Origin: an uncultured Clostridia bacterium | Lineage (GTDB): Bacteria > Bacillota > Clostridia > Christensenellales > Aristaeellaceae | Length of the DNA: 64,000 nt | Direction of reading: 5' to 3' | Assembly (NCBI GenBank): GCA_934670175.1 | Contig: CAKUOX010000003.1 | Location: 1,279 to 65,278, forward strand | Part shown: piece after piece, positions 1-64,000 of the stretch | Layout of the letters: each line of letters opens with the position of its first letter | Numbering within the stretch: position 1 is the first letter of the stretch | Position numbers and translations under genes: made by a program | The notes under the pieces: model-generated | Told to the model about the DNA's origin: nothing | Databases searched by the model: none | The model's input: only the letters and a program-made list of their open reading frames with translations

Positions 1-547
1 TGCGCCCCAGATCGATGGGCGCGCCGTCCATGGGCGTAAAGTCGATCTTGAAGTCGCCCGTGTGGAAGATTGTGCCCACCGGCGTAGTGATCGCCAGCGC
101 GCACGCGCCCGCGATGGAATGGTTCACGCGCACAAATTCCACGCGGAACGCGCCCAGCTCCACCACGTCGCCCGGCTCCACCTCGTTCAGCGCCACCGAG
201 CCGAGCAGGCGATGCTCCTTGAGCTTGTGCTCACACAGCGCCAGCGTCAGCCGCGTGCCATACAGCGGCGCGGGCACCTTGCGAACGATATACGGTACCG
301 CACCGATATGATCCTCATGTCCGTGCGTGATGAAATAGCCGCGCACGCGGTTCTGATTCTTTTCCAGATAGCTGACATCCGGAATCACCAGATCCACGCC
401 CGGCATATCCTCCTGCGGGAAAATGGATCCCAGATCCACGACGATAATGTCATCCTGATACTCAAATACCGTTAAATTCTTGCCGACTTCTCCAAGTCCG
501 CCCAGCGGAATGATCCGAAGCCGCGGCGATTTACTCTTTTTTGCCAC
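1..547 (-). CDS. rnj: Ribonuclease J, N-terminal part (gene runs off the window start)
   Basis: The reverse-strand frame has no ATG start and is absent from the ORF track. It has a GTG start at 545-547 preceded by AAGGAGGA. My translation reads MAKKSKSPRLRIIPLGGLGEVGKN...YFITHGHEDHIGAVPY, which contains the metallo-beta-lactamase HxHxDH motif typical of RNase J. Confidence 0.85.
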   Translation of the reverse strand, partial: MAKKSKSPRLRIIPLGGLGEVGKNLTVFEYQDDIIVVDLGSIFPQEDMPGVDLVIPDVSYLEKNQNRVRGYFITHGHEDHIGAVPYIVRKVPAPLYGTRLTLALCEHKLKEHRLLGSVALNEVEPGDVVELGAFRVEFVRVNHSIAGACALAITTPVGTIFHTGDFKIDFTPMDGAPIDLGR

Positions 548-832
548 GCTCTTCCTCCTTACTATGTATCATTTTCACTATTGCAACCGTACCGGCATAA
601 CGCGCCCGGACACGGTTAAAATTATATGGATAGACCCTGACTGCACGCTTTTGCGCGCTCACTCTACCTGAACTGCCGGCGAACCGCCGCCCGCCGACAC
701 GGAAGACTGTTTAAGCTTTCCTGTTATATTCCAATTCTAAGTATACCACATTTTATTGCCGTTTAACGCGCACAGAAAGATTTAACGCGCAGCGTCCGCG
801 GCAGATTCCCAAATACGCTTCCTTCTTTGACG

Positions 833-3127
833 TCAGTCTTCATCCTGCAGTTCCAGCAGGCGATTTAAGATGCGCAGCAGCGTGAACTTTGCGCCCTTGC
901 CTGCCGCCGCGCCCACGCACGCCGGACAGCCGTCCGCGCAGCGGCAGCCCGCTACGACCTCTCGCGCGCTGATCAGCAGCTCGCGGCCCATTTCATACGC
1001 CCGATCCGACAATCCCACGCCGCCCGGCACCGCATCATAGAAATAAATTGTGGGCTTACCGGTATAGGTGTCCTTCACATGATAGACCACGGAAATATCC
1101 TGCGGCGCGCACATCATGCGCATCGGCGCGATGTGCCGGATCAGGTGCGCCAGCCCTACCATGGCATTTTTCATTGGCTCGCGCTCAAATTCCTGTTCCA
1201 GAGATTCCGGCAGCGTCCACCAGCAGGCTGTGGTCTGCATTTCCAGCTCCGGCAGCGTCACCGGCCCCCAACCGAGGTTTTCATGCGTGTCGAAGCGAAT
1301 CTTCTTAAACAGCGTCACGATGCTGCTGACCAGCACCTCGCCGCGCGTGCGCACGATGCCGTTTTCCGCATCGGATTCGAATTCATCCAGCACCTTCAGG
1401 CTGGTGGTCAAATCGGCGTCCGTGTAATAGCCCACGTTCACCTCGCGCACATAGGCCTTCTTTTCGTCGAAGTCCAGCTTCTCCACCTGAAACTGCCGTC
1501 CCTCGTGCATGTAAATGGCATGCTCGTGCAGCAGCATCGGCACGGTGAAGCGATCCATTTCACCGATCACGCGGTGATTCTTCGGGTCGGTAATATTCAC
1601 GATCACAAAATTCTGATCCGAAGCCGAGCGCAGGTTCACGCCCGCCTGCGGGAATTCCTCCGCCATCCAATAATACCGGCCGCCCACGCGCCGCAGAATC
1701 GACTGCTCCTCCAGATAGCCCAGCAGCTCATCCGTATCCTCAAGGCCGGCAAAGCGCTCGCCCTCGGCAAAGGGCAGCTCATACGCCGCGCATTTCAGGT
1801 GATTCAGCAGGATGTAGAGATTGTTGGGGTTGATCAGCGCGCACTCCGGTGACTGACCGAAGAAATAATCCGGATGCTCAATGACGTACTGATCCAGCGG
1901 GCCCGAGCTCGCCACCACGATCAGCAGCGACACACTTCCCCTGCGTCCGGCACGCCCGGCCTGCTGCCAGGTACTGGCGATGGTGCCCGGATAGCCGCAG
2001 AGCACGCAGGCGTCCAGCTGACCGATGTCGATGCCAAGCTCCAGCGCATTTGTGGATACCACGCACATGACCCTGCCCTCGCGCAGCTCGCGCTCGATCT
2101 CGCGCCGCTGCGTGGGCAGATAACCGCCGCGGTAGCCGCGCACCCTGCCGGCGTTGCCCAGCGGATCGCGCACCTCGTCCTTTAAATAGCGCACCAGCAC
2201 TTCCACCGTCAGCCGCGCGCGCCCGAACACGATGCTCTGCACGCCGCTGCGCAGCATGGAAGCTGCGATCCTGCGCGTTTCCGGAATGGCGCCCGCGCGT
2301 ATGCCGAGCTGCGCGTTCACCACCGGCGGGTTGTAGAACACGATATTGCGCTCGCCCGCCGGCGCACCGTTGTCGTCTATCAGCATGACCGGCCTGCCGA
2401 TCATCTCCTGCGACAGCTCTTTGGGATTCTGGATGGTGGCGCTGCAGCAGATAAACGTGGGATCGGAGCCGTAAAACGCGCATATGCGCTTGAGCCTGCG
2501 GATCACGTTTGCAAGGTTCGAACCAAACACGCCGCGGTAGGCGTGGATCTCGTCGATCACCACATAGCGCAGGTTTTCAAACAGCTTGATCCATTTGACA
2601 TGGTGCGGCAGTATCCCCTGATGCAGCATATCCGGATTGGTAACCACCACATGCCCCGCCTGGCGGATCGCCGTGCGCGCGGCGGCAGGCGTATCCCCGT
2701 CGTAGGTATAGGCCTTCACCGGCGCATCCATTTCCTCGATCAGCGCATACAGCTCCGCAGCCTGGTCGCTGGACAGCGCCTTTGTGGGAAACAGATACAG
2801 CGCGCGGGCGGATTCATCCTTCAATATCGCATCCAGCACGGGGACATTGTAGCACAGCGTCTTGCCCGAAGCCGTGGGCGTGACAACCACCAGGTCGCGT
2901 CCGGCCACGGCGGCTTCGATCGCCTGCGCCTGATGGACGTAGGGACGGTCGATGCCGCGCTTCCTCAGCGCGTCCACGATGCCCGGCGCAAGCGACACGG
3001 GAAATTCCCCATAGCGCGCGGGGCGCGCAGGCGTCACGCGCCAACTGGTCACATTTTCCATGAAGCCCGGGTTGTTTTTCAGCTGCTTGATGTACTCCGG
3101 TACGGTCATAGGCTTGCATTCCCCCAT
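833..3127 (-). CDS. DEAD/DEAH-box helicase with C-terminal DUF1998 Cys-cluster domain (YprA/MrfA-like)
   Basis: 764-aa ORF with Walker A TPTASGKT, a DEIH box, and a C-terminal GCRCADGCPACVG cluster. An alternative start is the ATG at 3109 (MTVPEY). Confidence 0.8.
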   Translation of the reverse strand: MGECKPMTVPEYIKQLKNNPGFMENVTSWRVTPARPARYGEFPVSLAPGIVDALRKRGIDRPYVHQAQAIEAAVAGRDLVVVTPTASGKTLCYNVPVLDAILKDESARALYLFPTKALSSDQAAELYALIEEMDAPVKAYTYDGDTPAAARTAIRQAGHVVVTNPDMLHQGILPHHVKWIKLFENLRYVVIDEIHAYRGVFGSNLANVIRRLKRICAFYGSDPTFICCSATIQNPKELSQEMIGRPVMLIDDNGAPAGERNIVFYNPPVVNAQLGIRAGAIPETRRIAASMLRSGVQSIVFGRARLTVEVLVRYLKDEVRDPLGNAGRVRGYRGGYLPTQRREIERELREGRVMCVVSTNALELGIDIGQLDACVLCGYPGTIASTWQQAGRAGRRGSVSLLIVVASSGPLDQYVIEHPDYFFGQSPECALINPNNLYILLNHLKCAAYELPFAEGERFAGLEDTDELLGYLEEQSILRRVGGRYYWMAEEFPQAGVNLRSASDQNFVIVNITDPKNHRVIGEMDRFTVPMLLHEHAIYMHEGRQFQVEKLDFDEKKAYVREVNVGYYTDADLTTSLKVLDEFESDAENGIVRTRGEVLVSSIVTLFKKIRFDTHENLGWGPVTLPELEMQTTACWWTLPESLEQEFEREPMKNAMVGLAHLIRHIAPMRMMCAPQDISVVYHVKDTYTGKPTIYFYDAVPGGVGLSDRAYEMGRELLISAREVVAGCRCADGCPACVGAAAGKGAKFTLLRILNRLLELQDED

Positions 3128-3141
3128 GCGGCAGGTTCAGA

Positions 3142-4284
3142 TTAAACGATCACCATCTCCGTATTTTCCACGGCCTCCTTCACCAGCGCCTCGATGTCCA
3201 GCTTCGATTCGGCCTTTGGCATGGTGTTGAGCTTCGGCCGCGTGATGGGATGGCGCGGCGTGAACACCGTGCAGCAATCCTCATACGGCAAAATGGAGGT
3301 TTCATAGGTACCGATGCGGCGCGCGATCTCCATGATCTCGGTCTTATCCATGCCGATCAGCGGCCGAAACACCGGCATTTCCACCACAGCATCCGTGCAG
3401 GCGATGGCTTCCATCGTCTGCGACGCCACCTGACCCAGACTCTCGCCGGTGATCAGCGCGCGCGCGTCAAACTGACGGGCAATTTCCTCGGCAATGCGCA
3501 TCATGAAGCGGCGGGTGATCAGCGTGCCCAGACCCTCGGGGCACTTCTCATGGATCTCCAGCTGACATTTCGTGAACGGCACCAGATATACGCGCATGCT
3601 GCCGTGGTAATCTGCCAGCAGCTTCGCCAGCTGCATCACCTTGTCGCGCGCCAGCTCGCCGGTGTACGGCGGGCTCTGGAAATGGATAGCGCAGCAGCGC
3701 ACACCGCGCTTCATCAGCTGATAGCCCGCGACCGGCGAATCGATGCCGCCGGAAAGCAGCAGCGCCGCGCGCCCGCCCGAGCCCATGGGCAGGCCGCCGA
3801 CCGCCATGATCTCCTCGCGGCAGATATAGCACTTATCGCGAATCTCGACATGCAGCTTGTGCTGCGGAGCATGGATATCCACATGCAGGTTCGGATTCGC
3901 GTCCAGTATGCGGCCGCCGAGCTCCGCGCCAAGCTCCAGCGAATTCATCGGGAATTTCTTGTCGCTGCGCTTGCCGTAAACCTTGAAGCTGCCTGTACAG
4001 GGCTTCATCATTTCGATGCACTGCGCGGCGATCTCGTCCAGATCCTTTTCGCATTCGATGGCGGGACTTACCGAATACAGGCCGAACACCTTGCGCACGC
4101 GGCGCGCGCATTCGTCCATATCCTCACAATCGGAAACGTAGATGCGCGAATCGGACATCCACACATGGCCACCCAGCGGGCGCACCGCGCGCTTTACATT
4201 GTCCACCAGGATTTTCAGGAAATGCGGGCGATTCGCGCCCTTCAGGAATACCTCGCCGTAGCGAACCAGCAATACTCTGCGCAT
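3142..4284 (-). CDS. thiI: tRNA 4-thiouridine synthase ThiI
   Basis: THUMP-like N-terminus and PP-loop LLSGGIDSPVAGY. I moved the start to the ATG at 4282-4284, which lies 9 nt after AAGGAGA. The track start at 4305 would overlap the upstream gene. Confidence 0.85.
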   Translation of the reverse strand: MRRVLLVRYGEVFLKGANRPHFLKILVDNVKRAVRPLGGHVWMSDSRIYVSDCEDMDECARRVRKVFGLYSVSPAIECEKDLDEIAAQCIEMMKPCTGSFKVYGKRSDKKFPMNSLELGAELGGRILDANPNLHVDIHAPQHKLHVEIRDKCYICREEIMAVGGLPMGSGGRAALLLSGGIDSPVAGYQLMKRGVRCCAIHFQSPPYTGELARDKVMQLAKLLADYHGSMRVYLVPFTKCQLEIHEKCPEGLGTLITRRFMMRIAEEIARQFDARALITGESLGQVASQTMEAIACTDAVVEMPVFRPLIGMDKTEIMEIARRIGTYETSILPYEDCCTVFTPRHPITRPKLNTMPKAESKLDIEALVKEAVENTEMVIV

Positions 4285-4291
4285 ATGGTCA

Positions 4292-5455
4292 TTATCTCCT
4301 TGCATATTTCTTCAACTGCGCGTAGAGCGTCGCGAGACACCGGGCGGCGTAGTCGATCTCTTCCATCGTTGTGTGTGGGCTGAGACTGAAGCGCAGCGCC
4401 CATTCCGCGCGCGCGGGTGTGATGCCCATCGCCGTGAGCACCCCGCTCACCTTCAGCTTTTTGGATGAGCAGGCTGAGCCCGTGGACGCATATACCCGCA
4501 TACCCTCCAGCGCGTGCAGCATTACCTCGCCACGCACGCCGGGAAAGCTGATATTGACGATGTGCGGCGCAGCCATTTCCGGCTCCGGCCCGTTTATCAG
4601 CATTTCCGGCACTGCCTTCTGGAACTGCTCGATCATGTACAGCTTTTTCTGCATCAGCTGGCGCGGCATATCCGCGCCCATTTTCTCCATATCCGCCACA
4701 GCTGCGCGCAGTCCCGCGATGCCGGGCGTATTCTCTGTGCCCGAGCGCAGGCCGCTTTCCTGGCCGCCGCCGATCTGTCGGGGCGCGATGCGCACATTTT
4801 TGCGCCACGCCAGTGCGCCCGTTCCCTTGGGTGCGTGGATCTTGTGGCCGGACAGCGTGTACAGATCTACATATTTTAAATCGATCGGCACGCGCATGAA
4901 GCCCTGCACGCCGTCCACATGGATCAACGCCCGACCGTTCACCAGTGCGTGCAGCCGCGCCACATCCAGCAGCGCGCCGGTCTCATTATTCACCTGCATG
5001 CAGCTGACCAGACTCGCGCCGTCGTTCAGCGCCGTCTCGAGCGCCGCCCAGTCCAGCTCGCCCCGCGCGTCCACGCCGATCACGCGCACATCGTGCCCCA
5101 TTTCGGCCAGATGCTGAAAGCTCTCCCGCACCGACGGATGCTCCACCGCACTCACGGCCACGACCTGCCGGCCGCGCATGCGCGCCACCGTGCCCAGTAT
5201 GGCCAGATTGTTGGCCTCCGTGCCGCCGGAGGTAAAGGTCAGGTTGTGCTCCGGCGCATGCAGCGCGCGCAGCACCTCCTCGCGGCAGGCGCGCAGCTGG
5301 GTAAAGGCCTCCACAGCGGGCTTATAAACGGAGGACGGGTTATAGAACCCTTCGGTAAGGCATTGATTCACGGCTTCTACGGCCGCCGGACAAGGCCGCG
5401 TCGTGGCACTGTTGTCCAGATATGCCTGCGCGCTGTTCTCAAGTTTCGCCTGCAT
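4292..5455 (-). CDS. Cysteine desulfurase (class V aminotransferase, NifS/NifZ/IscS-like), paired with thiI
   Basis: 387 aa, with the PLP-lysine motif SGHKIHAPKG and the active-site region STGSACSS. It sits immediately upstream of thiI. Confidence 0.85.
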   Translation of the reverse strand: MQAKLENSAQAYLDNSATTRPCPAAVEAVNQCLTEGFYNPSSVYKPAVEAFTQLRACREEVLRALHAPEHNLTFTSGGTEANNLAILGTVARMRGRQVVAVSAVEHPSVRESFQHLAEMGHDVRVIGVDARGELDWAALETALNDGASLVSCMQVNNETGALLDVARLHALVNGRALIHVDGVQGFMRVPIDLKYVDLYTLSGHKIHAPKGTGALAWRKNVRIAPRQIGGGQESGLRSGTENTPGIAGLRAAVADMEKMGADMPRQLMQKKLYMIEQFQKAVPEMLINGPEPEMAAPHIVNISFPGVRGEVMLHALEGMRVYASTGSACSSKKLKVSGVLTAMGITPARAEWALRFSLSPHTTMEEIDYAARCLATLYAQLKKYARR

Positions 5456-5650
5456 CGCTCATTTCTCCTCGGAGCATATATAAAGAAACAATATGCCCAA
5501 ATTACAGTATTTCTATTTTATTATAGCACACATCGCAGCGCTGTGAAACTTCGGAATTATGAATAATATTGGAACATTTGATTTTCGGCAGGATTTTACC
5601 CGCAGGTCAGCGAAATAGAGTACGTTTATATACCGAGGAGGATAATTACC

Positions 5651-7024
5651 TTGAAGTGCCCCTACTGTGGAAACAACTGTTCGGACGAAGCGCTGTACTG
5701 CGACGTATGCAAGCAGCCCCTGCCCACCGGCGGGGATGCCGACGGCGAAGGCCGCGAAAAACGCCGCGCGCCGCGCACGCGCACGCAGCGTCTGCTGCTG
5801 GTGTTGGGCTGGATCGTCTGCCTGGCCATCGTCGGCGTCGGCGCATACAAGCTCGTTTTCTGGATAGACAGCTATAAAATCACACGCCTGTACACGCGCG
5901 GCGCCTATACGCCCACGCTCACGCAGCTCACGCTGAGCGACGGGCGTAGCGCGCATGCGCTGGTGTTCTACGGCAAGGACGGCGATATGATCTATGTGCC
6001 CGAGCTGAACCGTTCACTCACGATCTGCGGCGGCATCGCACGCCTTGAAATCGCCGATTCGGAATGGTTTAACGAAGAGGTCTCGGAATACGATTACGCC
6101 GACATCAGCTTCACGCCCATTCTCGTTTCCCAAAACGGGCGTGAAACGCAGCTGCCCGTGGTTACCTATACCATCGACGTACCCGAATCCCCGCTGACGG
6201 TGCTCAGCCCTGCGAAGGACAATCAGCGCGTGGTCACCTCCTCCTATCCGCTGTCGCTCGAGGTCGTGCCGGGCAGCTCGCTGTTCATCAACGGCGAGGA
6301 TCTGACCGATCGTGTGGATCGCAGCGGCGAGTTGAGCGCGAATGTCAGCGTGCGCCCCATCGGCGAAAACACTTACACGGTCATCGTGCGCACGCCGCAC
6401 CATAAGGAGACCCGTCGGGATATCACCATCTTCCGCCAGCAGTATGACATCGAGATCGAGCTGGACAAGGAGGTTTCCACCACCAGTACCGAGGCGACCA
6501 TGGCCGTAAGCGGCACCTGTGAGCCCGGTGCAATGATCTCCGTAGATACGGCCTATATGGAAGAAAGCCTCGAGATCGACATGACAACCGGCCGCTTCGC
6601 CTTCATTGCGAAGCTGACGCACCTGGGCGACAACATCGTCCGCTTCCGCGCCACCATGGACGGCAGAGAGGACGCCGTTATCAGCTTCAGCGTGAATTAC
6701 AAGCCTACGCTGGCACAGTATTCCTCCAAGGCCTGGAAGATGGACTATGAACAGCTGCGCAAGTATTATGAAAACTGGATCGAGCGCATCTTCCTGTGCA
6801 AGGGCCCCATCGTGGACAAGTTCACGGAGGAGGATATCGAATACCTTGTCATGAACGTGAGCACCACCAGCGAAGTGCAATATGTAATCCTGCAGAATTA
6901 CACCAGCACATCGCCCGGCACCGGCGCGCGCTATGCCGCCTACGCTGATGTGGTCGGCCGCCGCTTCTATAAGGATCAGTATTACCCGATGCTCGCCGCA
7001 CGGTATATGGATCTGGATTCATAA
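5651..7024 (+). CDS. Zinc-ribbon / single-pass membrane protein with a large extracytoplasmic domain, function unknown
   Basis: TTG start after GAGGAGGA. N-terminus reads MKCPYCGNNCSDEALYCDVCKQPL, followed by the TM segment LLLVLGWIVCLAIVGVGAYKLVFW. Confidence 0.6.
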   Translation: MKCPYCGNNCSDEALYCDVCKQPLPTGGDADGEGREKRRAPRTRTQRLLLVLGWIVCLAIVGVGAYKLVFWIDSYKITRLYTRGAYTPTLTQLTLSDGRSAHALVFYGKDGDMIYVPELNRSLTICGGIARLEIADSEWFNEEVSEYDYADISFTPILVSQNGRETQLPVVTYTIDVPESPLTVLSPAKDNQRVVTSSYPLSLEVVPGSSLFINGEDLTDRVDRSGELSANVSVRPIGENTYTVIVRTPHHKETRRDITIFRQQYDIEIELDKEVSTTSTEATMAVSGTCEPGAMISVDTAYMEESLEIDMTTGRFAFIAKLTHLGDNIVRFRATMDGREDAVISFSVNYKPTLAQYSSKAWKMDYEQLRKYYENWIERIFLCKGPIVDKFTEEDIEYLVMNVSTTSEVQYVILQNYTSTSPGTGARYAAYADVVGRRFYKDQYYPMLAARYMDLDS

Positions 7025-7032
7025 GCAAATAG

Positions 7033-7072
7033 GACAGCACCTGAAACGCTTATCGGCGTTTCGGGTGCTGTC
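7033..7072. terminator. 17-bp hairpin between convergent genes (bidirectional terminator candidate)
   Basis: GACAGCACCTGAAACGC / GCGTTTCGGGTGCTGTC with a 6-nt loop. The flanks are only moderately T-rich on both strands. Confidence 0.6.
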
Positions 7073-7148
7073 ATTCAATTATGCAACGATGCAAATGTAG
7101 TTGTGCCGTTTCTGTATCGATCCTTTTATCGATCCCTGAAAAAGCTAA

Positions 7149-7361
7149 TCAGTCCCAACCTTGAGAATCCTTATAGCCATTCACATAATTCTGAATCTCT
7201 GTATCTGAATACTTCCTGTCATAGTTTGAATATGAAGATCTTGATGAAGACGACTTACTACCCGAACTGTCACTGGAACAACTCGATGCCGGACCGAGAA
7301 TTAAACTGACGATGATTACGATTACAAACGTCGTATATCCCCCGTTACTTTTATTACTCAT
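7149..7361 (-). CDS. Small putative lipoprotein / membrane peptide (70 aa), Ser-rich
   Basis: Hydrophobic N-terminus FVIVIIVSLILGPASSC with a lipobox-like ASSC. Located in the low-G+C islet. Confidence 0.4.
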   Translation of the reverse strand: MSNKSNGGYTTFVIVIIVSLILGPASSCSSDSSGSKSSSSRSSYSNYDRKYSDTEIQNYVNGYKDSQGWD

Positions 7362-7479
7362 ATGTTTTCCTCCTAAAGTACTGCGTCAACATTTGCGTCC
7401 CTGCACAGTTGCAATGATCCAAATTATGTAAGCCATGCATTTGTTTTCCTATTCCAAGACAACACTTACAATAGTTTCG

Positions 7480-7890
7480 CTACTTTTGATTCCGCCTTGA
7501 TGCTTCATACTTTTCGACCTTTGCATCATATCGTAATTGGGCAATTTTCTGTGCTACAAACGCCGCACTGCTAGCTATAAGTGAAATCCAACAAAACACA
7601 ACGAAGCCTCTATTTCCCTCCACATTTCCGCCTGTATATACCATGTACAATCCTATTACTGCAATAAGCAGAAATAAACCTGCGATTGCCCAAACAACGA
7701 ATGCATACATCGCCGGATTTTTCCCAACTGCATTCTGCAACTCCCGCTCTCTCGTTGCAACCTCATTTGCCATACGACGTTGTGCATCTATCCGAGTTTG
7801 GCAGTTCGATATCATCGTACATGCATCTTTATAATCGTTCAATTTCTTGAATAATTGTTTGCATCCATATACTTTCCTATTACAAAACAA
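7480..7890 (-). CDS. Hypothetical 2-TM membrane protein
   Basis: The ORF contains two hydrophobic spans, FVVWAIAGLFLLIAVIGLYMVY and FVVFCWISLIASSAAFVAQ. The start is ambiguous: TTG 7890, a TTG at 7842 overlapping the upstream stop as TTGA, or ATG 7815. Confidence 0.45.
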   Translation of the reverse strand: MFCNRKVYGCKQLFKKLNDYKDACTMISNCQTRIDAQRRMANEVATRERELQNAVGKNPAMYAFVVWAIAGLFLLIAVIGLYMVYTGGNVEGNRGFVVFCWISLIASSAAFVAQKIAQLRYDAKVEKYEASRRNQK

Positions 7891-8246
7891 TACTGAGCCT
7901 GGCCATAAATGTAATCCTTGTATTTTGTAGAAGCCAGGCTTGCCTGCCAGGTAATGGTAACATCACAGCGCCAGAATGTAAAACCCAATTGCATCTGCTG
8001 TGGTTGCGTGGTATTGACATTGACAATAGTCTTTCCCTCAGAGGCAAGATTCTTAGAGCGAGTCTGTATTTCAGCCTCAACACGTGCCGATAGCCTGATC
8101 CTATCCTGTTCCTGAACGGTAAAAAACACGGTGCCGCTATCTATTTCATATTGCATTTTCGTAGCCATCGGCTCACCACAGAACGGGCATGACTGAGCAT
8201 TTTCCGAAATACTGTGCTTGCAAACAGGGCATTGAATAAGCGCCAT
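7839..8246 (-). CDS. Zinc-ribbon domain protein, function unknown
   Basis: N-terminus MALIQCPVCKHSISENAQSCPFCGEP. SD-like AGGGAG lies upstream of the ATG. First gene of the islet operon. Confidence 0.55.
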   Translation of the reverse strand: MALIQCPVCKHSISENAQSCPFCGEPMATKMQYEIDSGTVFFTVQEQDRIRLSARVEAEIQTRSKNLASEGKTIVNVNTTQPQQMQLGFTFWRCDVTITWQASLASTKYKDYIYGQAQYCFVIGKYMDANNYSRN

Positions 8247-8304
8247 TAAACATCACTCCCTATAAATACGAAACGAATTTGATACGCGTTTGCGTATTTT
8301 TTGT

Positions 8305-8333
8305 AGTATACCACATCTTTTTCTATTACGCAA
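8305..8333 (-). promoter_or_regulatory. Sigma-70-type promoter of the three-gene islet
   Basis: The minus strand reads TTGCGT, 17 nt, TATACT. It is followed by a small ATACGC/GCGTAT hairpin in the leader. Confidence 0.45.
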
Positions 8334-8663
8334 GTGCGATTGTGTATTTATTGAAATATGTGTGTAGAATAATTCAAATGCAAATACATTACGGGTCAAT
8401 ATAAAATGTTTTCGTGATTATAAATGGATTCTCTGCTTTTTTTATTCCCACAGATTGTTTTAGGACAGTATAAATTACTGCTTCGTGAACTCGTTGAGAT
8501 TGTCTGTATTCAAGTCTATTCTTGTAAGCATTTCGTTGTGAGCATCAAGATCCGTCTTCGAATCAAACTTCACCAACTCAAAAATGGTTGCTGCAGTTGT
8601 TCATAAAGAAGAGCGAATGTGCATACATCGCAATTCGCTACATCTTAGTCCTCATATACAATC

Positions 8664-8805
8664 AAAACGCGATTCGGGCGCCTGACCCGGTCTTTGACCC
8701 CACACTCGCCTGCTGGGGCGTTCGCTCATAAGGCGATCTGCCTCCCCACTACTGACCCTCTCGGTAATTCTTAGCCGGCAGGACTTACTTCTAAGGCGCG
8801 CCATG
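8664..8805 (-). repeat. Promoterless 142-nt copy of the 3' part of the sRNA gene at 20571-20797 (direct repeat A)
   Basis: Colinear with 20573-20714, with no indels and 3 mismatches (8679, 8754, 8772). Identity ends abruptly at both edges. It ends in a U4 tract on the minus strand. Confidence 0.8.
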
Positions 8806-8872
8806 TTGGCATTCCAGTATATACATAACACCGAACATGGCAATACGGCCTTCCATCTGACCATGAATGGAC

Positions 8873-10414
8873 TCACGTTCTTCGATCCAAAACTTCCGGT
8901 GTGCTTGCCTCACCACGATATGCCTGTGGTGTCTTCCCATTGGCCTTTTTAAACACCTTTGAGAAATAGTTGGAATCCTTATACCCCACTTCCGCACTGA
9001 CCTCCGCAATGGAACGCGACGAATCCTTCAGCAGCTGCATGGCGTGTTCCATGCGCAAATGCGTAACGAATTCAATATAGCTCAATCCCGTTGTTTCCTT
9101 CAGGATGCGTCCAAGATAACCCTGTGAAAAGAAAAAACGTGCCGACAGGGCAGATAGGGGCACATCTCGATTGTAGTTGGCGTAGATATAATCCAATATC
9201 GGCCGAATACGGTTTGGCGCCTTCACAATCCCCTGCCTGTCTACCAGCAGATTCAGGCATTCACGGAAATAGGTGTTCAGCTCCTCCTTGCCATGAATAC
9301 GCATGTAAGAAGAAAGCTCTAACAGTTCCGAATCATTCTCCAGACCCGCGCGCGGCTCCTGATGGTTCAGTGTAACGAACAGATCAAACATGACCAGTTT
9401 TTGGCGTTCAAAGCTACCATGGGCAAAGCTGGCGTCCACCTCGCTCTGTATCATTGCCAGGACCTCAAAGGCGCGCTGCAAATCCTGACCTTGCAGCGCT
9501 TCGAGCAGCCTGAGTTCACTGTCAAACGGATAAGGATATTTTCTGCGTACATCAGCATCGCAACAGCACACATCCTCGTGCGAATCCATCAGTGCTACCG
9601 CTTGCATATAGCTATGACAGATTTCTCGAAGTGACGCATAGTGGGTGCCGATGCGAATGCGCATGTGCAGCTGAAAGCGCAGCTGCGCCTCCGAGCACAA
9701 TCCATGAAAAGTTTTCTGAAGCAGTTCTGCCTCCAGACCTTTTAGCATTAGCACAAACAGCCTCCTGCCGTGCCATAGTACGCGGGAGATTCCCCGACAG
9801 CGGCGACATAGCCATGACAGCACCTCATTCTGCGCATCCATATCAGTTTCGACGATGGCGATCATGCCCATCTCCGCCGAAATCCCGTGCATTTTTTGCA
9901 ACGTACGGATCATGTCCGGTGATCCTGCACGAATTGCATAGAACAACTCGTCCACCGGCTGATCTGGCATGCCAACGCTTCCAAGCGTATTGAGCCGGTC
10001 GATCAGGCGATGTTTCTTTTTTTCTACCAGCGTACATACCCGATGCATTTCCCGAATCAAATCTGTTTCCGAAACTGGCTTGACCATAAAGCCCAGCACG
10101 CCCAAATCAAGCGCTTCTTTGGCATGCTCAAAATAATCATAGGCCGATATGATAACAAAGCTGATATCGCTTCCTTCAGCGCGCAGCAGGCGTATAGCTT
10201 CCAATCCGCTAAGTTTGGGCATGTGGATATCCATCAACACAATATCAGGCGTATGCTCGCAGCAGAAGCGCACAGCATCCAGCCCGTTTTCAACCTCTCC
10301 GATCACGCGCAACCACGGTAACCCACGTGACAACATCAATCGATAAGCGTCGCGGTCAAGCTTTTCATCATCCACAATCAAAACGCTCAATTCATGTTCA
10401 GTCATTGCTGCCAC
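8873..10414 (-). CDS. Response regulator with AraC-type HTH output (YesN-like)
   Basis: Receiver motif DIVLMDIHMPKLSG. C-terminal AraC HTH with GYKDSNYFSKVFKK. Confidence 0.85.
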   Translation of the reverse strand: MAAMTEHELSVLIVDDEKLDRDAYRLMLSRGLPWLRVIGEVENGLDAVRFCCEHTPDIVLMDIHMPKLSGLEAIRLLRAEGSDISFVIISAYDYFEHAKEALDLGVLGFMVKPVSETDLIREMHRVCTLVEKKKHRLIDRLNTLGSVGMPDQPVDELFYAIRAGSPDMIRTLQKMHGISAEMGMIAIVETDMDAQNEVLSWLCRRCRGISRVLWHGRRLFVLMLKGLEAELLQKTFHGLCSEAQLRFQLHMRIRIGTHYASLREICHSYMQAVALMDSHEDVCCCDADVRRKYPYPFDSELRLLEALQGQDLQRAFEVLAMIQSEVDASFAHGSFERQKLVMFDLFVTLNHQEPRAGLENDSELLELSSYMRIHGKEELNTYFRECLNLLVDRQGIVKAPNRIRPILDYIYANYNRDVPLSALSARFFFSQGYLGRILKETTGLSYIEFVTHLRMEHAMQLLKDSSRSIAEVSAEVGYKDSNYFSKVFKKANGKTPQAYRGEASTPEVLDRRT

Positions 10415-11921
10415 CCTTTCTTTCCAGATAAAGGAACAACGTTACGTTCAGCCCATCCTCATTTTTCAGTTCTACTACGTCCTGTCGCTTGTAATAGTGC
10501 TGCAGGCGCTTAACAACATTCAACATACCCACATGTTTGTGGTCGGATATGTTGACATCAGGATCGTTGAACAGCGTCATGAGCGCCTCAAGTTTTTCCT
10601 GCGGCATACCGCAGCCGTTATCATGTATGCTGACGCAAACACAATTGTCGCCGCGCGTGACTGAAATATAGATCCGACCATCGGACATGCGATTGGCTAA
10701 TCCGTGGTTGTAGCAGTTTTCTACAATGGGCTGAAGCACCATGCGCGGCATGACAATCTCTGATAATCCAGGCTCAATGTCCGTCTGAATGGAAATACGG
10801 TTGCCGAAGCGCACACTTTGAACGTAGGTATAATCCGCCACATTGCGCAGCTCACCTGCCAAAGTGACGCTCGCATCACTCTGCCTGAAATTGTAGCGCA
10901 GCAGATCCGATATAACGCTACAAATCTCGCAGGTACGTTCCGCACCATCCAGATAGGCGGTATGATGCAGCGTACTCATGCAGTTGAACAAAAAGTGTGG
11001 ATTGATCTGCTCCTGAAGCCGCCTTAGTTCCAGCTGGTCGTACATGGTCTTGATGCGCAGGTTTTCTATCTGCCGCTCGTTCAGTTCCTGCACCATGCGC
11101 GAGCGCTTGCTGACCTCCTCGATGTTTTCCTGAATGGTTTGGCTCATGTTGAACATGGTATCCGAAAGAAGATTAAAGTCCTTTTCCTCATCAAAGCGCA
11201 GTTTTTCATCAGGATAGTTTCCTTCGGATATCTGCTGTGCCATTTCTGCCAGTTGATAAATCGGGTCAATAAAACGCCGATCCATGCAAATGAAAAACAG
11301 CAGTGCATAAGCGACAAAGCATATGGCAAACCCCGGCAAACAATACTTAAACAGATCCAGCTGGCGCGCAATCCGCTGTGCAAGAATGCTCACCTGCTCA
11401 TTCAAGGTGGCGGACAGCCGACTGGTCTCCAACAATATGTTTTCGGCAATGCCGTCCAGTCGTGCGGAAACGTTGCCCATATCTGCATAATCCTGTACGT
11501 TTATAGCCGCAATCAGGATTTCACCATGCCTTCGATAGGTTTCCAGCATATTTCGTGTATCACTGAGCAAATAGTAGGTATCGTAATTGTGGGCAGGTAT
11601 ATCAAGCTGGGCAAAACGCTGGATCAGCGTAGACATATCACTTTCCAGCGCCTTAATACGCTCTTCGGGCGCATAGGTAATCAGCGACATCAATTTCTGA
11701 TGAGTATCTCGGACACAGACGTCAGCCTCGCTTATTTCTACGCCCAATGCATTGATCTGGTCAAGCCGCACCGATACGTTGTGCAAATTGGTCAACAGCA
11801 CGAAGATCACTGCAAAAAACATCAGTCCGAGCAGTGCAGCGTAATAAATAAGCTTGCGTTTCAATGGTAACGTACGAAGTCTAAGAAACAGTTTTTTCAT
11901 AATACACATCAATATTCTCAC
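10398..11921 (-). CDS. Membrane sensor histidine kinase (LytS/YesM type)
   Basis: N-terminal TM, a HAMP-like linker, the His-kinase motif NPHFLFNCMSTL and the HATPase motif HDNGCGM. It overlaps the regulator by 17 nt. The start may be 11909 or 11900 instead. Confidence 0.85.
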   Translation of the reverse strand: MRILMCIMKKLFLRLRTLPLKRKLIYYAALLGLMFFAVIFVLLTNLHNVSVRLDQINALGVEISEADVCVRDTHQKLMSLITYAPEERIKALESDMSTLIQRFAQLDIPAHNYDTYYLLSDTRNMLETYRRHGEILIAAINVQDYADMGNVSARLDGIAENILLETSRLSATLNEQVSILAQRIARQLDLFKYCLPGFAICFVAYALLFFICMDRRFIDPIYQLAEMAQQISEGNYPDEKLRFDEEKDFNLLSDTMFNMSQTIQENIEEVSKRSRMVQELNERQIENLRIKTMYDQLELRRLQEQINPHFLFNCMSTLHHTAYLDGAERTCEICSVISDLLRYNFRQSDASVTLAGELRNVADYTYVQSVRFGNRISIQTDIEPGLSEIVMPRMVLQPIVENCYNHGLANRMSDGRIYISVTRGDNCVCVSIHDNGCGMPQEKLEALMTLFNDPDVNISDHKHVGMLNVVKRLQHYYKRQDVVELKNEDGLNVTLFLYLERKGGSND

Positions 11922-12864
11922 GGGTCAGTACCCGCATATCCACTTCGACCACATAGGGCAAACCGCCGTTTTGAATATAGTGAGCGAGTTCCTTCACAGC
12001 TGCACGACCTACCGAATAGGCATTTTCGGTAAGCAATGCACTAATGATCCCGATTTCCAGATAATCATATACCGTCTGGGATTCGCCGCAGCCGATCACA
12101 CATATGTCGCTCCTGCCAGCATCGCTCAGGCACTGGGCTACCGCTCCCGTAATAGTTTCATCCAGACAAAAGAACGAGTTATAGTGAAAACTGCTATCCA
12201 GAAGCTCCTTGGTCAGTTCATATGCATCGGCATTATTCAACTCACGCACATTCTCTGTGCCCATGTAATAGCCATCTTTCCCCCGCATGTACCTTGAAAA
12301 GCCCCTGATTTTATCCAGGCATTCGCCAGTCTGTCGATTCAGCGGATAGCTAATGATAGCCGTACGCGCACCATCGGGCATCATTTCGCATATCAACTGC
12401 GCAGCCCTTTCGCCAAATTGCTGATAATCCACGCCAATATGCACACGGCGCTGGCTACCGTAAATATCATCCACAATGGTGGCGATGGGGATTCCTTCCA
12501 GCGCAGCGCGATCGATCATTTTGCCTGTTTGCACTCTATCTGGGATGTTGGTAATAATGCCGTCAACCTGTGCATCGATAGCACGGGCAAGCGCCTCGAT
12601 ATGCAACGCCGATGCGCTTGATGCAAACTGTTCAAAGCTGATATAGATATCCATCTCATCAGCCATTATACGCATACCACGTTCGAGTTCAGCAGCAAAG
12701 GCACGATTATCGCCACTGTACAACACAGCGATGCGGCAGGACCTGGGCTGGTTGACGATGGAATCCTTATTCCTGCTCCAGCGGCAGGACATAACTATGA
12801 CTGCGATACTGCACAGCGCGAGCAGCGCCGACATCCACGCCAGCAGGTACTTTCGCTTGAACAT
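11881..12864 (-). CDS. Membrane-anchored periplasmic-binding-protein-like sensor partner (XylFII-like)
   Basis: An N-terminal TM is followed by a type I sugar-binding fold (IAVLYSGDN...GIITNIPD). It sits directly upstream of the kinase. Confidence 0.7.
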   Translation of the reverse strand: MFKRKYLLAWMSALLALCSIAVIVMSCRWSRNKDSIVNQPRSCRIAVLYSGDNRAFAAELERGMRIMADEMDIYISFEQFASSASALHIEALARAIDAQVDGIITNIPDRVQTGKMIDRAALEGIPIATIVDDIYGSQRRVHIGVDYQQFGERAAQLICEMMPDGARTAIISYPLNRQTGECLDKIRGFSRYMRGKDGYYMGTENVRELNNADAYELTKELLDSSFHYNSFFCLDETITGAVAQCLSDAGRSDICVIGCGESQTVYDYLEIGIISALLTENAYSVGRAAVKELAHYIQNGGLPYVVEVDMRVLTRENIDVYYEKTVS

Positions 12865-12893
12865 TCTGTCGACCCCCTACTGATCATTTTAAC

Positions 12894-12927
12894 AAAAAAG
12901 TCCGGAATTGCCAAGCGGCAATTCCAG
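12894..12927 (-). terminator. Intrinsic terminator after the SBP gene
   Basis: Minus strand GGAAUUGCC-GCUU-GGCAAUUCC followed by GGACUUUUUUG. Confidence 0.6.
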
Positions 12928-12946
12928 ACAGAAACTGCGATAGTGA

Positions 12947-13924
12947 TCAGAAGCTGAAACTATCAACATTTTCGGCGGTGATAATCAGCGGATCACCCAA
13001 AATGATTTCACCATTCGTAATGGAAATCTTGCCCCAACCTTCCAGTTCGGTACCATCAGTAACTTCTGTGCCCTTGATCAGCGCGTCAGCTACGCGAATC
13101 GTCAGCTCGCCGAATGCCTCCACGTCCCACAAACATGCAGAATAGATAGCGCCGCTCTTTAAATAAGCATTGCTCATGGAGGGCTCAACCGCGCCGCAAA
13201 CCACGATCTCACCGATCTTGCCAGCATCGATCACTGCCTGAGCGGCAGCTGGCGGCGCAGGAGAGGTAACGCCCAGAATACCCTTCAGATTTGGATAGGC
13301 AGAGATCAGGTTTTGAGCGATGGAATATGCCTTATCCTGATCGTCATCGCACGGTTCGACGGTCAGCAACGTCATTTCCGGATACGCCTCAGCAATCCGT
13401 ACCTTGCAGGCTTCTACCCACGCGGCGCAGTCTACGGCGGTCAACGCGCTCGTAATGATAGCGAACTCACCTTTTTCACCCATCGCTTTCGCCAGCTCGT
13501 CAGTCATAGCATAGCCAAACTGATCGTAGTTGATGCTGTTGACGAAGGCATCGCGGAAATCAGTCTGCACGTCGCAGCCCCAAGTAACGACCTTGATACC
13601 GGCCTGACGCGCCTTATTCAGCACAGGCAGGATAGAATCAGAATCTGTCGGCTGGATGCAGATAGCATTCACATGCTGATTAATCAGGTCGGTGACGATG
13701 TTAGCCTGAGAAACGGCGTCGACTTCGGTAGGACCGATGTAGTAAACGTCGACACCCAGTTCTTCACCAGCACGCTGAGCGCCAGTATTGGCCGCTTCAA
13801 AATAGGTAATACCTACCTGCTGCGGCACAAACGCAACCACGGGCTTGTCCTCTGCCAACGCAGTGAAGGCTCCGAAGAGCAGCATCAACGCGGCCAGAAA
13901 AACGGCGAGACACTTTTTGAACAT
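12947..13924 (-). CDS. ABC transporter sugar-type substrate-binding protein (LsrB/RbsB-like)
   Basis: Signal peptide followed by VAFVPQQVGITYFEAANTGAQ, with a type I PBP fold. Confidence 0.85.
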   Translation of the reverse strand: MFKKCLAVFLAALMLLFGAFTALAEDKPVVAFVPQQVGITYFEAANTGAQRAGEELGVDVYYIGPTEVDAVSQANIVTDLINQHVNAICIQPTDSDSILPVLNKARQAGIKVVTWGCDVQTDFRDAFVNSINYDQFGYAMTDELAKAMGEKGEFAIITSALTAVDCAAWVEACKVRIAEAYPEMTLLTVEPCDDDQDKAYSIAQNLISAYPNLKGILGVTSPAPPAAAQAVIDAGKIGEIVVCGAVEPSMSNAYLKSGAIYSACLWDVEAFGELTIRVADALIKGTEVTDGTELEGWGKISITNGEIILGDPLIITAENVDSFSF

Positions 13925-13970
13925 AACCAGAAACCTCCTTACAATAATTATCCGCAGTGCGGAAATCTAA

Positions 13971-14939
13971 TCAGTGGGTAGTCGCCCTGTCGCGGCGACG
14001 CATTTTCATGCCGGAAATCACAGCAGGCAATACGTTTTCATTCAATACCAGCACCGATATCAGCAATAGACCAAGTATAAATTGCTGGATATAGGGTGAA
14101 ACTCCGATATGGTTCAGGCCATTATTCAACAGCGAAAAGATAGCTACCCCCAGCAGCGCACCAATCGGTGAGCCGCTACCGCCAGCCATACTCGCGCCGC
14201 CCAACACCACCGCTGCAATACACTTCGTCTCATACGAGGCGCCCAAATCCAGGCGAGCTGTCGCTACGCGAGAAGACATAATGACGCCGGAAATCGCCGC
14301 CAACAGTGAACTGACAACATAGGCACTGGTAATGGTAGACGCGGTATTTACACCAGAATACTCCGTAGCGACTGGATTATTACCCACGGCATAGAGCTTG
14401 ACACCCCACGATGTACGCTTGAGCAGCAACGTCAGCACAATGGTGATAATGATCAGCAGCCACGTTTGAGCCGGCACGCCCAATATACTTTCCTGACCGA
14501 GGAACCAGTAACTGATCGGGAATCCCGATACGGCGTTGCCCTCACTAATAACATAGGAGATGCCTGTATACAGCATGGAAAGCGACAGCGTCATCAGCAT
14601 AGGAGCGACCTTCAGCCTTGAAATAAACAGCCCTGTGATCAATCCCATGAGCAGCGAGGCCAACAGAGCAACGATAACGGCTACTACGATCGGAACGCCC
14701 AACTTATATAATGAAATGATGATCAGCGACGTCAGGCCGCACACAGAGCCCATCGTCAGGTTGATACCGGATACCATGATGGCCAGCATCATACCATAGG
14801 CCATAATACCGAACTCTGCCATAGTGGTAGTAATGGACATAAGGTTGGCAACGTTCAGGAAATGCTCGCCGCCAATGGAAAATATAACCATCAGCACGAC
14901 GATCAGCGAAGCACAGATAATTTGGCTCAGCTTCTTCAT
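13971..14939 (-). CDS. ABC transporter permease (RbsC/LsrD-like)
   Basis: 322 aa and polytopic. It overlaps the upstream permease gene by 4 nt. Confidence 0.85.
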   Translation of the reverse strand: MKKLSQIICASLIVVLMVIFSIGGEHFLNVANLMSITTTMAEFGIMAYGMMLAIMVSGINLTMGSVCGLTSLIIISLYKLGVPIVVAVIVALLASLLMGLITGLFISRLKVAPMLMTLSLSMLYTGISYVISEGNAVSGFPISYWFLGQESILGVPAQTWLLIIITIVLTLLLKRTSWGVKLYAVGNNPVATEYSGVNTASTITSAYVVSSLLAAISGVIMSSRVATARLDLGASYETKCIAAVVLGGASMAGGSGSPIGALLGVAIFSLLNNGLNHIGVSPYIQQFILGLLLISVLVLNENVLPAVISGMKMRRRDRATTH

Positions 14940-15931
14940 GCATTAACGCCCCCTTCCGGGATCTCCATATCCACATCGATGCGTACCTTTTTGCGACTAG
15001 CATAAGCATTTTGCACCACGTTAACGACAATGATCAGAATCATCAGCGCGCCCTCAAAGAATTTCTGCCAATAGGTCGGCACATACAACAATACCAGCAG
15101 ATTTTCAAATATCTTCATTAAGATCACGCCAAATACCGTACCCACCGGGCTACCGATACCGCCCAGCACGCTGGTACCGCCCAGAATAACGGAAGCAACT
15201 ACTGTCATTTCCAGGTGGAGCGCGCCGCTTGGCTGGATGTTACCCAGACGGGAAGCATTAAGCAGACCTGCGAAGCCACACATCAAGCCGGTGTAAACGT
15301 ACACCAGCATCAAGGTTCGCCGCACATTGATGCCCGCGCGAATAGCTGCCTCAGTGTTTCCGCCTACGGCGTACACAGCGCGTCCAAAGCGCGTGTAACG
15401 CAGTATCCACCATGTGAATGCAACCAGCGCAACTGTGATATACACAGACCACGGCAGACCAAGAAACTTATCGCGCGTCAGGCCGGTTATGAAATCTGGC
15501 AGATTCATCAGCCACTGACTGCCCGTGATGAGCAACAGTAGGCCGCGATACATATTCTGCGTACCAATTGTGGCGATGAAGGGCGGCACCTTCAAATAGG
15601 CGATCAGGAGACCGTTTATAACGCCCATCAACAGCCCGCCAGCCAGACCGGCCAGCAGACACAAAGCCAGGCTACCCGACTGCGAAAGTGCGATAGCGCC
15701 GACAATGTATGCAGTACAGATCATCTCGGCAGCTACGGCAACTTCGATACCACAAGTGATAATGACCATCGTCATGCCACAGCCCAGCAGGATCGTTGGA
15801 ATGCTGTTATTAATGATGTTGGTCAGGTTGCTGATCTGCAAAAACGCAGGAGAGACAACGGATACTACAGCGCACAGGGCCACGATAATCAGCACCAGTG
15901 AAAATTCTCTGGTCTTGACGAGCTTTTTCAT
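14936..15931 (-). CDS. ABC transporter permease (RbsC/LsrC-like)
   Basis: 331 aa and polytopic. Confidence 0.85.
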   Translation of the reverse strand: MKKLVKTREFSLVLIIVALCAVVSVVSPAFLQISNLTNIINNSIPTILLGCGMTMVIITCGIEVAVAAEMICTAYIVGAIALSQSGSLALCLLAGLAGGLLMGVINGLLIAYLKVPPFIATIGTQNMYRGLLLLITGSQWLMNLPDFITGLTRDKFLGLPWSVYITVALVAFTWWILRYTRFGRAVYAVGGNTEAAIRAGINVRRTLMLVYVYTGLMCGFAGLLNASRLGNIQPSGALHLEMTVVASVILGGTSVLGGIGSPVGTVFGVILMKIFENLLVLLYVPTYWQKFFEGALMILIIVVNVVQNAYASRKKVRIDVDMEIPEGGVNA

Positions 15932-17481
15932 TTGCCCTTCCCCCCTGTTCGACTGCTCTGAAGTGCATATTGCATAATCTTTTCCTGTGTTGCGCTCGAA
16001 GCATTCATTTCAGTTACCATCCGCCCCCGCCGCATCACTGCGATCCGATCCGTCATGGTCAGCACCTCCTGTAGCTCTGAGGAAACCACCACGATTGCCA
16101 TGCCCTCGGATGCCAAACGCCGTAGCAGCTTGTGAATTTCAACCTTAGAGCCGATATCTACACCATTTGTAGGCTCATCTACCAGCAGTACCTTCGGTGC
16201 GGTGGCCAGCCATTTACCGATAACAATTTTCTGTTGGTTGCCGCCCGAAAACTCGCGCACCGCCCGAGTAGGAATACGCGGACGAACATCCATCTGTTCG
16301 ATCATCTCATTTGAAATTTTCTGAATCCGTTTTTTCTTCAGAAAACCAAATCGTGTCGTATTGGCGGAATAGTTTACCAACGCCATGTTTTCGTAGGTGT
16401 CAAACTGCATCACCAGCCCGCCATGCTGGCGATCCTCCGGCACATAGGAGATACCCAGCCGTTTGGCCATGCTGGAATTTGTGATATTTACCGGCGTACC
16501 GTCCAGTATTATACTGCCGCTGTCAGGCCGATGCAAGCCAAAGAGCGTTTGAATGACCTCTGTGCGTCCCGAGCCTACCAATCCGGTTATGCCCAGAATC
16601 TCGCCCTGACGTACGCAGAAGCTGATATCATGGTAATAGCCCGCCTTAGACAGATGCTTTACCTCCAATACCACCTTTTCCCCCGCTGCAGACTCATCGT
16701 TCAGGTTGGCATAGCTGATATCGCGGCCCACCATCATGTGAATAATTTCAGCCTCATCCAGCTCGTTGGTTGGCTTGGAACCGATATACCTGCCGTCGCG
16801 CAGCACTGTGACTGTATCAGACAGGCGTTTAACCTCATCCAACTTATGGCTGATAAACAACACCGATATACCGTCCGCCTTCAGCCCTTCGATAATACCG
16901 AACAGGTTCTCAACCTCTTGCCTGGAAAGTGAAGCCGTCGGCTCGTCCATGATAATTAAACGCGAATTGTAGGCGATCGCTCTGGCAATGGCTACCAGCT
17001 GTTGATTGGCAATGCTCAACGAGCCGAGCAGATCCGATGGTTTCAGCGGAATATTTAACCGCGTCAGTGTTTTCTCAGCAATCTCATTGTACTGTTTCCA
17101 ATGAACCAATCCGGTTTTACCCTTGCCGATGCAGATGTTTTCTGCCACGGTCAGGTTCTGAAACAGGCACAGATCCTGATAGATCACGCTTATGCCGCGA
17201 TTCATGCTCTCGTTAATATCACTCAAGCGAATCTGCTGGCCATCCACCAGAATCTCGGTGCCAGGATCAGGTGTATATACACCCGACAGGATTTTAATCA
17301 ATGTTGATTTACCCGCACCGTTTTCGCCTACCAGCGCATGCACCTCTCCGCGGCGTACATGCAACTGCACATCGTCCAATGCCTTAACGCCCGGAAAGGT
17401 CTTGCTGACATGTGATATGGAAAGAAAGAAATCCTCCACTATCCTCGCCTCCTTTCCTTTTTCAGAAGCCCCGTCCGACAA
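15928..17481 (-). CDS. Sugar ABC transporter ATP-binding protein (two fused ABC domains)
   Basis: Walker A GENGAGKSTL and signature LSGGNQQK. A second, degenerate ABC domain is present. Confidence 0.9.
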   Translation of the reverse strand: MSDGASEKGKEARIVEDFFLSISHVSKTFPGVKALDDVQLHVRRGEVHALVGENGAGKSTLIKILSGVYTPDPGTEILVDGQQIRLSDINESMNRGISVIYQDLCLFQNLTVAENICIGKGKTGLVHWKQYNEIAEKTLTRLNIPLKPSDLLGSLSIANQQLVAIARAIAYNSRLIIMDEPTASLSRQEVENLFGIIEGLKADGISVLFISHKLDEVKRLSDTVTVLRDGRYIGSKPTNELDEAEIIHMMVGRDISYANLNDESAAGEKVVLEVKHLSKAGYYHDISFCVRQGEILGITGLVGSGRTEVIQTLFGLHRPDSGSIILDGTPVNITNSSMAKRLGISYVPEDRQHGGLVMQFDTYENMALVNYSANTTRFGFLKKKRIQKISNEMIEQMDVRPRIPTRAVREFSGGNQQKIVIGKWLATAPKVLLVDEPTNGVDIGSKVEIHKLLRRLASEGMAIVVVSSELQEVLTMTDRIAVMRRGRMVTEMNASSATQEKIMQYALQSSRTGGKGK

Positions 17482-18823
17482 AATGCTGCAAACTCACAGG
17501 CAAATCATTAAGCACTTTCACATCGTGGCCATATTTGCCCAGCGTTTTTTCTACCAACACATAATCCATACCAGGGATCACGATATCGTTCCAATGGTTG
17601 CCGAAGCCGCGTACTGCCACATCCAACATAGTAACGATCTGACTGCCAAGCGGCTCATTTGAATTAAGCGTGATTGCACCGTAGAACTCCTGACACTCGG
17701 TGTAGCCGCCGTTATGTGTGCCGGTATACGGTTTTTGCAAAGTCATGTCGATCTGCTTACCAATGCGGCTGGATACCTCGCTGGATTTGGAGGCAAAATA
17801 ATCCACCAATGCCTGTTCCTGAAGCCGCGCGGGCAGATTCTCACGGGCAACGCGCACATAAGCGTCGAGTCCAATACGATATGCTTCTTCCGTAAAATCG
17901 AACCAGTATTTCTGATCATCAGTACGCTTATCGGGATGATCCACACATACCACACTTGCGCGTTCGCATGCAGTCAGGCCATCCCACTTCGGGCCGACAC
18001 CCAGCAGCACATAATCTCCTTCCTGAATACGACGATTTACAGCTTTGCCTATCAGTGTGCGCGTATTTACGCCTGAAGCGACGCTGATATCAAAACCAAG
18101 CTGCTCCACGCCGAGCTCGCAAGCTACGACATGCGCCCACTGAGCCACCTGCGTTTCATACATTCCCGGACGAATAACGCTGGTCATAGCCTCCATCATC
18201 ACGTCACAGATCTTCGCGGCGATCTCTGTCATGTGCATTTCATCGTCGGATTTGATATACTTGAGCTTATAGTATATCTCCTGCCCGTCTATCACCTTGG
18301 AAGCGTCGCCAAAATAATCCACCAGATAAGTGTAAATACTGGCAGGAAGTACCTCGCGCGGAGTAAGCAGCGCAATGTTACTCGGACGGCAGCCGCAGGC
18401 TTCCTCTAGAACATCCTCCACGCGGCATGCCGCTACTGGATAATCCTCATCAGCCAGCTTCAGCATTTCCACCTTGCGTACTTTACAACCAGAGCGCGGT
18501 GCCAGCTGTTCTGCGCAATAACCGCCTTCAAGTCCGGCCAGCAGGAAAAAACCATTCTTGCCTATGATGCCTGCTACCGGCTCAACACTGATATTGGTGT
18601 TGCCGCCAAGATAAGGTACGTCGCCTGAATACTGTTCATCGCTGTATACAAAACCGCAATCGTAGCCGTTCTTTCTCAGTGCGTCGATCAGACGACGATG
18701 ACGCAGCTCAAATTCCTCTGGTCCAAGTCGCATCTCTTTATCAAAAGATGGTGCCCGTCCGAGAATCTCTTCAACGATGTTCGCCTGCTTTCTCCACAAA
18801 CCTGCGTCAAACATAGGGTACAC
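17462..18823 (-). CDS. M24-family (creatinase/prolidase fold) protein with non-canonical active-site residues
   Basis: 453 aa, with a creatinase-N-like N-terminus and a pita-bread C-terminus. GAGGTG SD. First gene of the transporter operon. Confidence 0.7.
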   Translation of the reverse strand: MYPMFDAGLWRKQANIVEEILGRAPSFDKEMRLGPEEFELRHRRLIDALRKNGYDCGFVYSDEQYSGDVPYLGGNTNISVEPVAGIIGKNGFFLLAGLEGGYCAEQLAPRSGCKVRKVEMLKLADEDYPVAACRVEDVLEEACGCRPSNIALLTPREVLPASIYTYLVDYFGDASKVIDGQEIYYKLKYIKSDDEMHMTEIAAKICDVMMEAMTSVIRPGMYETQVAQWAHVVACELGVEQLGFDISVASGVNTRTLIGKAVNRRIQEGDYVLLGVGPKWDGLTACERASVVCVDHPDKRTDDQKYWFDFTEEAYRIGLDAYVRVARENLPARLQEQALVDYFASKSSEVSSRIGKQIDMTLQKPYTGTHNGGYTECQEFYGAITLNSNEPLGSQIVTMLDVAVRGFGNHWNDIVIPGMDYVLVEKTLGKYGHDVKVLNDLPVSLQHFVGRGF

Positions 18824-19218
18824 CTCAATTCCACTGTTTTTGTAAATCTCGCTGAGACGCTCACAGCGTCACAGCCACAATTCTATTTCCTGATTCTATT
18901 GTATCGCATGCGCCTCAGAATTCAATGGAAATAGTACACGGCAATCTGCACAAATGCCATAGCTTGCACTGCGTTTTTATAATCAGTCCGTTTTGAATGA
19001 GTAATAATCAGATATCAGGTTTGATTTTTACCTATTAGGACAATTTCTCACATCTCATCCACGCTTTATATTGCAAATCGCATCATATGCAAATGTTACA
19101 TTTTGTCTGATTCTTTATCGTTTCACACTCAAAACATAATATATTTAGCTATCTATATTATTTTAAGCCGCAGATTTTCAGCCATTTGCTTCGTTTTGAC
19201 CGCATTCCCCCCACATTA

Positions 19219-19247
19219 TTGACAATTTGGCGCTTTATATCTACAAT
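19219..19247 (+). promoter_or_regulatory. Sigma-70-type promoter of the plus-strand M24 gene
   Basis: TTGACA, 17 nt, TACAAT. Confidence 0.5.
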
Positions 19248-19306
19248 TAGTACAGTCGTTATATCCTTTTTACTTATACTGATGCCACACAGAAAGGAGA
19301 ATGCCC

Positions 19307-20479
19307 ATGAATGTCCCTCATATTTCCAAAGTCGAATTTGCTCAACGCGTTAAAAACACCCAGAAAGCCATGCAGGATGCCGGCCTCGATATTCTGCTTA
19401 CTTACGGTAACGAAGCCGAACCGCAATATGTACGTTATTATTCGGACTACTGGCCTTCGTTTGAATCAGCCATGGTAATGATCCCACTCAGCGGAGATCC
19501 GATCCTGCTTATCGGCCCTGAATCATTGACGATGGCTCAATACTGGTCGGTCATTGAACGCATTGAGCGCATCAAGCTTCTACGCGAATCTTCCGAACCG
19601 GAATACCCTGGCGAAAAACTCAACTCCCTTTATAACTTGTTTGGCGAACACCTGTCCCCTGCTTCAAACCGTCGCATCGGCATTTGCGGCTATCCGCTCA
19701 TGTATGCACCGGTGTACCAGGGCATTTTGCAGGCAGCGTCGGCGTTTGGCTGTGAAGTTGTACGTTCTGAGCAATTGGTAATCCGCCAGAAATTGATTAA
19801 ATCACCGGCAGAAATTGAGATCATGCGGCATGCGGCCAAGATCAGCGAAGCTGCATGCATAAAAGTCATCCAGAATCTGCGTCCGGGCATGACTGAGACA
19901 CAGGTGGTAGCCATTGCTGAGGCAGAAATACGCGCACTGGGCGCTGAAAACGAAGCTTATCCCATGTGGGTGCTCAGCGGCAGCAACACCACGCACGCCA
20001 TCGGTCGCCCCGCCCCTGACAGAGTAATTGGCAAAAACGATTTGGTAATGCTGCAGATTGGTGCGCGTGTCAGTGGTTACGCCTCGAGCTTCGGCCGACC
20101 CGTGATCATTGGAAAAATTCCGGATGATGCACGCGCGTTGGTCGAAACGGGACTTGAGGCGCACCTCCGCACATTCGACTGGCTCAAGTCGGGCACTCCT
20201 GCCCGTGAAGTGGATCGTCTTTACCGTGAATTCCTGAAAAACCACGGTGCAGAGGGCTGTAATCTGTATGGTCCCTGCCATGGCACGGGTCTAATGGAGG
20301 GTGAACACCCATGGATCGAAGCTAATTCGGACTACCTGTTGGAGCCCGGTCTCACTTTTATGGCAGACACCTTCTTGAAGCGCGACGGCTACGGCCTGCG
20401 CTGGGAAGATCAGCTTGCGATTACTAAAACCGGTACCGATGTGTTCACCAACGCTTATCTTGAAATAATTCAGCTTTAA
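19307..20479 (+). CDS. M24-family (Xaa-Pro peptidase/creatinase-like) protein
   Basis: Pita-bread motifs CHGTGL, GEHPW, LEPGLTF and RWEDQL. I prefer the ATG at 19307, 6 nt after GGAGA. The track start at 19301 abuts the SD. Confidence 0.75.
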   Translation: MNVPHISKVEFAQRVKNTQKAMQDAGLDILLTYGNEAEPQYVRYYSDYWPSFESAMVMIPLSGDPILLIGPESLTMAQYWSVIERIERIKLLRESSEPEYPGEKLNSLYNLFGEHLSPASNRRIGICGYPLMYAPVYQGILQAASAFGCEVVRSEQLVIRQKLIKSPAEIEIMRHAAKISEAACIKVIQNLRPGMTETQVVAIAEAEIRALGAENEAYPMWVLSGSNTTHAIGRPAPDRVIGKNDLVMLQIGARVSGYASSFGRPVIIGKIPDDARALVETGLEAHLRTFDWLKSGTPAREVDRLYREFLKNHGAEGCNLYGPCHGTGLMEGEHPWIEANSDYLLEPGLTFMADTFLKRDGYGLRWEDQLAITKTGTDVFTNAYLEIIQL

Positions 20480-20498
20480 CCCAGCTTTACATGCAACA

Positions 20499-20531
20499 CG
20501 CCGGAGCTACCATGTCATCGTAGCTCCGGCG
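20499..20531. terminator. 12-bp hairpin after the M24 gene
   Basis: CGCCGGAGCTAC / GTAGCTCCGGCG with a 9-nt loop. The T-tract is weak. Confidence 0.5.
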
Positions 20532-20570
20532 CCTGTTTCCCAGATATGCTTTGATCCTATCATTACAGGA

Positions 20571-20797
20571 AAAAAACGCGATTCGGGTGCCTGACCCGGT
20601 CTTTGACCCCACACTCGCCTGCTGGGGCGTTCGCTCATAAGGCGATCTGCCTCCCCACTACTAACCCTCTCGGTAATTCTCAGCCGGCAGGACTTACTTC
20701 TAAGGCGCGCCATGCTCACCGGACTTTTGCCGGTTTACGTGGATCGTTTTGCCCGCGCCTGGCATCGACTTTCAACCGCAGACGCGCCCGAACCGCA
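20571..20797 (-). ncRNA. Unassigned structured sRNA candidate (~227 nt); its 3' 142 nt form direct repeat B
   Basis: It has its own consensus promoter upstream. The 5' arm (20784-20796) pairs with the 3' arm (20578-20590). An internal helix pairs 20754-20760 with 20703-20709, with a nested ACCGG/CCGGU hairpin. It ends in U7. The 5' end is predicted, not mapped. Confidence 0.55.
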
Positions 20798-20802
20798 TTC
20801 CT

Positions 20803-20831
20803 ATTATATGTATTTTTCCTCTTCCCGTCAA
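20803..20831 (-). promoter_or_regulatory. Consensus sigma-70 promoter of the sRNA candidate
   Basis: The minus strand reads TTGACG, 17 nt, TATAAT. The -35 begins 6 nt after the glmS stop codon. Confidence 0.6.
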
Positions 20832-20836
20832 GCCGC

Positions 20837-22675
20837 TTATTCCACAGTGACGCTCTTGGCAAGATTGCGCGGCTTATCCACATCCAGTCCGCGCGCCACG
20901 CTGACATAATAGGCCAGCAACTGAAGCGGAATGACCGCCAGACTCGCGGCAAAGTGTGGATCTGTACGCGGCAGGTAAACGGTAAAGTCCGCTGTATCCT
21001 CCAGATTATAGTTCCCGGCGGTCGTCAGACCCATCAGATAGGCGCCGCGGCTCTTGCATTCTACCATGTTGCTGATCGTCTTTTCATAGAGCGCAGGCTG
21101 CGTCAGAACGCCCGCCACCAGCGTACCGTTTTCAATCAGGCTGATGGTACCATGCTTCAGCTCGCCCGCCGCATATGCCTCGGAATGCACATAGCTGATC
21201 TCCTTGAGCTTCAGGCTGCCTTCAAGACCCACGGCATAATCTATGCCGCGGCCGATGAAGAACGCATCGTGCGCGTTGGCATACTTGGCTGCGAACCACT
21301 GGATGCGCTCCTTTTCTTCCAGCAGGCGGTGTATCTTTTCCGGAATGGCCGTCAGCTCCGCCGTCATCCTGTCCAGCTCTTCCTGCGAAACCGTACCGCG
21401 AACGCGCGCGAGCTCCATTGCCAGCATGTAGCCTGCGATCAGTTGCGTGCTGTACGCCTTGGTGGTCGCCACGGCGATCTCGGGACCCGCCAGCGTGTAG
21501 AGCACATGGTCGGCCTCCCGCGCGATGGACGAGCCCAGCACATTCACGATCGCCAGCACCGGCAGCCCCTGCAGCTTGACTTCGCGCAGCGCCGCCAGAC
21601 TGTCCGCCGTCTCTCCCGACTGGCTGATAATGACCGCCAGCCCGTTTTTCGAAAGCACCGGCCGGCGATAGCGGAATTCGGAAGCGACTTCCACCCGCAC
21701 GGGCACGCGCGCCAGATCCTCAATAACGTATTGCAGCGCCATGCCAACGTGGTAGGCTGAGCCGCAGGCCACGATATAAATCTGATCCACGTCCCGCAGC
21801 AGCGCCGCATCCAGTCCGGAGGCGCTCAGATCCACATGTCTGTCGGTCAGCATGGAGGCAACGGTGTTGCGAACTGCATCGGGCTGCTCGTGGATCTCCT
21901 TGATCATGAAGTGCTCGTAGCCGCCCTTTTCCGCCGCCTCGGCGTCCCATTCGATATTAACCGGCTGCTTTTCGATCGGTTCCTGATCCACAGTGCAGAA
22001 CTTTACGCCATCGCGGCTCAGGCGCGCGATCTCCATATCATTCATGTAGCACGCGCGGCGCGTGTACTTGAGGATCGCCGTTACATCCGACGCGAGATAG
22101 GATGCGTCATCGGCAATGCCCACCAGCATCGGCACATTGCAGCGCGCGGCGAATATCTCATCCGGATAATCGTGGAACAGCACAGCCAGCGCATAGCTGC
22201 CGCGAATGCGCATCATGCTGCGCGCAATGGCCTCCACCGGACCGCCGCGATACTTTTTATAATAGTAGTCGATCAGCTTCGCCGCCACCTCGGTATCCGT
22301 ATCGCTGTAGAATTCATAGCCGTTTTTGATCAGCTTTTCGCGCAGCTCCAGATAATTCTCAATGATGCCGTTGTGCACCGCGACCACGGCATTATCGTCG
22401 CTCACATGGGGATGCGCGTTTTTCGTGGACGGCTCGCCGTGCGTCGCCCAGCGCGTATGACCGATGCCGCAGCAGCCGTGCAGCGCCGCGCCGTCATCCG
22501 TCATTTCCTGCAATACGCGCAGCCGCCCCTTGGCCTTGACCACCTGCACGTCGCCCGCGCCGTCGCGCACGGCGATGCCGGCCGAATCATAGCCGCGGTA
22601 TTCCAGCTTCGAAAGTCCATCCAGCAAAATCGGCGCCGCCTGTTCGCCGCCGACATATCCAACGATTCCACACAT
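20837..22675 (-). CDS. glmS: Glutamine--fructose-6-phosphate aminotransferase
   Basis: 612 aa, with N-terminal MCGIVGY, two SIS domains and a C-terminal KSVTVE. Confidence 0.95.
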   Translation of the reverse strand: MCGIVGYVGGEQAAPILLDGLSKLEYRGYDSAGIAVRDGAGDVQVVKAKGRLRVLQEMTDDGAALHGCCGIGHTRWATHGEPSTKNAHPHVSDDNAVVAVHNGIIENYLELREKLIKNGYEFYSDTDTEVAAKLIDYYYKKYRGGPVEAIARSMMRIRGSYALAVLFHDYPDEIFAARCNVPMLVGIADDASYLASDVTAILKYTRRACYMNDMEIARLSRDGVKFCTVDQEPIEKQPVNIEWDAEAAEKGGYEHFMIKEIHEQPDAVRNTVASMLTDRHVDLSASGLDAALLRDVDQIYIVACGSAYHVGMALQYVIEDLARVPVRVEVASEFRYRRPVLSKNGLAVIISQSGETADSLAALREVKLQGLPVLAIVNVLGSSIAREADHVLYTLAGPEIAVATTKAYSTQLIAGYMLAMELARVRGTVSQEELDRMTAELTAIPEKIHRLLEEKERIQWFAAKYANAHDAFFIGRGIDYAVGLEGSLKLKEISYVHSEAYAAGELKHGTISLIENGTLVAGVLTQPALYEKTISNMVECKSRGAYLMGLTTAGNYNLEDTADFTVYLPRTDPHFAASLAVIPLQLLAYYVSVARGLDVDKPRNLAKSVTVE

Positions 22676-22747
22676 AGCTTATGCCTCCAATACGCTCCAA
22701 AACTCAGCTGAGTTTATATAATTCTTTTGTAAAGATAAGATATTTGT

Positions 22748-22776
22748 ATTTTATACGAATCTGCGTCCGTTGTCAA
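22748..22776 (-). promoter_or_regulatory. glmS promoter
   Basis: The minus strand reads TTGACA, 17 nt, TAAAAT. This leaves a leader of only about 65 nt. Confidence 0.55.
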
Positions 22777-22949
22777 CCACAAATTGGAACCGCTCAGGCG
22801 TGCATTTCGTCAAAGCCATCGCCAATAATTAACGCCGGAGGTATTCCGGTCACCAAAATAACACCAAAATGCTGTGCACACATCAAATTTCTGTGTTATA
22901 ATATCAGAGTATAAGTATAAATGGGGCTATGTTTTACTCAGGAGGAAAT

Positions 22950-25352
22950 ATGAGTTTTAAATACGCAGTATTCAAGCCGCGCGAGAGCGAACGCGGGTTC
23001 CTGTTCTCGGTGGTGGTCATGACGGCAAAAATGCTGATCTTTTCCGTGCTGCTGATCGGCATATGCGTCGGCGGCGTGGTGGGCGGCGTCGCCAAGGCCT
23101 GGGTAGATACCTGCCCGAACCTGGACATCGACAAGATCGGCACGCAGGCGCTCACCTCCTTCATTTACGATCGAAACGGCGATCTGGTGACCGAATTCAA
23201 GGGCTCCGAGAACCGCATCTATGTGGAATATGAAGAGATCCCCCAGCGGCTCATCAACGCGGTCGTCGCCATTGAGGACGCGCGCTTTTACGAGCACCAC
23301 GGCGTGGACATCAAGCGCATCGGCGGCTCGCTGATCAACAACCTGCTCGGCGGCAACCTGCAGGGCGCGTCCACGATCACCTGCCAGCTGGTCAAGCTGA
23401 CGCTGCTCAACAGCGATCAGACCTACAAGCGCAAGGTTCAGGAAGCCTATCTGGCGCTTCAGCTGGAGGAAACCTTTACCAAAGAGCAGATCCTGGAAGC
23501 CTATCTGAACGTCATCTACCTGGGCGGCAGCAACTATGGCATCAAGATCGCCGCGCAGGACTATTTCGGCAAGGATCTGGACGAGCTGACGCTGCGCGAA
23601 TGCGCCTGCCTCGCCTCCATCATCCGAAATCCCTACCGCTATAACCCCCGCCGCAATTATTATGTCTATGACGATCCTCACCTGATCGAAGATCGCACCA
23701 ATTATGTGCTGCGCGAAATGCGCGACCAGTCGCTGATCACCGAGGAGGAATACACCGCCGCGCGCGCCGAAAAGCTGAATGTACTGGAGCACTCCACTGC
23801 TTCCTCGGACGCGATGTACGACAACGCCTATTACGTTGAATACTCCATCTACGATGTGGTAACCAAGATGCTGCGCGTCGAGGGGCTGGAGGATACCTCC
23901 TCCAACCGCAGCAGCATGGAGACCAAGCTGCGCAACGGTGGCTATAAGGTGTTCACCTCGCTGAATCCACAGGTGCAATCCGCCGTGCAGGACGTGGTTT
24001 CAAACTGGTCAAGCTATCCCCGCATGCGCCACGCAAACGATTCCTCCACGCAGTCCTCGCTGGGCGGCGGCGAATATCTGACGGTGGTGCAGCCGCAGGC
24101 CTCTGCGGCGGTGTTGAACTGGCATACGGGCGAGCTCGTAGCTGTGGTCGGCGGCCGCAGTAAGCCGGTACAAAAGAAGCAGCTGAACCGCGCCTATCAG
24201 CTCCAAATGCCTATTGGTTCGTCGATTAAGCCGCTCTCGATCTATGGTCCCGCCTTCGACATGGGCTATTCCCCCGGCACGCCAGTGTTGAACATGCCTG
24301 TCGAGATCAAGGGCTGGAACAGTGCGAACGGCTACCCGAGCAATTTCTCCGGCGATTCGTTCACGGGCGTGGAATCCATGCGCGTGGCGCTGAACAAATC
24401 CCACAATACCGCCGCGGCGCATGTGCTGATGGACAACGTGGGCATTGAGAATTCCGTAACTTATCTGCTGAAGCTGGGCGTGGATCCCGACCACATCCTC
24501 GCCACCGGCGCGGGCCTGGCGCTGGGCTCCTCGGGCATATCGGTCATCGAACTTGCCACGGCCTACGGTGCGGTCGCCAATTCCGGCGCATACCTCGAAT
24601 CCTATGCCTTTACGCAGGTGCTTAATTCCGACGGCACGGTCTACATCGACGTGAGCGAGGTTCAGGAGCGCCGGCAGGTGTTCCAGCCATCCACGGCGTA
24701 TCAATTGGTGGACTGCCTGAAGGGCTGCGTGTCCGCCTCGGGCACGGGCGCAAGCGCCAAATTCGGCAATATGACCGTGGCTGGCAAGACCGGCACCAAC
24801 AGCGACAACATCGGCGTAACCTTCGCAGGCATGACCGGCTACTACGCCGGCGCCGTCTGGATCGGTTCGGATTATTACAAGCCGCTCGAATCCAGCGCCA
24901 CCGGCGGCACCAGCGCCGCGCCGCTGTGGGCGGCGATCATGAGCCAGGTGCACGCGCTGACCGACTGCACGACCGATCGCGACATCATCTCCGGCTCGGC
25001 GGCGGATTTCGGACTCTATCCCAGCACCGTCTGCGGCGTATCCGGCATGCTGCCCACGACGGCCTGTGAAAACGACGTCAACGGCTATCAGCCCAACACC
25101 GATTATTACACCGCCGACAGCCTTCCCACGGCCTATTGCAACATGCACCGCGCCGTGACGCTGTGCCGCAATTCGGGCATGGTAGCCTCGGACTACTGCC
25201 GTTCCACGGTGGTAGTAGGCATCATCTACATTCCGGAGGGACATCCGCTGCGCTATGCTTCGGATATGGACGTGGTTCAGAGCTATTTCCACGGCGCGTC
25301 CACCAGTGAATACTCCGTCGGCCTGGGCGTGTGCACCAGCTGCCGGTACTGA
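22950..25352 (+). CDS. Class A penicillin-binding protein (glycosyltransferase + transpeptidase, PBP1A-like)
   Basis: GT51 motif EDARFYEHHG and transpeptidase motifs SSIKP and KTGT. I chose the ATG at 22950, after AGGAGG. Confidence 0.9.
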   Translation: MSFKYAVFKPRESERGFLFSVVVMTAKMLIFSVLLIGICVGGVVGGVAKAWVDTCPNLDIDKIGTQALTSFIYDRNGDLVTEFKGSENRIYVEYEEIPQRLINAVVAIEDARFYEHHGVDIKRIGGSLINNLLGGNLQGASTITCQLVKLTLLNSDQTYKRKVQEAYLALQLEETFTKEQILEAYLNVIYLGGSNYGIKIAAQDYFGKDLDELTLRECACLASIIRNPYRYNPRRNYYVYDDPHLIEDRTNYVLREMRDQSLITEEEYTAARAEKLNVLEHSTASSDAMYDNAYYVEYSIYDVVTKMLRVEGLEDTSSNRSSMETKLRNGGYKVFTSLNPQVQSAVQDVVSNWSSYPRMRHANDSSTQSSLGGGEYLTVVQPQASAAVLNWHTGELVAVVGGRSKPVQKKQLNRAYQLQMPIGSSIKPLSIYGPAFDMGYSPGTPVLNMPVEIKGWNSANGYPSNFSGDSFTGVESMRVALNKSHNTAAAHVLMDNVGIENSVTYLLKLGVDPDHILATGAGLALGSSGISVIELATAYGAVANSGAYLESYAFTQVLNSDGTVYIDVSEVQERRQVFQPSTAYQLVDCLKGCVSASGTGASAKFGNMTVAGKTGTNSDNIGVTFAGMTGYYAGAVWIGSDYYKPLESSATGGTSAAPLWAAIMSQVHALTDCTTDRDIISGSAADFGLYPSTVCGVSGMLPTTACENDVNGYQPNTDYYTADSLPTAYCNMHRAVTLCRNSGMVASDYCRSTVVVGIIYIPEGHPLRYASDMDVVQSYFHGASTSEYSVGLGVCTSCRY

Positions 25353-25359
25353 CACACTT

Positions 25360-25409
25360 CAGGGCTTTCTTCGACAGCGCAGGCTGCTGTCAAGGGAAGC
25401 CCTGTTTTT
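25360..25409 (+). terminator. Intrinsic terminator after the PBP gene
   Basis: CAGGGCTTTC...GGGAAGCCCTG with a nested GACAGC/GCTGTC hairpin, followed by TTTTT. Confidence 0.7.
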
Positions 25410-25582
25410 ATTGCAGGTCGACGAACCCCGATGCCCCCATTGGGGGTATGACAGCGTCTCACTTATCATTTGCCGCGCGATGGCCGCCTGTCAGGCGACA
25501 AAACCAGAAATGCGCATAGCCGCCTGAGGGCGCACATATCATCCACCAAACGCATTTTTCAAGGTCAAGGGAGGCCGTCGGC

Positions 25583-25987
25583 ATGGCAAAAACGCGCAGA
25601 TCAATCCTTAAAAGGCTGCTTCTGGGACTGTTGACCGCTATATTGGTCACGCTCGTGGGAATGCTGCTGCTCGCAGCGGCGCTGATCTATCTGAAAATGG
25701 ACGATGGGCTGCTCACGGTGCTCAACCAGCTGGTGAAGGCGCTCGCCATTATCCTCGGCGTATGCGCGGCGGTAGAGCGCGGTGGCAATCGAGGCCTGGC
25801 CACAGGCGTGGAAATTGCGCTGATCTACGCCGTCGCGGGCTATGCGATGTACCTGCTGCTGGGCGGTGGCAGCTTCAGCGTCGGAGGTATGCTGGGCGAA
25901 ATGCTGCTGGGCGGCGCTGTTGGTGCACTGACCGGCGCGGTGCGCGCCAACCTGCATCCGCGCAGGATCAGGGCCGTGCAGGGCTGA
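25583..25987 (+). CDS. Small polytopic membrane protein (Gly/Ala-rich TM helices), function unknown
   Basis: 134 aa with about 4 predicted TM segments. GGGAGG SD. Confidence 0.5.
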   Translation: MAKTRRSILKRLLLGLLTAILVTLVGMLLLAAALIYLKMDDGLLTVLNQLVKALAIILGVCAAVERGGNRGLATGVEIALIYAVAGYAMYLLLGGGSFSVGGMLGEMLLGGAVGALTGAVRANLHPRRIRAVQG

Positions 25988-25998
25988 GGCGCGAATAT

Positions 25999-26012
25999 CG
26001 AACATCAGTTTA
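25999..26012. promoter_or_regulatory. Cheo-box-like LexA site candidate upstream of uvrB
   Basis: CGAACATCAGTTTA compared with the Firmicute consensus CGAAC-N4-GTTCG. The right arm is imperfect. Confidence 0.35.
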
Positions 26013-26050
26013 AATTGCGCAAACCGCGTTTCGATTTAATATGAATATGC

Positions 26051-26081
26051 TATAATACCTCCATAGACGGAGGTATTTTTT
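26051..26081 (+). promoter_or_regulatory. Extended -10 promoter embedded in a terminator-like hairpin that contains the uvrB SD
   Basis: TGcTATAAT at 26048-26056. The hairpin ATACCTCC-ATAGAC-GGAGGTAT is followed by T6 and then the ATG. Confidence 0.45.
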
Positions 26082-28091
26082 ATGTTTGACCTTCATTCCG
26101 AATATGCGCCTACCGGGGATCAGCCCCAGGCCATTGAACAGCTGACCCGCGGTCTGAGCGCGGGCATGAAGCATCAGGTGCTGCTTGGCGTGACCGGTTC
26201 CGGCAAAACCTTTACCATGGCCAATATCATCAAAAACGCGAACCGCCCCACGCTGGTCATCGCACATAACAAGACGCTGGCGGCGCAGCTGGCGGCGGAA
26301 TTCCGCGAGTTCTTTCCGGAGAACGCCGTTGGCTACTTCGTATCCTATTATGACTATTACCAGCCGGAGGCCTACATTCCCTCCACGGACACCTTCATCG
26401 AAAAGGACTCCGCGGTCAACGATGAAATCGACCGCATGCGTCACAGCGCCACGGCCTGGCTGGCTGAGCGGCGCGACGTGGTGATCGTGGCCTCCGTCAG
26501 CTGCATCTACGGTCTGGGCAGTCCTGAGGAATACGAGGATCTGTCCGTATCGCTACGCGAGGGCATGAATATGGACATCAGCGAGCTGCTGGATCAACTG
26601 GTGGAAATCCAGTACACCCGCAACGATTTCGAATCCGAGCGCGGCACCTTCCACGTTCGGGGCGATGTGGTGGAGATCATTCCCGCCGCTGCACAGGACA
26701 GCGCCGTGCGCGTGGAATTCTTCGGCGATGAGATCGATCGCATATCTGAAATAGAGCTCGTATCCGGACGTGTGCTGCGCCACATGAGCCATGTAATGAT
26801 CTTCCCCGCCTCGCACTATGCCATCTCTCGCGACAAGCTGGACGCCTGCATCGCACAGATCGAAACTGACCTGAACGAGCGCCTTGCCGACCTGAAGGCA
26901 AACGGGCGCCTGCTGGAAGCGCAGCGGCTGGAGCAGCGCACGCGCTACGATATTGAAATGCTGCGCGAGATCGGCTATTGCAGCGGCATCGAAAACTATT
27001 CCCGCTATTTTGACGGCCGGCGCCCCGGCGAAGCGCCGTTCACGCTGCTGGATTATTTCCCGAAGGATCTGCTGATCATGATCGACGAAAGCCACATGAC
27101 GGTTCCGCAGATCCGCGCCATGTACAATGGCGACTTTGCACGCAAGCAGACGCTCGTCGACTACGGCTTCCGTCTGCCCGCCGCCTTCGATAACCGCCCG
27201 CTGAAGTTTTACGAGTTCGAGCAGAAGATCAACCAGGTGATCTACGTTTCCGCCACGCCCGGCCCCTACGAGCTGGAGCGCGCGGAGCAGGTGGTAGAGC
27301 AGATCATCCGCCCGACGGGGCTGATCGATCCGGAAATCATCGTGCGCCCCGCCACCGGACAGGTGGATGACCTGCTGGGCGAGATCCGCACGGCCACGCA
27401 GGCGGGCGGGCGCGTGCTGGTGACGACGCTGACCAAGCGCATGGCTGAAAGCCTGACCGAATACCTGCGCAACATGGACGTGCGCGTGGAATACCTGCAT
27501 TCGGACGTGGACACCCTCGACCGCATCAAGCTGATCCGCGGGCTGCGCATGGGCGAATATGACGTGCTGGTGGGCATCAACCTGCTGCGCGAGGGGCTGG
27601 ATCTGCCGGAGGTACGCCTCGTGGCGATCCTGGATGCAGACAAGGAAGGCTTCCTGCGCTCGGAAAAATCGCTGATACAGACCATCGGCCGCGCGGCGCG
27701 CAATGTGGATGGCCGCGTCATCATGTATGCCGATGCGCTGACCGATTCCATGAACCGCGCCATATCCGAAACGAACCGCAGGCGCGCGATCCAGCAAAAA
27801 TACAACGAGGAGCACAATATCACGCCGCGCAGCGTGCGCAGCGCGGTGCGCGCACTGATGGAGGTCAGCCGCGAGCCGGATAAGGACGCCGCGCCCGCCA
27901 TGGACGATGAAGAGCGCCGCATGGCCATTGACCGCCTTGAGGAGCGCATGCTCGAAGCGGCCAACAACCTCGACTTTGAAAAGGCGGCGCAGCTGCGCGA
28001 TCAGCTGCTGGCGCTGCGCGGCGAAAAGCCGATGGCAAGCGCCGAACAGTCGCGGCAGACGCGGCGCGGCAAGCGCGGCAGAAAGCACTGA
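26082..28091 (+). CDS. uvrB: Excinuclease ABC subunit B
   Basis: 669 aa, with GVTGSGKTF and a C-terminal UVR motif. Confidence 0.97.
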
Positions 28092-28141
28092 GCAGCGCAG
28101 GATCATACCGTACATTTTTATAGAAAGAAAGGCAAGCAGCA

Positions 28142-30988
28142 TTGGCAAACGATAAGATCATTATCCGCGGCGCGCGGCAGCATAATTTAAAAAACATCGA
28201 CCTCGATCTGCCCCGCAACAAGCTGATCGTCATGACCGGCCTGTCCGGCTCGGGCAAATCCTCGCTGGCGTTCGACACCATCTACGCCGAGGGCCAGCGC
28301 CGCTATGTGGAATCGCTGTCCAGCTATGCGCGCCAGTTTCTCGGTCAGATGGACAAGCCCGATGTGGACAACATTCAGGGGCTCTCCCCCGCCATTTCCA
28401 TCGACCAGAAAACCACCAGCCGCAATCCCCGCTCCACCGTGGGCACCGTAACCGAAATATACGACCACCTGCGCCTGATGTACGCGCGTACCGGCACGCC
28501 GCACTGTCCGGTCTGCGGCAAGGTCATTCAGCGCCAGAGCGTCGATCAGATCATCGACGCGGTAACGGCGCTGCCGGAGCGCACGAAGCTGATGCTGCTG
28601 GCGCCGCTGGTACGCGGCCGCAAGGGCGAATATTCAAAGCTGTTCGAGGATATGTCCAAAAAGGGCTATGTCCGCGCGCGCGTGGATGGCGAAATGATCG
28701 AGCTGGCCGATCCGCCGAAGCTCGCCAAAACGAAGAAGCACACGATCGAGATCATCATAGATCGCATCATCATCCGCCCCGACCTTCAGCAGCGCCTGAC
28801 CGATTCGCTGGAGACGGCGCTGAACCTCGGCGGCGGGCTGGTCATCGTAGCCGAGGTGGAAAGCGGCCGCGAAACCATGTATTCGCAGAATTATGCCTGT
28901 CCAGACTGCGGCGTTTCGCTGGAGGCGCTGGAACCGCGCCTGTTTTCCTTCAATAATCCCTATGGCGCGTGCCCCTGCTGCTCCGGCCTGGGCGTGCTGC
29001 TGAAAATGGATCCGGATATCATTATCCCCGACCGCAGCAAATCGTTCAACGAGGGCGCGATCCGCGTTTCCGGCTGGAATACCTCCGAGCCCGGCTCGAT
29101 GGCCGCCGCCTATCTGAAGGGACTGGCTGACGCCTACCATTTTTCGCTGGACGCACCGGTATGCGAGCTCTCCGAGGAGGCGCTGAACGCCGTGCTCTAC
29201 GGCACGCGCGGCGCGAAGATCCGCGTGGAATACGAGCGCGCCAGCGGCAGCGGCTCCTTCAGCGTCCCGTTCGAGGGCGTGATCACGAATCTGGAGCGGC
29301 GCTACCGCGAAACCAGCTCGGACAGCATGAAGTCCACCTATGAGGAATACATGACCAATACCGTCTGTCCCGAGTGCGGCGGCAAGCGCCTGCGCCGCGA
29401 GGCGCTATGCGTCACAATCGGCGATAAGAACATTCAGGACGTCTCCGCCATGTCCATCCGCAGCTGCCGCGACTTTTTCCGCAGCCTGAAGCTCAGCGAA
29501 AAGCAGCAGCTGATCGCACGCCAGCTTCTGCGCGAAATCGACGCGCGGCTGAGCTTCCTGATCGACGTCGGTCTGGATTACCTCACCCTCTCGCGCAGCG
29601 CCGCGTCGCTCTCCGGCGGCGAAGCGCAGCGTATCCGCCTGGCTACGCAGATCGGTTCCGGCCTCACCGGCGTGCTCTATATACTGGATGAGCCGTCCAT
29701 CGGTCTGCACCAGAGCGACAATGCCAAGCTGCTGGGCACGCTGAAGCATCTGCGCGACCTGGGCAACACGCTGATCGTGGTGGAGCACGATTCCGAGACC
29801 ATGCTCGCCGCGGACTATATCGTGGACATCGGCCCCGGTGCAGGCGTGAACGGCGGCCGCGTGATGGCTGCGGGCACGCCGCAGGATGTCATGGCCAACC
29901 CGCAGTCGCTGACCGGCCAGTACCTTTCCGGCGCAAAGCACGTTCCGCTGCCTGCCTGCCGTCGCGCGCCAAGCGGATGGCTGCATGTGCGGGGCGCGCG
30001 CGCCAACAATCTCAAGAATATCGATGTAGATTTCCCGCTGGGCGTGCTCTGCTGCGTCACGGGCGTATCCGGCAGCGGCAAATCCTCGCTGGTCAATGAG
30101 ATTCTGTTCAAATCTCTGCAGAAAACCTTGAATCGCGCCCGCAGCCGCGCCGCAGATCACGACGAGATCACCGGCGCAGAGCAGCTGGACAAGATAATCC
30201 AGATCGACCAGTCGCCGATCGGGCGCTCGCCGCGCTCGAACCCCGCCACCTACACCGGCCTGTTCGACCTGATCCGAGAGGTATTTGCCAGCACACCCGA
30301 TGCGAAGGCGCGCGGCTACAAGGCCAGCCGCTTCAGCTTCAACGTCAAGGGCGGGCGCTGCGAAGCCTGTTCGGGCGATGGCATACTGAAGATCGAAATG
30401 CAGTTCCTGAGCGACGTGTATGTGCCCTGCGAGGTCTGCCACGGCATGCGCTACAACCGCGAAACGCTGGAGGTGCGCTACAAGGGCAAGAGCATCCACG
30501 ATGTATTGGAAATGACGGTGGATGAGGCGCTGGATTTCTTCGCCCCGCTGCCACGGCTGGCCGCCAAGCTGCAAACCATGCGCGACGTAGGGCTGGGCTA
30601 TGTGAAGCTCGGTCAGCCCTCGGACACGCTCTCCGGCGGCGAAGCCCAGCGTATCAAGCTGGCCACAGAGCTCTCGCGCCGCGCCACCGGCCGCACGCTG
30701 TATGTGCTGGACGAGCCGACCACTGGCCTGCACATCGCCGACGTCGCACAGCTGAACGCCGTGCTGCACCGGCTGGCGGACGGCGGCAACACGCTGGTGG
30801 TCATTGAGCACAATCTGGACGTAATCAAGACCGCCGATTATATCATCGACCTCGGGCCCGGCGGCGGCGATCGCGGCGGAAGCGTCGTCGTATGCGGCAC
30901 GCCTGAGACGGTTGCCGCCTGCGCGAGCAGCAGCACGGGCGAGTACCTGCGCCCGCTGCTGACCGAAGATGTGCCGATCATGTCTTAA
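28142..30988 (+). CDS. uvrA: Excinuclease ABC subunit A
   Basis: 948 aa, with [14 protein letters not shown], a second ABC module and zinc-finger Cys pairs. TTG start. Confidence 0.97.
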
Positions 30989-31107
30989 AATGCGGATGTT
31001 TTGTAACAATATTTTAAAACATTAAATATCCGCTTGACTTTTGATCCCGCGCTGTTTAAGATGATACTGTCTATCTGAATCTCTTGTGTATTTGGAGGAG
31101 TGCTATT

Positions 31108-32235
31108 ATGCAAAAGGGATACAAGCGCAACGGCAAGGGCATGGCCGTACTCCGCTTCTTTATTGGACTGATCGTGATCGCCATCATTGTCGGCGTAATC
31201 TGGTTCTTCCTGCAGAAGGTGGACTATTCCGACAAGCTGGCCGACCCGAACGTCGCCACGCGCCCCTATGTCGAAATGACCGCCGACCCCAACGCGCCGC
31301 TCGCGCTTGAGCCGACCACTGGTCTCGACACTGGCGATGCCGTCGACGATTTTACCAACAGCTTTGATCTGGGCGGCGATACCACCGGCGATTTTGGCGG
31401 CGGCGATTTTGTAGATCTGACGCCGAGCGATACGCCGGAGCCTACCGCTACGCCGACAACGGAACCCACGCCGGAGCCGACCGCCGTTCCCACGCCGGAA
31501 CCGACGGCCACGCCGGAGCCCACCCCCGAGCCCACGGCGACGCCCGAGCCGACGAAGATCCCCTCTTCCAAGCTCAACAAAGCGCGCACCAAGGGCTTCA
31601 AGGTTCCCGAGCCTTCTACCAACGGCGAAGCGGCGCTGACCAAATTCTATGTATCCGAGCCGAACAACAACCGCTATGTCGAGGTCAACGGCTACTGCTA
31701 CATCAATGACGCCACCTTCGACGGCAATGGCGTGAAGGCGTATCTGATCGCCACACCGGTTTCCGGTAAGGGCATTACCCGCGCCTACAAGGCCAATATG
31801 GTGCAGGGCATTTCCGGCGACCCGCACACCGATGCTGTGTGCATGAACGCGGATTGCACCGATTTCAGCGTCATATTCACCGTAAGCAAGTATAAGAACG
31901 GCGAATATGAGCTGGGCGTCGTGCTGGATTACACGAAGGAAAACGCCGCCGAGCCTGCCTATGCCTACTATAAGCTCGGCAAGACCTTCACAGTGGAGAA
32001 GGGTGCGATCGTACAGCAAAATGAAAGCTCCGACCAGCCCTTCGGCGCAGCCACCGGCTCTGACGCGGATTCTCAGGGCCTGAGCTTCTCCATCGCCGCC
32101 TCGAATGCCGCGGCATCCTCCGAAACGGCCGCGCCGGGCGCAAAGGAATTCCAGGCGCCTGAAGAAACGGCGACCGCCGCGCCCCGCACCGACGCCTTTG
32201 GCGCTGCGCTCGACGATACTGCTTCCATTGGCTGA
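31108..32235 (+). CDS. Membrane-anchored extracytoplasmic protein with a Pro/Thr-rich linker, function unknown
   Basis: ATG at 31108, 8 nt after GGAGGAG. TM segment AVLRFFIGLIVIAIIVGVIWFF, followed by TPEPT repeats. Confidence 0.6.
   Translation: MQKGYKRNGKGMAVLRFFIGLIVIAIIVGVIWFFLQKVDYSDKLADPNVATRPYVEMTADPNAPLALEPTTGLDTGDAVDDFTNSFDLGGDTTGDFGGGDFVDLTPSDTPEPTATPTTEPTPEPTAVPTPEPTATPEPTPEPTATPEPTKIPSSKLNKARTKGFKVPEPSTNGEAALTKFYVSEPNNNRYVEVNGYCYINDATFDGNGVKAYLIATPVSGKGITRAYKANMVQGISGDPHTDAVCMNADCTDFSVIFTVSKYKNGEYELGVVLDYTKENAAEPAYAYYKLGKTFTVEKGAIVQQNESSDQPFGAATGSDADSQGLSFSIAASNAAASSETAAPGAKEFQAPEETATAAPRTDAFGAALDDTASIG
31432..31554 (+). repeat. In-frame tandem (T/A)PEPT-coding repeats
   Basis: Encodes TPEPTATPTTEPTPEPTAVPTPEPTATPEPTPEPTATPEPT. 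Confidence 0.7.
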
Positions 32236-32257
32236 TAAAACCTGATATGCACGCGAT

Positions 32258-32295
32258 CCGCCTGACCATTGGTATGGTCAGGCGGTGATTTTTTT
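32258..32295 (+). terminator. Intrinsic terminator
   Basis: CCGCCTGACCA-TTGGTA-TGGTCAGGCGG, then TGATTTTTTT. Confidence 0.8.
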
Positions 32296-32548
32296 GGGCA
32301 GCCGAATGGGCGTTATACCCAGCTGAGCTTCGGGCATTAGAAAGAACTTTAGTAGAAGCCATGGAGTCATATGTCAGATGTGGCTCCACAGATTAATAGC
32401 ATCAGGATATTGATAATATGTAAGATGCGAAAGGCACTTGAACGAATTTCTGAAAAGAAAATTGCAAAGCAAAAAGTGTGATTGACAATTCGTTCGATGC
32501 CATCTTTAGAAGACGACCACAGGCTATATACCTTTACGGGGCCTGGTC

Positions 32549-32573
32549 AAACCACCCGTTCAACGGGTGGTTA
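32549..32573. repeat. Hairpin repeat copy 1 (AAACCACCCGTTCAACGGGTGGTTA)
   Basis: 9-bp stem with a 5-nt loop. Identical to the 25-mer at 32773-32797. Confidence 0.8.
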
Positions 32574-32772
32574 CAGGATGTTGACAAAGTCAACAGACTG
32601 CCAGACGCTGAAAAACCCTGCAAGGCAAGAAAACGCGAGCTGCAAATGAGGGCGCATACTTAGGCGTATGTAACCGATTTTGCAGCCCGCGTTGACGAAG
32701 TAAGCAGAAATTTCAACTTCTCCTGAAGTTGTTCACGAAATTTCTGCGGTTGCGGGGTTTGTCAGTGGATTG

Positions 32773-32797
32773 AAACCACCCGTTCAACGGGTGGTTA
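32773..32797. repeat. Hairpin repeat copy 2
   Basis: The identical 25-mer, 224 nt downstream of copy 1 and in the same orientation. Confidence 0.8.
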
Positions 32798-32810
32798 TGC
32801 CTCAGGCAAC

Positions 32811-32856
32811 AAAGCCCCCCGATTCGGCCTTACCGGCGCGGATCGGGGGCGGCTTT
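32811..32856 (-). terminator. GC-rich hairpin after the NagB-like gene
   Basis: CCCCCGAT / ATCGGGGG core with AAAGC/GCTTT flanks. On the minus strand it is followed by UUUGUUG. Confidence 0.5.
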
Positions 32857-32871
32857 CATTCACCTGTCAAA

Positions 32872-33834
32872 TCAGTTGGTATCCGGGCAAAGCGGGCCAG
32901 CCAGCTCTTCCATGAAGAACAGCTTGCCGGGCATCGTGGGGATCCAGCTGGAGGTGATCTGCTTCACGGGGCCATAACGCAGCGTCATCCAGAAGCTCAT
33001 GCCCTGCCACTGCATGCCGCGGGACAGCACGCCGTCCGCGCCGCCGATGGCATAATCAGAGTTGAAGATGATGGCGGGGCCGATGGTATTGGCATAGCAG
33101 GGAATCAGCGGCCAGCTGGAGCGGAACGACGTGATGGCGTTCTGCTCGATCGTGAAGGGATGCAGACGCGCGCCGACGCGATAGGGCGCAGCCTTCCACG
33201 CCTCAACGCTGTCATATTCAGCGGCGAAATGCGGCTCCCAGAACGCGATATGGCACATGCGGCCGATGCCGTATACCAGCACCTGTTTGGCGCCCTCAGC
33301 CTTCAGCTTCGCGATCTTCTCCGGATAGGTGGGCAGATTTTCGCGCGTGGCGAAATTGCGCTGATTCTCGGGCACGGTCAGCTCGCCGAGCGGGCCATAG
33401 AACGCCTCAACCATCGCGTTCTGGAACGCGGCGGGGTCGTTGGCGGGCAGCGTATTGCCCTCGGCGTCGGACCACTCGTCCATATTGAAGCCATACACAT
33501 GCTTGCAGTCCACATTCCATTCCTTCAGGAAGTAAACCGCCCATTTGTACATGCCCATCGGGCCGACCGGCAGAATGAGGATCAGCTTGCGGCCCTCTTC
33601 CTTGGTCTGGCGGATCTGCATGGCGATTTCATGGCCCATGTACGCGCCAAACTCTTCAAGATTGGTGCACTTCACGGGATTAAAGCCCTCGTTCCAGAAG
33701 CTCTGGCGGTCATACACGGTTTCAGGAGCGTTGGAAACGCATTCCTTGATGCGCTCAATGTCCCAGCCCTGAGGCAATACCTCGCTGAAATAGGAGCCCT
33801 TCAGCGTATTGGTCATATCCATATAGCAACACAT
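32872..33834 (-). CDS. Glucosamine-6-phosphate isomerase / 6-phosphogluconolactonase-family protein (NagB-like)
   Basis: 320 aa, with family-like core segments LILPVGPMGMY and GIGRMCHIAFWEP. The start is uncertain (MDMTNT or MTNT). Confidence 0.65.
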   Translation of the reverse strand: MCCYMDMTNTLKGSYFSEVLPQGWDIERIKECVSNAPETVYDRQSFWNEGFNPVKCTNLEEFGAYMGHEIAMQIRQTKEEGRKLILILPVGPMGMYKWAVYFLKEWNVDCKHVYGFNMDEWSDAEGNTLPANDPAAFQNAMVEAFYGPLGELTVPENQRNFATRENLPTYPEKIAKLKAEGAKQVLVYGIGRMCHIAFWEPHFAAEYDSVEAWKAAPYRVGARLHPFTIEQNAITSFRSSWPLIPCYANTIGPAIIFNSDYAIGGADGVLSRGMQWQGMSFWMTLRYGPVKQITSSWIPTMPGKLFFMEELAGPLCPDTN

Positions 33835-33860
33835 CCTTTCAGATTACCTGGCAGATATAA

Positions 33861-34859
33861 TTAAAGATGCACCACGATGTTCTCTTCCAGGGAGCGCGTG
33901 GTCGCCTCAATAATTTCAAGCACGCCGCGATTCTGCGCCAGCGTAACGCTCGCATCGCGGTTTTCACGGATCGCATCGATAAATTCACGGATCTCGCCCT
34001 CGAACATATCTGTCTGCTCCACCTCGATGGGATAGCTCTTCTCATCGCCCGCGGGATACCAGTTCAGATTGCTGCCGCGCTCACCATCGTTGATGTTCAG
34101 GCCGGCGGTCAGCGCATAATCCAGCGTTCCGTTATCGCCGGTCGCGCGGAACTCGATGGAGAACGGCCAGTTGCCCGTCATTTCAAGGCTGGTCTCCACA
34201 ATCGCCTGGACGCCGGACTTCCAGCGCAGACTGGTGCATACATGGTTCCAGCAGCCCGTGGGGCTCTTCCAGCCGTTGGCATACACCGATTCGGGCTTTC
34301 CGAAGATACTGTACAGATAGTCAATATCGTGGATGTTCAGGTCGTACAGGCCGCCGCCGCTCTTCCTGGGATCGCGATGCCAGGTCGTCCAGGTCGGATG
34401 CTGGCAGAGGCGCTTTTCATAGATCATGTGGATGTTTCCGAGCTTGCCCGCTTCGATGTAATCCTTCATGACCATGAACTCCGGCCACCAGCGGGCAACC
34501 TGCGCCACCATGAAGCGCACGCCGTTTTCCCTGCATGCCTCGACCATGCGATCGAAGGATTCCACCGTGAAGGTGATCGGCTTCTCACACAGCACATGGC
34601 ACTTCAGCGCCGCAGCCTCCTTGACGAACTGCTCGTGAAGGTCGGTCGGCACACAGATGTCCACGATGTCCACGCCCACCTCATCCTTTGCAGCCTTCAG
34701 CGAGGTAAAGAAGCGGCAGCCGTATTCCTGCGCCACCTTTTCGCCCTTTTCCACATTGCGGCCGACGATCGCCACGAGCTCGACGTCGTCCATTTTCTTG
34801 AGCGCGGCCAGATGATTCTGCGCAATATAGCCGCTGCCCTGCACTGCTACCTTAAACAC
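33861..34859 (-). CDS. Gfo/Idh/MocA-family oxidoreductase
   Basis: N-terminal Rossmann segment MFKVAVQGSGYIAQNH, and the EKP motif in CEKPITF. Confidence 0.85.
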   Translation of the reverse strand: MFKVAVQGSGYIAQNHLAALKKMDDVELVAIVGRNVEKGEKVAQEYGCRFFTSLKAAKDEVGVDIVDICVPTDLHEQFVKEAAALKCHVLCEKPITFTVESFDRMVEACRENGVRFMVAQVARWWPEFMVMKDYIEAGKLGNIHMIYEKRLCQHPTWTTWHRDPRKSGGGLYDLNIHDIDYLYSIFGKPESVYANGWKSPTGCWNHVCTSLRWKSGVQAIVETSLEMTGNWPFSIEFRATGDNGTLDYALTAGLNINDGERGSNLNWYPAGDEKSYPIEVEQTDMFEGEIREFIDAIRENRDASVTLAQNRGVLEIIEATTRSLEENIVVHL

Positions 34860-35027
34860 GCCATTTCCTCCTCTTTCTTTATTGAATTGTTAACGCACAG
34901 CGCTTATATATCCAGTGGGTTTACTAATTGTATTGTATCACAGCGTTCAGGCAATGTCAATATCTCTCAATAATTTGTACAAGCCGCCCGAATCACAATT
35001 TGCATTTTATGAAGATGCGCGCGGTGT

Positions 35028-36320
35028 TCACTCGCGCCTGCGCAATATTTCGAAGCGCTTGTCGATATAATATTCTGCCAGCCCCAGGCCGCTGTCCTCG
35101 GGCGGAATATGACCGTAGTCAAAGGTCAGGCCGTGCATCAGCAAATTGCCGCACCGCTGACCGGACATGGAGCGCAGCCTCTGCAAAAAGCTGCCGCCTA
35201 GCCGTTCGATGCCGCCGCCGATGATCACGCGGCGAATGCCCGTAACGCACACCACGCTGTAAATGCCTGCGAACAGCTGCGCCGCCACATTGTCTATGGC
35301 CTCGCAGATTTCGCGCTCGCCCGCGTCGCAGGCACAGCCGATCATTTCCGGCGTGAGCTTGCCGGGCTGCCCCTGACGGAGCTTTAAAAATGTCTCCACG
35401 GGCTTGAACGCCGCGATCTGGCTCACATGATCCACCACGGCGTCCAGGTTCACATATTGCTCCAGGCAGCCGCGGCCGCCGCATGAGCAGGGACGCCCGC
35501 GGTAATTGATGCTGACGTGGCCGATCTCGCCTGCGAAGCCGTCTTTGCCGGTAAATACCTCGCCCTCGGAGATGATACCCGCACCCACGCCGTCGCAGAC
35601 GTTAACGTAGATCAGGTTCTCCTCCTGCTGACCCATGCCGTCCAGGCGCTTTTTTTCCGCATAGGCAAGCGACTGCGAGCTGTTGCCGAAGAACAGCGTG
35701 ACGCCCAGTTCCTTCTCGAGCTCCTCCATCACCTCTCGGCGAATGGAAATATGCAGCGTGGACAGTGAAAACAGCTTCTTTTCCGACAGATAGATGCCCG
35801 GAAAGCTCACGCACACGGCCAAAGCAATCTCCGGCTGATACAGTTTGGAGCGTCTGAGCAGTATGTCGCGAATCAGCTCCGCATAATCGGCGCTGGCGTC
35901 CGGATTCGGGTCGGGCGCATCCACGTCAAAGCCGCCGTATTGCTCGGCGGAATGGTTCAGAAACAGCGTCTCCAGTGGCTCCATTTTCAGGTTATACAGC
36001 GTGTAGCGCACGCCGTAGCGCCCCAGCGAAAACACCGGTATCTGCCGGCCGGCGGCGTTGATGCACAGGTTAATCGGCTTACGCCCCGTCTGCATCGTGC
36101 GGGCATAGCCGGCTTCCAGCACCAGTCCCTCGCGCACCAGCTCGTCCACGAGCGCAGAAACTGTGGTCGGGCTCAGGCCGGTGACGCGCACGAGATCCGC
36201 GCGCGCCATATCGCGGTTCCGATTCAGCAAATTGAACAAATGCTTGATATTTTCCTCTTTGATGATCTGCTGGTTGGTCAGCCGCCCCGCGCTGCTTTGC
36301 CGCTCTGAAAGATAATTCAT
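35028..36320 (-). CDS. ROK-family transcriptional regulator (N-terminal wHTH)
   Basis: wHTH segment RADLVRVTGLSPTTVSALVDEL, and the ROK zinc motif HVSINYRGRPCSCGGRGCLE. Confidence 0.85.
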   Translation of the reverse strand: MNYLSERQSSAGRLTNQQIIKEENIKHLFNLLNRNRDMARADLVRVTGLSPTTVSALVDELVREGLVLEAGYARTMQTGRKPINLCINAAGRQIPVFSLGRYGVRYTLYNLKMEPLETLFLNHSAEQYGGFDVDAPDPNPDASADYAELIRDILLRRSKLYQPEIALAVCVSFPGIYLSEKKLFSLSTLHISIRREVMEELEKELGVTLFFGNSSQSLAYAEKKRLDGMGQQEENLIYVNVCDGVGAGIISEGEVFTGKDGFAGEIGHVSINYRGRPCSCGGRGCLEQYVNLDAVVDHVSQIAAFKPVETFLKLRQGQPGKLTPEMIGCACDAGEREICEAIDNVAAQLFAGIYSVVCVTGIRRVIIGGGIERLGGSFLQRLRSMSGQRCGNLLMHGLTFDYGHIPPEDSGLGLAEYYIDKRFEILRRRE

Positions 36321-36426
36321 TCGCTTGCATCCTTATCTAAACGCTATATTAATTATTTTTATCATTATAGCACATATGCAAAGAATTATCCACTTCCAAA
36401 CAAATGATTGTAGAATATATTCTGTT

Positions 36427-37002
36427 TTATTGCTTAATAATTGGTATTCTGGTATAGGAATTACCTTTTTCCGAGAAACAAACGGCATAGCCCGCGCCAA
36501 ATTCTGGCTGCCATGCGTACATGTGACGGTTTTCTTCAGGAAACCAGTGCGCCATCAGGCAGGCGATCACGCCGCCGTGGCATACGATCAGCGCATTGTC
36601 CGGCACGCCCTGTATCGCGGCAAGCACGCGCGCTCTGAAGGCATTCGACGATTCGCCGCCGGGCGGTACGGCACAGCCGCTCTCATCCGTGATCCATGCC
36701 TGATAATCCGGATCCGCACAGAGCTCGGCATAGCTGTGCTGCTCAAACCTTCCAAAATCGATCTCCCGCAGGCCATCGACGCGGCGATCCGCTTCGCGCC
36801 CAAACAACAGCAGCGCCGTCTCGTCGCAGCGCCGCATGCCGCTTGAAATGAGCACAAGGTCTCGCGCGTCCGGATAACGCGCTGTCGCACGTTTTTCCGA
36901 CAGCATGCGCTTTCCAGCCTCCGAAAGCGGCAGATCGCTGCTGCCGCAGTACAGGCGGCGCTCGTTGGCTGCCGTCATGCCATGACGAATCAGATAGATC
37001 AT
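36427..37002 (-). CDS. cobC: Alpha-ribazole phosphatase (histidine phosphatase family)
   Basis: MIYLIRHGMTAAN contains the RHG motif. The ATG at 37000-37002 overlaps the upstream stop as ATGA. Lies in the cob operon. Confidence 0.75.
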   Translation of the reverse strand: MIYLIRHGMTAANERRLYCGSSDLPLSEAGKRMLSEKRATARYPDARDLVLISSGMRRCDETALLLFGREADRRVDGLREIDFGRFEQHSYAELCADPDYQAWITDESGCAVPPGGESSNAFRARVLAAIQGVPDNALIVCHGGVIACLMAHWFPEENRHMYAWQPEFGAGYAVCFSEKGNSYTRIPIIKQ

Positions 37003-37379
37003 TGTCGTATCACCTGCGGTATGCCGCAAAACAGGCGCGTAACGCGCGCGGCGTGCTGCGCAAGATAGTTATTCAGCCTGCCGTTCTCCTCACGCCAGAG
37101 CCGCATTTCGGCATCCATCGGCACCACGCCGCATGAAAAATCCAAGCCGATCAGCATTTTATCCGCCCATTCGCCGCTGTGCCACTCAAAATAGGAAACG
37201 ACGCTTTCACCGCGCCGCACGCAGCCCAGGACAAACAGCTCGAGCCCGTTAAAAGCATCCGCCGCCGTAAAGTCGATTTCGCGCATATCCGCATCCAGAT
37301 GCACGATCCTCGACGCGCCGCGCGTATTTTGGGCGTATTCCTCCATCCCCTGATAGGCGCCGCCGAATATAAACTCCAT
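36999..37379 (-). CDS. Truncated CobU-like protein with a degenerate P-loop
   Basis: MEFIFGGAYQGMEEYAQ compares with the CobU N-terminus MLTFISGGCKNGKSWYAQ. The C-terminal GVVPMDAEMRLWREENGRLNNYLA resembles a CobU C-terminus. Confidence 0.5.
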   Translation of the reverse strand: MEFIFGGAYQGMEEYAQNTRGASRIVHLDADMREIDFTAADAFNGLELFVLGCVRRGESVVSYFEWHSGEWADKMLIGLDFSCGVVPMDAEMRLWREENGRLNNYLAQHAARVTRLFCGIPQVIRQ

Positions 37380-37394
37380 AATTGTCTGCCTCCC

Positions 37395-38132
37395 TCAGCG
37401 CAGGATCGCCAATGCCACAAGGCCGCACAGCTCCGAGACCGTGAGTGAAAAGCCCGCCAGATCACCTGACACGCCGCCCAGCGCGCGCGCACACCAGCGC
37501 ATAGCCAGCGCATAGCCGCCGCCGACCGCCGCACCCACGACCAGTCCGCGCCAGCCAAGTGCAGCGCCCAGCGCCGCAAGCGCCAACGCTCCCTGTGCCA
37601 GCACGGCGACTGTGAAGCACGCAGGCGCGACATCGGAAGCGGCATACTGGCTGTGTCCCAGCGGCCTGAGCCTGAGCACGCAAAGCGCCGAGCCACAGCG
37701 CGACAGCACCGGAATCAGCATGAGCGCAGCGCAGCGTTCAACGGACGCCGCAGCCGCGAATTGCAGCATGAACAGCAGTGCGATCATCACCACGGCGAAC
37801 GAGCCGACGTGCGAATCCTTCAGTATGCGCAGGCGTTCCTCGCGGCTGCGCCAGGAGAGCATCGCATCCGACGTATCCATATAGCCGTCCAGATGGATAA
37901 AGCCCGTCAGCAGAAACGGTGCGGCGGCAATCAGCGCACCTGCCAGCAGCGGCGGCAAAAAGCGCTTCGCCAGCAGCGCCAGCGCCCACCAGAGCGCGCC
38001 GAGCACCAGTCCCACCAGCGGCAGGCAGGCGAGCATATGCCGTCTGAGCGCCTCGTCCCAGCTCTTCAAGCGCAGCGGTATCGCGCTGAACATGCCGAGC
38101 GCCATCAAAAACGCCGTCCACAGCTTCTTCAC
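37395..38132 (-). CDS. cobS: Adenosylcobinamide-GDP ribazoletransferase (cobalamin synthase)
   Basis: 245 aa and polytopic, with HLDGYMDTSD. It overlaps cobU by 4 nt. Confidence 0.85.
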   Translation of the reverse strand: MKKLWTAFLMALGMFSAIPLRLKSWDEALRRHMLACLPLVGLVLGALWWALALLAKRFLPPLLAGALIAAAPFLLTGFIHLDGYMDTSDAMLSWRSREERLRILKDSHVGSFAVVMIALLFMLQFAAAASVERCAALMLIPVLSRCGSALCVLRLRPLGHSQYAASDVAPACFTVAVLAQGALALAALGAALGWRGLVVGAAVGGGYALAMRWCARALGGVSGDLAGFSLTVSELCGLVALAILR

Positions 38133-38659
38133 AGCGGTTTCGCCCCCTTATGACAGATCACACACCCGGCGGAGACCTCCAGCACATTATCGCATAGCTG
38201 CGCAAGGCGCCGATCCACGAAGGCCAGACCTCTGCGGTAACGCTCCGTCCATTCGTCGTAAATCGCCGCGTCTCCGTAAATATAATCCGAAACGAACACG
38301 GCGCTGCGCACGCTGCGCGCAAATATCTCCAGCTGCGCGGCCACGCGCTCGGGTGCGTCCGCGTCAAAGCCGCCGGGCGCAAACATTTCATTTGCCAGCA
38401 GCGCCGTCACACTGTCGAGCAGGAACGAACCGCCCTCATCCGCGCCTTTCAGGCAGGACGGAATATCCCGCCCGCATTCCAGCGTTTCAAAGCCCCAGCC
38501 GTCCCTGTCCTGAATGTGGCGCGCAATGCGCGCATCGTCCTCCGCGCCGGTAGAGATCATGGTCGCCACATAATACAGCGGCGCGCCCTCTGCCCTGGCC
38601 AGCCGCTGGGCATACCAGGATTTGCCGTTCTTGCAGCCGCCGGATATAAAGGTCAGCAT
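38129..38659 (-). CDS. cobU: Adenosylcobinamide kinase / adenosylcobinamide-phosphate guanylyltransferase
   Basis: P-loop GGCKNGKS. I moved the start to the ATG at 38657-38659 (MLTFISGG), just after the cobT stop. Confidence 0.8.
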   Translation of the reverse strand: MLTFISGGCKNGKSWYAQRLARAEGAPLYYVATMISTGAEDDARIARHIQDRDGWGFETLECGRDIPSCLKGADEGGSFLLDSVTALLANEMFAPGGFDADAPERVAAQLEIFARSVRSAVFVSDYIYGDAAIYDEWTERYRRGLAFVDRRLAQLCDNVLEVSAGCVICHKGAKPL

Positions 38660-38663
38660 CCTT

Positions 38664-39737
38664 CTACCTCTGCAGGCGCGCGTCCGCACGAATCTCGGCA
38701 AGATAGCCGTCGTCGATGCGTGCCTCGTCAAACGTCGCCATGTCCTTAAGCACCGTCAGCGCCGCGTCGATCACCTCAAAGGCGATCGGACAGCCACTGC
38801 CCTCGCCCAAGCGCATCTGCAGATCCAGCATGGGCTTAAGCCCCATTTCGCGTATTGCCAGCAGATAGCCGCGCTCGCAGGAAATGTGCGAGGCGAAGAG
38901 ATAATCAGCGCAGGCAGGCGCTATGCGACACGCGCACAGCGCCGCTACGGCGGAAATATAGCCGTCCACCACCACGGGCAGCCGCCGCGCCGCCGCGCCC
39001 AGAAACGCGCCGCACATCGCCGCAATGTCGAAACCGCCCAGCTTTGAAAGCACATCCACCGGATCGCCGCGATCGGGCGCATAGCGTGTGATCGCGGCGT
39101 CGATGATCTCACGCTTCCGCGCAAAGCCCTTATCGCTTACGCCGCCGCCGCGACCCACCGTCTCGCAGGCGGGGAGCTCCAGCAAGCACGAGAGCACCGC
39201 GCTGGAGGTGGTGGTATTGCCAATGCCCATCTCTCCCACGCCCAGAATCTCCACGCCCTCATCTGCCGCATCCGCCGCGGCCTGAATGCCGGTCTGAATG
39301 GCTTCCAGCGCCTGCGCGCGGGTCATCGCGGGCTCCACTGCCAGATTGCGCGTGCCATGCGCGATCTTCTTGTTAATGACGCCCTCCTGCGAAAAATCGG
39401 CGTTGATGCCTACGTCGTAGACGCGCAGCTCGGTGCGGAAATGCCTTGCGAGCACTGCCACGCCGGTGAGCCCGCGCGTGAAATTAATGGTCTGTGCCAG
39501 CGTGACCGACTGCGGCGCGGAAGCCACGCCCTCGGCCACCACGCCGTTATCCGACGCAAATATCAGTATACGGCGCTTTTTGGCGTCGTTTTGCACGCGG
39601 CCGGTGATACCCGCAAAGCGCACGGAAATATCCTCCAGCGCACCCAGACTGCCCGGCGGCTTGGCAAGCGCCGCCTGCCGTTCTCGAGCGCGCCGCATCG
39701 CCTCCGCATCGAGCGGCGGAATGTGAATATCAAGCAT
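38664..39737 (-). CDS. cobT: Nicotinate-nucleotide--dimethylbenzimidazole phosphoribosyltransferase
   Basis: 357 aa with GEMGIGNTT. Confidence 0.9.
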   Translation of the reverse strand: MLDIHIPPLDAEAMRRARERQAALAKPPGSLGALEDISVRFAGITGRVQNDAKKRRILIFASDNGVVAEGVASAPQSVTLAQTINFTRGLTGVAVLARHFRTELRVYDVGINADFSQEGVINKKIAHGTRNLAVEPAMTRAQALEAIQTGIQAAADAADEGVEILGVGEMGIGNTTTSSAVLSCLLELPACETVGRGGGVSDKGFARKREIIDAAITRYAPDRGDPVDVLSKLGGFDIAAMCGAFLGAAARRLPVVVDGYISAVAALCACRIAPACADYLFASHISCERGYLLAIREMGLKPMLDLQMRLGEGSGCPIAFEVIDAALTVLKDMATFDEARIDDGYLAEIRADARLQR

Positions 39738-40476
39738 CTAAAAAGCCCTCCTTCGCCAAATACGCCATGCAGGCGCGCGCATCGCAGCTTTCGATGCACC
39801 AGACGGCCTCCGGCGCATACCTCTCAAGCAGCTTGAGCGTATCGCGCATATCCAGCGTGCCTCTGTCCAGCGGCGCATGCGTATCGCGCGCGCCGTCGTT
39901 GTTGTGCAGGTGCACATGCCCGATATGCCGCCCAAACAGGCGTATCCAATCGGCCGTCGGAATTCTGGAGTAGGCGTTGGCGTGCCCCACGTCCAGACAG
40001 ATTCGCACGCGCGGATCGTCCACGCCCTCGACCACCTGCAAAAGCGGCTCAGGCACAGGCTCCAGCACATTTTCAAGCATCATCTCAAAGCCTTCCGGCA
40101 GCTCCTGCGCGAAGCCGCGCCAGAACGAGATGGACTTGGGCACAAACCATTCTGGATAATATACCTGCGGTGCAAAGCCCGAATGCACGATCAGGCGATG
40201 GACGCCCAGCCGAACGCAGGTCTCGACCGCCTGACGATAGCGGTGCAGACTTACCGCGCCGATCATAGAATCAATGGCGCAGGGCGTAAGCTCATAGTAG
40301 GACGCGTGCAGCGAAAGCGGCGCAAACGGCGCAAGCTGACGCCGCTTTTCGGCGATCAGCGCTTCGTTTTCCATATTTTCCGCCTGACAAAAGGCGATAG
40401 TCTCCACACCTGTGCCCCACTTTGCGGCAAGCTCCGGCGCGGATGGATCCATTTCCGAAATCGTTATGCTTCGCAT
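39730..40476 (-). CDS. Xylose-isomerase-like TIM-barrel (AP endonuclease 2 superfamily) protein; CbiR-like cobamide-remodelling candidate
   Basis: First gene after the cobalamin riboswitch. The start is set at MRSITISEM (ATG 40474-40476). The 129-codon in-frame extension in the track runs through two terminators. Confidence 0.55.
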   Translation of the reverse strand: MRSITISEMDPSAPELAAKWGTGVETIAFCQAENMENEALIAEKRRQLAPFAPLSLHASYYELTPCAIDSMIGAVSLHRYRQAVETCVRLGVHRLIVHSGFAPQVYYPEWFVPKSISFWRGFAQELPEGFEMMLENVLEPVPEPLLQVVEGVDDPRVRICLDVGHANAYSRIPTADWIRLFGRHIGHVHLHNNDGARDTHAPLDRGTLDMRDTLKLLERYAPEAVWCIESCDARACMAYLAKEGFLDA

Positions 40477-40645
40477 CAAAAGCCGTCCCCTGTTAATAAT
40501 TGAATACTCCGAATCAAGACAATAGTCACAAAGCGATCCGGCGCAGCGGCGGGCGCGCCTTAAAGCAGCTATTGCGCATCCAACACCTTCTTCGCGAGGC
40601 TCGAGCTGCAATGACCAGCCCGACAGCTTTCCTGACTCCTGGCTT

Positions 40646-40684
40646 AAAAAAAACCGGTCGAACAGCGCCCCCTGCCCGACCGGC
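40646..40684 (-). terminator. Second intrinsic terminator in the cob leader
   Basis: Minus strand CCGGUCG...CGACCGG followed by U8. Confidence 0.65.
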
Positions 40685-40754
40685 CTATCTGCGTTCGCAC
40701 ACCAGAGCGCCGCATGCCGGGGGATTTGGCCTGCAACACAATGACTGCGAACAT

Positions 40755-40792
40755 AAAAAACAGGATATATCAGATTCTTCGCCGATACATCC
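40755..40792 (-). terminator. First intrinsic terminator (riboswitch expression platform)
   Basis: Minus strand GGAUGUAUC-12 nt-GAUAUAUCC followed by UGUUUUUUAU. Confidence 0.6.
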
Positions 40793-40868
40793 CGCAACAC
40801 ATATTTCGCCGCTGCTTCACGCCGAAATCGGAACATATCCTTCTTTGAGACCGAAGAAAGCAATACGC

Positions 40869-41030
40869 GATCCGCAGGCAGGTTTTCTGACTAAGCCTCA
40901 TCGCCTTGCGCGCCTTCTCGGCCTTTGACCAATGGCATCGTGCGCTCGGCTCCACATCACAGCAGCGGTCCTGTTGGGGAATTGCACCCCTATTCCCTTT
41001 CACCCCAAATCGGGTTCACCTGAGGATTTC
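40869..41030 (-). promoter_or_regulatory. Cobalamin riboswitch aptamer
   Basis: The minus strand carries GGUGAAAGGGAAUAGGGGUGCAAUUCCCC, GCUGCUGU, GCCAUUGG and the B12 box AGUCAGAAAACCUGCC. Confidence 0.85.
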
Positions 41031-41106
41031 CGATATTCTGTTTTTCAATACGTATTATAGCACAACTCCCCTGCTTTGTAAAGCGCATGCAGATATTTTA
41101 CCGATG

Positions 41107-41388
41107 CTATTTTTCATCCTGCGCTTTCACGATCGCCACGATCTCGGAAAACTTTCCGGTAACATAATCGTAGCTCTCGCGCCTGTGCGGCAAAAGGCAG
41201 TTTGAGCAGTCCTTGATGCCGCTCTCCGTATAGCAGAAATGCCCGCCGCATTTCCTGCCCAGCGCGTACAGCGGGCAATAGCAGAACAGGCAGTTGAAGT
41301 TCTCCGGCCTGTCCGTGCTATGGCAGGGGAAATATTCGCATTCCCGATTTTGAAAAAAAGCGTAGTGCCGTTCATCCGCCATGTTCAA
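41107..41388 (-). CDS. Cysteine-rich small-domain protein
   Basis: 93 aa with CEYFPCH, CLFCYCP and CSNC motifs. It lies just upstream of the riboswitch. Confidence 0.6.
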   Translation of the reverse strand: MNMADERHYAFFQNRECEYFPCHSTDRPENFNCLFCYCPLYALGRKCGGHFCYTESGIKDCSNCLLPHRRESYDYVTGKFSEIVAIVKAQDEK

Positions 41389-41481
41389 ATCAACCTCCAG
41401 ATCTGTCTGCGGCAGCGCTTGAAATTTATCGCGCGCCGCGCTATAATGGGGCGGAAATCAATCCGCAAGGGGGCTTTAGCC

Positions 41482-41988
41482 ATGTATGACGAGTTGAGCG
41501 CCGTCGATATCCAAAAAATGCAGGAGGAAATCGACTACCGCATGCGAGAGGTCCGGCCAAAGATCATCGAGGATCTGAAAACCGCGCGCGGCTTTGGCGA
41601 CCTGAGCGAGAATTACGAATACAAGGCCGCCAAGCAGGAGCTTCGCCGCTGCGACAGCCGCCTGCGCTACCTGCGCCGCATGATCAACACCGCGCGGGTC
41701 ATTCCCGAAAAGGCGCCGAAGGACGGCGTGGTCGAGCTGTTCGACAAAGTAGAAATCTACTATGAGGACGATCAGGAGACCGAAACCATCCAGCTGATGA
41801 CCACGCTGCGCCAGGATGCGCTCAGCTCCATCATCAGTAAGGAATCGCCGCTCGGGCGCGCCGTGATGGGGCGCAGGGTCGGCGACCGCGTCGAGGTGCG
41901 CGTCAGCGACGACGTGCATTACTTCGTGCAGATCCGCGCCATCCATAAGGGTGCGGATGATGATTCCCTGCCCATCAGCAGCTTTTAA
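41482..41988 (+). CDS. greA: Transcription elongation factor GreA
   Basis: The start is set at MYDELSAVDIQKMQEEI. The sequence contains GDLSENYEYKAAKQE. Confidence 0.9.
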   Translation: MYDELSAVDIQKMQEEIDYRMREVRPKIIEDLKTARGFGDLSENYEYKAAKQELRRCDSRLRYLRRMINTARVIPEKAPKDGVVELFDKVEIYYEDDQETETIQLMTTLRQDALSSIISKESPLGRAVMGRRVGDRVEVRVSDDVHYFVQIRAIHKGADDDSLPISSF

Positions 41989-42036
41989 CGCAGCCTTGAA
42001 CGCGATCTCGGCCGACGCCGCGCCTTGTCCCCGAGC

Positions 42037-43185
42037 TCAGCCGAGATCCTCACCAAGATCGTCGATCGAAATATTCACGCCGTTGACCTCCACGCCCTCG
42101 TCAGCGCGAATGAGTATGTAGCGCGAGCCGTCGATCGTGCGGGTCTGGATCAAATCGCTGCGCTCGGGATTGACCTTCACGATCACGTCCGGCGTGCGCA
42201 GCTCGAATTTCTTCACGTCCACAATGTTCTGCGCCTTCAGATCGGTCGCGCCGAAGGTCTCGTCATAGCGCTCCTCAAAGCTCTCCAAATGCTTATCCGC
42301 CACGCCGCATTCCCGCAGCATGGCGCTCATTTCGCGCTTGGATACCGTGGGGATCTCCGGCGATTTTTCGCTTTTGCGTTCCTCTACCAGATTGCGAATC
42401 TGCTCGTGCACCGTCTGCACCACCTCCAGATTGCAATCCTCCGCCAGCGTGTCGCTCAACAGCGCTTCAAATGCCTCCTGCTGCTCGGCGGCGGGCATCG
42501 GCGGGCGGTTATCGAACACTGCGTTTGCGAATTCCTCGTGGCTCTCGGCGGCGTCGCGGTTGTAATAGAGCGCGCCGTAAATGTTTGCGCCGCCGTCCTC
42601 ATAGGCGGGGAACATAAAGCCCAGCTCCGGAGCGGACACCACCCATTCCAGGTCACGGTCGTGAAACGCCTTGTCCTCGGTGCAATAGCAGAGCGCCGGC
42701 CGCGTCAGCTTTACCGGACAGACGCAGCACAGAATATAGGAAAACACATCCTGCGAGTATTCGTCCGCCTTATATTCGTCGCGCGCGCGGAAGGGTATGT
42801 CATAGCTGTCGTGCATCAGCAAGATCAGATAATTGCCTTCCATCTGCAGCGAATCGATCACGCTGCGGTAGAAGCGTTCCAGCGCCTGATCCACCTTCAG
42901 CGCCGTGCTGTTGAGCGCGGTGAGCAGGCGGTGCTGCTCGCTGTCGGCCACCTGATCCGGCCTGAACGCGATCTCGATCAGATTTTTGCCGGGAATGCCC
43001 GAAAGCGCGCGCCTGAACAGTGCCAGATATTTTTCGCCCTCCTCCTGCGGCAGCGTAAGCAGCGAATGCGAGAATTCAGAAATAATATCGCCCTTTTCAT
43101 CCACATAGCAGCCGCGAATGCAGTCGATGCTGTTGCGGTCGGGGTTGAGTCGCCTGCGGATCTCGGCAATTTCCTGTTTATTCAT
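42037..43185 (-). CDS. Conserved hypothetical protein (DUF4317-like by recollection)
   Basis: 382-aa acidic cytoplasmic protein, MNKQEIAEIRRRLNPDRNSIDCIRGCYVD. The family assignment has not been checked. Confidence 0.5.
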   Translation of the reverse strand: MNKQEIAEIRRRLNPDRNSIDCIRGCYVDEKGDIISEFSHSLLTLPQEEGEKYLALFRRALSGIPGKNLIEIAFRPDQVADSEQHRLLTALNSTALKVDQALERFYRSVIDSLQMEGNYLILLMHDSYDIPFRARDEYKADEYSQDVFSYILCCVCPVKLTRPALCYCTEDKAFHDRDLEWVVSAPELGFMFPAYEDGGANIYGALYYNRDAAESHEEFANAVFDNRPPMPAAEQQEAFEALLSDTLAEDCNLEVVQTVHEQIRNLVEERKSEKSPEIPTVSKREMSAMLRECGVADKHLESFEERYDETFGATDLKAQNIVDVKKFELRTPDVIVKVNPERSDLIQTRTIDGSRYILIRADEGVEVNGVNISIDDLGEDLG

Positions 43186-43383
43186 AATTATTGATTCCTT
43201 TTCCCTGTGGTTTAATTTGACGTGCCTGACGGCATAATGATTATAGCACGCGCGCGCGTCCAGTTTGCGGCAGGAATATGATCTTTTCCGTACAGCGCAG
43301 TACGTTTTTCACCGACGCTTCGCCAAACGACTGCCATTCAATTAAAATGCCGTATTTGTTACCGCAAAAAACGCGAATTGCCC

Positions 43384-43412
43384 TTGAAAAAAACGCCGTT
43401 TTACCTTATAAT
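43384..43412 (+). promoter_or_regulatory. acsB operon promoter
   Basis: TTGAAA, 17 nt, TATAAT. The leader has an 8-bp hairpin GGCATCCC/GGGATGCC. Confidence 0.6.
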
Positions 43413-43493
43413 GTTAAATGTGAGTTGGCATCCCCGGGTAAGGGATGCCGCATGATCGAATTCGAACCGAAAATGATATAAGGAGACATTCAT

Positions 43494-45617
43494 ATGAGCG
43501 CATTAACCGATCTGATCTTTGCCGGTTCCAACGCCGTTGCCGGACTTACCGAGGGCGCGGTCAACGATGCCATTGCCCGTCTGGGCGCGGACGCCCCCAT
43601 CGCCTTCCCCGACACTGCCTATTTCTTCCCCACCATCTACGCCGCGACCGGCGTAAAGGTAACGAAGCTGGGCGACCTGCCCGCCTGTGTGGGCGTGCTC
43701 AAGAGCCTGATCTCCAACAAACCCGAGCTGGGCGACGCGCTGAACGCCGGTCTGGCGACCGCAGTTGGCGCGGAGATCATCGAAGGCCTGAAATTTGCAG
43801 GCGGCGCCAAGCCCTATGAAAATGAGGGCGGCATCGGCTTCGTGCCGGATCCGGTGATCCGTTCGCTGGGCGTGCCGCTGGTTACCGGCGATATTCCGGG
43901 CGTCGCCGTGGTGCTGGGCAAGGCCGATGACGCCGAGAGCGTCTGCGGCGTCATCAAGGATTATCAGTCCAAGGGTCTGCTGACCTTCCTGGTGGGCGAC
44001 GTGATCGATCAGGCGGCCGAGGGCGGCGTGCGCATGGGTCTGGAATTCCGCGTGGTGCCACTGGGACACGATGTAACCGCCGTTATCCATGTTGTGACCG
44101 TTGCTATCCGTGCAGCGCTGATCTTCGGCAGCGTGCAGCCGGGCAATCTGGCGGATCTGCTGAAATACACGAAGGAGCGCGTGCCGGCGTTTGTGAATAC
44201 CTTTGGCGCGCTGAACGAAGTGGTAGTTTCCGCGGGTGCAGGCGCGATCGCGTTGGGCTTCCCGGTCATCGTGGATCAGCCGATCGGTGATCTGCAGGTG
44301 CCGGGCGCGCTTGAGGCTGTAACCGACCATAGCCAGACGGTCAAGCATTCGCTCGAAATGCGCGGCATCAAAATCAAGGTCAAGGAGATCCCGATTCCGG
44401 TGGCGTTCGCCTCCGCGTTTGAGGGTGAGATCATCCGCAAGAAGGACGTTCAGGTCGAATTTTACAGCGGCAAGAACGTCACCTGCGAGCTGGTGACGAT
44501 GCGCGCTATGGACGAAGTGACCGACCACGAAATCCGCATCGTCGGCCCCGAGATCGAAGAGGGCGAATACCCGCTGGCGGTCTGCATTGATGTCGCGGGC
44601 GCAAAGATGCAGAAGGATTTCGAATCCGTTATCGAGCGCCATATCCATACCTGGTTCAACTACATGGAAGGCGTGATGCACACCGGCCAGCGCAACCAGT
44701 TCCGCATCCGCATCAGCCACGAGGCCTTTGAGAAGGGACTGCGGCTGAAGCACTTCGGCGAGGTGCTCTACGCCATGATTATGGACGAATTCGACGCGGT
44801 CGTCGACAAGTGCCAGATCACGCTGGTGACCGATCCCGCCGAGGCTGAGCGCGTGCTCAGGGAAGAAGCGCTGCCGCGCTACAATGAGCGCGACGATCGC
44901 CTTTCCTCCATGACCGACGAATCCGTGGACACCTTCTATACCTGCACGCTGTGCCAGAGCTTCGCGCCCGCGCACTGCTGCGTGGTCACGCCGGAGCGCC
45001 TGGGTCTGTGCGGCGCGGTCTCCTGGCTGGACGCGAAGGCCACCAACCAGCTCAACCCCACCGGCCCCTGCCGCCCGATCGCCAAGACCGGCTGCACCGA
45101 CGAGCGCACCGGCGCTTACGAAACGGTAAACGAAGCTGTGGCTTCCGCCACGCAGGGCGCGGTCGACAACGTGACGCTGTATTCCATTCTTGAAAACCCG
45201 ATGACCAGCTGCGGCTGCTTCGAGTGTATCTGCGGCATTGAGCCGATGAGCAACGGCTTCATCATCTGCAACCGCGAATACGCCGGTATGACCCCCACGG
45301 GCATGACCTTCGGCGAGCTGGCCTCCATGACCGGCGGCGGCGTGCAGACGCCCGGCTTCATGGGACACGGCCGCCACTTCATCGCCAGCAAGAAATTTGC
45401 CAAGGCCGAGGGCGGCATTGAGCGCATCGTCTGGATGCCCAAGGAGCTGAAGGACGACGTGGCGGCGCGCCTGAACAAAACGGCGTTTGAGCTCTACGGC
45501 GTGGAGAATTTCGCGGATATGATCGCCGATGAAACTGTGACCACCGACGCTGAAGAGCTGCTGAACTTCCTGACCGAAAAGGGTCATCCCGTGCTCGGCA
45601 TGGAACCGCTGCTGTAA
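43494..45617 (+). CDS. acsB: Acetyl-CoA synthase (CODH/ACS alpha subunit, A-cluster protein)
   Basis: 707 aa. CQSFAPAHCCVVTPERLGLCGAVSWLDAKA and SCGCFECI match the Moorella AcsB A-cluster ligand regions. Confidence 0.95.
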   Translation: MSALTDLIFAGSNAVAGLTEGAVNDAIARLGADAPIAFPDTAYFFPTIYAATGVKVTKLGDLPACVGVLKSLISNKPELGDALNAGLATAVGAEIIEGLKFAGGAKPYENEGGIGFVPDPVIRSLGVPLVTGDIPGVAVVLGKADDAESVCGVIKDYQSKGLLTFLVGDVIDQAAEGGVRMGLEFRVVPLGHDVTAVIHVVTVAIRAALIFGSVQPGNLADLLKYTKERVPAFVNTFGALNEVVVSAGAGAIALGFPVIVDQPIGDLQVPGALEAVTDHSQTVKHSLEMRGIKIKVKEIPIPVAFASAFEGEIIRKKDVQVEFYSGKNVTCELVTMRAMDEVTDHEIRIVGPEIEEGEYPLAVCIDVAGAKMQKDFESVIERHIHTWFNYMEGVMHTGQRNQFRIRISHEAFEKGLRLKHFGEVLYAMIMDEFDAVVDKCQITLVTDPAEAERVLREEALPRYNERDDRLSSMTDESVDTFYTCTLCQSFAPAHCCVVTPERLGLCGAVSWLDAKATNQLNPTGPCRPIAKTGCTDERTGAYETVNEAVASATQGAVDNVTLYSILENPMTSCGCFECICGIEPMSNGFIICNREYAGMTPTGMTFGELASMTGGGVQTPGFMGHGRHFIASKKFAKAEGGIERIVWMPKELKDDVAARLNKTAFELYGVENFADMIADETVTTDAEELLNFLTEKGHPVLGMEPLL

Positions 45618-45623
45618 GAAATA

Positions 45624-45899
45624 ATGTTCATCGTTGAATTCTGCTTTCGCGACGATGATCCCATCGTCGCCTCCGCGGAGGCAGGTGAAAACCTATTAGC
45701 TGTTGCGAAACGAGCAGGGATCCCGATCTGGGCGCCCTGCTCGGGTTCTGCTTCCTGTGGAAAATGTCGCGTGCGCCTTTTGCGCGGCATGCTCGAATCA
45801 CCGCATTCATTTTACATTCCTGATGTAGAATATGATGAGGGATGGCGGCTGGCCTGTACATCCAGAATCACCGGCGACGTCAGCGTACTCGTCGATTAA
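45624..45899 (+). CDS. Plant-type 2Fe-2S ferredoxin-like protein
   Basis: 91 aa with CSGSASCGKCRV...LAC. It is a paralog of the N-terminus of the next gene. No clear SD. Confidence 0.65.
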   Translation: MFIVEFCFRDDDPIVASAEAGENLLAVAKRAGIPIWAPCSGSASCGKCRVRLLRGMLESPHSFYIPDVEYDEGWRLACTSRITGDVSVLVD

Positions 45900-45914
45900 G
45901 GAGCACGATCATTT

Positions 45915-47846
45915 ATGTTTAAGGTTTGCTTTCACTGCGACGGCGGCGATAACAAAACCATATACGCTGCCGAAAATGAAAATCTGCTGGAGGTGGCGCG
46001 CAAGGCGAACGTCGCCATCGACGCACCCTGCTCCGGCAACGGCAGCTGCGGCAAATGCCGCGTAAGGCTGGTTTCCGGAAATCTGGAATCTCCGAAGACC
46101 CGCCATATCACCGATGAGGACTATGCGGCGGGCTGGAGGCTGGCTTGCAACAGCCGCGTGACCAGCGATGTGGAGATCGAGGTGCCCGACATTGCCTCTG
46201 CCTACAAATCCCGCATGAAGACGGCCGATCTGGAATCCGATGCCGAGATCGCCATCTTCACCCGCGCCGAGGAAAGCGTCCGCGCTGCGGGCATCAGCTT
46301 CACCAACGATTTTATTTCCGAGGTCGTCACCATGGATGTGCCGGACTTGAGCGACACCATGCCGGATAACGAGCGCCTGACGCGCGCGCTTCTGGCAGCG
46401 CTGAACGATGTTACGGAAATCATCATCCCCTACGGCGTAATGATCCATCTGCCCAGCACGCTGCGCGAGAACAACTTCTCCGTGCGCTGCTGCGGCCTGC
46501 TTCGCGGCGATGTTTTCCGCCTGATGAGCGTCTCCGCTGCCGATGATACCACGCCCATGCTCGGCGCGGCCATCGACATCGGCACCACCACCGTGACCGG
46601 CGTGCTGGCCGATCTGCAAACCGGCGAGCTGAAGGCCAAGGCTTCTGCGGGCAACGGTCAGATCCGCTATGGCGCGGACGTGATCAACCGCATCATCGAG
46701 GCGTCGCGCCCCGGCGGCAAAAAGCTGCTGCAGGACGCCATTATCAAGGAAACGCTCGACCCCATGCTGGGACTGATGTGCCGCCAGGCGAACGTAAAGG
46801 CAAACCGCATCTTCTCCATCGCCGTGGCGGGAAATACCACCATGAACCACCTCTTTGTGGGCACGGACGCCGATCCGGTACGCACCGAGCCCTATGTGCC
46901 CGCATTCTTCCGCTGGGAAGGGCTGTATGCGCGCGATCTGCGCCTGCCTGCCAACTCTGAAGCCGAGATCATACTCGCGCCGAACATCGGCTCCTATGTG
47001 GGCGGCGATATTACCGCCGGCACGCTGATGAGCATGATCTGGAACACGGATGAAATGTCGCTGTTCGTCGATCTGGGCACGAATGGCGAAATCGTGTTCG
47101 GCAATCGCGATTTCCTGATGTCCTGTGCGTGCAGTGCCGGCCCCGCGTTCGAGGGCGGCGACATTTCCTGCGGCATGCGCGCTACTGACGGCGCAATCGA
47201 GGCCTGCACCATCGATCCTGACACTATGGAGCCGACCTTCAGCATTATCGGCGCCGATGGGCAAAAGCCCGTGGGACTTTGCGGCAGCGGCATCATCGAC
47301 GTAGTAGCCGAGCTGTTCGGCTGCGGCATTATTTCCGCACGCGGTCAGTTCGTGCGCGAGGGTCGCCGCGTAACGAAGGACGCCAACGGCTTTGACTGCT
47401 ATGTGCTGGCCTTCCCCGATGAATCCGAGACCGGCCGCGCCGTCACGATCAACACCGTAGATATTGACAACTTCATCCGCGCAAAGGGCGCAATCTTCTC
47501 CGCCATCTGCACGCTGCTCAAATCCGTGGATATGGACGTGACCTGTCTGGAGCACATCTACGTCGCGGGCGGCATCGGCAGCGGCATCAATATGCGCAAC
47601 AGCGTGCGCATCGGCATGTTCCCTGATGTGGATATGAGCCAGTTCAGCTATATTGGCAATTCCTCGCTGTCCGGCGCGTATGCGATGGTGATGTCCGACC
47701 AGGCGCGCGAAAAGGTGGACGAGCTGTCCCGCAGCATGACCTACCTCGAATTGAGCACCACGCCGGGCTATATGGATGAATTCATGGCTGCCTGCTTCCT
47801 GCCCCACACCAATGCAGAGCTTTTTCCGTCCTGCGCAGGACATTGA
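45915..47846 (+). CDS. Corrinoid activation/regeneration protein (RACo/AcsV-like: 2Fe-2S domain + ASKHA ATPase)
   Basis: 643 aa, N-terminal CSGNGSCGKCRV, AAGGAG SD. Confidence 0.85.
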   Translation: MFKVCFHCDGGDNKTIYAAENENLLEVARKANVAIDAPCSGNGSCGKCRVRLVSGNLESPKTRHITDEDYAAGWRLACNSRVTSDVEIEVPDIASAYKSRMKTADLESDAEIAIFTRAEESVRAAGISFTNDFISEVVTMDVPDLSDTMPDNERLTRALLAALNDVTEIIIPYGVMIHLPSTLRENNFSVRCCGLLRGDVFRLMSVSAADDTTPMLGAAIDIGTTTVTGVLADLQTGELKAKASAGNGQIRYGADVINRIIEASRPGGKKLLQDAIIKETLDPMLGLMCRQANVKANRIFSIAVAGNTTMNHLFVGTDADPVRTEPYVPAFFRWEGLYARDLRLPANSEAEIILAPNIGSYVGGDITAGTLMSMIWNTDEMSLFVDLGTNGEIVFGNRDFLMSCACSAGPAFEGGDISCGMRATDGAIEACTIDPDTMEPTFSIIGADGQKPVGLCGSGIIDVVAELFGCGIISARGQFVREGRRVTKDANGFDCYVLAFPDESETGRAVTINTVDIDNFIRAKGAIFSAICTLLKSVDMDVTCLEHIYVAGGIGSGINMRNSVRIGMFPDVDMSQFSYIGNSSLSGAYAMVMSDQAREKVDELSRSMTYLELSTTPGYMDEFMAACFLPHTNAELFPSCAGH

Positions 47847-47857
47847 CAGGAGGACGC

Positions 47858-48484
47858 ATGGCAAACAATATTGAAAACAACAAGGAAATGGTGCCGCTTG
47901 AGCACTATGTGAACCTGTTCCGCGCGCTCGACCCCGCTGAAGCGGCCGAGCGCACCGGCTGCGCCTTTGACGCCGAGCAGGGCTACTTCCATGTGCGCCT
48001 GCTCTACGCCGACTACCGCATTCAGCATCCGAATTTCGCCATTGCCTGCGACGATGCGAACGCGCTTGCACTCACCAGCATTCCCGCGCAGATCTTCATG
48101 CTGCGCTATCTGCTGGAGGGACGCGCTTCCACGGGTAGCGGCGCATTTTTGCCGTACCGCGAAATGCCCTGGGGCGACGTATACTTAAAGCCCTTTACTG
48201 GCCGCTGCCTTACCCGCGCGGCCTACACCTTCGGCACGCGGCTGGACGCCTTCAAGGCTGCTATCGAGAAAATGCCCGTCGTGCCGCTGAAATACGGTGA
48301 CGCCTCCTGCCAGATCGAGCTGATGCCCGGCTATGAGCTGCGCCTGATCGTCTGGGAGGGCGACGATGAGTTTCCGCCGAATGCGCAGATCGTATTCTCG
48401 GACAATTTCCCCATCGCCTTTTCCGCTGAGGATCGCACCGTGGCGGGCGACCTGATCATCGCCGAGCTAAAGCGCAATATGTGA
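47858..48484 (+). CDS. DUF3786-like protein commonly found in acs clusters
   Basis: ATG at 47858, after AGGAGGA. The family assignment is from recollection. Confidence 0.5.
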   Translation: MANNIENNKEMVPLEHYVNLFRALDPAEAAERTGCAFDAEQGYFHVRLLYADYRIQHPNFAIACDDANALALTSIPAQIFMLRYLLEGRASTGSGAFLPYREMPWGDVYLKPFTGRCLTRAAYTFGTRLDAFKAAIEKMPVVPLKYGDASCQIELMPGYELRLIVWEGDDEFPPNAQIVFSDNFPIAFSAEDRTVAGDLIIAELKRNM

Positions 48485-48497
48485 GTCCAGCACTTCA

Positions 48498-48556
48498 AGA
48501 ACAAGCCCCGAACGAAAGCGCCACGCCCTTGCGCGCGCCCGTTCGGGGCTTGTTCT
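48498..48556. terminator. 17-bp hairpin between convergent operons
   Basis: AGAACAAGCCCCGAACG / CGTTCGGGGCTTGTTCT with a 25-nt loop. Confidence 0.65.
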
Positions 48557-48568
48557 CTTAAACTACGT

Positions 48569-49273
48569 TTAATCCGCCTCTCTGCGGCTCGATTTCGTTA
48601 AGTGGTCGGCATACCGGCGGCCATAGTGCTCGACCAGTATGGCATACGCCGCCTTCATGCAGGTTCTGCGCCTGCGGCAATCGTGACTGTCCGTGGCGAC
48701 ATAATCAATGATCCTGTCGCGCAGCCAGCTGTGCACGCGCCTGTTCACGATCAGCCCAGCGCCATCGACCAGCGTCTGGCCGTTCATCTGATATAAAACA
48801 TCGCTATCGTCCCGCAGCCTGTACGGCGCCGAACCGGAAAACGCCCGATAACGCTCGATATGCGCCAGCACGGGCGTATAGCCGTTGCGCTCCAGCATAT
48901 CGACTGCCGACGCAATTTCGCGAAAGCTGATCTCCGGTGCAAATTCCACCAGCACGCGATCCGTATCGCCCAACGTCGGCAGGGTATGTTCCTGCGCATA
49001 GCGCTTCAGAAAAGGGGTATACAGTATCTCCGCGCCGGCATACAGCTGCATCGCATAGCCGCGCTGCCGGCAATACTCGCGTGCCAAACTCAGATGTCGT
49101 TCGAAGCGCTCCGCGTCGAAGGCCCGCACGCCGGGCGTCATGTGCGGCGTAGCAATCAGCTCGGTCACGCCGTCCGCCCATGCGGCGTCCAGCATGGCCT
49201 GCATCTCCTTCTGGCTGCGCGCGCCGTCATCCATGCCGTAAACGAAGTGCGCATGAATATCACAGAAGCTCAT
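48569..49273 (-). CDS. Manganese-dependent protein-tyrosine phosphatase (PHP family, CpsB/YwqE-like)
   Basis: N-terminal CDIHAHFVYGMDDG. Confidence 0.8.
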   Translation of the reverse strand: MSFCDIHAHFVYGMDDGARSQKEMQAMLDAAWADGVTELIATPHMTPGVRAFDAERFERHLSLAREYCRQRGYAMQLYAGAEILYTPFLKRYAQEHTLPTLGDTDRVLVEFAPEISFREIASAVDMLERNGYTPVLAHIERYRAFSGSAPYRLRDDSDVLYQMNGQTLVDGAGLIVNRRVHSWLRDRIIDYVATDSHDCRRRRTCMKAAYAILVEHYGRRYADHLTKSSRREAD

Positions 49274-50034
49274 TTGCGCTTTACCGGCCTGTCCGCCGAG
49301 CTCCTGGCGCGCGGCGATGACTTATCCTCTTCATCATATGCCTTCGAATAGTAGGCATTATAGGATTTTTTATAGTAATACTTTTTGTTCATGTAATCAT
49401 CGAACTGAACCCCATTCAGCACCGCGCCGAGAACAGGACAGCCCGTCTGTTCCAGCTGCGCCTTCACGTCGAGCAGCTCCTGGCGGTGCACGCTGTCGTA
49501 ACCGACCACGATCAGCGCGCCGTCACAGGATTTGGCAATCTCAGCGGCGTCGATCAGCAAGCCGAGCGGCGGCGCATCCACGATCACATAATCCATTTTT
49601 CGGGCGAGGCTGTTGAGCAGCTCCTTAAAATGCGGCGATACCAGCAGCTGCAGGGAATTTGACACCGTGCGCCCGACCGGCACCATATATGCGCCGTTAG
49701 TATTCGTAGCATAGACAATCTCATTTTCCGTCGCCATGCCCGCAAGATAGTGCGCCAGACCGCGCTTTTCCGTTTCAAAGCGAATGCCATATCTGGAAGC
49801 GATCATACCGCGCCGCAAATCTGCCTCGACCAGCACGACGCGCTTGCCCAGCCGCGCCATCGAACGCATCACGTTCATTGCCATGAAGGACTTGCCCTCC
49901 GCGGCGTGGCAGCTGGTGAACATGATCCGTTTCACATTCTCACCGGAGAAGGACAGGTTCGTACACAGCGTATTCACTGCCTCACTGGCAGCATATTCCA
50001 GGGGCGGAAAGCGCCTGATACTCAGTTTGTTCAT
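49270..50034 (-). CDS. BY-kinase catalytic protein (CpsD/YwqD-like tyrosine kinase)
   Basis: Walker A AAEGKSF and a C-terminal Tyr cluster KKYYYKKSYNAYYSKAY. Confidence 0.85.
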   Translation of the reverse strand: MNKLSIRRFPPLEYAASEAVNTLCTNLSFSGENVKRIMFTSCHAAEGKSFMAMNVMRSMARLGKRVVLVEADLRRGMIASRYGIRFETEKRGLAHYLAGMATENEIVYATNTNGAYMVPVGRTVSNSLQLLVSPHFKELLNSLARKMDYVIVDAPPLGLLIDAAEIAKSCDGALIVVGYDSVHRQELLDVKAQLEQTGCPVLGAVLNGVQFDDYMNKKYYYKKSYNAYYSKAYDEEDKSSPRARSSADRPVKRK

Positions 50035-50804
50035 TTGTGCGCCCCCTTCTTGCTCCGCTTTTCCCTGTAATTCAAATTCTCAGCCTCTGCTGGAACGACC
50101 GCCAGCGTCGCCATACCGGCATATTTGCGGATATCCTCCGCCGTTTTATAGGTATCATCAATCAGCATGTGCACCGTGACCGCACCTGCCGCCAACAGGA
50201 AGCCAACCATGAAGCCGAGCACCACGCTTCTGAGCTTTCTCGGCGCCACGGGCTTGGTCGGTACCAGCGCCTCAGACATCAGGCTGGGCCTTTCCGTCGC
50301 CATATTATCGGCGATGTACTGGCTGGCGACCTCGACATATTCGTTGGCGATGGCCGCTGCCTCCTCAGCTGAGGAGGACCTCACGGTAATATCGAGCATG
50401 CGCGTTCCGGAATCGTTGGAAATGGTGCGCATCTTCTCCAGCTGCTCCCGATTATAGGGCAGGTTCAAATTGGCGATAACTGCTTCGTTGACCTCCCACA
50501 TGTCAAATACCTTGATGTAGTCACTCATCAACGCCGCGCCAACCTGCAGATCCGACATATTCAGCGCTTCGTCCTTGCGGCTGAGCACATAGATCGTAGA
50601 CGTCGCCTCATAGGTAGGCGTAACGAACAGCACCGTATACAAGCCGATCATAACCGCCAGCGCGATGGCCACGCCCACAATCAGCTTCCAGCTTCCAATT
50701 AGGCGATACAATAATTCAATTAAATCAACCGTTTGTGCTTCCCTTTGCTGCGCAGGCATTTCCGAAGCCATAGCTCCGCCTTGCTGCTTGCGTTGTTCTT
50801 CCAT
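50031..50804 (-). CDS. Wzz/CpsC-like chain-length determinant (kinase transmembrane activator)
   Basis: The start is set at MEEQRKQQ (ATG 50802-50804) after AGGAG. Two TM segments flank a periplasmic domain. Confidence 0.75.
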   Translation of the reverse strand: MEEQRKQQGGAMASEMPAQQREAQTVDLIELLYRLIGSWKLIVGVAIALAVMIGLYTVLFVTPTYEATSTIYVLSRKDEALNMSDLQVGAALMSDYIKVFDMWEVNEAVIANLNLPYNREQLEKMRTISNDSGTRMLDITVRSSSAEEAAAIANEYVEVASQYIADNMATERPSLMSEALVPTKPVAPRKLRSVVLGFMVGFLLAAGAVTVHMLIDDTYKTAEDIRKYAGMATLAVVPAEAENLNYREKRSKKGAHK

Positions 50805-51013
50805 TTTCTGTCTCGCTCCTGTTTTGATGCGTGCCTGGGCGCAGCAGAGATCACCTACTGCGCACAGACCTGCGTTTTTATACAACAGGACTATTGTATA
50901 ACAAAATATTTCCAATGTCAACGTATTTACGTCATACAGATATTCATTTTATGTTGAATTTCATGACATGTTCTCAACTTATTGATTCAAACTTCAATAC
51001 GCGCCGCTCTTCT

Positions 51014-52531
51014 TCAGCCCCTCGCTTCCCGACGCTGCTGTTTCTGAACATACATGCGATTATCCGCCATGTAGAACAGCATGTTCACGCTCCGCGCTTC
51101 CGAATAGCGCGCCGTACCGACATCCACCTCGAGCCGCAGCCCCGCCTCGATCCTTGAAAAATCGGTCTGCGCCACGGCGCTGCATATGCGTCCAGCCAGC
51201 GCCGCGCCATCGCCGCCGCGATGCAGAATGACAAATTCGTCGCCCGCAAAGCGCGCGAACACGTCGTCATCCGTCAGCAGCGACTTGATCGCGTTGGCCA
51301 CCGCCGTCAGCACCGCATCGCCGGCGCTATGACCATAGCTGTCGTTGATCTGCTTGAAGCGCGCCAGATCCATAAACAGCATTTCAAAATCGGCGCCGGT
51401 CTTCGTATAGGCGTCGCTCCAGGATTCGAGCGCATCGAACAGGCCGCGCCGGTTCATAAGTCCGGTCAGGTCGTCGCTGTATGCCAGGTAGGCCAGCTGC
51501 GATTGGGTGCGGTGTATCTCCGTAATATCGTTCAGGCAGAGCACAAACAGATCCATATTCTTGCGCAGCCGCAGCCGGCTGACTGCCGTGACCAGATACG
51601 CGCCGTTTTCCAGCCGAACCGGATAGCCGGAGGTATTCATTCTGTCCGAAGCGGCAAAGGCACGAAAGCGCCGCGCCGCTTCAGCGTCAAAGCACGCCTT
51701 GCAGTCAGCCGGATCCTCCACGTCCAGAATTCGCCGCGCCTCCTGATTCAGATACAGCGCGTTGAAGTCCTCGTCCATTACCAGTATGGCGCTGTGGCAG
51801 CTGTCAAACACACCCCAGCTCTCCGCAGGCTGGGCAAAGCTGGCAAAATCCAGCCCGCGCAGCTGCGTCCAATACCCCAGCGCGAACACCAGCGCCGCCA
51901 CACAGCCCAGCGGCGGCAGCAGATCGGTAAAGCGCGGCAATATGTAGATCGTCGTCGTTCCGATAGCCAGCGAAATCACATTCAGCACCGTGAAGCCGCG
52001 CGCGAGCCGGTTGGCCGCGGGCATGCGCACGCTGCGCCGCCATTTGAACATCCAGTACATGGCCGCGCCAAAGCTGATGGCAAAACAGAGCACGTACAGC
52101 ACCGACCAAATCGTCGTCCGGTGCACATACGTCCAGCCGAGACCGGCGCCGCTTTGCACCAGATCCACCGCATATGCCGTCGGCGCGATGGACATAAACC
52201 GCAGCGTAAGCAGCGCGGCAAGCAGCCAGTAGCCCGCCTTGAACCACGCGGGAATGCGCTTTTCCACGCCCGTCAGGCGCGCATAATAGGCGGTCGCGGG
52301 CGCGATAAAGCCGCACCAGCCGAATGCACTGAGCCGGTGCCACAAAAAGGCGCTGTCCTTATCCGGCGCCATGAAGAAAAAGCTGTCGCAGAAGCACCAC
52401 CACGCCAGGCAAAGCATCACGGCCGTTACCATGCTGATTTGCCGGTTGCTGCGCTCACGCATGCTGTGCTGATATGTAAGTGCGACAATGACGCCGGCTG
52501 TCAACAGCGCCAGAGCTGACAATGGGTTCAT
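51014..52531 (-). CDS. Membrane-bound diguanylate cyclase (multi-TM N-terminus, PAS-like, GGDEF domain with an AGDEF motif)
   Basis: 505 aa with RFAGDEFVILH. No RxxD I-site is seen 5 residues upstream. Confidence 0.85.
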   Translation of the reverse strand: MNPLSALALLTAGVIVALTYQHSMRERSNRQISMVTAVMLCLAWWCFCDSFFFMAPDKDSAFLWHRLSAFGWCGFIAPATAYYARLTGVEKRIPAWFKAGYWLLAALLTLRFMSIAPTAYAVDLVQSGAGLGWTYVHRTTIWSVLYVLCFAISFGAAMYWMFKWRRSVRMPAANRLARGFTVLNVISLAIGTTTIYILPRFTDLLPPLGCVAALVFALGYWTQLRGLDFASFAQPAESWGVFDSCHSAILVMDEDFNALYLNQEARRILDVEDPADCKACFDAEAARRFRAFAASDRMNTSGYPVRLENGAYLVTAVSRLRLRKNMDLFVLCLNDITEIHRTQSQLAYLAYSDDLTGLMNRRGLFDALESWSDAYTKTGADFEMLFMDLARFKQINDSYGHSAGDAVLTAVANAIKSLLTDDDVFARFAGDEFVILHRGGDGAALAGRICSAVAQTDFSRIEAGLRLEVDVGTARYSEARSVNMLFYMADNRMYVQKQQRREARG

Positions 52532-52698
52532 ATATCATTTCCTTTGCATCAAATAATTCGGTGCAGGCCGTATACGCGGCGAACCGGCTGAACGCACCGT
52601 TGCTTTTATGTAAACTTTTATAGGCGTTTGCTTTTCTGGATAATCATTATACCACAGTGCGAACCACCTGTCAAACCTCCGCAGCTGCGAATATGCAT

Positions 52699-52726
52699 TG
52701 AGCCGTCCAGAATTCTGGACGGCTCA
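52699..52726. repeat. Perfect 28-nt palindrome
   Basis: TGAGCCGTCCAGAA|TTCTGGACGGCTCA, located 130 nt after the DUF1540 gene. No T-tract on either strand. Confidence 0.5.
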
Positions 52727-52858
52727 GCCTGTTGAAGTGATGGAATCGCAAAATTGGAGCTTTGCAGGCCGGCGGGCTTCAGCAGCAGCCGCGCCACGCG
52801 AATATGCGCCAGGTGCTTGCTGCGCAGCAGAACACGCCGGTGATTCCTTTACCTCAAA

Positions 52859-53032
52859 TCACTTGCACTTGTAGCTCGCGCACATGCTCTCGTCGCTGGC
52901 CTTGCCGCTGTGGCAATTGGCACAGGGCTCCACCTGGATGCTGGAAAGCGTGCAGCAATTCTCGTCGCTGCAATGATAGCCGCAGCTCTCTACGCGGCAG
53001 CGAATGTTCTTGTTGGCCTGCTTGTCGTTCAT
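52859..53032 (-). CDS. DUF1540-like small Cys/His-rich protein
   Basis: The start is set at MNDKQANKNIRCRVESCGYH (ATG 53030-53032). 57 aa. Confidence 0.6.
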   Translation of the reverse strand: MNDKQANKNIRCRVESCGYHCSDENCCTLSSIQVEPCANCHSGKASDESMCASYKCK

Positions 53033-53126
53033 GAATAACACTCCCGTCCTAAATTCTGTATTGCCTGGCCGGAGCCGGACAATAGCATTTTGTCCGGAAG
53101 ACACGCAAAGTATGCCTGCGCGTGCG

Positions 53127-54359
53127 TCAATTTGCATTTGCCGAAGCGATGCGGCGCGCCACCTCGCGAATGGCGCACCTCAGCTGCGCATCCCGCGCCG
53201 GATCGGGCGCGGCCGCGTTGATCTCATCGCCGTCTTCACTTTCCACCACGATGTCCGGCGTCACACCCACGCCGTGGATGCTGCGCCCGTTCGGCGTATA
53301 ATAGCTCGCAGATGTGTACTGCATGCCCGCGCCGTCCTCGCTGAAGCTCACCAGCGTCTGCACGATGCCCTTGCCGAAGGTCTTTGTGCCGACCACGGCG
53401 GCACGGCCGTAATCCTGCACGGCGGCAGCCAGTATCTCCGATGCGCTGGCGGACATGTCGTTCACCAGCACCACCATGGGCAAATCACAATGCTGCGCAT
53501 CCGAATAGCAATCGGTACGCGCGCCGTCCCGCGTCTGCGTATAAACGACCACGCCTTCTGGGAGCAATTCATCAGCGATCGCCACCACATCGTCCAGCAG
53601 ACCGCCGGGATTATTGCGCAGATCGACGATCAGGCCATTCGCGCCTGCGTTCTGCAATGCCTGCAGCGCCGCCCTGAAGGCGCTTACATCGTCGCCGGAG
53701 AACTGATAGATGGCAATATAGCCGATGCCGCCCTCGAGCATCGCCCAATCGACGTTCGAAACATTCACAGCCGCGCATACCACTGAAACCTCAAACTGCG
53801 CATCGCCGCGCAGTATGCCGAGCTCAACCGCTTCGCCGACCTGCCTGCGAATGCGGTTCACGCCCTGCGTAAACGCCTGCTCATCCGCACCGCTGACCGC
53901 CTCGCCGTCCACCGACACGATGCAGTCGCCCACCTGCAGCCCCGCCGCCTGCGCCGACCCACCCTCGTACACGCGCACGATCTCGATCATGCCGTCGTCA
54001 TTCTGCTGCACCAGCACGCCGATGCCCTGGTAATTGCCGCTGGTCGTTTCGTCGTGCTTCTGCATTTCATCGGGCGTATAATAGAAGGTGTATGGATCCT
54101 GCAGCGACGCCATCATGCCCTGGATCGCGCCTTCGACGAGGACGTCATCGTCCACCTCCTGGTAGTATTCCGCATCGAGCGTTCGCCGTATTTCCTCCAG
54201 CCGCGCATAACGCGCAATGATCTCGTAATCCTCGCCGCGCACCAGCCGAACGCCAAGAAAACCGTCCGCCGACGAAAGCAGCGTCAGCGCCGCGCCCACA
54301 ATGCACGCCGCCAGCACGACCCATAGCAGGGCAATCTCAAATCCGTTTCTGCGCTTCAT
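53127..54359 (-). CDS. S41-family C-terminal processing peptidase (PDZ domain)
   Basis: SASASEILA and TFGKG motifs. ATG at 54357-54359, after GGAGG. Confidence 0.85.
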   Translation of the reverse strand: MKRRNGFEIALLWVVLAACIVGAALTLLSSADGFLGVRLVRGEDYEIIARYARLEEIRRTLDAEYYQEVDDDVLVEGAIQGMMASLQDPYTFYYTPDEMQKHDETTSGNYQGIGVLVQQNDDGMIEIVRVYEGGSAQAAGLQVGDCIVSVDGEAVSGADEQAFTQGVNRIRRQVGEAVELGILRGDAQFEVSVVCAAVNVSNVDWAMLEGGIGYIAIYQFSGDDVSAFRAALQALQNAGANGLIVDLRNNPGGLLDDVVAIADELLPEGVVVYTQTRDGARTDCYSDAQHCDLPMVVLVNDMSASASEILAAAVQDYGRAAVVGTKTFGKGIVQTLVSFSEDGAGMQYTSASYYTPNGRSIHGVGVTPDIVVESEDGDEINAAAPDPARDAQLRCAIREVARRIASANAN

Positions 54360-54459
54360 AGGCCTTGCCTCCAAAGGAAGAATATGGAAAACGCGGCGGC
54401 AATACGCGCCGCCGCATCCCTCAGTCGTATTTGAAATTATGCTTCCGCGCCGCCGCAGA

Positions 54460-55530
54460 TTACATGCGGTTTTTGCGCGGCGTGGTGTTTTTGCCCAGCA
54501 GCATCATCATCTTGAAGGTAACCGCATCGTCGAAATTGCGCAGATCAAGGCCGATGGCCCGCTGCACCTTTTCCAGACGATAGACCAGCGTGTTGCGGTG
54601 GATGTAGAGCTTGCGCGCCGTTTCCGAAAGGTTCAGGCTGTTGTCAAAGAAGCTCTCGATGGTGTGCACCATTTCATCGTTGAACAGGCGCGCGGTCTTG
54701 CGGTTAAAGATCATGGCATTGTAGCTGCCGCACATGTCCTGCGGCACGTCGTTCAGGAAGCGCTCGAGCAGCAGGTTGCGGTATACGAACACCGTGCGGC
54801 TGCTGTGGTATACGCGGCCGACGTTGATGGCGCTGCGCGCCTCCTCGTAGGCATCCGGAATGCCCAGCAGATCGTCGCGCGGGTTGGAAATGCCCACATA
54901 CACGGAGGTGCCGGATTCGGTCAGGAAGCTCACCTCGATCGCCTTGGCGTATTCCTCGAGCTCCGCGAAATTCACGTCCTCATCCACGCTCTTGAGCATC
55001 GCCAGCGAATGGCGGCCGACCTCGGCCAGCAGGTCGCTCTCGTCCTGAAGGCTTCCGCTGAGCAGCTGCATCGCCGCCTCAGCCTCGATATCTACAAAAT
55101 AGAAATACAGTACGCAGCGCTTCTTATCCAGCGGGATATTGTGCTCCGCCGCCAGCGTTTCAAATTCGGAGGTTTCGATCTCGCCGCGCAGCATCAGCCG
55201 CAGCGACTGTTCGCGGCTGGTGTGGCTCAGATCCTCGCGAAGCACCATGTTGATCAGCTCTGCGCAGAGCACCGCGCACTTTTTAATCTCCTCGGTGTCG
55301 CCATGCAGGCAGATGAAAATGGGCTGATCCTCAGAGGTACCGATCAGCGTCACGCCGCCATAGATCAGCGGCATGGTGGGATTTTTGCGAACGGCTTCCG
55401 GCAGATTAAAGGTACGCTGATCGCCCTCGGGCAGGATGACATTGCCGTTGGAATCCAGCAGCAGCGCCGAAAGATCGATCATGTCCAGAATGCGGGCAAT
55501 TTTGGAAGTGATTCTATGATCCAGATACAT
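54460..55530 (-). CDS. PucR/CdaR-family transcriptional regulator
   Basis: C-terminal HTH ETARKLYIHRNTLVYRLEKV. Confidence 0.75.
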   Translation of the reverse strand: MYLDHRITSKIARILDMIDLSALLLDSNGNVILPEGDQRTFNLPEAVRKNPTMPLIYGGVTLIGTSEDQPIFICLHGDTEEIKKCAVLCAELINMVLREDLSHTSREQSLRLMLRGEIETSEFETLAAEHNIPLDKKRCVLYFYFVDIEAEAAMQLLSGSLQDESDLLAEVGRHSLAMLKSVDEDVNFAELEEYAKAIEVSFLTESGTSVYVGISNPRDDLLGIPDAYEEARSAINVGRVYHSSRTVFVYRNLLLERFLNDVPQDMCGSYNAMIFNRKTARLFNDEMVHTIESFFDNSLNLSETARKLYIHRNTLVYRLEKVQRAIGLDLRNFDDAVTFKMMMLLGKNTTPRKNRM

Positions 55531-55665
55531 ATCAATTCACATGCCTTTCTGTGATAAATTGTATAGCACGGATAGATTATATTCCGATTTGTGCAAACGG
55601 TCAAGCAAAGGCAGGTTTACAGTTTTAAACCTTTGTAATTATGCAGTTATTGTTTGCAGCAAGAC

Positions 55666-55698
55666 AACAAAAAACCGCTTCGAAATCGAAGCGGTTTG
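55666..55698 (-). terminator. Intrinsic terminator after rplT
   Basis: Minus strand AAACCGCUUCG/CGAAGCGGUUU followed by UUUUGUUG. Confidence 0.75.
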
Positions 55699-55729
55699 AA
55701 TGAAGCGCCGTTTTATACTGGAATCAGTA

Positions 55730-56086
55730 TTACTTCACAGCGTTCTTGGCGGTCTCTGCCAGCGCCGCGAAAGCAGCGGGATCAGAGATGGCCAGCTCGG
55801 CGAGCATCTTGCGGTTGATGTCCACGCCAGCGACCTTCAGGCCGTTGATCATCTTGGAGTAGGACAGACCATTGATGCGGGCGGCGGCGTTGATGCGGGC
55901 GATCCACAGGCTGCGGAAATCGCGCTTTTTCATCTTGCGGCCGATATAGGCGTAGCGCAGGGAGCGGCGAACCTGTTCGCTGGCTGCACGATACTGCTTG
56001 CTCTTCGCGCCAAAGTAACCCTTGGCGAGCTTCATGATCTTACGCTTTTTCTTCTGTGCGTTTACTGCACGCTTAACTCTTGCCAT
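55730..56086 (-). CDS. rplT: 50S ribosomal protein L20
   Basis: 118 aa, [17 protein letters not shown]. Confidence 0.97.
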
Positions 56087-56101
56087 TCTTGATTCGCCTC
56101 C

Positions 56102-56299
56102 TTACTTGTACGGGATGAGCTTCTTCATCGTCTTGCCTTCGGTGGTGGTCAGATATTCGGCCTTGCGAAGGTTACGGGTACGCTTGGTGGGCTTTTTGGT
56201 CAGAATATGACGCTTGAAGGCCTGGGCATGCTTCACCTTGCCGGATTTGGTCAGATCAAAGCGCTTTGCTGCGCCCTTGTGCGTTTTCTGTTTGGGCAT
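56102..56299 (-). CDS. rpmI: 50S ribosomal protein L35
   Basis: 65 aa, [14 protein letters not shown]. Confidence 0.95.
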
Positions 56300-56331
56300 T
56301 GGGGTATCCTCCTCTCATCAATGGCTATGCG

Positions 56332-56844
56332 CTAATTCGCATCCCTTGGGCTAATGAACATCGACATATTGCGGCCCTCGATGGTGGGCTGCTTATCGAT
56401 CGTTCCGTACTCCTTGATTCGTTCCGCAAAATCGTGCATCACTTCGCGTCCGATCTCCGAATGGGTGATCTGGCGGCCGCGGAAGCGAATCGTTACCTTA
56501 ACCTTGTTTCCGTCCTGAAGGAACTTGATGGCATTCTTCACGCGAACATCCACATCATGATCTTCAATGGTAGCGGAAAGGCGCACCTCTTTAACTTCAA
56601 TGACCTTCTGATTCTTGCGGATTTCGCGCTCGCGCTTGGATTGTTCGAAGCGATACTTGCCATAATCCATCAGCTTGCACACGGGCGGCTTCGCCTGGGG
56701 CGCGATTTTAACGAGATCCAGCTGGTGTTCATCTGCCAGATTCAGTGCCTGTCGGATGGGCATAACGCCGAGCTGTTCGCCGTTCTGATCCACAACGCGC
56801 ACTTCACGGTCGCGGATCTCCTCGTTAATCATGAGATCGTTAAT
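56332..56844 (-). CDS. infC: Translation initiation factor IF-3, with an AUU start
   Basis: AGGAGGTG, 7 nt, then ATT AAC GAT CTC ATG ATT AAC GAG. The protein continues INEEIRDREVRVVDQNGEQLGV. Confidence 0.9.
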   Translation of the reverse strand: MNDLMINEEIRDREVRVVDQNGEQLGVMPIRQALNLADEHQLDLVKIAPQAKPPVCKLMDYGKYRFEQSKREREIRKNQKVIEVKEVRLSATIEDHDVDVRVKNAIKFLQDGNKVKVTIRFRGRQITHSEIGREVMHDFAERIKEYGTIDKQPTIEGRNMSMFISPRDAN

Positions 56845-56977
56845 ACGGATGCACCTCCTGTTGAAAGTTCTGGTAATTGAAAAAGAGCAGCGCAAAGCGC
56901 CACTCTTCAATATCCTTTGGGATAACCTGAAACCATTGCAATATGCTCGCAAGGTGAGAAGTGGTCGCTTCTGCTTA
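56845..56977 (-). promoter_or_regulatory. L20-leader-like attenuator upstream of infC
   Basis: The ~130-nt leader ends in the hairpin GAGUGGCGC-UUU-GCGCUGCUC followed by UUUUU (56881-56905). Confidence 0.5.
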
Positions 56978-56984
56978 CTAAGTT

Positions 56985-57013
56985 ATTATAGCACGCCGCG
57001 TCCCCCATGGCAA
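56985..57013 (-). promoter_or_regulatory. infC operon promoter
   Basis: The minus strand reads TTGCCA, 17 nt, TATAAT. Confidence 0.6.
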
Positions 57014-57043
57014 GCACTTTTCTTGTAAATTTTTCATCCGTTT

Positions 57044-58084
57044 TCAGCTCAGCCGCCGCAGCCGGCCGATCAGGCCGAACACGCAGAACATCGCCAGATC
57101 CACCAGCACGATGCCCGCGCCTGCCGGAATCGAATACAGGCAGGAGAGCATGATGCCCGCCACAAAGCAGCACACCGATACCGCCGCCGACGAGATCAGT
57201 ACCGCCCGAAAGCGCGAAAAAACGCGCATGGACGTGAGCGCCGGGAAGATAATCAGGCTGGAGATCAGCATCGTGCCCATCATGCGCATGCCCACTACGA
57301 TGGTCACCGCCGTGAGCACGGCAATGAGCATGTTGAACAGTCCCGTTTTCGTGCCCGTGGCGCGCGCGAAGGTCTCGTCGAAGGTCACGGCGAAAATACG
57401 ATTATAAAAAAGCGCGAACAACGCCAGAACAATGACCGACAGCGCGATCGAAACGGCCACATCCGCGCCGCTCATCGCCAGTATGCTGCCAAACATGTAG
57501 TTCATGACGTCCACATTCATGCCGCTGGTGAGCGATGTGGCCAGCACACCCACCGCCAGCGCGCCAGTAGAAAGCAGCGCGATCGCCGCGTCGCCGTGAA
57601 TGCGGCTGCTGCCGCTCAGGCGCAGGATCAAAAAAGCGAGCGCAATGACCACCACCAGCGTAAACGGCAGCGGAGACGCCGCTATGGAAGCGCAGACCGA
57701 CGCGATCCAGCCGCGCAGCCCCGCAGGCAGGACGGACGGCAGCGCGTCCGCCGTCACAAAGCCCAGCGCCGCCGCGATGGACAATGCGCCAAAGCCCACA
57801 TGCGATAGCCCGTCGCCGATCATGGAATAGCGCTTTAAGACCAGCGTCACGCCCAGCAGCGCCGCGCAGAGCGACACCAGCGTGCCCACAAGAAGCGCGC
57901 GGCGGATGAATTTGTATTTGAGATACGCACCCATCTCCGCAAACGCGGCGCACACCGCATCGAATTTCAGGATCAGCAGCAGCAGGATCGCCGCCGCCAG
58001 AATGACCAGCGCGATGGCCGCGCGCTTTCGCTGGCGCGCGTTTCCACCGGGATGGGCAAGCAGCCTCGTCAGAAATTCGCTCAT
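57044..58084 (-). CDS. znuB: Metal (zinc) ABC transporter permease
   Basis: The start is set at MSEFLTRLL (ATG 58082-58084), overlapping the znuC stop as ATGA. Polytopic. Confidence 0.8.
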   Translation of the reverse strand: MSEFLTRLLAHPGGNARQRKRAAIALVILAAAILLLLILKFDAVCAAFAEMGAYLKYKFIRRALLVGTLVSLCAALLGVTLVLKRYSMIGDGLSHVGFGALSIAAALGFVTADALPSVLPAGLRGWIASVCASIAASPLPFTLVVVIALAFLILRLSGSSRIHGDAAIALLSTGALAVGVLATSLTSGMNVDVMNYMFGSILAMSGADVAVSIALSVIVLALFALFYNRIFAVTFDETFARATGTKTGLFNMLIAVLTAVTIVVGMRMMGTMLISSLIIFPALTSMRVFSRFRAVLISSAAVSVCCFVAGIMLSCLYSIPAGAGIVLVDLAMFCVFGLIGRLRRLS

Positions 58085-58773
58085 ACGCTTCCCTCCTGCG
58101 CCGCGCGGCGGCGATAATCCTCGATCGAACCGAAAAAGCCGACGCCTCGATCCACCTCCAGCACATGCGTGGCGTCCGCCATAGCCGACCGCAGATCGTG
58201 CGACACCATGCCGATGCTCACGCCGTGCTCGCGATTCAAGCGGCGCACCAGCTGATAAAGCTCCTGCGTCGTCGCCGGATCCAGCCCGGTCACCGGCTCG
58301 TCCAGCAGCAGCAGCGAATCCGTAGCGCACAGCGCGCGCGCCAGCCGCACGCGCTGCTGCTGACCGCCCGAAAGCGTCCGATAGGGCGCGCGCCGCAGAT
58401 CCTCAATATCCAGCAGGCGCAGCTTTTCCCGCGCCTTTTCCCGCAGCGCCCTGCCATAGAAGAAGTGCCCGCCCAGCTGATTGGCGCAGCCCGACAGCAC
58501 GACCTCTTCGACCGACGCCGGAAAATCCCGCTGCGCCATGGTCTGCTGCGGCAGATAGCCGATCTGCGTGCGCCTGAGCCCGTCGCCATAGAGTATCTGC
58601 CCGCCGCGCACGCGCACCAGCCCCAGCATGGCGCGCACCAGCGTGCTCTTGCCGGAGCCGTTTTCGCCAACGATCACCAGATAATCGCCGCGCCCGATCT
58701 GAAACGATACGTTTTCGACCGCAGTAACGCCGTCAAAGGTGATGGTGACATTCTGTACCGTGATCAGCGCCAT
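58081..58773 (-). CDS. znuC: Metal (zinc) ABC transporter ATP-binding protein
   Basis: The start is set at MALITVQNV (ATG 58771-58773). Contains GENGSGKSTL and LSGGQQQR. Confidence 0.85.
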   Translation of the reverse strand: MALITVQNVTITFDGVTAVENVSFQIGRGDYLVIVGENGSGKSTLVRAMLGLVRVRGGQILYGDGLRRTQIGYLPQQTMAQRDFPASVEEVVLSGCANQLGGHFFYGRALREKAREKLRLLDIEDLRRAPYRTLSGGQQQRVRLARALCATDSLLLLDEPVTGLDPATTQELYQLVRRLNREHGVSIGMVSHDLRSAMADATHVLEVDRGVGFFGSIEDYRRRAAQEGSV

Positions 58774-59194
58774 CTGCCTCTTCCCCCTTCGTCTGCTTTG
58801 CACAGCTGCCGCATATGCCCACCAGCACGCTCTCGCGCGGATCCAGCTCGAAGCCGTGATCCTCGGAAATATGCCGGAACATCTGCTTGAGCAGCGCGCA
58901 GTCCACATGATAAAGCCTGCCGCAGCGCTTGCACATCATATGAAAGTGCTCCGAACAGGCCTCGTGCGCCGCCACATGCTGATACAACGTTATGCCGCGC
59001 AGGTTCTGATACTTGCGCACCTCGCCCTGCTCGGCCAGCGATTCCAGATAGCGGTACGCCGTGGTTCGGCCAATGGTCTCGCCCTGGCCGTGCATGCCTG
59101 CCACCAGATCGTCCACCGAATAGGATTCCAGATCGTGCCGCCGCAGAAACGCCAGCATCTCACGCTTCTGGCGGGTGTTGTATTCACCGCGCAT
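58733..59194 (-). CDS. zur: Fur-family zinc uptake regulator
   Basis: 153 aa with CKRCGRLYHVDC and GICGSC. Its last 41 nt overlap znuC. Confidence 0.75.
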   Translation of the reverse strand: MRGEYNTRQKREMLAFLRRHDLESYSVDDLVAGMHGQGETIGRTTAYRYLESLAEQGEVRKYQNLRGITLYQHVAAHEACSEHFHMMCKRCGRLYHVDCALLKQMFRHISEDHGFELDPRESVLVGICGSCAKQTKGEEADGADHGTECHHHL

Positions 59195-60144
59195 CAGCTT
59201 AGTCCCTCCCTCAGTGCGTCCACATTCCTGCGCATCAGGCTGACATAGGTCTCCCCCGCCGCAAAATCCGCTTCGGAGACGGTCTGAACCGAATAAAACG
59301 TGCGTATCGCCGCGCCGGTCTCCTCGGCAATCACCCTTGCGGTGCGCTGGTTGCTCAGCTCAATGGTGTAGATCACCGGCACGCCATCGCGCGCGATGCG
59401 ATCGATCAAAAAGACCATCGTGCTGGCGCTCGGCTCGCTCTCCGCCGCGCAGGACGGAAACGCCGCGTAATAATCCAGCCCATACTCGCGCACAAAATAC
59501 AGGAACGGGAAGCGATCCGCAAAGATCATTTCGCGCCGCGCGCCGCCGGATACGACCTCGCGGAACGCCGCGTCGATCTCGCTGATCTCGCCTTCATACG
59601 CCTGCGCGTTTTGCGTAAAGCGCGCCGCGTCCTCCGGCGCGACCCTGCACAGCGCCGCGCAGACGGCGTTCACCATCTGCATGGCGTTTACCGGCGACGT
59701 CCAGATATGCTCGTCGTACTCCGTTTCGTCCGCCGCGTGCGCGTGTCCCTCGTGCAGCGTCATGCCCTCGCGCGTCTCCTCGCTGAGCGCATGCACACAG
59801 TCGATCAGCCTGAGCGCTGCGGGCGCGCCGTCACCAAACGATTCCAGTATATCGTCGACCCACACGTCGCTCTCGCCGCCGATATAAATGAACAGATCGC
59901 ATTCGGCAATGGTGAGAATATCCGTGGGCGACGGCTCGTAGGAATGTACCTCCGCGCCGGGCCGGATCAACAGCGTCAGCTCCGCGCGGTCTCCTGATAC
60001 CGCGCGTGCGAAATCGTAGCATGGAAAATCTGTGCATACGATGCGCAGCGCGCCGTTCGCCGGCGCCGCCTGAACGAACGTACAGCCTGCAAGCAGCAGC
60101 GCCGCCGCGAGCAGCAGCGGCAGCAGCCTGGTTCCATTTCGCAT
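59194..60144 (-). CDS. znuA: Zinc ABC transporter substrate-binding lipoprotein (ZnuA/TroA family)
   Basis: Lipobox LLAGC and the acidic/His loop HEGHAHAADETEYDEH. Confidence 0.85.
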   Translation of the reverse strand: MRNGTRLLPLLLAAALLLAGCTFVQAAPANGALRIVCTDFPCYDFARAVSGDRAELTLLIRPGAEVHSYEPSPTDILTIAECDLFIYIGGESDVWVDDILESFGDGAPAALRLIDCVHALSEETREGMTLHEGHAHAADETEYDEHIWTSPVNAMQMVNAVCAALCRVAPEDAARFTQNAQAYEGEISEIDAAFREVVSGGARREMIFADRFPFLYFVREYGLDYYAAFPSCAAESEPSASTMVFLIDRIARDGVPVIYTIELSNQRTARVIAEETGAAIRTFYSVQTVSEADFAAGETYVSLMRRNVDALREGLS

Positions 60145-60163
60145 CTATAATCGCTCCATTTTT

Positions 60164-60218
60164 GATTTTGAAATTCAATTTCAAATTCGATTATAGTCGA
60201 AGTGTGCCGTGCCGTCAA
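60164..60218 (-). promoter_or_regulatory. znuA promoter with a 25-nt palindromic operator (Zur box candidate)
   Basis: The minus strand reads TTGACG, 17 nt, TATAAT. Immediately downstream is GATTTTGAAATTcAATTTCAAATTC (60164-60188), a 12-1-12 palindrome with one mismatched pair. Confidence 0.6.
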
Positions 60219-60350
60219 GTAAATTATACAAAAATCGCCGATGTCTCAAAAAAATGATTATCAAATGCACTTATACTTTCTGCCGAGCGCACGCGCCCCC
60301 TTCACCGCTTCGGCTGATCCTCCCCTCTAAAAAAAGTTTGCGTATAGGGC

Positions 60351-60387
60351 TTGACAAATCCCATACTACTGAATATAATACAGTAGT
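60351..60387 (+). promoter_or_regulatory. padR promoter with an inverted repeat straddling the -10
   Basis: TTGACA, 17 nt, TATAAT. ACTACTG (60365-60371) and CAGTAGT (60381-60387) flank the -10 hexamer. Confidence 0.55.
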
Positions 60388-60411
60388 GAAGCAAGCAGAA
60401 GGAGGAATTAA

Positions 60412-60732
60412 ATGAATGCACAGTATAAGAAAGGCGTTCTGGAGCTCTGTGTGCTGTCCCTGCTGAAAAAGCACAATTGCTACGGCTACGAGATCTCGGA
60501 ATACCTTTCCGGCCATATCGACATTGCAGACGGAACCGTCTACCCCATTTTGCGCAAACTGAAGGCGGATGGACTGCTCACCACCTACCTGCAGGAGGAG
60601 AGCGGCGGCCCGCCGCGCAAGTACTACAAGCTCACGCAGCTCGGTCTTGAGTCCTATCTGGCGGATCGGGCGGAATATCTGAAATTTGCTGGAGCAGTAA
60701 AGAAGCTTCTGGAGGATGATGAAAATGACTAA
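60412..60732 (+). CDS. PadR-family transcriptional regulator
   Basis: GYEISEYL...DGTVYPILRKLKADGLL. Confidence 0.85.
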   Translation: MNAQYKKGVLELCVLSLLKKHNCYGYEISEYLSGHIDIADGTVYPILRKLKADGLLTTYLQEESGGPPRKYYKLTQLGLESYLADRAEYLKFAGAVKKLLEDDEND

Positions 60733-61453
60733 GCATGAATTTCTGAATCGCTTTTCCAATGAACTGAATCGCCGCGGCGTCGCCGACGCCGAAGACATCG
60801 TTGAAGAATACGCGCAGCACTTCGCCTTCAAGCAGGCGGACGGCTATTCCGAGGAAGAGATCGCCGCCAAGCTGGGCGATCCGGCGCAGCTGGCCGCACA
60901 GTTTGAACAGTCTGCCGCCGAGCAAAGCGCCCGTGGCAAAAAAGCCGCCGTCGTGACCGGCCTGTGCTTTCTGGACATCGTATCGGGGCTCGCGTTTATC
61001 GCGCTGGCGGCCTTCGGCGTGGTGCTCTCCGTCGCGGCGCTGGCCTTTGCCGCCGCGGGCGTCTGCCTGATCGGCGAGCTGAACCCCTACGCGCTGATCC
61101 CCGCCATGCCGTATGCCTCCGCGCTGGTCTTCGCGCTGGCGCTGCTGGCCCTGTGCGCGCTGACCGCCTGCGGCTGTATCTGGTACATTGCATTTCTGCG
61201 TCAGAGCGTGCGCGCCTTCTGCCGCTTCCAGAGCAACGCATTGGCCAACGCCAACGGACGCGCCGCGCTGCCCGCACTGCCCATGCAGCCGCAGCTGGAT
61301 CGCCGCTGTGCGCGCCGCCTGCGCAGGATCGCGCGCGTATCGCTGATGCTGTTCGCGGTACTGTCGATCGCGGGCTTCGCGCTGTCCGCCATCCTTTCGG
61401 GTGCATTTGAATTCTGGCATGCCTGGCGCTGGTTTGCAAGCGAGGCGATCTGA
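60725..61453 (+). CDS. DUF1700-like membrane protein (usual PadR partner)
   Basis: MTKHEFLNRFSNELNRRGV...EEEIAAKLGDP followed by TM helices. The start could also be 60716 or 60719. Confidence 0.6.
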   Translation: MTKHEFLNRFSNELNRRGVADAEDIVEEYAQHFAFKQADGYSEEEIAAKLGDPAQLAAQFEQSAAEQSARGKKAAVVTGLCFLDIVSGLAFIALAAFGVVLSVAALAFAAAGVCLIGELNPYALIPAMPYASALVFALALLALCALTACGCIWYIAFLRQSVRAFCRFQSNALANANGRAALPALPMQPQLDRRCARRLRRIARVSLMLFAVLSIAGFALSAILSGAFEFWHAWRWFASEAI

Positions 61454-61455
61454 GC

Positions 61456-62316
61456 ATGAAAACGATCGTCATTACAGGCGCGACCTCCGGCATCGGCTTT
61501 GAAACGGCAAAGCTGCTGGCCGCGAAGGGTTTCCGCATTATCGGCATCGGGCGCAGCGAGCAGCGCTGCACCCGAGCAAAGACGGCGATACTGGCCGCCG
61601 TGCCCGAGGCCGAGGTCAGCTATTTCACCGCCGACCTGATGCAGCAGCGCGAGGTAAACCACATAGCAGCGGTGCTGACGGACTATATTGTATCGGACTG
61701 CGGCGGGCAGCTGTTCGCGCTCATCAACAACGCAGGCTGCGCGCGCGGCCGCTACATGACGACCGAAGACGGCTACGAGCAGCAATTCGCGCTGAATTAT
61801 CTATCCGCATTTCTGCTGACCTATCGCCTGCTGCCGCTGATCCGAGCTGCCAACGGGCGCGTGCTCATGACGGGCAGTCAGTCACACAAGGGCAGCCGCA
61901 TACACTGGAACGACGTGATGCTGTCTCGCCGCTACGGCCCGCTGACGGCGTACAAGCAATCCAAGCTGTGCGGCATACTCTTTGCGAAGGGCTTAAACGA
62001 TCGCTTCGAGCAGCTCGGCGTCCGTGCCTATGTAGTGGATCCGGGACTCGTGCGCACGGACATCGGCAACAAGGATGCCGGCTGGCTGGTCAACCTGGTC
62101 TGGTCGCTGCGAAAGCTGGGCGGCGTCAGTCCGGAAATACCGGCAAAGACCTACGCCTGCCTTTGCGAAGCGCAGGATGCCCCGGACGGTCTCTACTATT
62201 ACTTATGCCGAAAACGCGCTTACAGCCGCAAGGTCACGCGCGAAAACGCCGACCGGCTGTTTGCACTCAGCGAGCGGCTGTGCGGGATTTCCTATGAAGG
62301 GGTAAGAATGCCATGA
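61456..62316 (+). CDS. SDR-family oxidoreductase
   Basis: ITGATSGIG, and YKQSK for the catalytic YxxxK. Confidence 0.85.
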   Translation: MKTIVITGATSGIGFETAKLLAAKGFRIIGIGRSEQRCTRAKTAILAAVPEAEVSYFTADLMQQREVNHIAAVLTDYIVSDCGGQLFALINNAGCARGRYMTTEDGYEQQFALNYLSAFLLTYRLLPLIRAANGRVLMTGSQSHKGSRIHWNDVMLSRRYGPLTAYKQSKLCGILFAKGLNDRFEQLGVRAYVVDPGLVRTDIGNKDAGWLVNLVWSLRKLGGVSPEIPAKTYACLCEAQDAPDGLYYYLCRKRAYSRKVTRENADRLFALSERLCGISYEGVRMP

Positions 62317-63125
62317 ACGTTTTGATAACGGGCGCAGCGGGCGGCCTCGGGCGCGCCATGGCGGTGGAATGCGCGCGGCGCGGCTATCGGCTGTTTCTGA
62401 CCGACGTGAATGCGGATGGGCTTCGCTGCCTGCAGACCGGACTTGAACGGCAGTTTGCCGCCACAGCCGCAATAAAGGCCTGCGATCTTACGAATCCCGA
62501 AAGCGTGGATGCGCTGCTCGCCGTGCTGGACGCTTCCGGCATCCAGTTCGACATGCTGCTCAATATCGCGGGCGTCGATTTTGAGGGCGGCTTCATGGAG
62601 CGCGACCGCGAGCGCGTGGTCAAAATCGTCGCGCTGAACGACGCCGGAACGCTGCGCATCACCCACGCCATTCTGGAACGCCGAGATCCCAAATGGGAAT
62701 TCACCGCGATATTTGTATCCAGCCTCGCGTCCCTGTTCCCCATGCCGTTGAAGGCGACCTATGCTGCATCCAAGCGCTTTTTACTGGATTTCGCCCTTTC
62801 GCTGCGGGAGGAATTGAAGGGCGACGGCGTGAATGTGCTCGCCCTCTGTCCCGCCGGTATGGCTACGACGGCTGAAAATATTCAGGCCATACGCGCGCAG
62901 GGCATTTGGGGCGAGGCGACCACCAACCCGCTGGAGCGCGTGGCGCGAAGGACGCTGGACTGCGCGCTGGACGGAAGGGCCATTGACATTCCCGGCACGC
63001 TGAACCGCCTGTTATCCAGCCTCGGCAAGATCGTGCCGCGCGTGTGGGTGGCGGCGATCATACGCTGGCGCTGGAAATGCGCGCAAAGAAAATGGCTGAA
63101 CGCATCCGGCTGTGCAAAGGCATAA
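62313..63125 (+). CDS. SDR-family oxidoreductase
   Basis: ITGAAGGLG, and YAASK for YxxxK. It overlaps the upstream SDR by 4 nt. Confidence 0.85.
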   Translation: MNVLITGAAGGLGRAMAVECARRGYRLFLTDVNADGLRCLQTGLERQFAATAAIKACDLTNPESVDALLAVLDASGIQFDMLLNIAGVDFEGGFMERDRERVVKIVALNDAGTLRITHAILERRDPKWEFTAIFVSSLASLFPMPLKATYAASKRFLLDFALSLREELKGDGVNVLALCPAGMATTAENIQAIRAQGIWGEATTNPLERVARRTLDCALDGRAIDIPGTLNRLLSSLGKIVPRVWVAAIIRWRWKCAQRKWLNASGCAKA

Positions 63126-63141
63126 CATAATCTGTACGTCA

Positions 63142-63174
63142 AAGCGGCGCTCCCATTTTCGGGGAGCGCCGCTT
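63142..63174. terminator. 13-bp hairpin between convergent genes
   Basis: AAGCGGCGCTCCC / GGGAGCGCCGCTT. Confidence 0.75.
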
Positions 63175-63188
63175 CATATACCTTCGTT

Positions 63189-63446
63189 TCAGTTTCCGAT
63201 CAGGATCCCGACGACGACCGCAATTACGATTAGCGCCGCCAGCGCATAGATGATAATATCCATCGTATGCAATGGGATCTTGATTTTGTCGTACAGTCGG
63301 CCGCGATTGCGATAGGCGTGGGCAAACTTCGCGTCGCCGGTCTCCTGCCGCAGCTTTTCTTCAAAGCCCGCGCCAGTTTCGCCGGTTCCCGCCGCCTGCT
63401 CCATTTTTGCACGCGCCTCGCGGCCAAGGTCACTCCTGCGCGCCAT
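63189..63446 (-). CDS. Small C-terminally anchored membrane protein, function unknown
   Basis: ATG at 63444-63446, 1 nt after the permease stop. C-terminal TM IIIYALAALIVIAVVVGILIG. Confidence 0.4.
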   Translation of the reverse strand: MARRSDLGREARAKMEQAAGTGETGAGFEEKLRQETGDAKFAHAYRNRGRLYDKIKIPLHTMDIIIYALAALIVIAVVVGILIGN

Positions 63447-63447
63447 A

Positions 63448-64000
63448 TTACTTCTTGGCAATGTACTTGCGCACGTCGATGGCCACGGCCAGGATGATGA
63501 TCAGACCGCGCACAACGTACTGCAGGTACGGGTTGACGCCCATGAACTGCAGGGAGTAGTTGATGGCCTGCAGCAGGATCGCGCCGATTACGACGCCCTG
63601 AATGGTGCCGACACCGCCGGAGAAGGAAACGCCGCCAACCACGACCGCGGAAATTGCGTCAGTTTCGTAGCTGCTACCGGTGTTCGCGCCGACGGAGGTA
63701 ATGCGCGCCGCCTCAAGGAAAGCGGAGGTGCCGTACAGGATACCGGCAATCAGGTACACCAGCATAATGGTCTTGGCCACGTTTACGCCGGAGACCGCCG
63801 CCGCTTCGGTGTTGCCGCCGACGGCGAACATGTTCTTGCCCAGACGGGTCTTGTTCCAGATTACCCACATGATCACGGCGATGATCAGGAAGTAAATGAC
63901 TACCTTGGGAATCTTCAGACCAAGAAGCGTCACATTGCCCGCCGCAAAGTTCAGGAAGTTCTGGTCGAAGGTGGACAGTGCCTGCGCCGTGCCCGAGGGC
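63448..64000 (-). CDS. Sugar ABC transporter permease (RbsC/MglC family), C-terminal part (gene continues beyond the window end)
   Basis: The frame stays open to the window edge. Contains NMFAVGGNTEAAAVSGVNV and VVGGVSFSGGVGT. Confidence 0.8.
   Translation of the reverse strand, partial: PSGTAQALSTFDQNFLNFAAGNVTLLGLKIPKVVIYFLIIAVIMWVIWNKTRLGKNMFAVGGNTEAAAVSGVNVAKTIMLVYLIAGILYGTSAFLEAARITSVGANTGSSYETDAISAVVVGGVSFSGGVGTIQGVVIGAILLQAINYSLQFMGVNPYLQYVVRGLIIILAVAIDVRKYIAKK

What the first reader, a model, noticed from the sequence alone, without database searches (positions are those of the whole stretch)
8664..20714. 142-nt direct repeats exactly 11,909 bp apart bracket a lower-G+C cargo segment beside glmS (an island inserted into an sRNA gene?)
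Positions 8664-8805 and 20573-20714 are colinear, in the same orientation, with no indels. They differ at only 3 positions: 8679 C vs 20588 T, 8754 G vs 20663 A, and 8772 T vs 20681 C. Identity stops abruptly on both sides. The 20.6-kb copy is the 3' two-thirds of a promoter-bearing RNA gene, described in the next finding. The 8.7-kb copy lacks that gene's 5' third and its promoter, so it looks like a displaced 3' fragment.

The enclosed 11.8 kb is visibly lower in G+C than the flanks. Spot counts of single 60-nt lines gave about 47 percent at 12001 versus about 77 percent at 2101. The segment carries a self-contained sensing, uptake and catabolic module. This is the scar left when an integrative element whose attP mimics the 3' end of an RNA gene inserts into that gene, as with tRNA and tmRNA islands. 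Here the target is an unassigned sRNA. I can find no integrase, transposase or recombinase ORF between or next to the repeats.
Basis: partly seen in the sequence, partly recalled or inferred. Interest (0 to 1): 0.75.

Follow-up and report, generated by a model that had tools for sequence, protein, structure and literature searches.

The report
Integrase-less island inserted in raiA RNA gene
An 11.9-kb block of foreign sugar-sensing and uptake genes has inserted into the end of a conserved non-coding RNA gene (raiA) the way islands insert into tRNA genes, yet it carries no enzyme of its own to do so; other strains of the same species lack it exactly at the repeat.

Summary
In detail: 8664-8805 and 20573-20714 are 142-nt direct repeats with 3 mismatches, and no other repeat like them occurs in the window. 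The "unassigned sRNA" is a full-length raiA motif RNA (Rfam RF03072, 20792->20582, minus strand) downstream of glmS. Copy B is its 3' two-thirds plus 9 nt. Copy A is a promoterless 3' fragment.

The enclosed 11.8 kb is compositionally foreign (GC 0.50 vs 0.59; GC3 0.53-0.62 vs 0.73-0.82). It carries a histidine kinase/AraC-type response regulator pair, a sugar-type ABC transporter and two M24 hydrolases, but no recombinase.

Two independent metagenome contigs of the same species (one of 307 kb) show the empty site: the flanks are joined through exactly one 142-mer. Their SNP pattern fits a crossover inside raiA.

Separately, a family of Clostridium temperate phages places a tyrosine integrase directly against raiA (attL in 4 loci; attP-type 33-38-nt raiA fragments in 2-3 viral contigs). 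raiA is therefore a genuine attachment site, which the raiA papers I read do not report.

Best reading: a CIME-like, integrase-less island at a raiA attB, moved by a trans-acting integrase or by RecA across the 142-nt homology. It is a new member of a known kind and of moderate interest.

The parts
20803..20831 (-). sigma-70-type promoter of raiA (TTGACG-17-TATAAT)
   Evidence: 11 of 12 consensus match. Both hexamers are conserved in relative L008.
20582..20792 (-). intact raiA motif RNA gene (RF03072). The 5' third is native. At least the last ~16 nt of the 3' end came from the island.
   Evidence: cmscan gives 196.8 bits over model positions 1-209, against a gathering score of 101.3. The raiA of the empty-site strains scores 201.7 bits.
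20573..20714 (-). direct repeat copy B (attL): raiA nt ~81-209 plus 9 nt downstream
20589..20662 (.). inferred crossover interval: the 74 nt identical in both copies between SNP1 and SNP2 (equals 8680-8753 in copy A)
   Evidence: The empty sites carry C,A,C, which is copy A type at SNP1 and copy B type at SNPs 2 and 3. The interval overlaps the 33-38-nt raiA block used by the phage attP sites.
8806..20572 (.). island body, 11,767 bp of foreign cargo
   Evidence: GC 0.499 and GC3 0.53-0.62, against 0.59 and 0.73-0.82 for the host. Absent from L096 and L097.
8664..8805 (-). direct repeat copy A (attR): displaced, promoterless 3' fragment of raiA
   Evidence: Partial raiA hit of 81 bits. nhmmer matches model positions 77-208.
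19301..20479 (+). M24-family hydrolase (Xaa-Pro peptidase/creatinase-like), convergent with raiA, in the position an integrase would normally occupy
   Evidence: PF00557 7e-36. Below cut-off for every NCBIfam equivalog.
17462..18823 (-). second, divergent M24-family protein; first gene of the transporter operon
   Evidence: PF00557 6e-17. The M24 gene pair is conserved in L098 and L100.
12947..17481 (-). monosaccharide-type ABC transporter: ATPase 15928-17481, permeases 14936-15931 and 13971-14939, binding protein 12947-13924
   Evidence: Pfam ABC_tran, BPD_transp_2 x2, Peripla_BP_4. Nearest NCBIfam models are xylose/arabinose/ribose/rhamnose/AI-2 transporters, all below cut-off.
8873..12864 (-). 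three-component sensor: extra binding protein 11881-12864, histidine kinase 10398-11921, response regulator with AraC-type HTH 8873-10414
   Evidence: Pfam Peripla_BP_4; His_kinase + HATPase_c; Response_reg + HTH_18
7076..8663 (.). low-G+C (0.40) spacer downstream of the raiA site, outside the island and also present in empty-site strains. Holds small ORFs 7149-7361, 7480-7890 and 7839-8246.
20837..22675 (-). glmS, the host gene directly upstream of raiA
   Evidence: Pfam GATase_6/7 + SIS x2. Synteny with L008-L010.

Best explanation
The segment 8806-20572, plus one copy of the 142-mer, is a horizontally acquired genomic island. It entered the chromosome by a single Campbell-type crossover inside the 3' two-thirds of the raiA non-coding RNA gene.

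The incoming DNA carried its own copy of raiA nt ~81-209 plus 9 nt (the attP). Recombination with the chromosomal raiA (the attB) rebuilt an intact gene at one end (attL, copy B). That gene now ends in island-derived sequence, which introduces a C.A mismatch in stem P1. The native 3' end was left as a dead fragment at the other end (attR, copy A).

The island encodes no recombinase, so it is a CIME-like element: att sites retained, integration genes absent. Its insertion and loss must depend on one of two things: a raiA-specific integrase supplied in trans, or the host's homologous recombination acting on the 142-nt repeat.

Shown: the repeat anatomy, the foreign composition, exact presence/absence polymorphism within the species, and the use of raiA as attB by integrase-bearing phages.

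Inferred: the direction of the event in each lineage, the crossover interval, and the identity of the catalyst.
For: 1. Anatomy. The repeat equals raiA model nt ~81-209 and ends 9 nt after the gene. The intact gene with its promoter is at one end and a promoterless fragment at the other.

2. Empty sites. L097 (307-kb contig) aligns to window 25433-20573 and to 8805-1, with the two alignments overlapping by exactly 142 nt. L096, from another sample and assembler, shows the same junction.

3. SNP pattern. Copy A is C,G,T; copy B is T,A,C; both empty sites are C,A,C. This is what attB(C,A,C) x attP(T,G,T) gives with a crossover in the 74-nt identical stretch.

4. Imported 3' end. In all occupied strains the intact raiA has A opposite C in P1. 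In the empty strains it is G-C, and the raiA score is 201.7 against 196.8 bits.

5. Foreign composition.

6. Signs of mobility. The island copies of two occupied lineages differ by 1.09%, while their chromosomal flanks differ by 2.24% (Fisher p=0.004). An empty lineage lies closer to one occupied lineage (1.05%) than the two occupied lineages lie to each other.

7. Precedent at the same gene. Four loci have raiA followed about 100 nt later by a convergent tyrosine integrase with ImmA and XRE genes: viral contig L007, C. intestinale, C. estertheticum and C. autoethanogenum. Viral contigs L006 and L088 have only the last 33-38 nt of raiA next to the integrase, which is the attP layout.

8. Integrase-less islands that keep their att repeats are a described class, the CIMEs (PMC5704250, PMC3146451).
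Against: No integrase, excisionase, relaxase or remnant of one was found in the island or in any large ORF of the 64-kb window.

The arms between cargo genes and the repeat are only 67 and 93 nt, which leaves no room for decayed mobility genes.

No circular or attP form of this island was found.

The closest relatives of the cargo (79% nt identity, and more distant ones) sit at unrelated loci with no raiA and no integrase. There is therefore no evidence of an island family built on this backbone.

The 142-nt block is about four times longer than the phage attP blocks, and those phages belong to low-G+C Clostridium, not to this lineage.

SNP2 is polymorphic among copy B sequences (L090 has G). 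The SNP-based crossover inference therefore needs either a polymorphic attB, gene conversion or a variable crossover point.

The empty sites could equally be revertants produced by repeat-mediated deletion.
Confidence: 0.8

Rival explanations
1. Purely homology-driven island. No site-specific recombinase is or ever was involved. A circular or circularised DNA carrying 142 nt of raiA integrates by RecA-dependent single crossover and is lost by recombination between the repeats. The strong conservation of raiA serves as a portable homology anchor.
For: No recombinase in cis or in the window. The repeat is long (142 nt), well beyond the 33-38 nt used by the integrase-bearing phages. The inferred exchange lies in the longest identical stretch (74 nt). 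Copy B of lineage L090 (T,G,C) could reflect a different crossover point from the window's (T,A,C), which a fixed-site integrase would not give.
Against: The repeat's outer edge coincides with the RNA gene's 3' end (+9 nt). That is the hallmark of elements adapted to an attB and is not expected of a random homology patch. It does not explain how cargo first became joined to a precisely trimmed raiA 3' end. The L090 difference is a single base, which mutation, gene conversion or a polymorphic attB also explains. This is a sub-variant of the best explanation (same topology, different catalyst) more than a full alternative.
Confidence: 0.3
2. The island is the ancestral state. It was fixed long ago and is not mobile. 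The empty sites are simple deletions by recombination between two old direct repeats.
For: A deletion between window-type copies with exchange between SNP1 and SNP2 gives exactly the C,A,C seen in L096 and L097. On the glmS side the empty lineage nests between two occupied lineages, so one loss is more parsimonious than two gains.
Against: It still requires an original insertion at raiA, given the foreign GC and GC3 and the absence of the island from sister species L008, where glmS-raiA is followed by different genes. The island copies are significantly less diverged than the flanks between the two occupied lineages (1.09% vs 2.24%, p=0.004), which argues for lateral spread over purely vertical descent. 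That test compared only 1.6 kb of island.
Confidence: 0.25
3. Transposon-type insertion or local segmental duplication, with the 142-mer as a target-site or replication-slippage duplication and not an att site.
For: Direct repeats flank the insert and no integrase is present.
Against: No transposase was found. No terminal inverted repeats lie at the island ends. From my own knowledge, a 142-nt target duplication is far beyond those of known transposases. The repeat is trimmed to the RNA gene's 3' end. The SNP pattern would require parallel changes.
Confidence: 0.03
4. Assembly artefact: either the occupied arrangement in the window or the empty junctions arise from mis-joining at a repeat.
For: Short-read contigs L002 and L003 break inside the 74-nt shared stretch. 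L096 has only ~2x coverage and carries the hybrid SNP pattern a chimeric path would give.
Against: The occupied junctions are each crossed by independent contigs (L001, L090 and L004). The empty junction is reproduced in a 307-kb contig from a different sample (L097). L097 differs from L096 by only 0.1% and has 8.8 kb and 4.9 kb of colinear flank on the two sides.
Confidence: 0.03

Closest known systems
Genomic islands integrated at the 3' end of tRNA and tmRNA (ssrA) genes, e.g. the ssrA-specific islands of Dehalococcoides (PMC3146451)
   Same: The target is a single-copy, conserved structured RNA gene. The direct repeat is made of the gene's 3' end. The intact gene is restored at one end and a fragment left at the other. 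The cargo is low-G+C and strain-specific. A diagnostic base difference separates the functional gene from the repeats. Some of those islands also lack an integration module.
   Different: The target here is raiA (RF03072), not a tRNA or tmRNA. The repeat is 142 nt against about 20 nt in Dehalococcoides. There is a single island, not a tandem array. No integrase-bearing sibling island was found in this lineage.
CIMEs (cis-mobilizable elements) of streptococci, as defined in PMC5704250
   Same: The element is flanked by attL and attR and has no integration or transfer genes.
   Different: CIMEs are recognised as decay products of known ICEs or IMEs and are mobilised by accretion with a related ICE. 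Here no parent element, no remnant of mobility genes and no tandem partner is visible. The cognate integrase is hypothetical.
Clostridium temperate phages with a tyrosine integrase abutting raiA
   Same: They use the same RNA gene and the same end of it. Their attP block (raiA nt ~171-208) falls inside the island's inferred crossover interval.
   Different: They carry the integrase next to attL along with ImmA/XRE and phage genes. The identity block is only 33-38 nt. The hosts are low-G+C Clostridium. No protein is shared with the island.

Membership tests
raiA motif RNA (Rfam RF03072) | Full-length match to the covariance model above the gathering score (101.3 bits) | tested here: met
   196.8 bits over model positions 1-209 at 20792-20582. 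Copy A gives only a partial hit of 81 bits, below threshold.
raiA motif RNA (Rfam RF03072) | Independent transcription unit with its own promoter | tested here: inconclusive
   A near-consensus TTGACG-17-TATAAT lies at 20831-20803 and is conserved in L008. No expression data are available.
Island integrated at the 3' end of a structured RNA gene (tRNA/tmRNA type) | The direct repeat consists of the 3' part of the target gene and ends at or just past its 3' end | tested here: met
   The repeat covers raiA nt ~81-209 plus 9 nt.
Island integrated at the 3' end of a structured RNA gene (tRNA/tmRNA type) | Intact gene at one boundary, promoterless fragment at the other | tested here: met
Island integrated at the 3' end of a structured RNA gene (tRNA/tmRNA type) | Empty site with a single copy of the repeat in related strains | tested here: met
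   L097 (307 kb) and L096 join the flanks with an overlap of exactly 142 nt.
Island integrated at the 3' end of a structured RNA gene (tRNA/tmRNA type) | Composition deviates from the host | tested here: met
   GC 0.499 vs 0.59; GC3 0.53-0.62 vs 0.73-0.82.
Island integrated at the 3' end of a structured RNA gene (tRNA/tmRNA type) | Integrase gene inside the island next to an att site | tested here: not met
   All nine island ORFs have other Pfam assignments. No recombinase family was found in any large ORF of the window. phmmer with the raiA-phage integrases was negative.
CIME (cis-mobilizable element) | attL and attR are retained while integration and transfer genes are absent | tested here: met
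CIME (cis-mobilizable element) | Derived by decay from an ICE or IME with the same att specificity | tested here: inconclusive
   No remnants were seen and the arms are only 67 and 93 nt. Relatives of the cargo lack raiA and an integrase. raiA-specific integrases do exist, but in Clostridium phages.
CIME (cis-mobilizable element) | Excision and transfer when a cognate integrase or ICE is supplied | not testable with these tools
   This needs an experiment or read-level detection of circles.
Transposon | Transposase and terminal inverted repeats | tested here: not met
   No transposase family. No inverted repeat pairs the two island ends.
Prophage | Phage structural, lysis or lysogeny genes | tested here: not met
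   The cargo is a two-component system, an ABC transporter and M24 hydrolases. PHROGs gave no informative hits.

The most novel reading that the evidence does not exclude
raiA (ModT) is an unrecognised, recurrent attachment site for mobile elements across Clostridia, comparable to tRNA and tmRNA genes. At least two kinds of element exploit it. One is a family of temperate phages with a dedicated tyrosine integrase and a 33-38-nt core. The other is integrase-free islands that carry a long (142-nt) raiA 3' segment and spread between strains by homologous recombination alone, using the extreme conservation of the RNA as a portable landing pad. Each insertion replaces the 3' end of the RNA with an element-borne version, so mobile elements would be a source of sequence change in raiA.
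Probability: 0.3. Interest if true: 0.6.

Novelty: new member of a known kind. Interest (0 to 1): 0.45.

Why it matters
raiA/ModT is one of the most widespread bacterial structured RNAs whose function is still unknown. The papers I read describe it as a single-locus gene and do not mention mobile elements (PMC10861870, PMC11706538, PMC12968392). No held paper combines raiA with attB/integrase or with integration-site terms in a relevant way.

Showing that phages and an island use its 3' end as attB has four consequences:

- It puts raiA in the same class as tRNA and tmRNA genes: single-copy, conserved, and not to be disrupted.
- It explains truncated raiA hits as att scars.
- It shows that elements can overwrite the RNA's 3' end; here this creates a P1 mismatch.
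- It gives a natural presence/absence system in a gut Clostridia species for asking how an island without an integrase moves.

For mobile-element biology it adds one more target gene and one more CIME-like case. That extends a known principle and does not establish a new one.

Tried and rejected
1. A third, decayed raiA fragment that would make the 1.6-kb low-G+C spacer an older island. None was found with cmscan at E<=1 over 5000-21000, with nhmmer, or with a 25-mer allowing 3 mismatches.

2. An extension of raiA homology upstream of copy A. It is not above shuffles.

3. An empty site in GTDB relatives found through glmS (the single genome-contig scan). The nearest species, L008, has glmS-raiA but different genes downstream, so it shows a synteny break and not an empty site. 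L009 and L010 have no raiA after glmS, and the other 77 loci have none.

4. raiA fragments in GenBank phages by blastn. No match.

5. Relatives of the island through its M24 gene. The gene recurs with ABC transporters and PTE genes at unrelated loci, never with raiA or an integrase.

6. My first inference was that copy A is wholly native because it matches L008 at all three SNPs. I dropped it after the empty sites proved to be C,A,C and L090's copy B proved to be T,G,C.

7. Homology between the spacer's Zn-ribbon ORF and the Zn-ribbon gene next to the phage attP. Only the 23-residue zinc ribbon aligns.

8. Terminal inverted repeats at the island ends. None.


Full report
**Observation**

A pairwise alignment and the repeat finder confirm two colinear 142-nt direct repeats, 8664-8805 (copy A) and 20573-20714 (copy B). 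No other repeat of this kind exists in the window. A 25-mer from the repeat occurs twice, against zero expected. Identity ends sharply: the 67 nt on the island side of copy A are no more similar to the raiA 5' part than shuffled sequence is (p=0.41).

**What the RNA is**

A scan against Rfam finds a complete raiA motif RNA (RF03072) on the minus strand at 20792->20582. It scores 196.8 bits against a gathering score of 101.3. A TTGACG-17-TATAAT promoter lies at 20831-20803. The gene sits directly downstream of glmS (20837-22675, minus strand). Copy B corresponds to model nt ~81-209 plus 9 nt past the gene's end. Copy A is a partial, promoterless hit of 81 bits.

**What lies between the repeats**

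All nine ORFs have clear assignments:

| Coordinates (strand) | Assignment |
|---|---|
| 8873-10414 (-) | Response regulator with AraC-type HTH |
| 10398-11921 (-) | Histidine kinase |
| 11881-12864 (-) | Extra periplasmic binding protein |
| 12947-13924 (-) | Binding protein of the ABC transporter |
| 13971-14939 and 14936-15931 (-) | Two permeases |
| 15928-17481 (-) | Duplicated ATPase |
| 17462-18823 (-) | M24-family hydrolase |
| 19301-20479 (+) | M24-family hydrolase |

The ABC transporter is of the monosaccharide type. None of the nine is a recombinase. Pfam scans of the remaining large ORFs of the 64-kb window find no recombinase either, and phmmer with the raiA-phage integrases is negative.

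The island body has GC 0.499 and GC3 0.53-0.62. Host flanks have GC 0.59 and GC3 0.73-0.82. A separate 1.6-kb stretch at GC 0.40 (7076-8663) lies outside copy A.

**The insertion is real and polymorphic**

Contigs from near-identical strains cross each junction of the occupied state: L001 and L090 cross copy B, and L004 crosses copy A. Other contigs break inside the repeat (L002, L003).

A metagenome scan with the raiA 5' part returned L096. It aligns to window 5623-8805 and then to 20573-20957, with the two alignments sharing exactly the 142-mer. L096 has about 2x coverage, and its SNP pattern is the one a chimeric path would give, so I looked for independent support.

A 255-aa ORF is intact in L096 but split in the window. 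Searching with it led to L097, a 307-kb contig from another sample. Its gene order is PBP-glmS-raiA-255 aa ORF-70 aa ORF-Zn-ribbon gene-IscS-ThiI-MrfA. It aligns to window 25433-20573 (98.1%) and 8805-1 (98.5%), again overlapping by exactly 142 nt. L096 and L097 differ by 0.1%. The island is therefore absent, precisely at the repeat, in another lineage of the same species.

**Reading the three SNPs**

On the plus strand the states are:

| Sequence | SNP1, SNP2, SNP3 |
|---|---|
| Copy A | C,G,T |
| Copy B | T,A,C |
| Both empty sites | C,A,C |
| Copy B of the 2%-divergent occupied lineage L090 | T,G,C |

The simplest account is attB(C,A,C) x attP(T,G,T), with exchange in the 74-nt identical stretch 20589-20662. 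A deletion between the two repeats would give the same empty-site sequence, so the direction of the event is not settled by this.

SNP1 is consistent everywhere. Occupied strains have an A in the RNA opposite C in stem P1; cmscan flags that pair as non-canonical, and the score is 196.8 bits. Empty strains have G-C and score 201.7 bits. At least the last ~16 nt of the present gene were therefore supplied by the island. I withdrew an earlier inference that copy A is wholly native.

**Signs of mobility**

On the glmS side, the divergences are:

| Comparison | Divergence |
|---|---|
| Window lineage vs L090 lineage (both occupied) | 2.24% |
| Window lineage vs empty lineage | 1.86% |
| L090 lineage vs empty lineage | 1.05% |
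| Island right end, window vs L090 | 1.09% (17/1558) |

The island's 17/1558 compares with 105/4683 for the flank (Fisher p=0.004). This suggests the island moved between lineages more recently than the lineages split, or that an empty lineage lost it. The island comparison covers only 1.6 kb.

**raiA as an attachment site elsewhere**

A conserved raiA 3' pattern hits four IMG/VR contigs:

- L007 has a full raiA followed about 100 nt later by a convergent tyrosine integrase (PF00589, 4e-18), then ImmA and XRE genes.
- L006 and L088 have only the last 33-38 nt of raiA next to the integrase, with lysis or other phage genes on the far side. This is the attP layout.
- L089 has a similar fragment at a contig end.

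The integrase has 69 homologues at E<=1e-40. All three that I inspected show comFC-raiA (full length, 188-202 bits) facing int-ImmA-XRE. They are in C. intestinale CP059378, C. estertheticum CP086249 and C. autoethanogenum RFAQ01000001. The phage core (raiA nt ~171-208) lies inside the island's inferred crossover interval.

GenBank phages gave no blastn match. None of the raiA papers I read mentions integration, and text searches combining raiA with attB/integrase or with integration-site terms found nothing relevant.

**Mechanism**

The topology is a Campbell-type insertion at the 3' end of an RNA gene, as for tRNA and tmRNA islands. The outer edge of the repeat, trimmed to the gene's end, is the signature of an element adapted to that attB.

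What is missing is the catalyst. Integrase-less elements that keep attL and attR are known as CIMEs, and similar integrase-less islands exist at ssrA in Dehalococcoides (PMC5704250, PMC3146451). I therefore favour a CIME-like island served in trans.

The main variant is RecA-dependent recombination across the unusually long 142-nt homology. Four points speak for caution:

- The arms are only 67 and 93 nt.
- No decayed mobility genes are present.
- No parent element was found.
- Relatives of the cargo (79% nt identity and below) sit at unrelated loci without raiA or an integrase.

Transposition is rejected because there is no transposase and there are no terminal inverted repeats. An assembly artefact is rejected because independent contigs support both the occupied and the empty state.

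**Verdict**

The target RNA is raiA. The element is a new member of the known class of RNA-gene-targeting islands, of the integrase-less kind. The wider point, that raiA serves as attB for a phage integrase family, appears not to be reported in the literature I could search. It is of moderate interest.

Noticed in passing
window 7076-8663: A 1.6-kb stretch at GC 0.40 (ORF GC3 0.37-0.44) lies between the raiA site and the host Zn-ribbon gene, outside the island. It is also present in the empty-site strains. It could be older foreign DNA that entered at raiA, but no distal raiA fragment survives.
   Followed up: partly
window 7480-8246 (-) vs L096 1858-2625 (-): A single 255-aa ORF (N-terminal zinc ribbon, C-terminal membrane segment) in the empty-site strains is split into two overlapping ORFs (7839-8246 and 7480-7890) in the window and in L003/L004. 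This looks like a frameshift in the occupied lineage.
   Followed up: partly
window 8800-8841: An imperfect palindrome (25-nt arms, 72% complementary) straddles the inner boundary of copy A. It could be the response-regulator gene's terminator or a protein-binding site at the att border.
   Followed up: no
window 40860-41038 (-): A cobalamin riboswitch (RF00174, 91 bits) lies upstream of an operon. The operon holds a xylose-isomerase-like TIM-barrel protein followed by the cobT-, cobU- and cobS-type genes and a histidine phosphatase gene (36430-40890).
   Followed up: no
window 31450-31545: Short tandem degenerate repeats rich in ACGCCG/GAGCCG (Thr/Pro-type coding repeats) lie inside an ORF with no Pfam match (30988-32277, minus strand).
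   Followed up: no
window 20573-20581 vs 8655-8663: The island changes the sequence just after raiA. Occupied strains have a run of seven U after the P1 3' strand (CGCGUUUUUUU). Empty strains have four (CGCGUUUUGAUUG). This might alter 3'-end formation.
   Followed up: no
L097 5-3780: The uvrA/uvrB region of the 307-kb empty-site contig is only 89% identical to the window, with 117 gap openings and fragmented ORFs, while the adjacent 4.9 kb has a single gap. This suggests local long-read indel errors or a low-coverage patch.
   Followed up: no
L101, L102, L104 (Clostridium genomes): In three Clostridium genomes the prophage integrase abuts raiA in the canonical RecD2-(340 aa)-comFC-raiA neighbourhood. 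Prophage insertion there separates raiA from whatever lay downstream of it, which may matter for studies of raiA gene context.
   Followed up: partly
L008 15044-15142: A NiCo riboswitch (RF02683, 73 bits) lies 3 kb downstream of raiA in the sister species, in a region not syntenic with the window.
   Followed up: no

Follow-up and report, generated by a model that had tools for sequence, protein, structure and literature searches.

The 64,000-nt stretch of DNA from an uncultured Clostridia bacterium analysed here (the window) carries, immediately downstream of glmS, a gene for a structured RNA whose 3′ part recurs elsewhere in the window. This locus raises two questions: which RNA is encoded, and how its 3′ end came to lie on both sides of a long segment of DNA of different base composition. 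The locus is very probably best explained by a raiA/ModT gene together with a 142-nt 3′ duplication around foreign cargo.

The RNA gene downstream of glmS

In a cmscan search, RF03072 (raiA, Rfam) covered positions 20792..20582 of the minus strand, from model position 1 to 209 of 209, with 196.8 bits (E = 1.7e-50) against a gathering score of 101.3, and no other Rfam family competed with it at this locus. Positions 20796-20570 (minus strand) are the gene for a raiA motif RNA (ModT), a full-length and ordinary member of an already described family, and the locus should be labelled as such, as the RNA is identified by standard Rfam annotation. The blocks GAAAGUCGA, CCACGUAA, UAGAAGUAAGUCCUGCC and GGCGAGUGUGGGGUCAAAGACC of the family are all present, and the GAAA of J1, CCACGUAA, UAGAAGUAAGUCC and GGCGAGUGUGGGGUCAAA match upper-case consensus in the cmscan alignment and are invariant across the four raiA genes compared. 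An earlier note, made without database searches, had called the RNA unassigned and had named a significant Rfam match to a known family as the result that would make it not novel; since the cmscan run returned just such a match, the claim of novelty fails. That the RNA founds a new structured family is thus hardly conceivable: by eye it does lack the motifs of the glmS ribozyme, SRP RNA, RNase P and tmRNA, and its place after glmS differs from the textbook raiA context, but the full-length match scores almost double the gathering threshold, none of the conserved consensus blocks of the family is missing, and the family structure is backed by covariation. The closest relatives of the GlmS protein come from bins of uncultured Clostridia, Aristaeellaceae and Oscillospiraceae, which fits the raiA host range (Bacillota/Actinomycetota).

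The raiA motif RNA, treated by Weinberg et al. 2017, Soares et al. 2024, the ModT paper of 2024 and He et al. 2026, is an abundant trans-acting RNA of Bacillota and Actinomycetota linked to the stationary-phase transition and sporulation (PMC10861870, PMC11706538, PMC12968392), and is made as an independent transcript (PMC10861870, PMC11706538). By analogy with the family, the window RNA would be an independent, abundant and stable transcript that acts in trans, is bound by KhpA/KhpB, and influences the stationary-phase transition, sporulation and aggregation (in C. difficile via c-di-GMP levels), and it would not be a cis-regulator of glmS; it probably works as a protein-binding structured scaffold or effector rather than as a riboswitch. 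The RNA finding as first stated is of little consequence, as the family is already known, while the side results, namely an off-locus raiA gene, a 3′ end that is a recombination target, and variants of P1, are of some value.

The two helices proposed in the earlier note proved genuine. The end-to-end helix is P1 of the raiA family, the second is one of its internal stems, and covariation in relatives is seen for both. The closing arm P1a/P1b/P1c reads UUCGGGCGC-GU-CUG-CGGUU ... GACCG-GGU-CAG-GCACCCGAA, and its layout with the GU and GGU bulges agrees with the cryo-EM description, in which these bulges lie in P1 and the P1 3′ strand is remarkably conserved (PMC12968392). The 5′ strand of P1a (20784..20796, minus strand) comprises nine model pairs and a four-pair extension and is followed by the conserved GU bulge at 20783-20782; its 3′ strand lies at 20578..20590 (minus strand), with A20588 opposite C20786. 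Aligned in this way, GCGGUUCGGGCGC (20796-20784) and GCACCCGAAUCGC (20590-20578) form 12 standard pairs (one of them G.U) and a C.A mismatch at 20786/20588; no other P1 cell is non-standard in any of the four genes under comparison. The internal domain (20703..20760, minus strand) is closed by AGGCGCG (20760-20754) and CGCGCCU (20709-20703), and contains the invariant CCACGUAA and an ACCGG-CAAAAGU-CCGGU hairpin (20734-20718).

When the Rfam structure was placed on four divergent raiA genes, 86.8% of cells were paired, compared with 32-45% when the partners were slid, and 17 pairs were changed on both sides, compared with 4-7; the structure line used here holds nested pairs only, and PK1 and PK2 of the compact core lie outside it. 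Compensatory double changes occurred at 8 of the 12 pairs of P1 and at 3 of the 7 pairs of the AGGCGCG/CGCGCCU helix, a covariation that is supportive rather than independent proof because it comes from four sequences only. Single-sequence folding was dropped as evidence of structure in favour of the covariance model and covariation, as the minimum free energy showed no significant gain over shuffles (z = -1.42).

The gene also has its own promoter. glmS (20837..22675, minus strand; SIS and GATase domains) ends with the stop codon TAA at 20839-20837, and the -35 hexamer TTGACG (20826..20831, minus strand) starts 5 nt past its last base, separated by a 17-nt spacer from the -10 hexamer TATAAT (20803..20808, minus strand). 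This promoter, placed correctly by the earlier note, matches 11 of 12 consensus positions and is found likewise in the closest relative, L003, and in an insert-free allele, L102 (see below); three promoter-like sites occur in the 800-nt region, compared with 0.6 ± 0.9 in shuffles. Both ends of the RNA in the window are predictions. The predicted transcription start, G20796, lies 7 nt beyond the -10 hexamer and was chosen by spacing only, and the candidate 3′ end is a U7 run (20570..20576, minus strand) directly 3′ of P1, of which the first four U are common to the displaced copy and the remainder comes from the insert side. The earlier note had reported this 7-nt run, which is present, at 20571-20576, whereas it occupies 20576-20570; all in all, the features that it listed were found at, or within 1 nt of, the coordinates it gave. 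A simple terminator scan found no canonical hairpin-plus-U terminator at the 3′ end of the RNA. A strong 16-bp hairpin (20499..20531) between the RNA and the next gene, an M24 peptidase gene (19301-20479, plus strand) that is convergent as had been noted, could be a terminator for that plus-strand gene and possibly a 3′ stem of a longer RNA isoform. The view of the locus as an independent structured non-coding RNA gene with a sigma-70-type promoter, and not the leader of a downstream ORF, holds, in agreement with published work on the family (PMC10861870, PMC11706538).

With glmS upstream and a convergent M24 peptidase gene downstream, the locus is atypical for the family, in which comFC upstream (74%) and raiA/hpf downstream (66%) are frequent but not defining neighbours (PMC10861870); neither comFC nor hpf/raiA genes were present among the window ORFs scanned. 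Among 80 species-level glmS loci, raiA followed glmS only in the same species (L001, L002) and in L003, and the glmS-raiA association is therefore lineage-local. The glmS-promoter-raiA arrangement provides an example of raiA outside the canonical comFC-raiA locus that is kept in at least two species.

Could the RNA nevertheless be a cis-acting 3′-UTR or regulatory element of glmS, or a product of glmS mRNA processing with feedback? Read-through from glmS must enter the RNA, as it lies on the same strand 5 nt past the stop codon with no terminator in between, the glmS-raiA order is shared with L003, and the type label of RF03072 in Rfam is still 'Cis-reg; riboswitch', a label that is outdated with respect to the literature on trans-acting raiA RNA. 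Against this, the near-consensus promoter is kept in L003, relatives with 75% identical GlmS have glmS and no raiA, comFC rather than glmS precedes the RNA in most species (PMC10861870), and the phenotypes of raiA deletions are rescued in trans, the RNA being judged non-cis-regulatory (PMC10861870, PMC11706538, PMC12968392). This explanation is accordingly very improbable, and nothing suggests an effect of the raiA RNA on glmS expression. Nowhere in the window did a match to the glmS ribozyme (RF00234) rise to the gathering score.

A 142-bp direct repeat and an insert-free allele

The 3′ part of the raiA gene is present twice in the window, as copy A (20573..20714, minus strand), the working 3′ part of the gene, and as copy B (8664..8805, minus strand), an orphan 3′ fragment without the 5′ half. 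The two 142-bp copies, spaced 11,909 bp start to start, are 97.9% identical, with three mismatches (8772, 8754 and 8679 in copy B), and contain a 74-nt exact block. The most conserved 3′ block of the RNA, GGCGAGUGUGGGGUCAAAGACCGGGUC (20593..20619, minus strand), lies inside this exact block and is the counterpart of the att core of a lineage of Clostridium prophages (see below). The 142 bp are more than one would expect of an att identity block. No third, degraded raiA fragment, which would be a sign of tandem islands, was found in the window.

Both junctions of the insert were seen in independent assemblies, that of copy A in L001 and that of copy B in five contigs. They reappear in independent samples, with allele patterns that do not vary, and so the duplication as such is genuine. 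Three further contigs, all with the neighbouring 135-aa gene, showed a different junction, at 8648/8649.

One metagenome contig, L102, joins glmS-raiA straight to the flank at 8663 and thus represents an insert-free allele. At the three mismatches, copy A has G, T and A, copy B has A, C and G, and L102 has G, T and G, a mosaic that is consistent with a single reciprocal crossover. The earlier note had pointed out that the displaced copy carries at 8679 a G where copy A has A (20588), so that a C-G pair is regained in P1, and this was borne out; it had further proposed that the displaced copy is the ancestral 3′ end. In part this stands, as L102 agrees with copy B in having G at the P1 position, but at the other two mismatches it has the bases of copy A. 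From the L102 bases, only the crossover-distal part of copy B looks ancestral, and both copies appear to be mosaics of host and insert.

A single contig, 3.4 kb long and covered about 2x, represents the insert-free allele. Its mosaic would also result if the assembler had made a false join across the 74-nt exact block, where short-k assemblies are prone to misjoining; moreover, several contigs, two of which are L002 and L084, break inside the repeat. An assembly artefact behind the duplication or the insert-free allele is nonetheless very improbable, given the recurrence of the insert junctions described above, and as either side of the join in L102 has private SNPs, absent from every insert-bearing contig. 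L003 was rejected as an empty-site reference, its downstream DNA being unrelated to both the insert and the distal flank of the window, and no empty site was found among contigs with the neighbouring 135-aa gene.

Cargo and the route of entry

The cargo between the repeats (8806..20572; 11,767 bp) has a GC content of 45-53%, compared with 58-64% in most of the flanks, and encodes an AraC-type response regulator, a histidine kinase, two periplasmic binding proteins, two permeases, an ABC ATPase and two M24 peptidases. The 1.7 kb just past copy B also has a low GC content (41-43%) and is likewise present in the insert-free allele; the small ORFs there gave only weak zinc-ribbon matches in PHROGs, to families without assigned function. 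No integrase, recombinase or integrase remnant was found in the cargo, where all ORFs of at least 90 aa (8806-20572) belong to the transporter, two-component or peptidase categories, and the large ORFs scanned elsewhere in the window yielded no recombinase either. Little space is left between the cargo and either repeat, and no arm-type or inverted repeats were found at the insert edges. A donor with the cassette beside raiA was not found: homologues of the M24 peptidase in other taxa accompany a similar ABC cassette but never beside raiA. An exact-protein look-up of the response regulator returned no record.

Outside the window, the 3′ end of raiA is occupied by phages in Clostridium. The edge of a tyrosine-integrase prophage abuts it in all five Clostridium loci examined, which carry one integrase lineage, and matching attP forms were found in three viral contigs. 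A second pattern and the 3′ 20-mer of one of these loci (L100) added nothing, and the attR of that locus was not recovered. The window RNA itself gave no blastn match in the phage collection. Six of nine IMG/VR pattern matches were rejected as chance matches in coding DNA, and two 'plasmid' matches of the raiA RNA were likewise set aside as chromosomal raiA genes, because the replicons are megabase-sized. No account of raiA serving as an attachment site turned up in the literature.

As judged from the arrangement of the sequences, the insert probably arose through a single recombination between the chromosomal gene and a circular DNA with a raiA 3′ segment, the exchange falling somewhere between repeat offsets 53 and 126. 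In this scheme, the circle would meet the chromosomal raiA gene, one crossover in that interval, where the exact block lies, would join them, and the outcome would be a working raiA gene with a hybrid 3′ end plus an orphan 3′ fragment; the crossover might be the work of RecA or of an integrase, whether one that acted in trans or one that has been lost since.

If an integrase was the agent, a tyrosine integrase, either acting in trans or no longer present, would have recombined at the GGCGAG...GGUC core of the Clostridium phages, as in a CIME-like island. The phage-type core (offsets 96-122) falls within the crossover interval, direct repeats of an RNA-gene 3′ end around foreign DNA are a signature of site-specific integration, and an integrase lineage demonstrably uses the raiA 3′ end as attB. 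We hold this reading only tentatively, at somewhat under an even chance, as neither integrase nor remnant nor arm sites were found next to the tightly packed cargo, the identity block begins 95 nt upstream of the start of identity in the phage attP, and the Clostridium species that carry this integrase lineage are only distantly related to the host of the window.

RecA-dependent, single-crossover (Campbell-type) entry of a circle with a near-identical 142-bp raiA segment, the reverse event being loss, is a real but rather doubtful possibility. A 142-bp repeat of this identity, with 74 nt in one exact block, offers plenty of sequence for homologous recombination, the failure to find a recombinase in the insert or among the scanned window ORFs agrees with such entry, and the A-A-B mosaic of L102 is expected from homologous integration and deletion alike; it requires, however, a circle of obscure origin in which an almost host-identical raiA fragment lay next to DNA about 10% poorer in GC, and no donor with raiA beside the cassette was found.

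Whether raiA genes form a so far unrecognised class of RNA-gene att sites that serve in the manner of tRNA and tmRNA genes, with a lineage of Clostridium tyrosine-integrase prophages using GGCGAG...GGUC and supplying a replacement P1 3′ strand and a terminator, and with the integrase-less 11.9-kb cassette of this gut Clostridia species having entered the same segment and being polymorphic in the population, is in our judgement an evenly balanced proposition. If general, it would help to explain the variable genes downstream of raiA RNAs, including the binding-protein, ABC-transporter and response-regulator genes that recur there in published surveys. The raiA 3′ end as a recombination target has not been considered in published gene-neighbourhood analyses, and it could confound the inference of function from downstream genes. 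As integration replaces the P1 3′ strand, the 3′ ends supplied by phages or islands and the tolerated C.A mismatch would be natural variants; if so, natural 'P1 3′-strand swaps' occur in an RNA for whose function P1 is considered important, and such variants could guide mutational work on the raiA RNA.

Comparison with known systems

The window gene resembles other members of the raiA family in its own promoter, its same-strand upstream gene and its Clostridia host, and differs from them in having glmS in place of comFC, a next gene other than raiA/hpf, and the C.A mismatch in P1a of the working copy; the family has been described as single-copy, whereas the window has an extra orphan 142-nt 3′ fragment 11.9 kb away. 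It shares with the glmS ribozyme (RF00234) the feature of being a structured RNA tied to glmS, but the ribozyme is a cis-acting element of the 5′ UTR and the window RNA lies 3′ of glmS.

CIMEs are cis-mobilizable islands flanked by att sites that have lost integrase and transfer genes, and have been described for the streptococcal ICESt1/ICESt3 family. The insert differs from them in that its host has no identified cognate ICE or integrase; it resembles them as cargo-only DNA that lacks a recombination module, is flanked by att-like direct repeats and sits at an integration hotspot. With respect to islands at the 3′ ends of tRNA and tmRNA (ssrA) genes, the window is distinguished by raiA as the target, an insert without an integrase and the long 142-bp identity block. 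In common with those islands, repeats of an RNA-gene 3′ end flank compositionally foreign DNA, the gene remains intact at one end while the other end holds an orphan 3′ fragment, presence or absence of the insert is polymorphic, and the raiA site in Clostridium holds integrase-bearing prophages with matching attP.

Identity and setting of the RNA gene

The whole window was scanned against Rfam 15, and the RNA gene immediately after glmS generated a hit on raiA RNA (RF03072) at 20792..20582 on the minus strand, scoring 196.8 bits (gathering score 101.3; E 1.7e-50) over the full length of the model (positions 1-209 of 209). No rival Rfam family competed for the RNA at a permissive threshold, and the upper-case RF03072 consensus blocks (GUCUG.GG, GAAAGUCGA, CCAC.UAA, UUAGAAGUAAGUCCUGCC and GGCGAGUGUGGGGUCAAAGACC.GGUCAG) were all matched. 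The earlier note had called the RNA unassigned, while itself accepting a significant Rfam match as evidence against novelty; because of the full-length match and the family structure described below, this label fails and the reading as a novel RNA is refuted. What follows glmS is an ordinary gene of the known raiA motif/ModT family, and only its position is unusual.

The promoter, helices, hairpin and convergent neighbour that the note had described are all present in the sequence. On the minus strand, 5 nt separate the glmS stop codon (TAA, 20839-20837) from the -35 hexamer TTGACG (20831-20826), and after a 17-nt spacer comes the -10 hexamer TATAAT (20808-20803), with 11 of 12 consensus positions matched; an 800-nt region contained three promoter-like sites, this promoter among them, against 0.6 ± 0.9 in shuffles. 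At G20796, 7 nt past the -10 hexamer, begins the end-to-end helix, in which GCGGUUCGGGCGC (20796-20784) faces GCACCCGAAUCGC (20590-20578), forming 12 standard pairs interrupted by a single C.A mismatch (20786/20588); right after the helix come one G and then seven consecutive U (20576-20570). The second helix (AGGCGCG, 20760-20754, with CGCGCCU, 20709-20703) and the ACCGG-CAAAAGU-CCGGU hairpin (20734-20718) lie on the same strand, and the next gene, encoding an M24 peptidase (19301-20479, plus strand), is convergent. The end-to-end helix is P1a of the family, and the adjacent GU bulge, P1b (CUG/CAG), GGU bulge and P1c (CGGUU/GACCG) all agree with the cryo-EM account, which calls P1 'remarkably conserved' (PMC12968392).

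The minimum-free-energy fold of the single sequence was no better than those of shuffles (z = -1.42). When the Rfam structure was laid on an alignment of four divergent genes (from the window, its nearest relative L003, the Clostridium copy of viral contig L100, and Acetoanaerobium contig L107), 86.8% of cells paired versus 32-45% with the 3′ partners slid, and 17 pairs had changed on both sides versus 4-7 in the slid controls. Compensatory changes were found in 8 of 12 P1 pairs and in 3 of 7 pairs of the second helix, and the only broken P1 cell among the four genes is the C.A of the window.

A simple terminator scan at the RNA locus detected nothing, and a 16-bp hairpin common to the RNA and the convergent gene lies beyond the U run (20531-20499); the U run is a candidate 3′ end of the RNA. 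Because glmS and the RNA have no terminator between them, transcription of glmS may also run on into the RNA. In L003, raiA has no U run after P1 and is followed about 40 nt downstream by a very stable hairpin of 18 bp or more (L003 12100-12200; z = -6.7). This species-level relative (GlmS 84% identical) has the same layout of glmS stop, TTGACG-17-TATAAT and raiA (199 bits), while its DNA downstream of raiA is all unrelated to the window; a NiCo riboswitch is located 3 kb beyond its raiA hairpin (15044-15142). Since glmS has no raiA nearby (within 10 kb) in relatives with GlmS identity of 75% or lower, the linkage is a local rearrangement of the usual context of the family, in which comFC lies upstream in 74% and raiA downstream in 66% (PMC10861870). 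Neither comFC nor hpf was found among the window ORFs scanned.

The raiA motif RNAs were discovered in 2017 through comparative genomics, and a cis-regulatory role was already doubted then, as the upstream gene usually shares the strand of the RNA and the downstream gene is often distant (PMC5737381). They are known from over 2,500 species, belonging to Bacillota and Actinomycetota, as a rule in single copy, have their own transcription and rank among the most abundant RNAs of the cell, and their deletion causes sporulation and aggregation defects that can be rescued in trans (PMC10861870). The RNA of C. difficile, now called ModT, modulates both c-di-GMP levels and the transition phase, and it occurs as a short isoform and as a long isoform made by read-through (PMC11706538). 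Cryo-EM structures revealed a compact core and a protruding P1, with KhpA/KhpB as binders of the RNA, whose biochemical function is still unknown (PMC12968392). Because of this family literature, the RNA of the window is most likely a stable trans-acting RNA and not a regulator of glmS. A GGDEF diguanylate cyclase gene (51014-52534, minus strand) lies 30 kb from the RNA; given the link of ModT to c-di-GMP in C. difficile its proximity may be noted, and is probably a coincidence.

The 253-bp region (22676-22928) between glmS and the divergent gene of a class A penicillin-binding protein (22929-25352), common to both, gave no match to the glmS ribozyme (RF00234) at Rfam gathering thresholds. Elsewhere in the window, a cobalamin riboswitch (RF00174; 40860-41038, minus strand; 91 bits) precedes an operon for an AP_endonuc_2/xylose-isomerase-like protein, a CobT-type DBI_PRT, CobS and a histidine phosphatase, which is an ordinary arrangement for lower-ligand/cobalamin salvage.

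Duplicated 3′ end and insert-free allele

The last 142 nt of the gene (copy A, 20714-20573) are repeated on the same strand with three mismatches as copy B (8805-8664), which is without the 5′ half of raiA. The start-to-start spacing is 11,909 bp, and the 11,767-bp insert between the copies has a GC content of 45-53%, against 58-64% in most of the flanks. No recombinase was found in the insert. Its junctions recur in independent metagenome assemblies (copy A in the same-species contig L001; copy B in L083 and L087-L090), with constant alleles at repeat offsets 34, 52 and 127 (G,T,A in copy A; A,C,G in copy B).

One contig, L102, matched a gapped search pattern in which the unique 5′ half of raiA leads directly to the distal flank; in it the glmS end, the promoter, a complete raiA and the flank from 8663 downward follow one another with the insert absent. 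Its single 3′ half reads G,T,G at the three offsets, consistent with the mosaic expected of a single crossover in the 74-nt exact block between offsets 52 and 127. The earlier note had proposed that the displaced copy is ancestral. This holds for the G at 8679, the ancestral P1 base, because L102 carries G,T,G without the insert; it does not hold for the proximal part of copy B, which looks insert-derived. The C.A mismatch of the working gene would then be a scar of the exchange.

Coverage of L102 is about 2x, and an assembly misjoin through the 74-nt block would give the same picture. Against a misjoin, private SNPs present in no insert-bearing contig flank its join on either side. In one sample (ERZ28614412), the end of L002 (window 20608) and the start of L084 (window 8753) both lie within the repeat, and the two contigs share exactly 55 nt of the 74-nt block, as is typical where a de Bruijn graph branches at k = 55. 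The repeat can thus break up short-read assemblies, which calls for caution over the single insert-free contig.

The 1.7 kb past copy B (7000-8663) has the lowest GC of the region (41-43%) and contains only small ORFs with no Pfam family, including those of a zinc-ribbon protein (7839-8246) and a membrane-like protein (7480-7890). It is also present in L102 and thus does not belong to the 11.9-kb insert; the stretch may have been acquired downstream of raiA at an earlier time, and no further raiA fragment bounds it. In contigs from other samples (L085, 1-69; L086, 1-109; L091, 1-22), the match to the window ends at 8648 and gives way to unrelated DNA (...CACTTGGCTCGTGTAGACGCAAC) which, read outward, has an ORF start (MEKSQHRHDISDKAW...) with the look of a transposase N-terminus. 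This 8648/8649 junction, 16 bp outside copy B, is a third allele and may be an IS insertion.

The raiA 3′ end as a probable attachment site

The IMG/VR contig L100 (1-1527) opens with a full raiA (188 bits) and a terminator hairpin, and a convergent tyrosine integrase gene lies 108 bp after the RNA; past the integrase are genes for an ImmA/IrrE peptidase, a cI-type repressor, an anti-repressor and RecT. L100 is the left end of a prophage. The viral contigs L094/L112 (L112 3690-3900), L099 (1-130) and L109 (3695-3900) have only the last 27-46 nt of raiA, from GGCGAG, with the terminator attached, unrelated phage DNA ahead, and TTAGCCACCAATTAGCCACC- or TTAGCCACC-type repeats bracketing it. The integrase, which shares 67-82% identity with the L100 enzyme, lies about 130 bp away, and in L094/L112 lysis genes are on the other side. 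This arrangement is the attP form.

Homologues of the L100 integrase (61-100% identical) occur in many Clostridium genomes. In all four chromosomal loci examined (C. intestinale, Clostridium sp. FP1, C. autoethanogenum and C. estertheticum), the integrase marks the edge of a prophage and is separated by about 105-115 bp from a convergent raiA of full length (188-202 bits) that lies downstream of a ComFC-type PRTase-like gene (adjoining spans L113 11195-11513, L114 11190-11506, L116 11190-11507 and L117 11187-11504). Together with L100, the integrase lineage, represented also by UBA1652, adjoins the raiA 3′ end in 5 of 5 integrated loci examined. Starting at the core, the attL of FP1 agrees with the attP of L112 at almost every base, and one contig, L118, has its break within the core.

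The phage-type core (window 20619-20593; repeat offsets 96-122) falls inside the crossover interval inferred for the insert. On this ground, an integrase acting in trans or later lost, leaving a CIME-like island, is a plausible origin, put somewhat short of an even chance. Against it, the identity block spans 142 bp, with its start 95 nt upstream of the boundary of the phage type, neither arm sites nor an integrase remnant are present, and relatives of the cargo elsewhere have no raiA association. A RecA-mediated single crossover of circular DNA bearing a near-identical raiA fragment fits equally well and is rated nearly as likely.

Taken together, there is evidence that the raiA 3′ end is a recombination hotspot, entered by a cargo island in the window and, in Clostridium, by prophages of one lineage. 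This is the added value of the analysis and may be unreported, as no paper linking the raiA motif with attB, integrases or prophages was found in a literature that omits most subscription journals. Such a hotspot could skew published gene-neighbourhood inferences. Binding-protein, ABC-transporter and response-regulator genes recur downstream of raiA RNAs (PMC5737381, PMC10861870), and genes of these classes make up the insert (8873-17481), which encodes an AraC-type response regulator with a histidine kinase, and an ABC ATPase with two permeases and two periplasmic binding proteins; two M24 peptidases are also encoded between the copies. We hypothesize that some of the published downstream associations might stem from insertion at the 3′ end of raiA and not from a functional link.

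Follow-up and report, generated by a model that had tools for sequence, protein, structure and literature searches.

A hairpin-rich intergenic region of a Christensenellales genome is very probably an IS1182-type MITE inserted into the end hairpin of an IS200/IS605-type relic

INTRODUCTION

Insertion sequences of the IS1182 family are listed in ISfinder with direct repeats that range from 0 to 60 bp. Two family members from staphylococci, IS1272 and TnSha1, insert into terminator hairpins without primary-sequence specificity, and their insertion reportedly removes part of the hairpin and leaves no duplication (PMC4923244, PMC5678879). Other IS1182 members target palindromes (Siguier et al. 2015, as cited in PMC4923244). 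Duplication of a whole hairpin has been published for IS1630 of Mycoplasma fermentans (Calcutt, Lavrrar, and Wise 1999, PMC94219, as relayed by PMC2853133), and two reviews of MITEs make no mention of hairpin duplication (PMC3184786, PMC10969869).

Here we describe a 199-bp MITE in an intergenic gap of an uncultured Christensenellales bacterium. Its full-length relatives carry a DDE transposase of the same family as that of IS1272 and TnSha1 (NF033551; DUF772 plus DDE_Tnp_1_6), and it shares with those two elements terminal inverted repeats and insertion into hairpins, often terminators, without primary-sequence specificity. It is unlike them in being a 199-bp, nonautonomous element of uncultured gut bacteria and in duplicating the whole hairpin (14 to 42 bp), whereas theirs is partly deleted; the behavior of the IS1182 family is therefore not uniform. 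Whole-hairpin duplication is a likeness to IS1630 as that element is described in PMC2853133, but IS1630 belongs to the IS30 transposase family, is autonomous, and comes from Mollicutes. Like the Correia, RUP, and ERIC MITEs (PMC3184786, PMC10969869), the 199-bp element is small, noncoding, multicopy, and intergenic, with inverted repeats and strong foldback; those MITEs make short fixed duplications (2 to 10 bp, e.g., TA), whereas what the 199-bp MITE duplicates is a structure whose length varies. Both the targeting of hairpins by IS1182 members and the duplication of a whole hairpin by IS1630 are already in the literature, and the site is of a known type and not a new system.

RESULTS

The window, by which we mean the whole stretch of 64,000 nucleotides that was analyzed, belongs to a 2.56-Mb Christensenellales MAG of 140 contigs that is 93% complete. 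Within it, two convergent genes are separated by 636 nt between their stop codons (positions 32236 to 32871), and the features of this gap are collected in Table 1. A peptide-pattern search of a one-genome-per-species collection found no relatives of the 383-aa protein encoded upstream. A previous reading of the letters alone (the sequence-only reading) had credited both flanking genes with terminators of their own, which holds for the left gene; the hairpin behind the right gene was not called by the scan and is probably the terminator of that gene. The whole gap has a G+C content of 48%, below the 56.8% of the window and the 58.9% of the genome. The same reading had placed the genome above 60%, which is too high, and had put positions 32401 to 32460 at about 32%, in agreement with the 31.7% measured.

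Table 1. Features of the intergenic gap and its flanking genes (window coordinates)
Feature	Position	Strand	Description
Upstream gene, 383 aa	31084-32235	+	No Pfam match
Intrinsic terminator of the 383-aa gene	32258-32295	+	12-bp stem, then T7
Putative relic, left and main part; transposase-less IS200/IS605-type (PATE-like)	32300-32573	+	43% G+C; left end GCCGAATGGGCGTTATA
Putative decayed left-end subterminal hairpin of the relic	32318-32334	+	CCCCCAGTTCAACTGGGGG in G007 and G009; sequence comparison
Putative right-end (RE) unit, IS200/IS605-type	32477-32573	+	~97-nt unit follows Y1 tnpA in G005 and G007
Hairpin copy 1	32549-32573	+	Relic's RE hairpin; left member of the target-site duplication
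199-bp MITE	32574-32772	+	No coding capacity; copy family; ends match IS1182-family elements
Left terminal inverted repeat	32574-32600	+	CAGGATGTTGACAAAG; terminal hairpin arises by pairing with an internal inverted copy
Central conserved MITE hairpin (second inner structure)	32632-32693	+	Copy alignment, fold
Right subterminal MITE hairpin (third inner structure)	32704-32747	+	Homologous to the hairpin of an IS1182 remnant in G003
Right terminal inverted repeat	32757-32772	+	GTTTGTCAGTGGATTG (reverse complement CAATCCACTGACAAAC); sequence comparison
Hairpin copy 2	32773-32797	+	Right member of the target-site duplication; no difference from copy 1
Putative last IS200/IS605-type right-end bases, TGCCT	32798-32802	+	Uninterrupted copies read ...GGTGGTTATGACT
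Hairpin behind the 320-aa gene	32816-32849	-	Minus-strand tail CTTTGTT; missed by a simple terminator scan
Downstream convergent gene, 320 aa	32872-33834	-	No Pfam match

Two copies of a 25-nt hairpin, AAACCACCCGTTCAACGGGTGGTTA, stand in the gap in the same orientation, 224 nt apart, and 100 shuffles of the window produced no match that would amount to a second copy by chance. The arms of the hairpin are 11 nt each and perfectly complementary around one central base. The identity, orientation, and period that had been described for the pair were confirmed, and the 9-bp stem assigned to it proved slightly short, as RNAfold gives 10 bp. All three structures described between the copies were also present, namely, the palindrome GTTGACAAAGTCAAC (32580 to 32594), a central hairpin with arms at 32632 to 32659 and 32666 to 32693, and a hairpin whose perfect 11-bp stem joins 32704 to 32714 with 32737 to 32747. 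The loose similarity seen upstream of both copies (TTGAC...CGGGG) did not survive scoring: global alignment of the two 90-nt stretches gave a score of -14 against a shuffle mean of -14.2, and 254 of 500 shuffles scored equal or better. Across the genome, the 25-mer occurs exactly at 2 sites and, when up to 3 mismatches are allowed, at 2 others; two weaker, partial hits, on contigs C19 and C52, came from BLAST.

BLAST of the gap against its own genome revealed that the 199 nt lying exactly between the two hairpins are a dispersed repeat, with 58 hit groups at about 50 loci. Copy number, which the sequence-only reading had named as a check, came to about 50 loci for the 199-nt core and 2 exact copies for the 25-mer. 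About 21 copies are full-length short forms (190 to 200 nt, 89 to 96% identity), about 10 are long forms of ~305 nt, two are larger, and the remaining groups are fragments, many of them at contig ends. All copies in this genome start with CAGGATGTTGACAAAG and finish with GGGGTTTGTCAG-GG-CTG, and the ends form an imperfect terminal inverted repeat, CAG-N5-TGACAAA; the palindrome at 32580 to 32594 is included in the left terminal hairpin. The MITE was found in 10 of 41 related genomes, and its 5' hairpin pattern recurs at more than 100 loci in MAGs of Christensenellales and other gut Clostridia, including Candidatus Pullichristensenella species. No ORF of at least 40 aa lies wholly inside the MITE. 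Two plus-strand ORFs that touch it (32478 to 32663, 61 aa, and 32482 to 32649, 55 aa) begin in the IS200-type relic described below and enter the first 90 nt of the MITE, and a 364-aa plus-strand ORF begins at 32770 and overlaps the minus-strand 320-aa gene. The earlier view that the gap holds mobile-element debris, and not a host gene or RNA, was right.

Several variants and smaller features of the family were also observed. In the long variant, the apical loop of the central hairpin contains ~110 additional nt that form a module of three hairpins; examples in this genome (G000) are C25:17371-17677, C36:17027-17333, and C6:12112-12421, with about 7 more. At several long copies the left and right flanking hairpins differ, a pattern that points to recombination among copies at a later stage. 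Solo 27-nt perfect palindromes, CAGnnTGTTGACAAAGTCAACAnnCTG, each equivalent to two abutted left inverted repeats, lie directly after terminator hairpins (C61:4266-4292, C96:1209-1235, C9:21332-21358, C136:1403-1429, and others in this genome). These palindromes show compensatory changes at their nn positions and stand at a hairpin without a duplication, and they may be remnants or minimal elements. Inside the MITE of the window, a simple scan found a weak minus-strand terminator-like hairpin (32616 to 32630; 6-bp stem, then T5) that could stop antisense read-through.

The fold of the MITE was evaluated with an alignment of 61 distinct copies that have a mean identity of 76%. The consensus comprises the terminal hairpin, a long-range subterminal helix, and the central and right inner hairpins, four elements in all. 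Pairing was found in 98% of base-pair cells, and 26 of the 53 pairs had changed on both sides, a count that does not represent independent events because the copies are related by descent. When the partners were slid by 1 to 3 columns as a control, pairing was 30 to 42% and only 5 to 15 pairs had changed on both sides. These data show that the master copies of the MITE kept their fold, either for transposition or as RNA.

An alternative explanation for such conservation would be that the repeat is a host-selected structured RNA, a 3'-UTR stabilizer or an sRNA, whose fold is kept by selection at the RNA level. The excess of both-side changes over the slid control fits this idea, as does the position between terminator hairpin and T-tract, where an inserted element would become part of 3' UTRs; MITE copies at terminator sites are probably cotranscribed as 3' UTR. 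However, the covariation fits equally well with selection on master copies for transposition, acting on transposase-bound repeats and hairpins, and the copies share descent, so that the counts are not independent. Nor does Rfam offer a match: the cmscan check that had been suggested, run over positions 31900 to 33200 at E ≤ 10, returned only chance-level eukaryotic matches. No host function is indicated for the MITE, and its position harms no gene. We consider a host RNA unlikely, and it would be compatible with a transposon origin, to which it only adds a secondary function.

The ends of the MITE point to its parentage. A congener (G009:C135) contains a 1531-bp IS of the IS1182 family with the ends CAGACCGTTGACAAAGT and CAGCCCACTGACAAAGT; compared with these, the ends of the MITE, CAGGATGTTGACAAAGT and CAATCCACTGACAAACC, match over the terminal 16 to 17 nt on both sides. 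The transposase of this IS is a 499-aa ORF that scores 438.6 bits on NF033551 (IS1182 family; cut-off, 270 bits) and contains the domains DUF772, DDE_Tnp_1_6, and DDE_Tnp_1. A terminator hairpin of 31 nt, CGTCCCCGCATTCTTTGCGAATGCGGGGGCT, is perfectly duplicated on the two sides of the IS, whose left end (locus L198) has, judged by eye, a terminal hairpin like that of the MITE. At another locus of the genus (G003:C34), a fragment of an IS1182 transposase is followed by a right end that is homologous to the right ~95 nt of the MITE and 90% identical to it over the terminal 29 nt. The shared ~95 nt correspond to the right hairpin and inverted repeat, and this IS1182 right end also abuts a hairpin. 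In light of the matching ends, the right-end homology, and the hairpin duplication, the 199-bp element is best read as an internal-deletion derivative (MITE) of the IS1182-family IS of the genus, with the same insertion habit.

The window's own genome, at 93% completeness, has no match to the IS1182-family transposase model NF033551, and most congeners have one. A search of this genome for inverted end pairs 0.5 to 4 kb apart yielded only a 608-nt variant and no autonomous copy. In public MAGs, the 3 kb downstream of 53 unpaired 5' hairpins contained housekeeping genes and no transposase. Since the own genome lacks an IS1182 transposase, we infer the mobilizing enzyme from the relatives.

The same absence of a cognate transposase could be taken to mean that the MITE is moved by some other enzyme, for example, one that is IS30/IS1630-like or IS5-like, and that the similarity of its ends to IS1182 elements is coincidental or convergent. 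Hairpin duplication is not confined to IS1182 relatives, as the IS30-type element IS1630 also duplicates hairpins according to PMC2853133, which cites PMC94219. Against this stand the terminal 16 to 17 nt, which match IS1182 elements at both ends, and the ~95 nt of subterminal homology to IS1182-family elements that belong to the same genus and make the same hairpin duplication. A non-IS1182 transposase is thus quite improbable, and we retain the IS1182-type origin of the MITE.

The sites occupied by the family show what the MITE does to its target. Among 20 short copies, 18 to 20 are flanked on both sides by one complete GC-rich hairpin that is specific to the site. In the window's own genome, these flanking duplications are 17 to 35 nt long with 0 to 3 mismatches between the two copies; flanks swapped between different MITE copies reached a best score of 7, versus 17 to 32 observed. 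Hairpin duplications of 14 to 42 nt were likewise present at 41 of 54 complete MITE copies in other Christensenellales MAGs. A T stands before the MITE at 20 of 27 and 39 of 58 copies, and an A stands behind the MITE at 23 of 27 and 46 of 58, from which a preferred target of the form 5'-A[palindrome]T-3', with duplication of the whole palindrome, can be deduced. Given the flanks of the MITE family and the duplication around the full-length IS1182 element, we conclude that the two 25-mers of the window are a target-site duplication made by an IS1182-type MITE and not, as the sequence-only reading had proposed, pairing ends that enclose a single unit. A few copies, mostly long variants, have unlike hairpins on their two sides, which under the MITE explanation requires later recombination or decay.

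Before insertion, the window site would have read ...GGTCAAACCACCCGTTCAACGGGTGGTTATGCCTCAGG..., with a single hairpin and no insert. This exact empty junction had no match in metagenome contigs, and when empty sites reconstructed for the window locus and the first 14 of 21 other loci were compared with 12 genomes of the genus, only the coding flanks matched. The proposed check for empty sites was therefore negative in both collections; we attribute the lack of an empty allele in relatives to intergenic DNA that is too diverged or to flanks that are not syntenic.

Paralogous sequences provide a substitute for the empty site and also identify the hairpin itself. The 25-nt hairpin ends a ~97-nt RE unit (32477 to 32573 plus TGCCT) that has 12 copies in G005, often ~100 nt from contig ends, and that comes immediately after an IS200-type Y1 transposase gene (HIHML and YI-N motifs) in G005 and G007. 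Uninterrupted copies of the unit in G005, G007, and G009 consist of a single hairpin followed by TTATGACT; the order in the window is hairpin-MITE-hairpin-TGCCT, and the single-hairpin copies stand in for the target before its interruption. The window's own genome has a partial, likewise uninterrupted RE copy that includes the hairpin (about 48 nt, 85% identity) after a degenerate tnpA on contig C56, where a 150-aa, N-terminally truncated Y1 ORF reaches 59.9 bits with PF01797 and 63 with NF033573. The position of the RE unit behind Y1 tnpA, both in the relatives and on C56, identifies the 25-nt hairpin as the subterminal hairpin at the right end of an IS200/IS605-type element.

The remainder of the low-G+C stretch resembles the rest of such an element. 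The relic is 72% identical over about 280 nt to a 280-nt element without tnpA in G009 (C9:26664-26945), which is the only BLAST-level match to its left half. Judged by eye, that G009 element has a left end, GCCGAATAGGC...CCCCCAGTTCAACTGGGGG, which resembles the one on a full IS200-like element in G007:C21. The relic's own left end, GCCGAAT...CCCAG..CTGGG, matches G007 and G009 over ~50 nt by eye only. Scored local alignments of window positions 32300 to 32476 with the regions upstream of loci L221 and L214 and of the C56 gene did not outscore shuffles; the window is consequently linked to a full element by way of the G009 copy. In G007 and G009, the left-end hairpin has the same center, TTCAAC, as the right-end hairpin. 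Inverted repeats and a target duplication were not seen for the relic, and the bases 5' of the left end in three copies are GGGCA, TGTAA, and TGTAC. Taken as a whole, positions 32300 to 32802 appear to be a transposase-less, PATE-like IS200/IS605 relic with both ends recognizable and interrupted by the MITE. The relic is like PATEs in lacking tnpA and in keeping subterminal hairpins homologous to those that flank Y1 tnpA, and unlike them in being single copy and decayed in its own genome and interrupted by a second element.

The tnpA genes themselves look defective. The C56 gene (C56:1218-1763, locus L003) lacks the N-terminal ~35 residues, and the tnpA of G007:C21 (locus L221) has an in-frame TAG within its RGY-VDTV motif.

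The sequence-only reading had likened the two hairpins to IS200/IS605 (PATE) ends, which is right for the hairpin, a homolog of the RE hairpin behind Y1 tnpA, and wrong for the 249-nt unit. Under that extended idea, the whole 249-nt unit would be an IS200/IS605-type PATE or a REPIN that is moved in single-stranded form by a Y1 (HUH) transposase. The right-end origin of the hairpin agrees with it, and a search for the mobility genes that had been proposed found one degenerate, truncated Y1 tnpA on C56 and one TnpB-like ORF on C39, with no RVT_1. Y1 elements make no target duplication, however, and their left and right hairpins are not identical direct 25-mers. Furthermore, at its other ~50 loci the core has unrelated hairpins at its borders and was never seen with the 25-nt hairpin, which has only 2 exact copies in the genome, and the classical terminal inverted repeats of the core match a hairpin-duplicating DDE (IS1182) element. 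Movement of the 249-nt unit by a Y1 enzyme is accordingly highly improbable. A REP or REPIN served by a RAYT was also considered and rejected, as the palindrome is not present at tens to hundreds of sites and the sole Y1 gene is a truncated IS200-like copy; the high-copy REP that had been envisaged is at odds with a 25-mer of which the genome has 2 exact copies and a few degenerate ones. The lone TnpB-like ORF (C39:11322-11720; OrfB_IS605, 44.7 bits; 552-aa open frame) has no link to the window.

The remaining suggestion, that the hairpins are a1/a2-type stems around a reverse-transcribed structured RNA in a retron-like or msDNA-producing unit, has in its favor the geometry of identical, inverted-repeat-containing ends around a hairpin-rich 200-nt core, and we dismiss it as extremely improbable because the genome has no RVT_1 reverse transcriptase, Rfam has no matching family even at E ≤ 10, and the core is a ~50-copy repeat with different flanking hairpins at each site, which a retron does not predict.

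DISCUSSION

The region very probably records two nested transpositions, in which an IS1182-type MITE landed on the hairpin of an older, decayed IS200/IS605-type element. In the first event, a ~280-nt IS200/IS605-type element, or a transposase-less derivative of one, would have entered immediately behind the upstream gene's terminator. This element, which ends in the subterminal hairpin AACCACCCGTT-C-AACGGGTGGTT, would have decayed since, and such a decayed element would explain the low-G+C stretch. In the second event, the 199-bp MITE, mobilized in trans by an IS1182-type DDE transposase, would have inserted at the hairpin of the relic.

We suggest the following course for the second event. 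The transposase would bind the terminal inverted repeats of the MITE (CAG-N5-TGACAAA) and capture the palindromic target by its structure, as a hairpin or cruciform, and not by its sequence. Strand joining would link one element end to each foot of the palindrome, on opposite strands, and repair of the gaps would copy the entire palindrome, so that the duplication would be as long as the hairpin (25 bp here and 14 to 42 bp elsewhere). The family of copies, the matching ends, the duplications of hairpin length around MITEs and around a full-length IS, and the IS200 source of the hairpin are all observed; mobilization in trans, staggered joining at the hairpin feet, and the order of the two events are what we infer.

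To our knowledge, strand transfer measured by structure has never been shown biochemically for any DDE transposase. A more general proposition would be that IS1182-type transposases of gut Clostridia recognize an extruded cruciform or hairpin by its shape and join the element ends at its feet, that the target structure rather than the enzyme sets the length of the duplication, and that the fold of the MITE is required or has been co-opted in 3' UTRs; we offer this combination tentatively, as possible but on balance somewhat doubtful. At the window site, the struck hairpin is the end of a transposon and not a terminator, which suggests that the target was chosen by shape and not by function. 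About 75 hairpin-length duplications, 14 to 42 bp long and flanked by A and T, form a data set on how IS1182-type enzymes choose and cut structured targets, and a set of ~100 insertion sites that follow the 5'-A[hairpin]T-3' rule would make the structure-recognition reading directly testable.

The MITE and relic account completely for the odd intergenic region and remove a retron-like candidate. They also add a well-populated, previously undescribed MITE family of uncultured Christensenellales to the few transposons documented to duplicate whole hairpins. Duplications of this kind call for caution in annotation pipelines and MITE finders that assume short fixed duplications.

A separate repeat family came to light as the left flank of one MITE copy. 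It is ~180 nt long, starts with CAGTTTTTGCTAAAATCCTTCGGATTTCC, is unrelated to the MITE, and has ~90% identity among copies, of which there are at least 11 in the window's own genome and many in congeners. Copies lie at C2:26340-26521, at C3:72699-72881, just past the end of the window, and on at least 9 further contigs.
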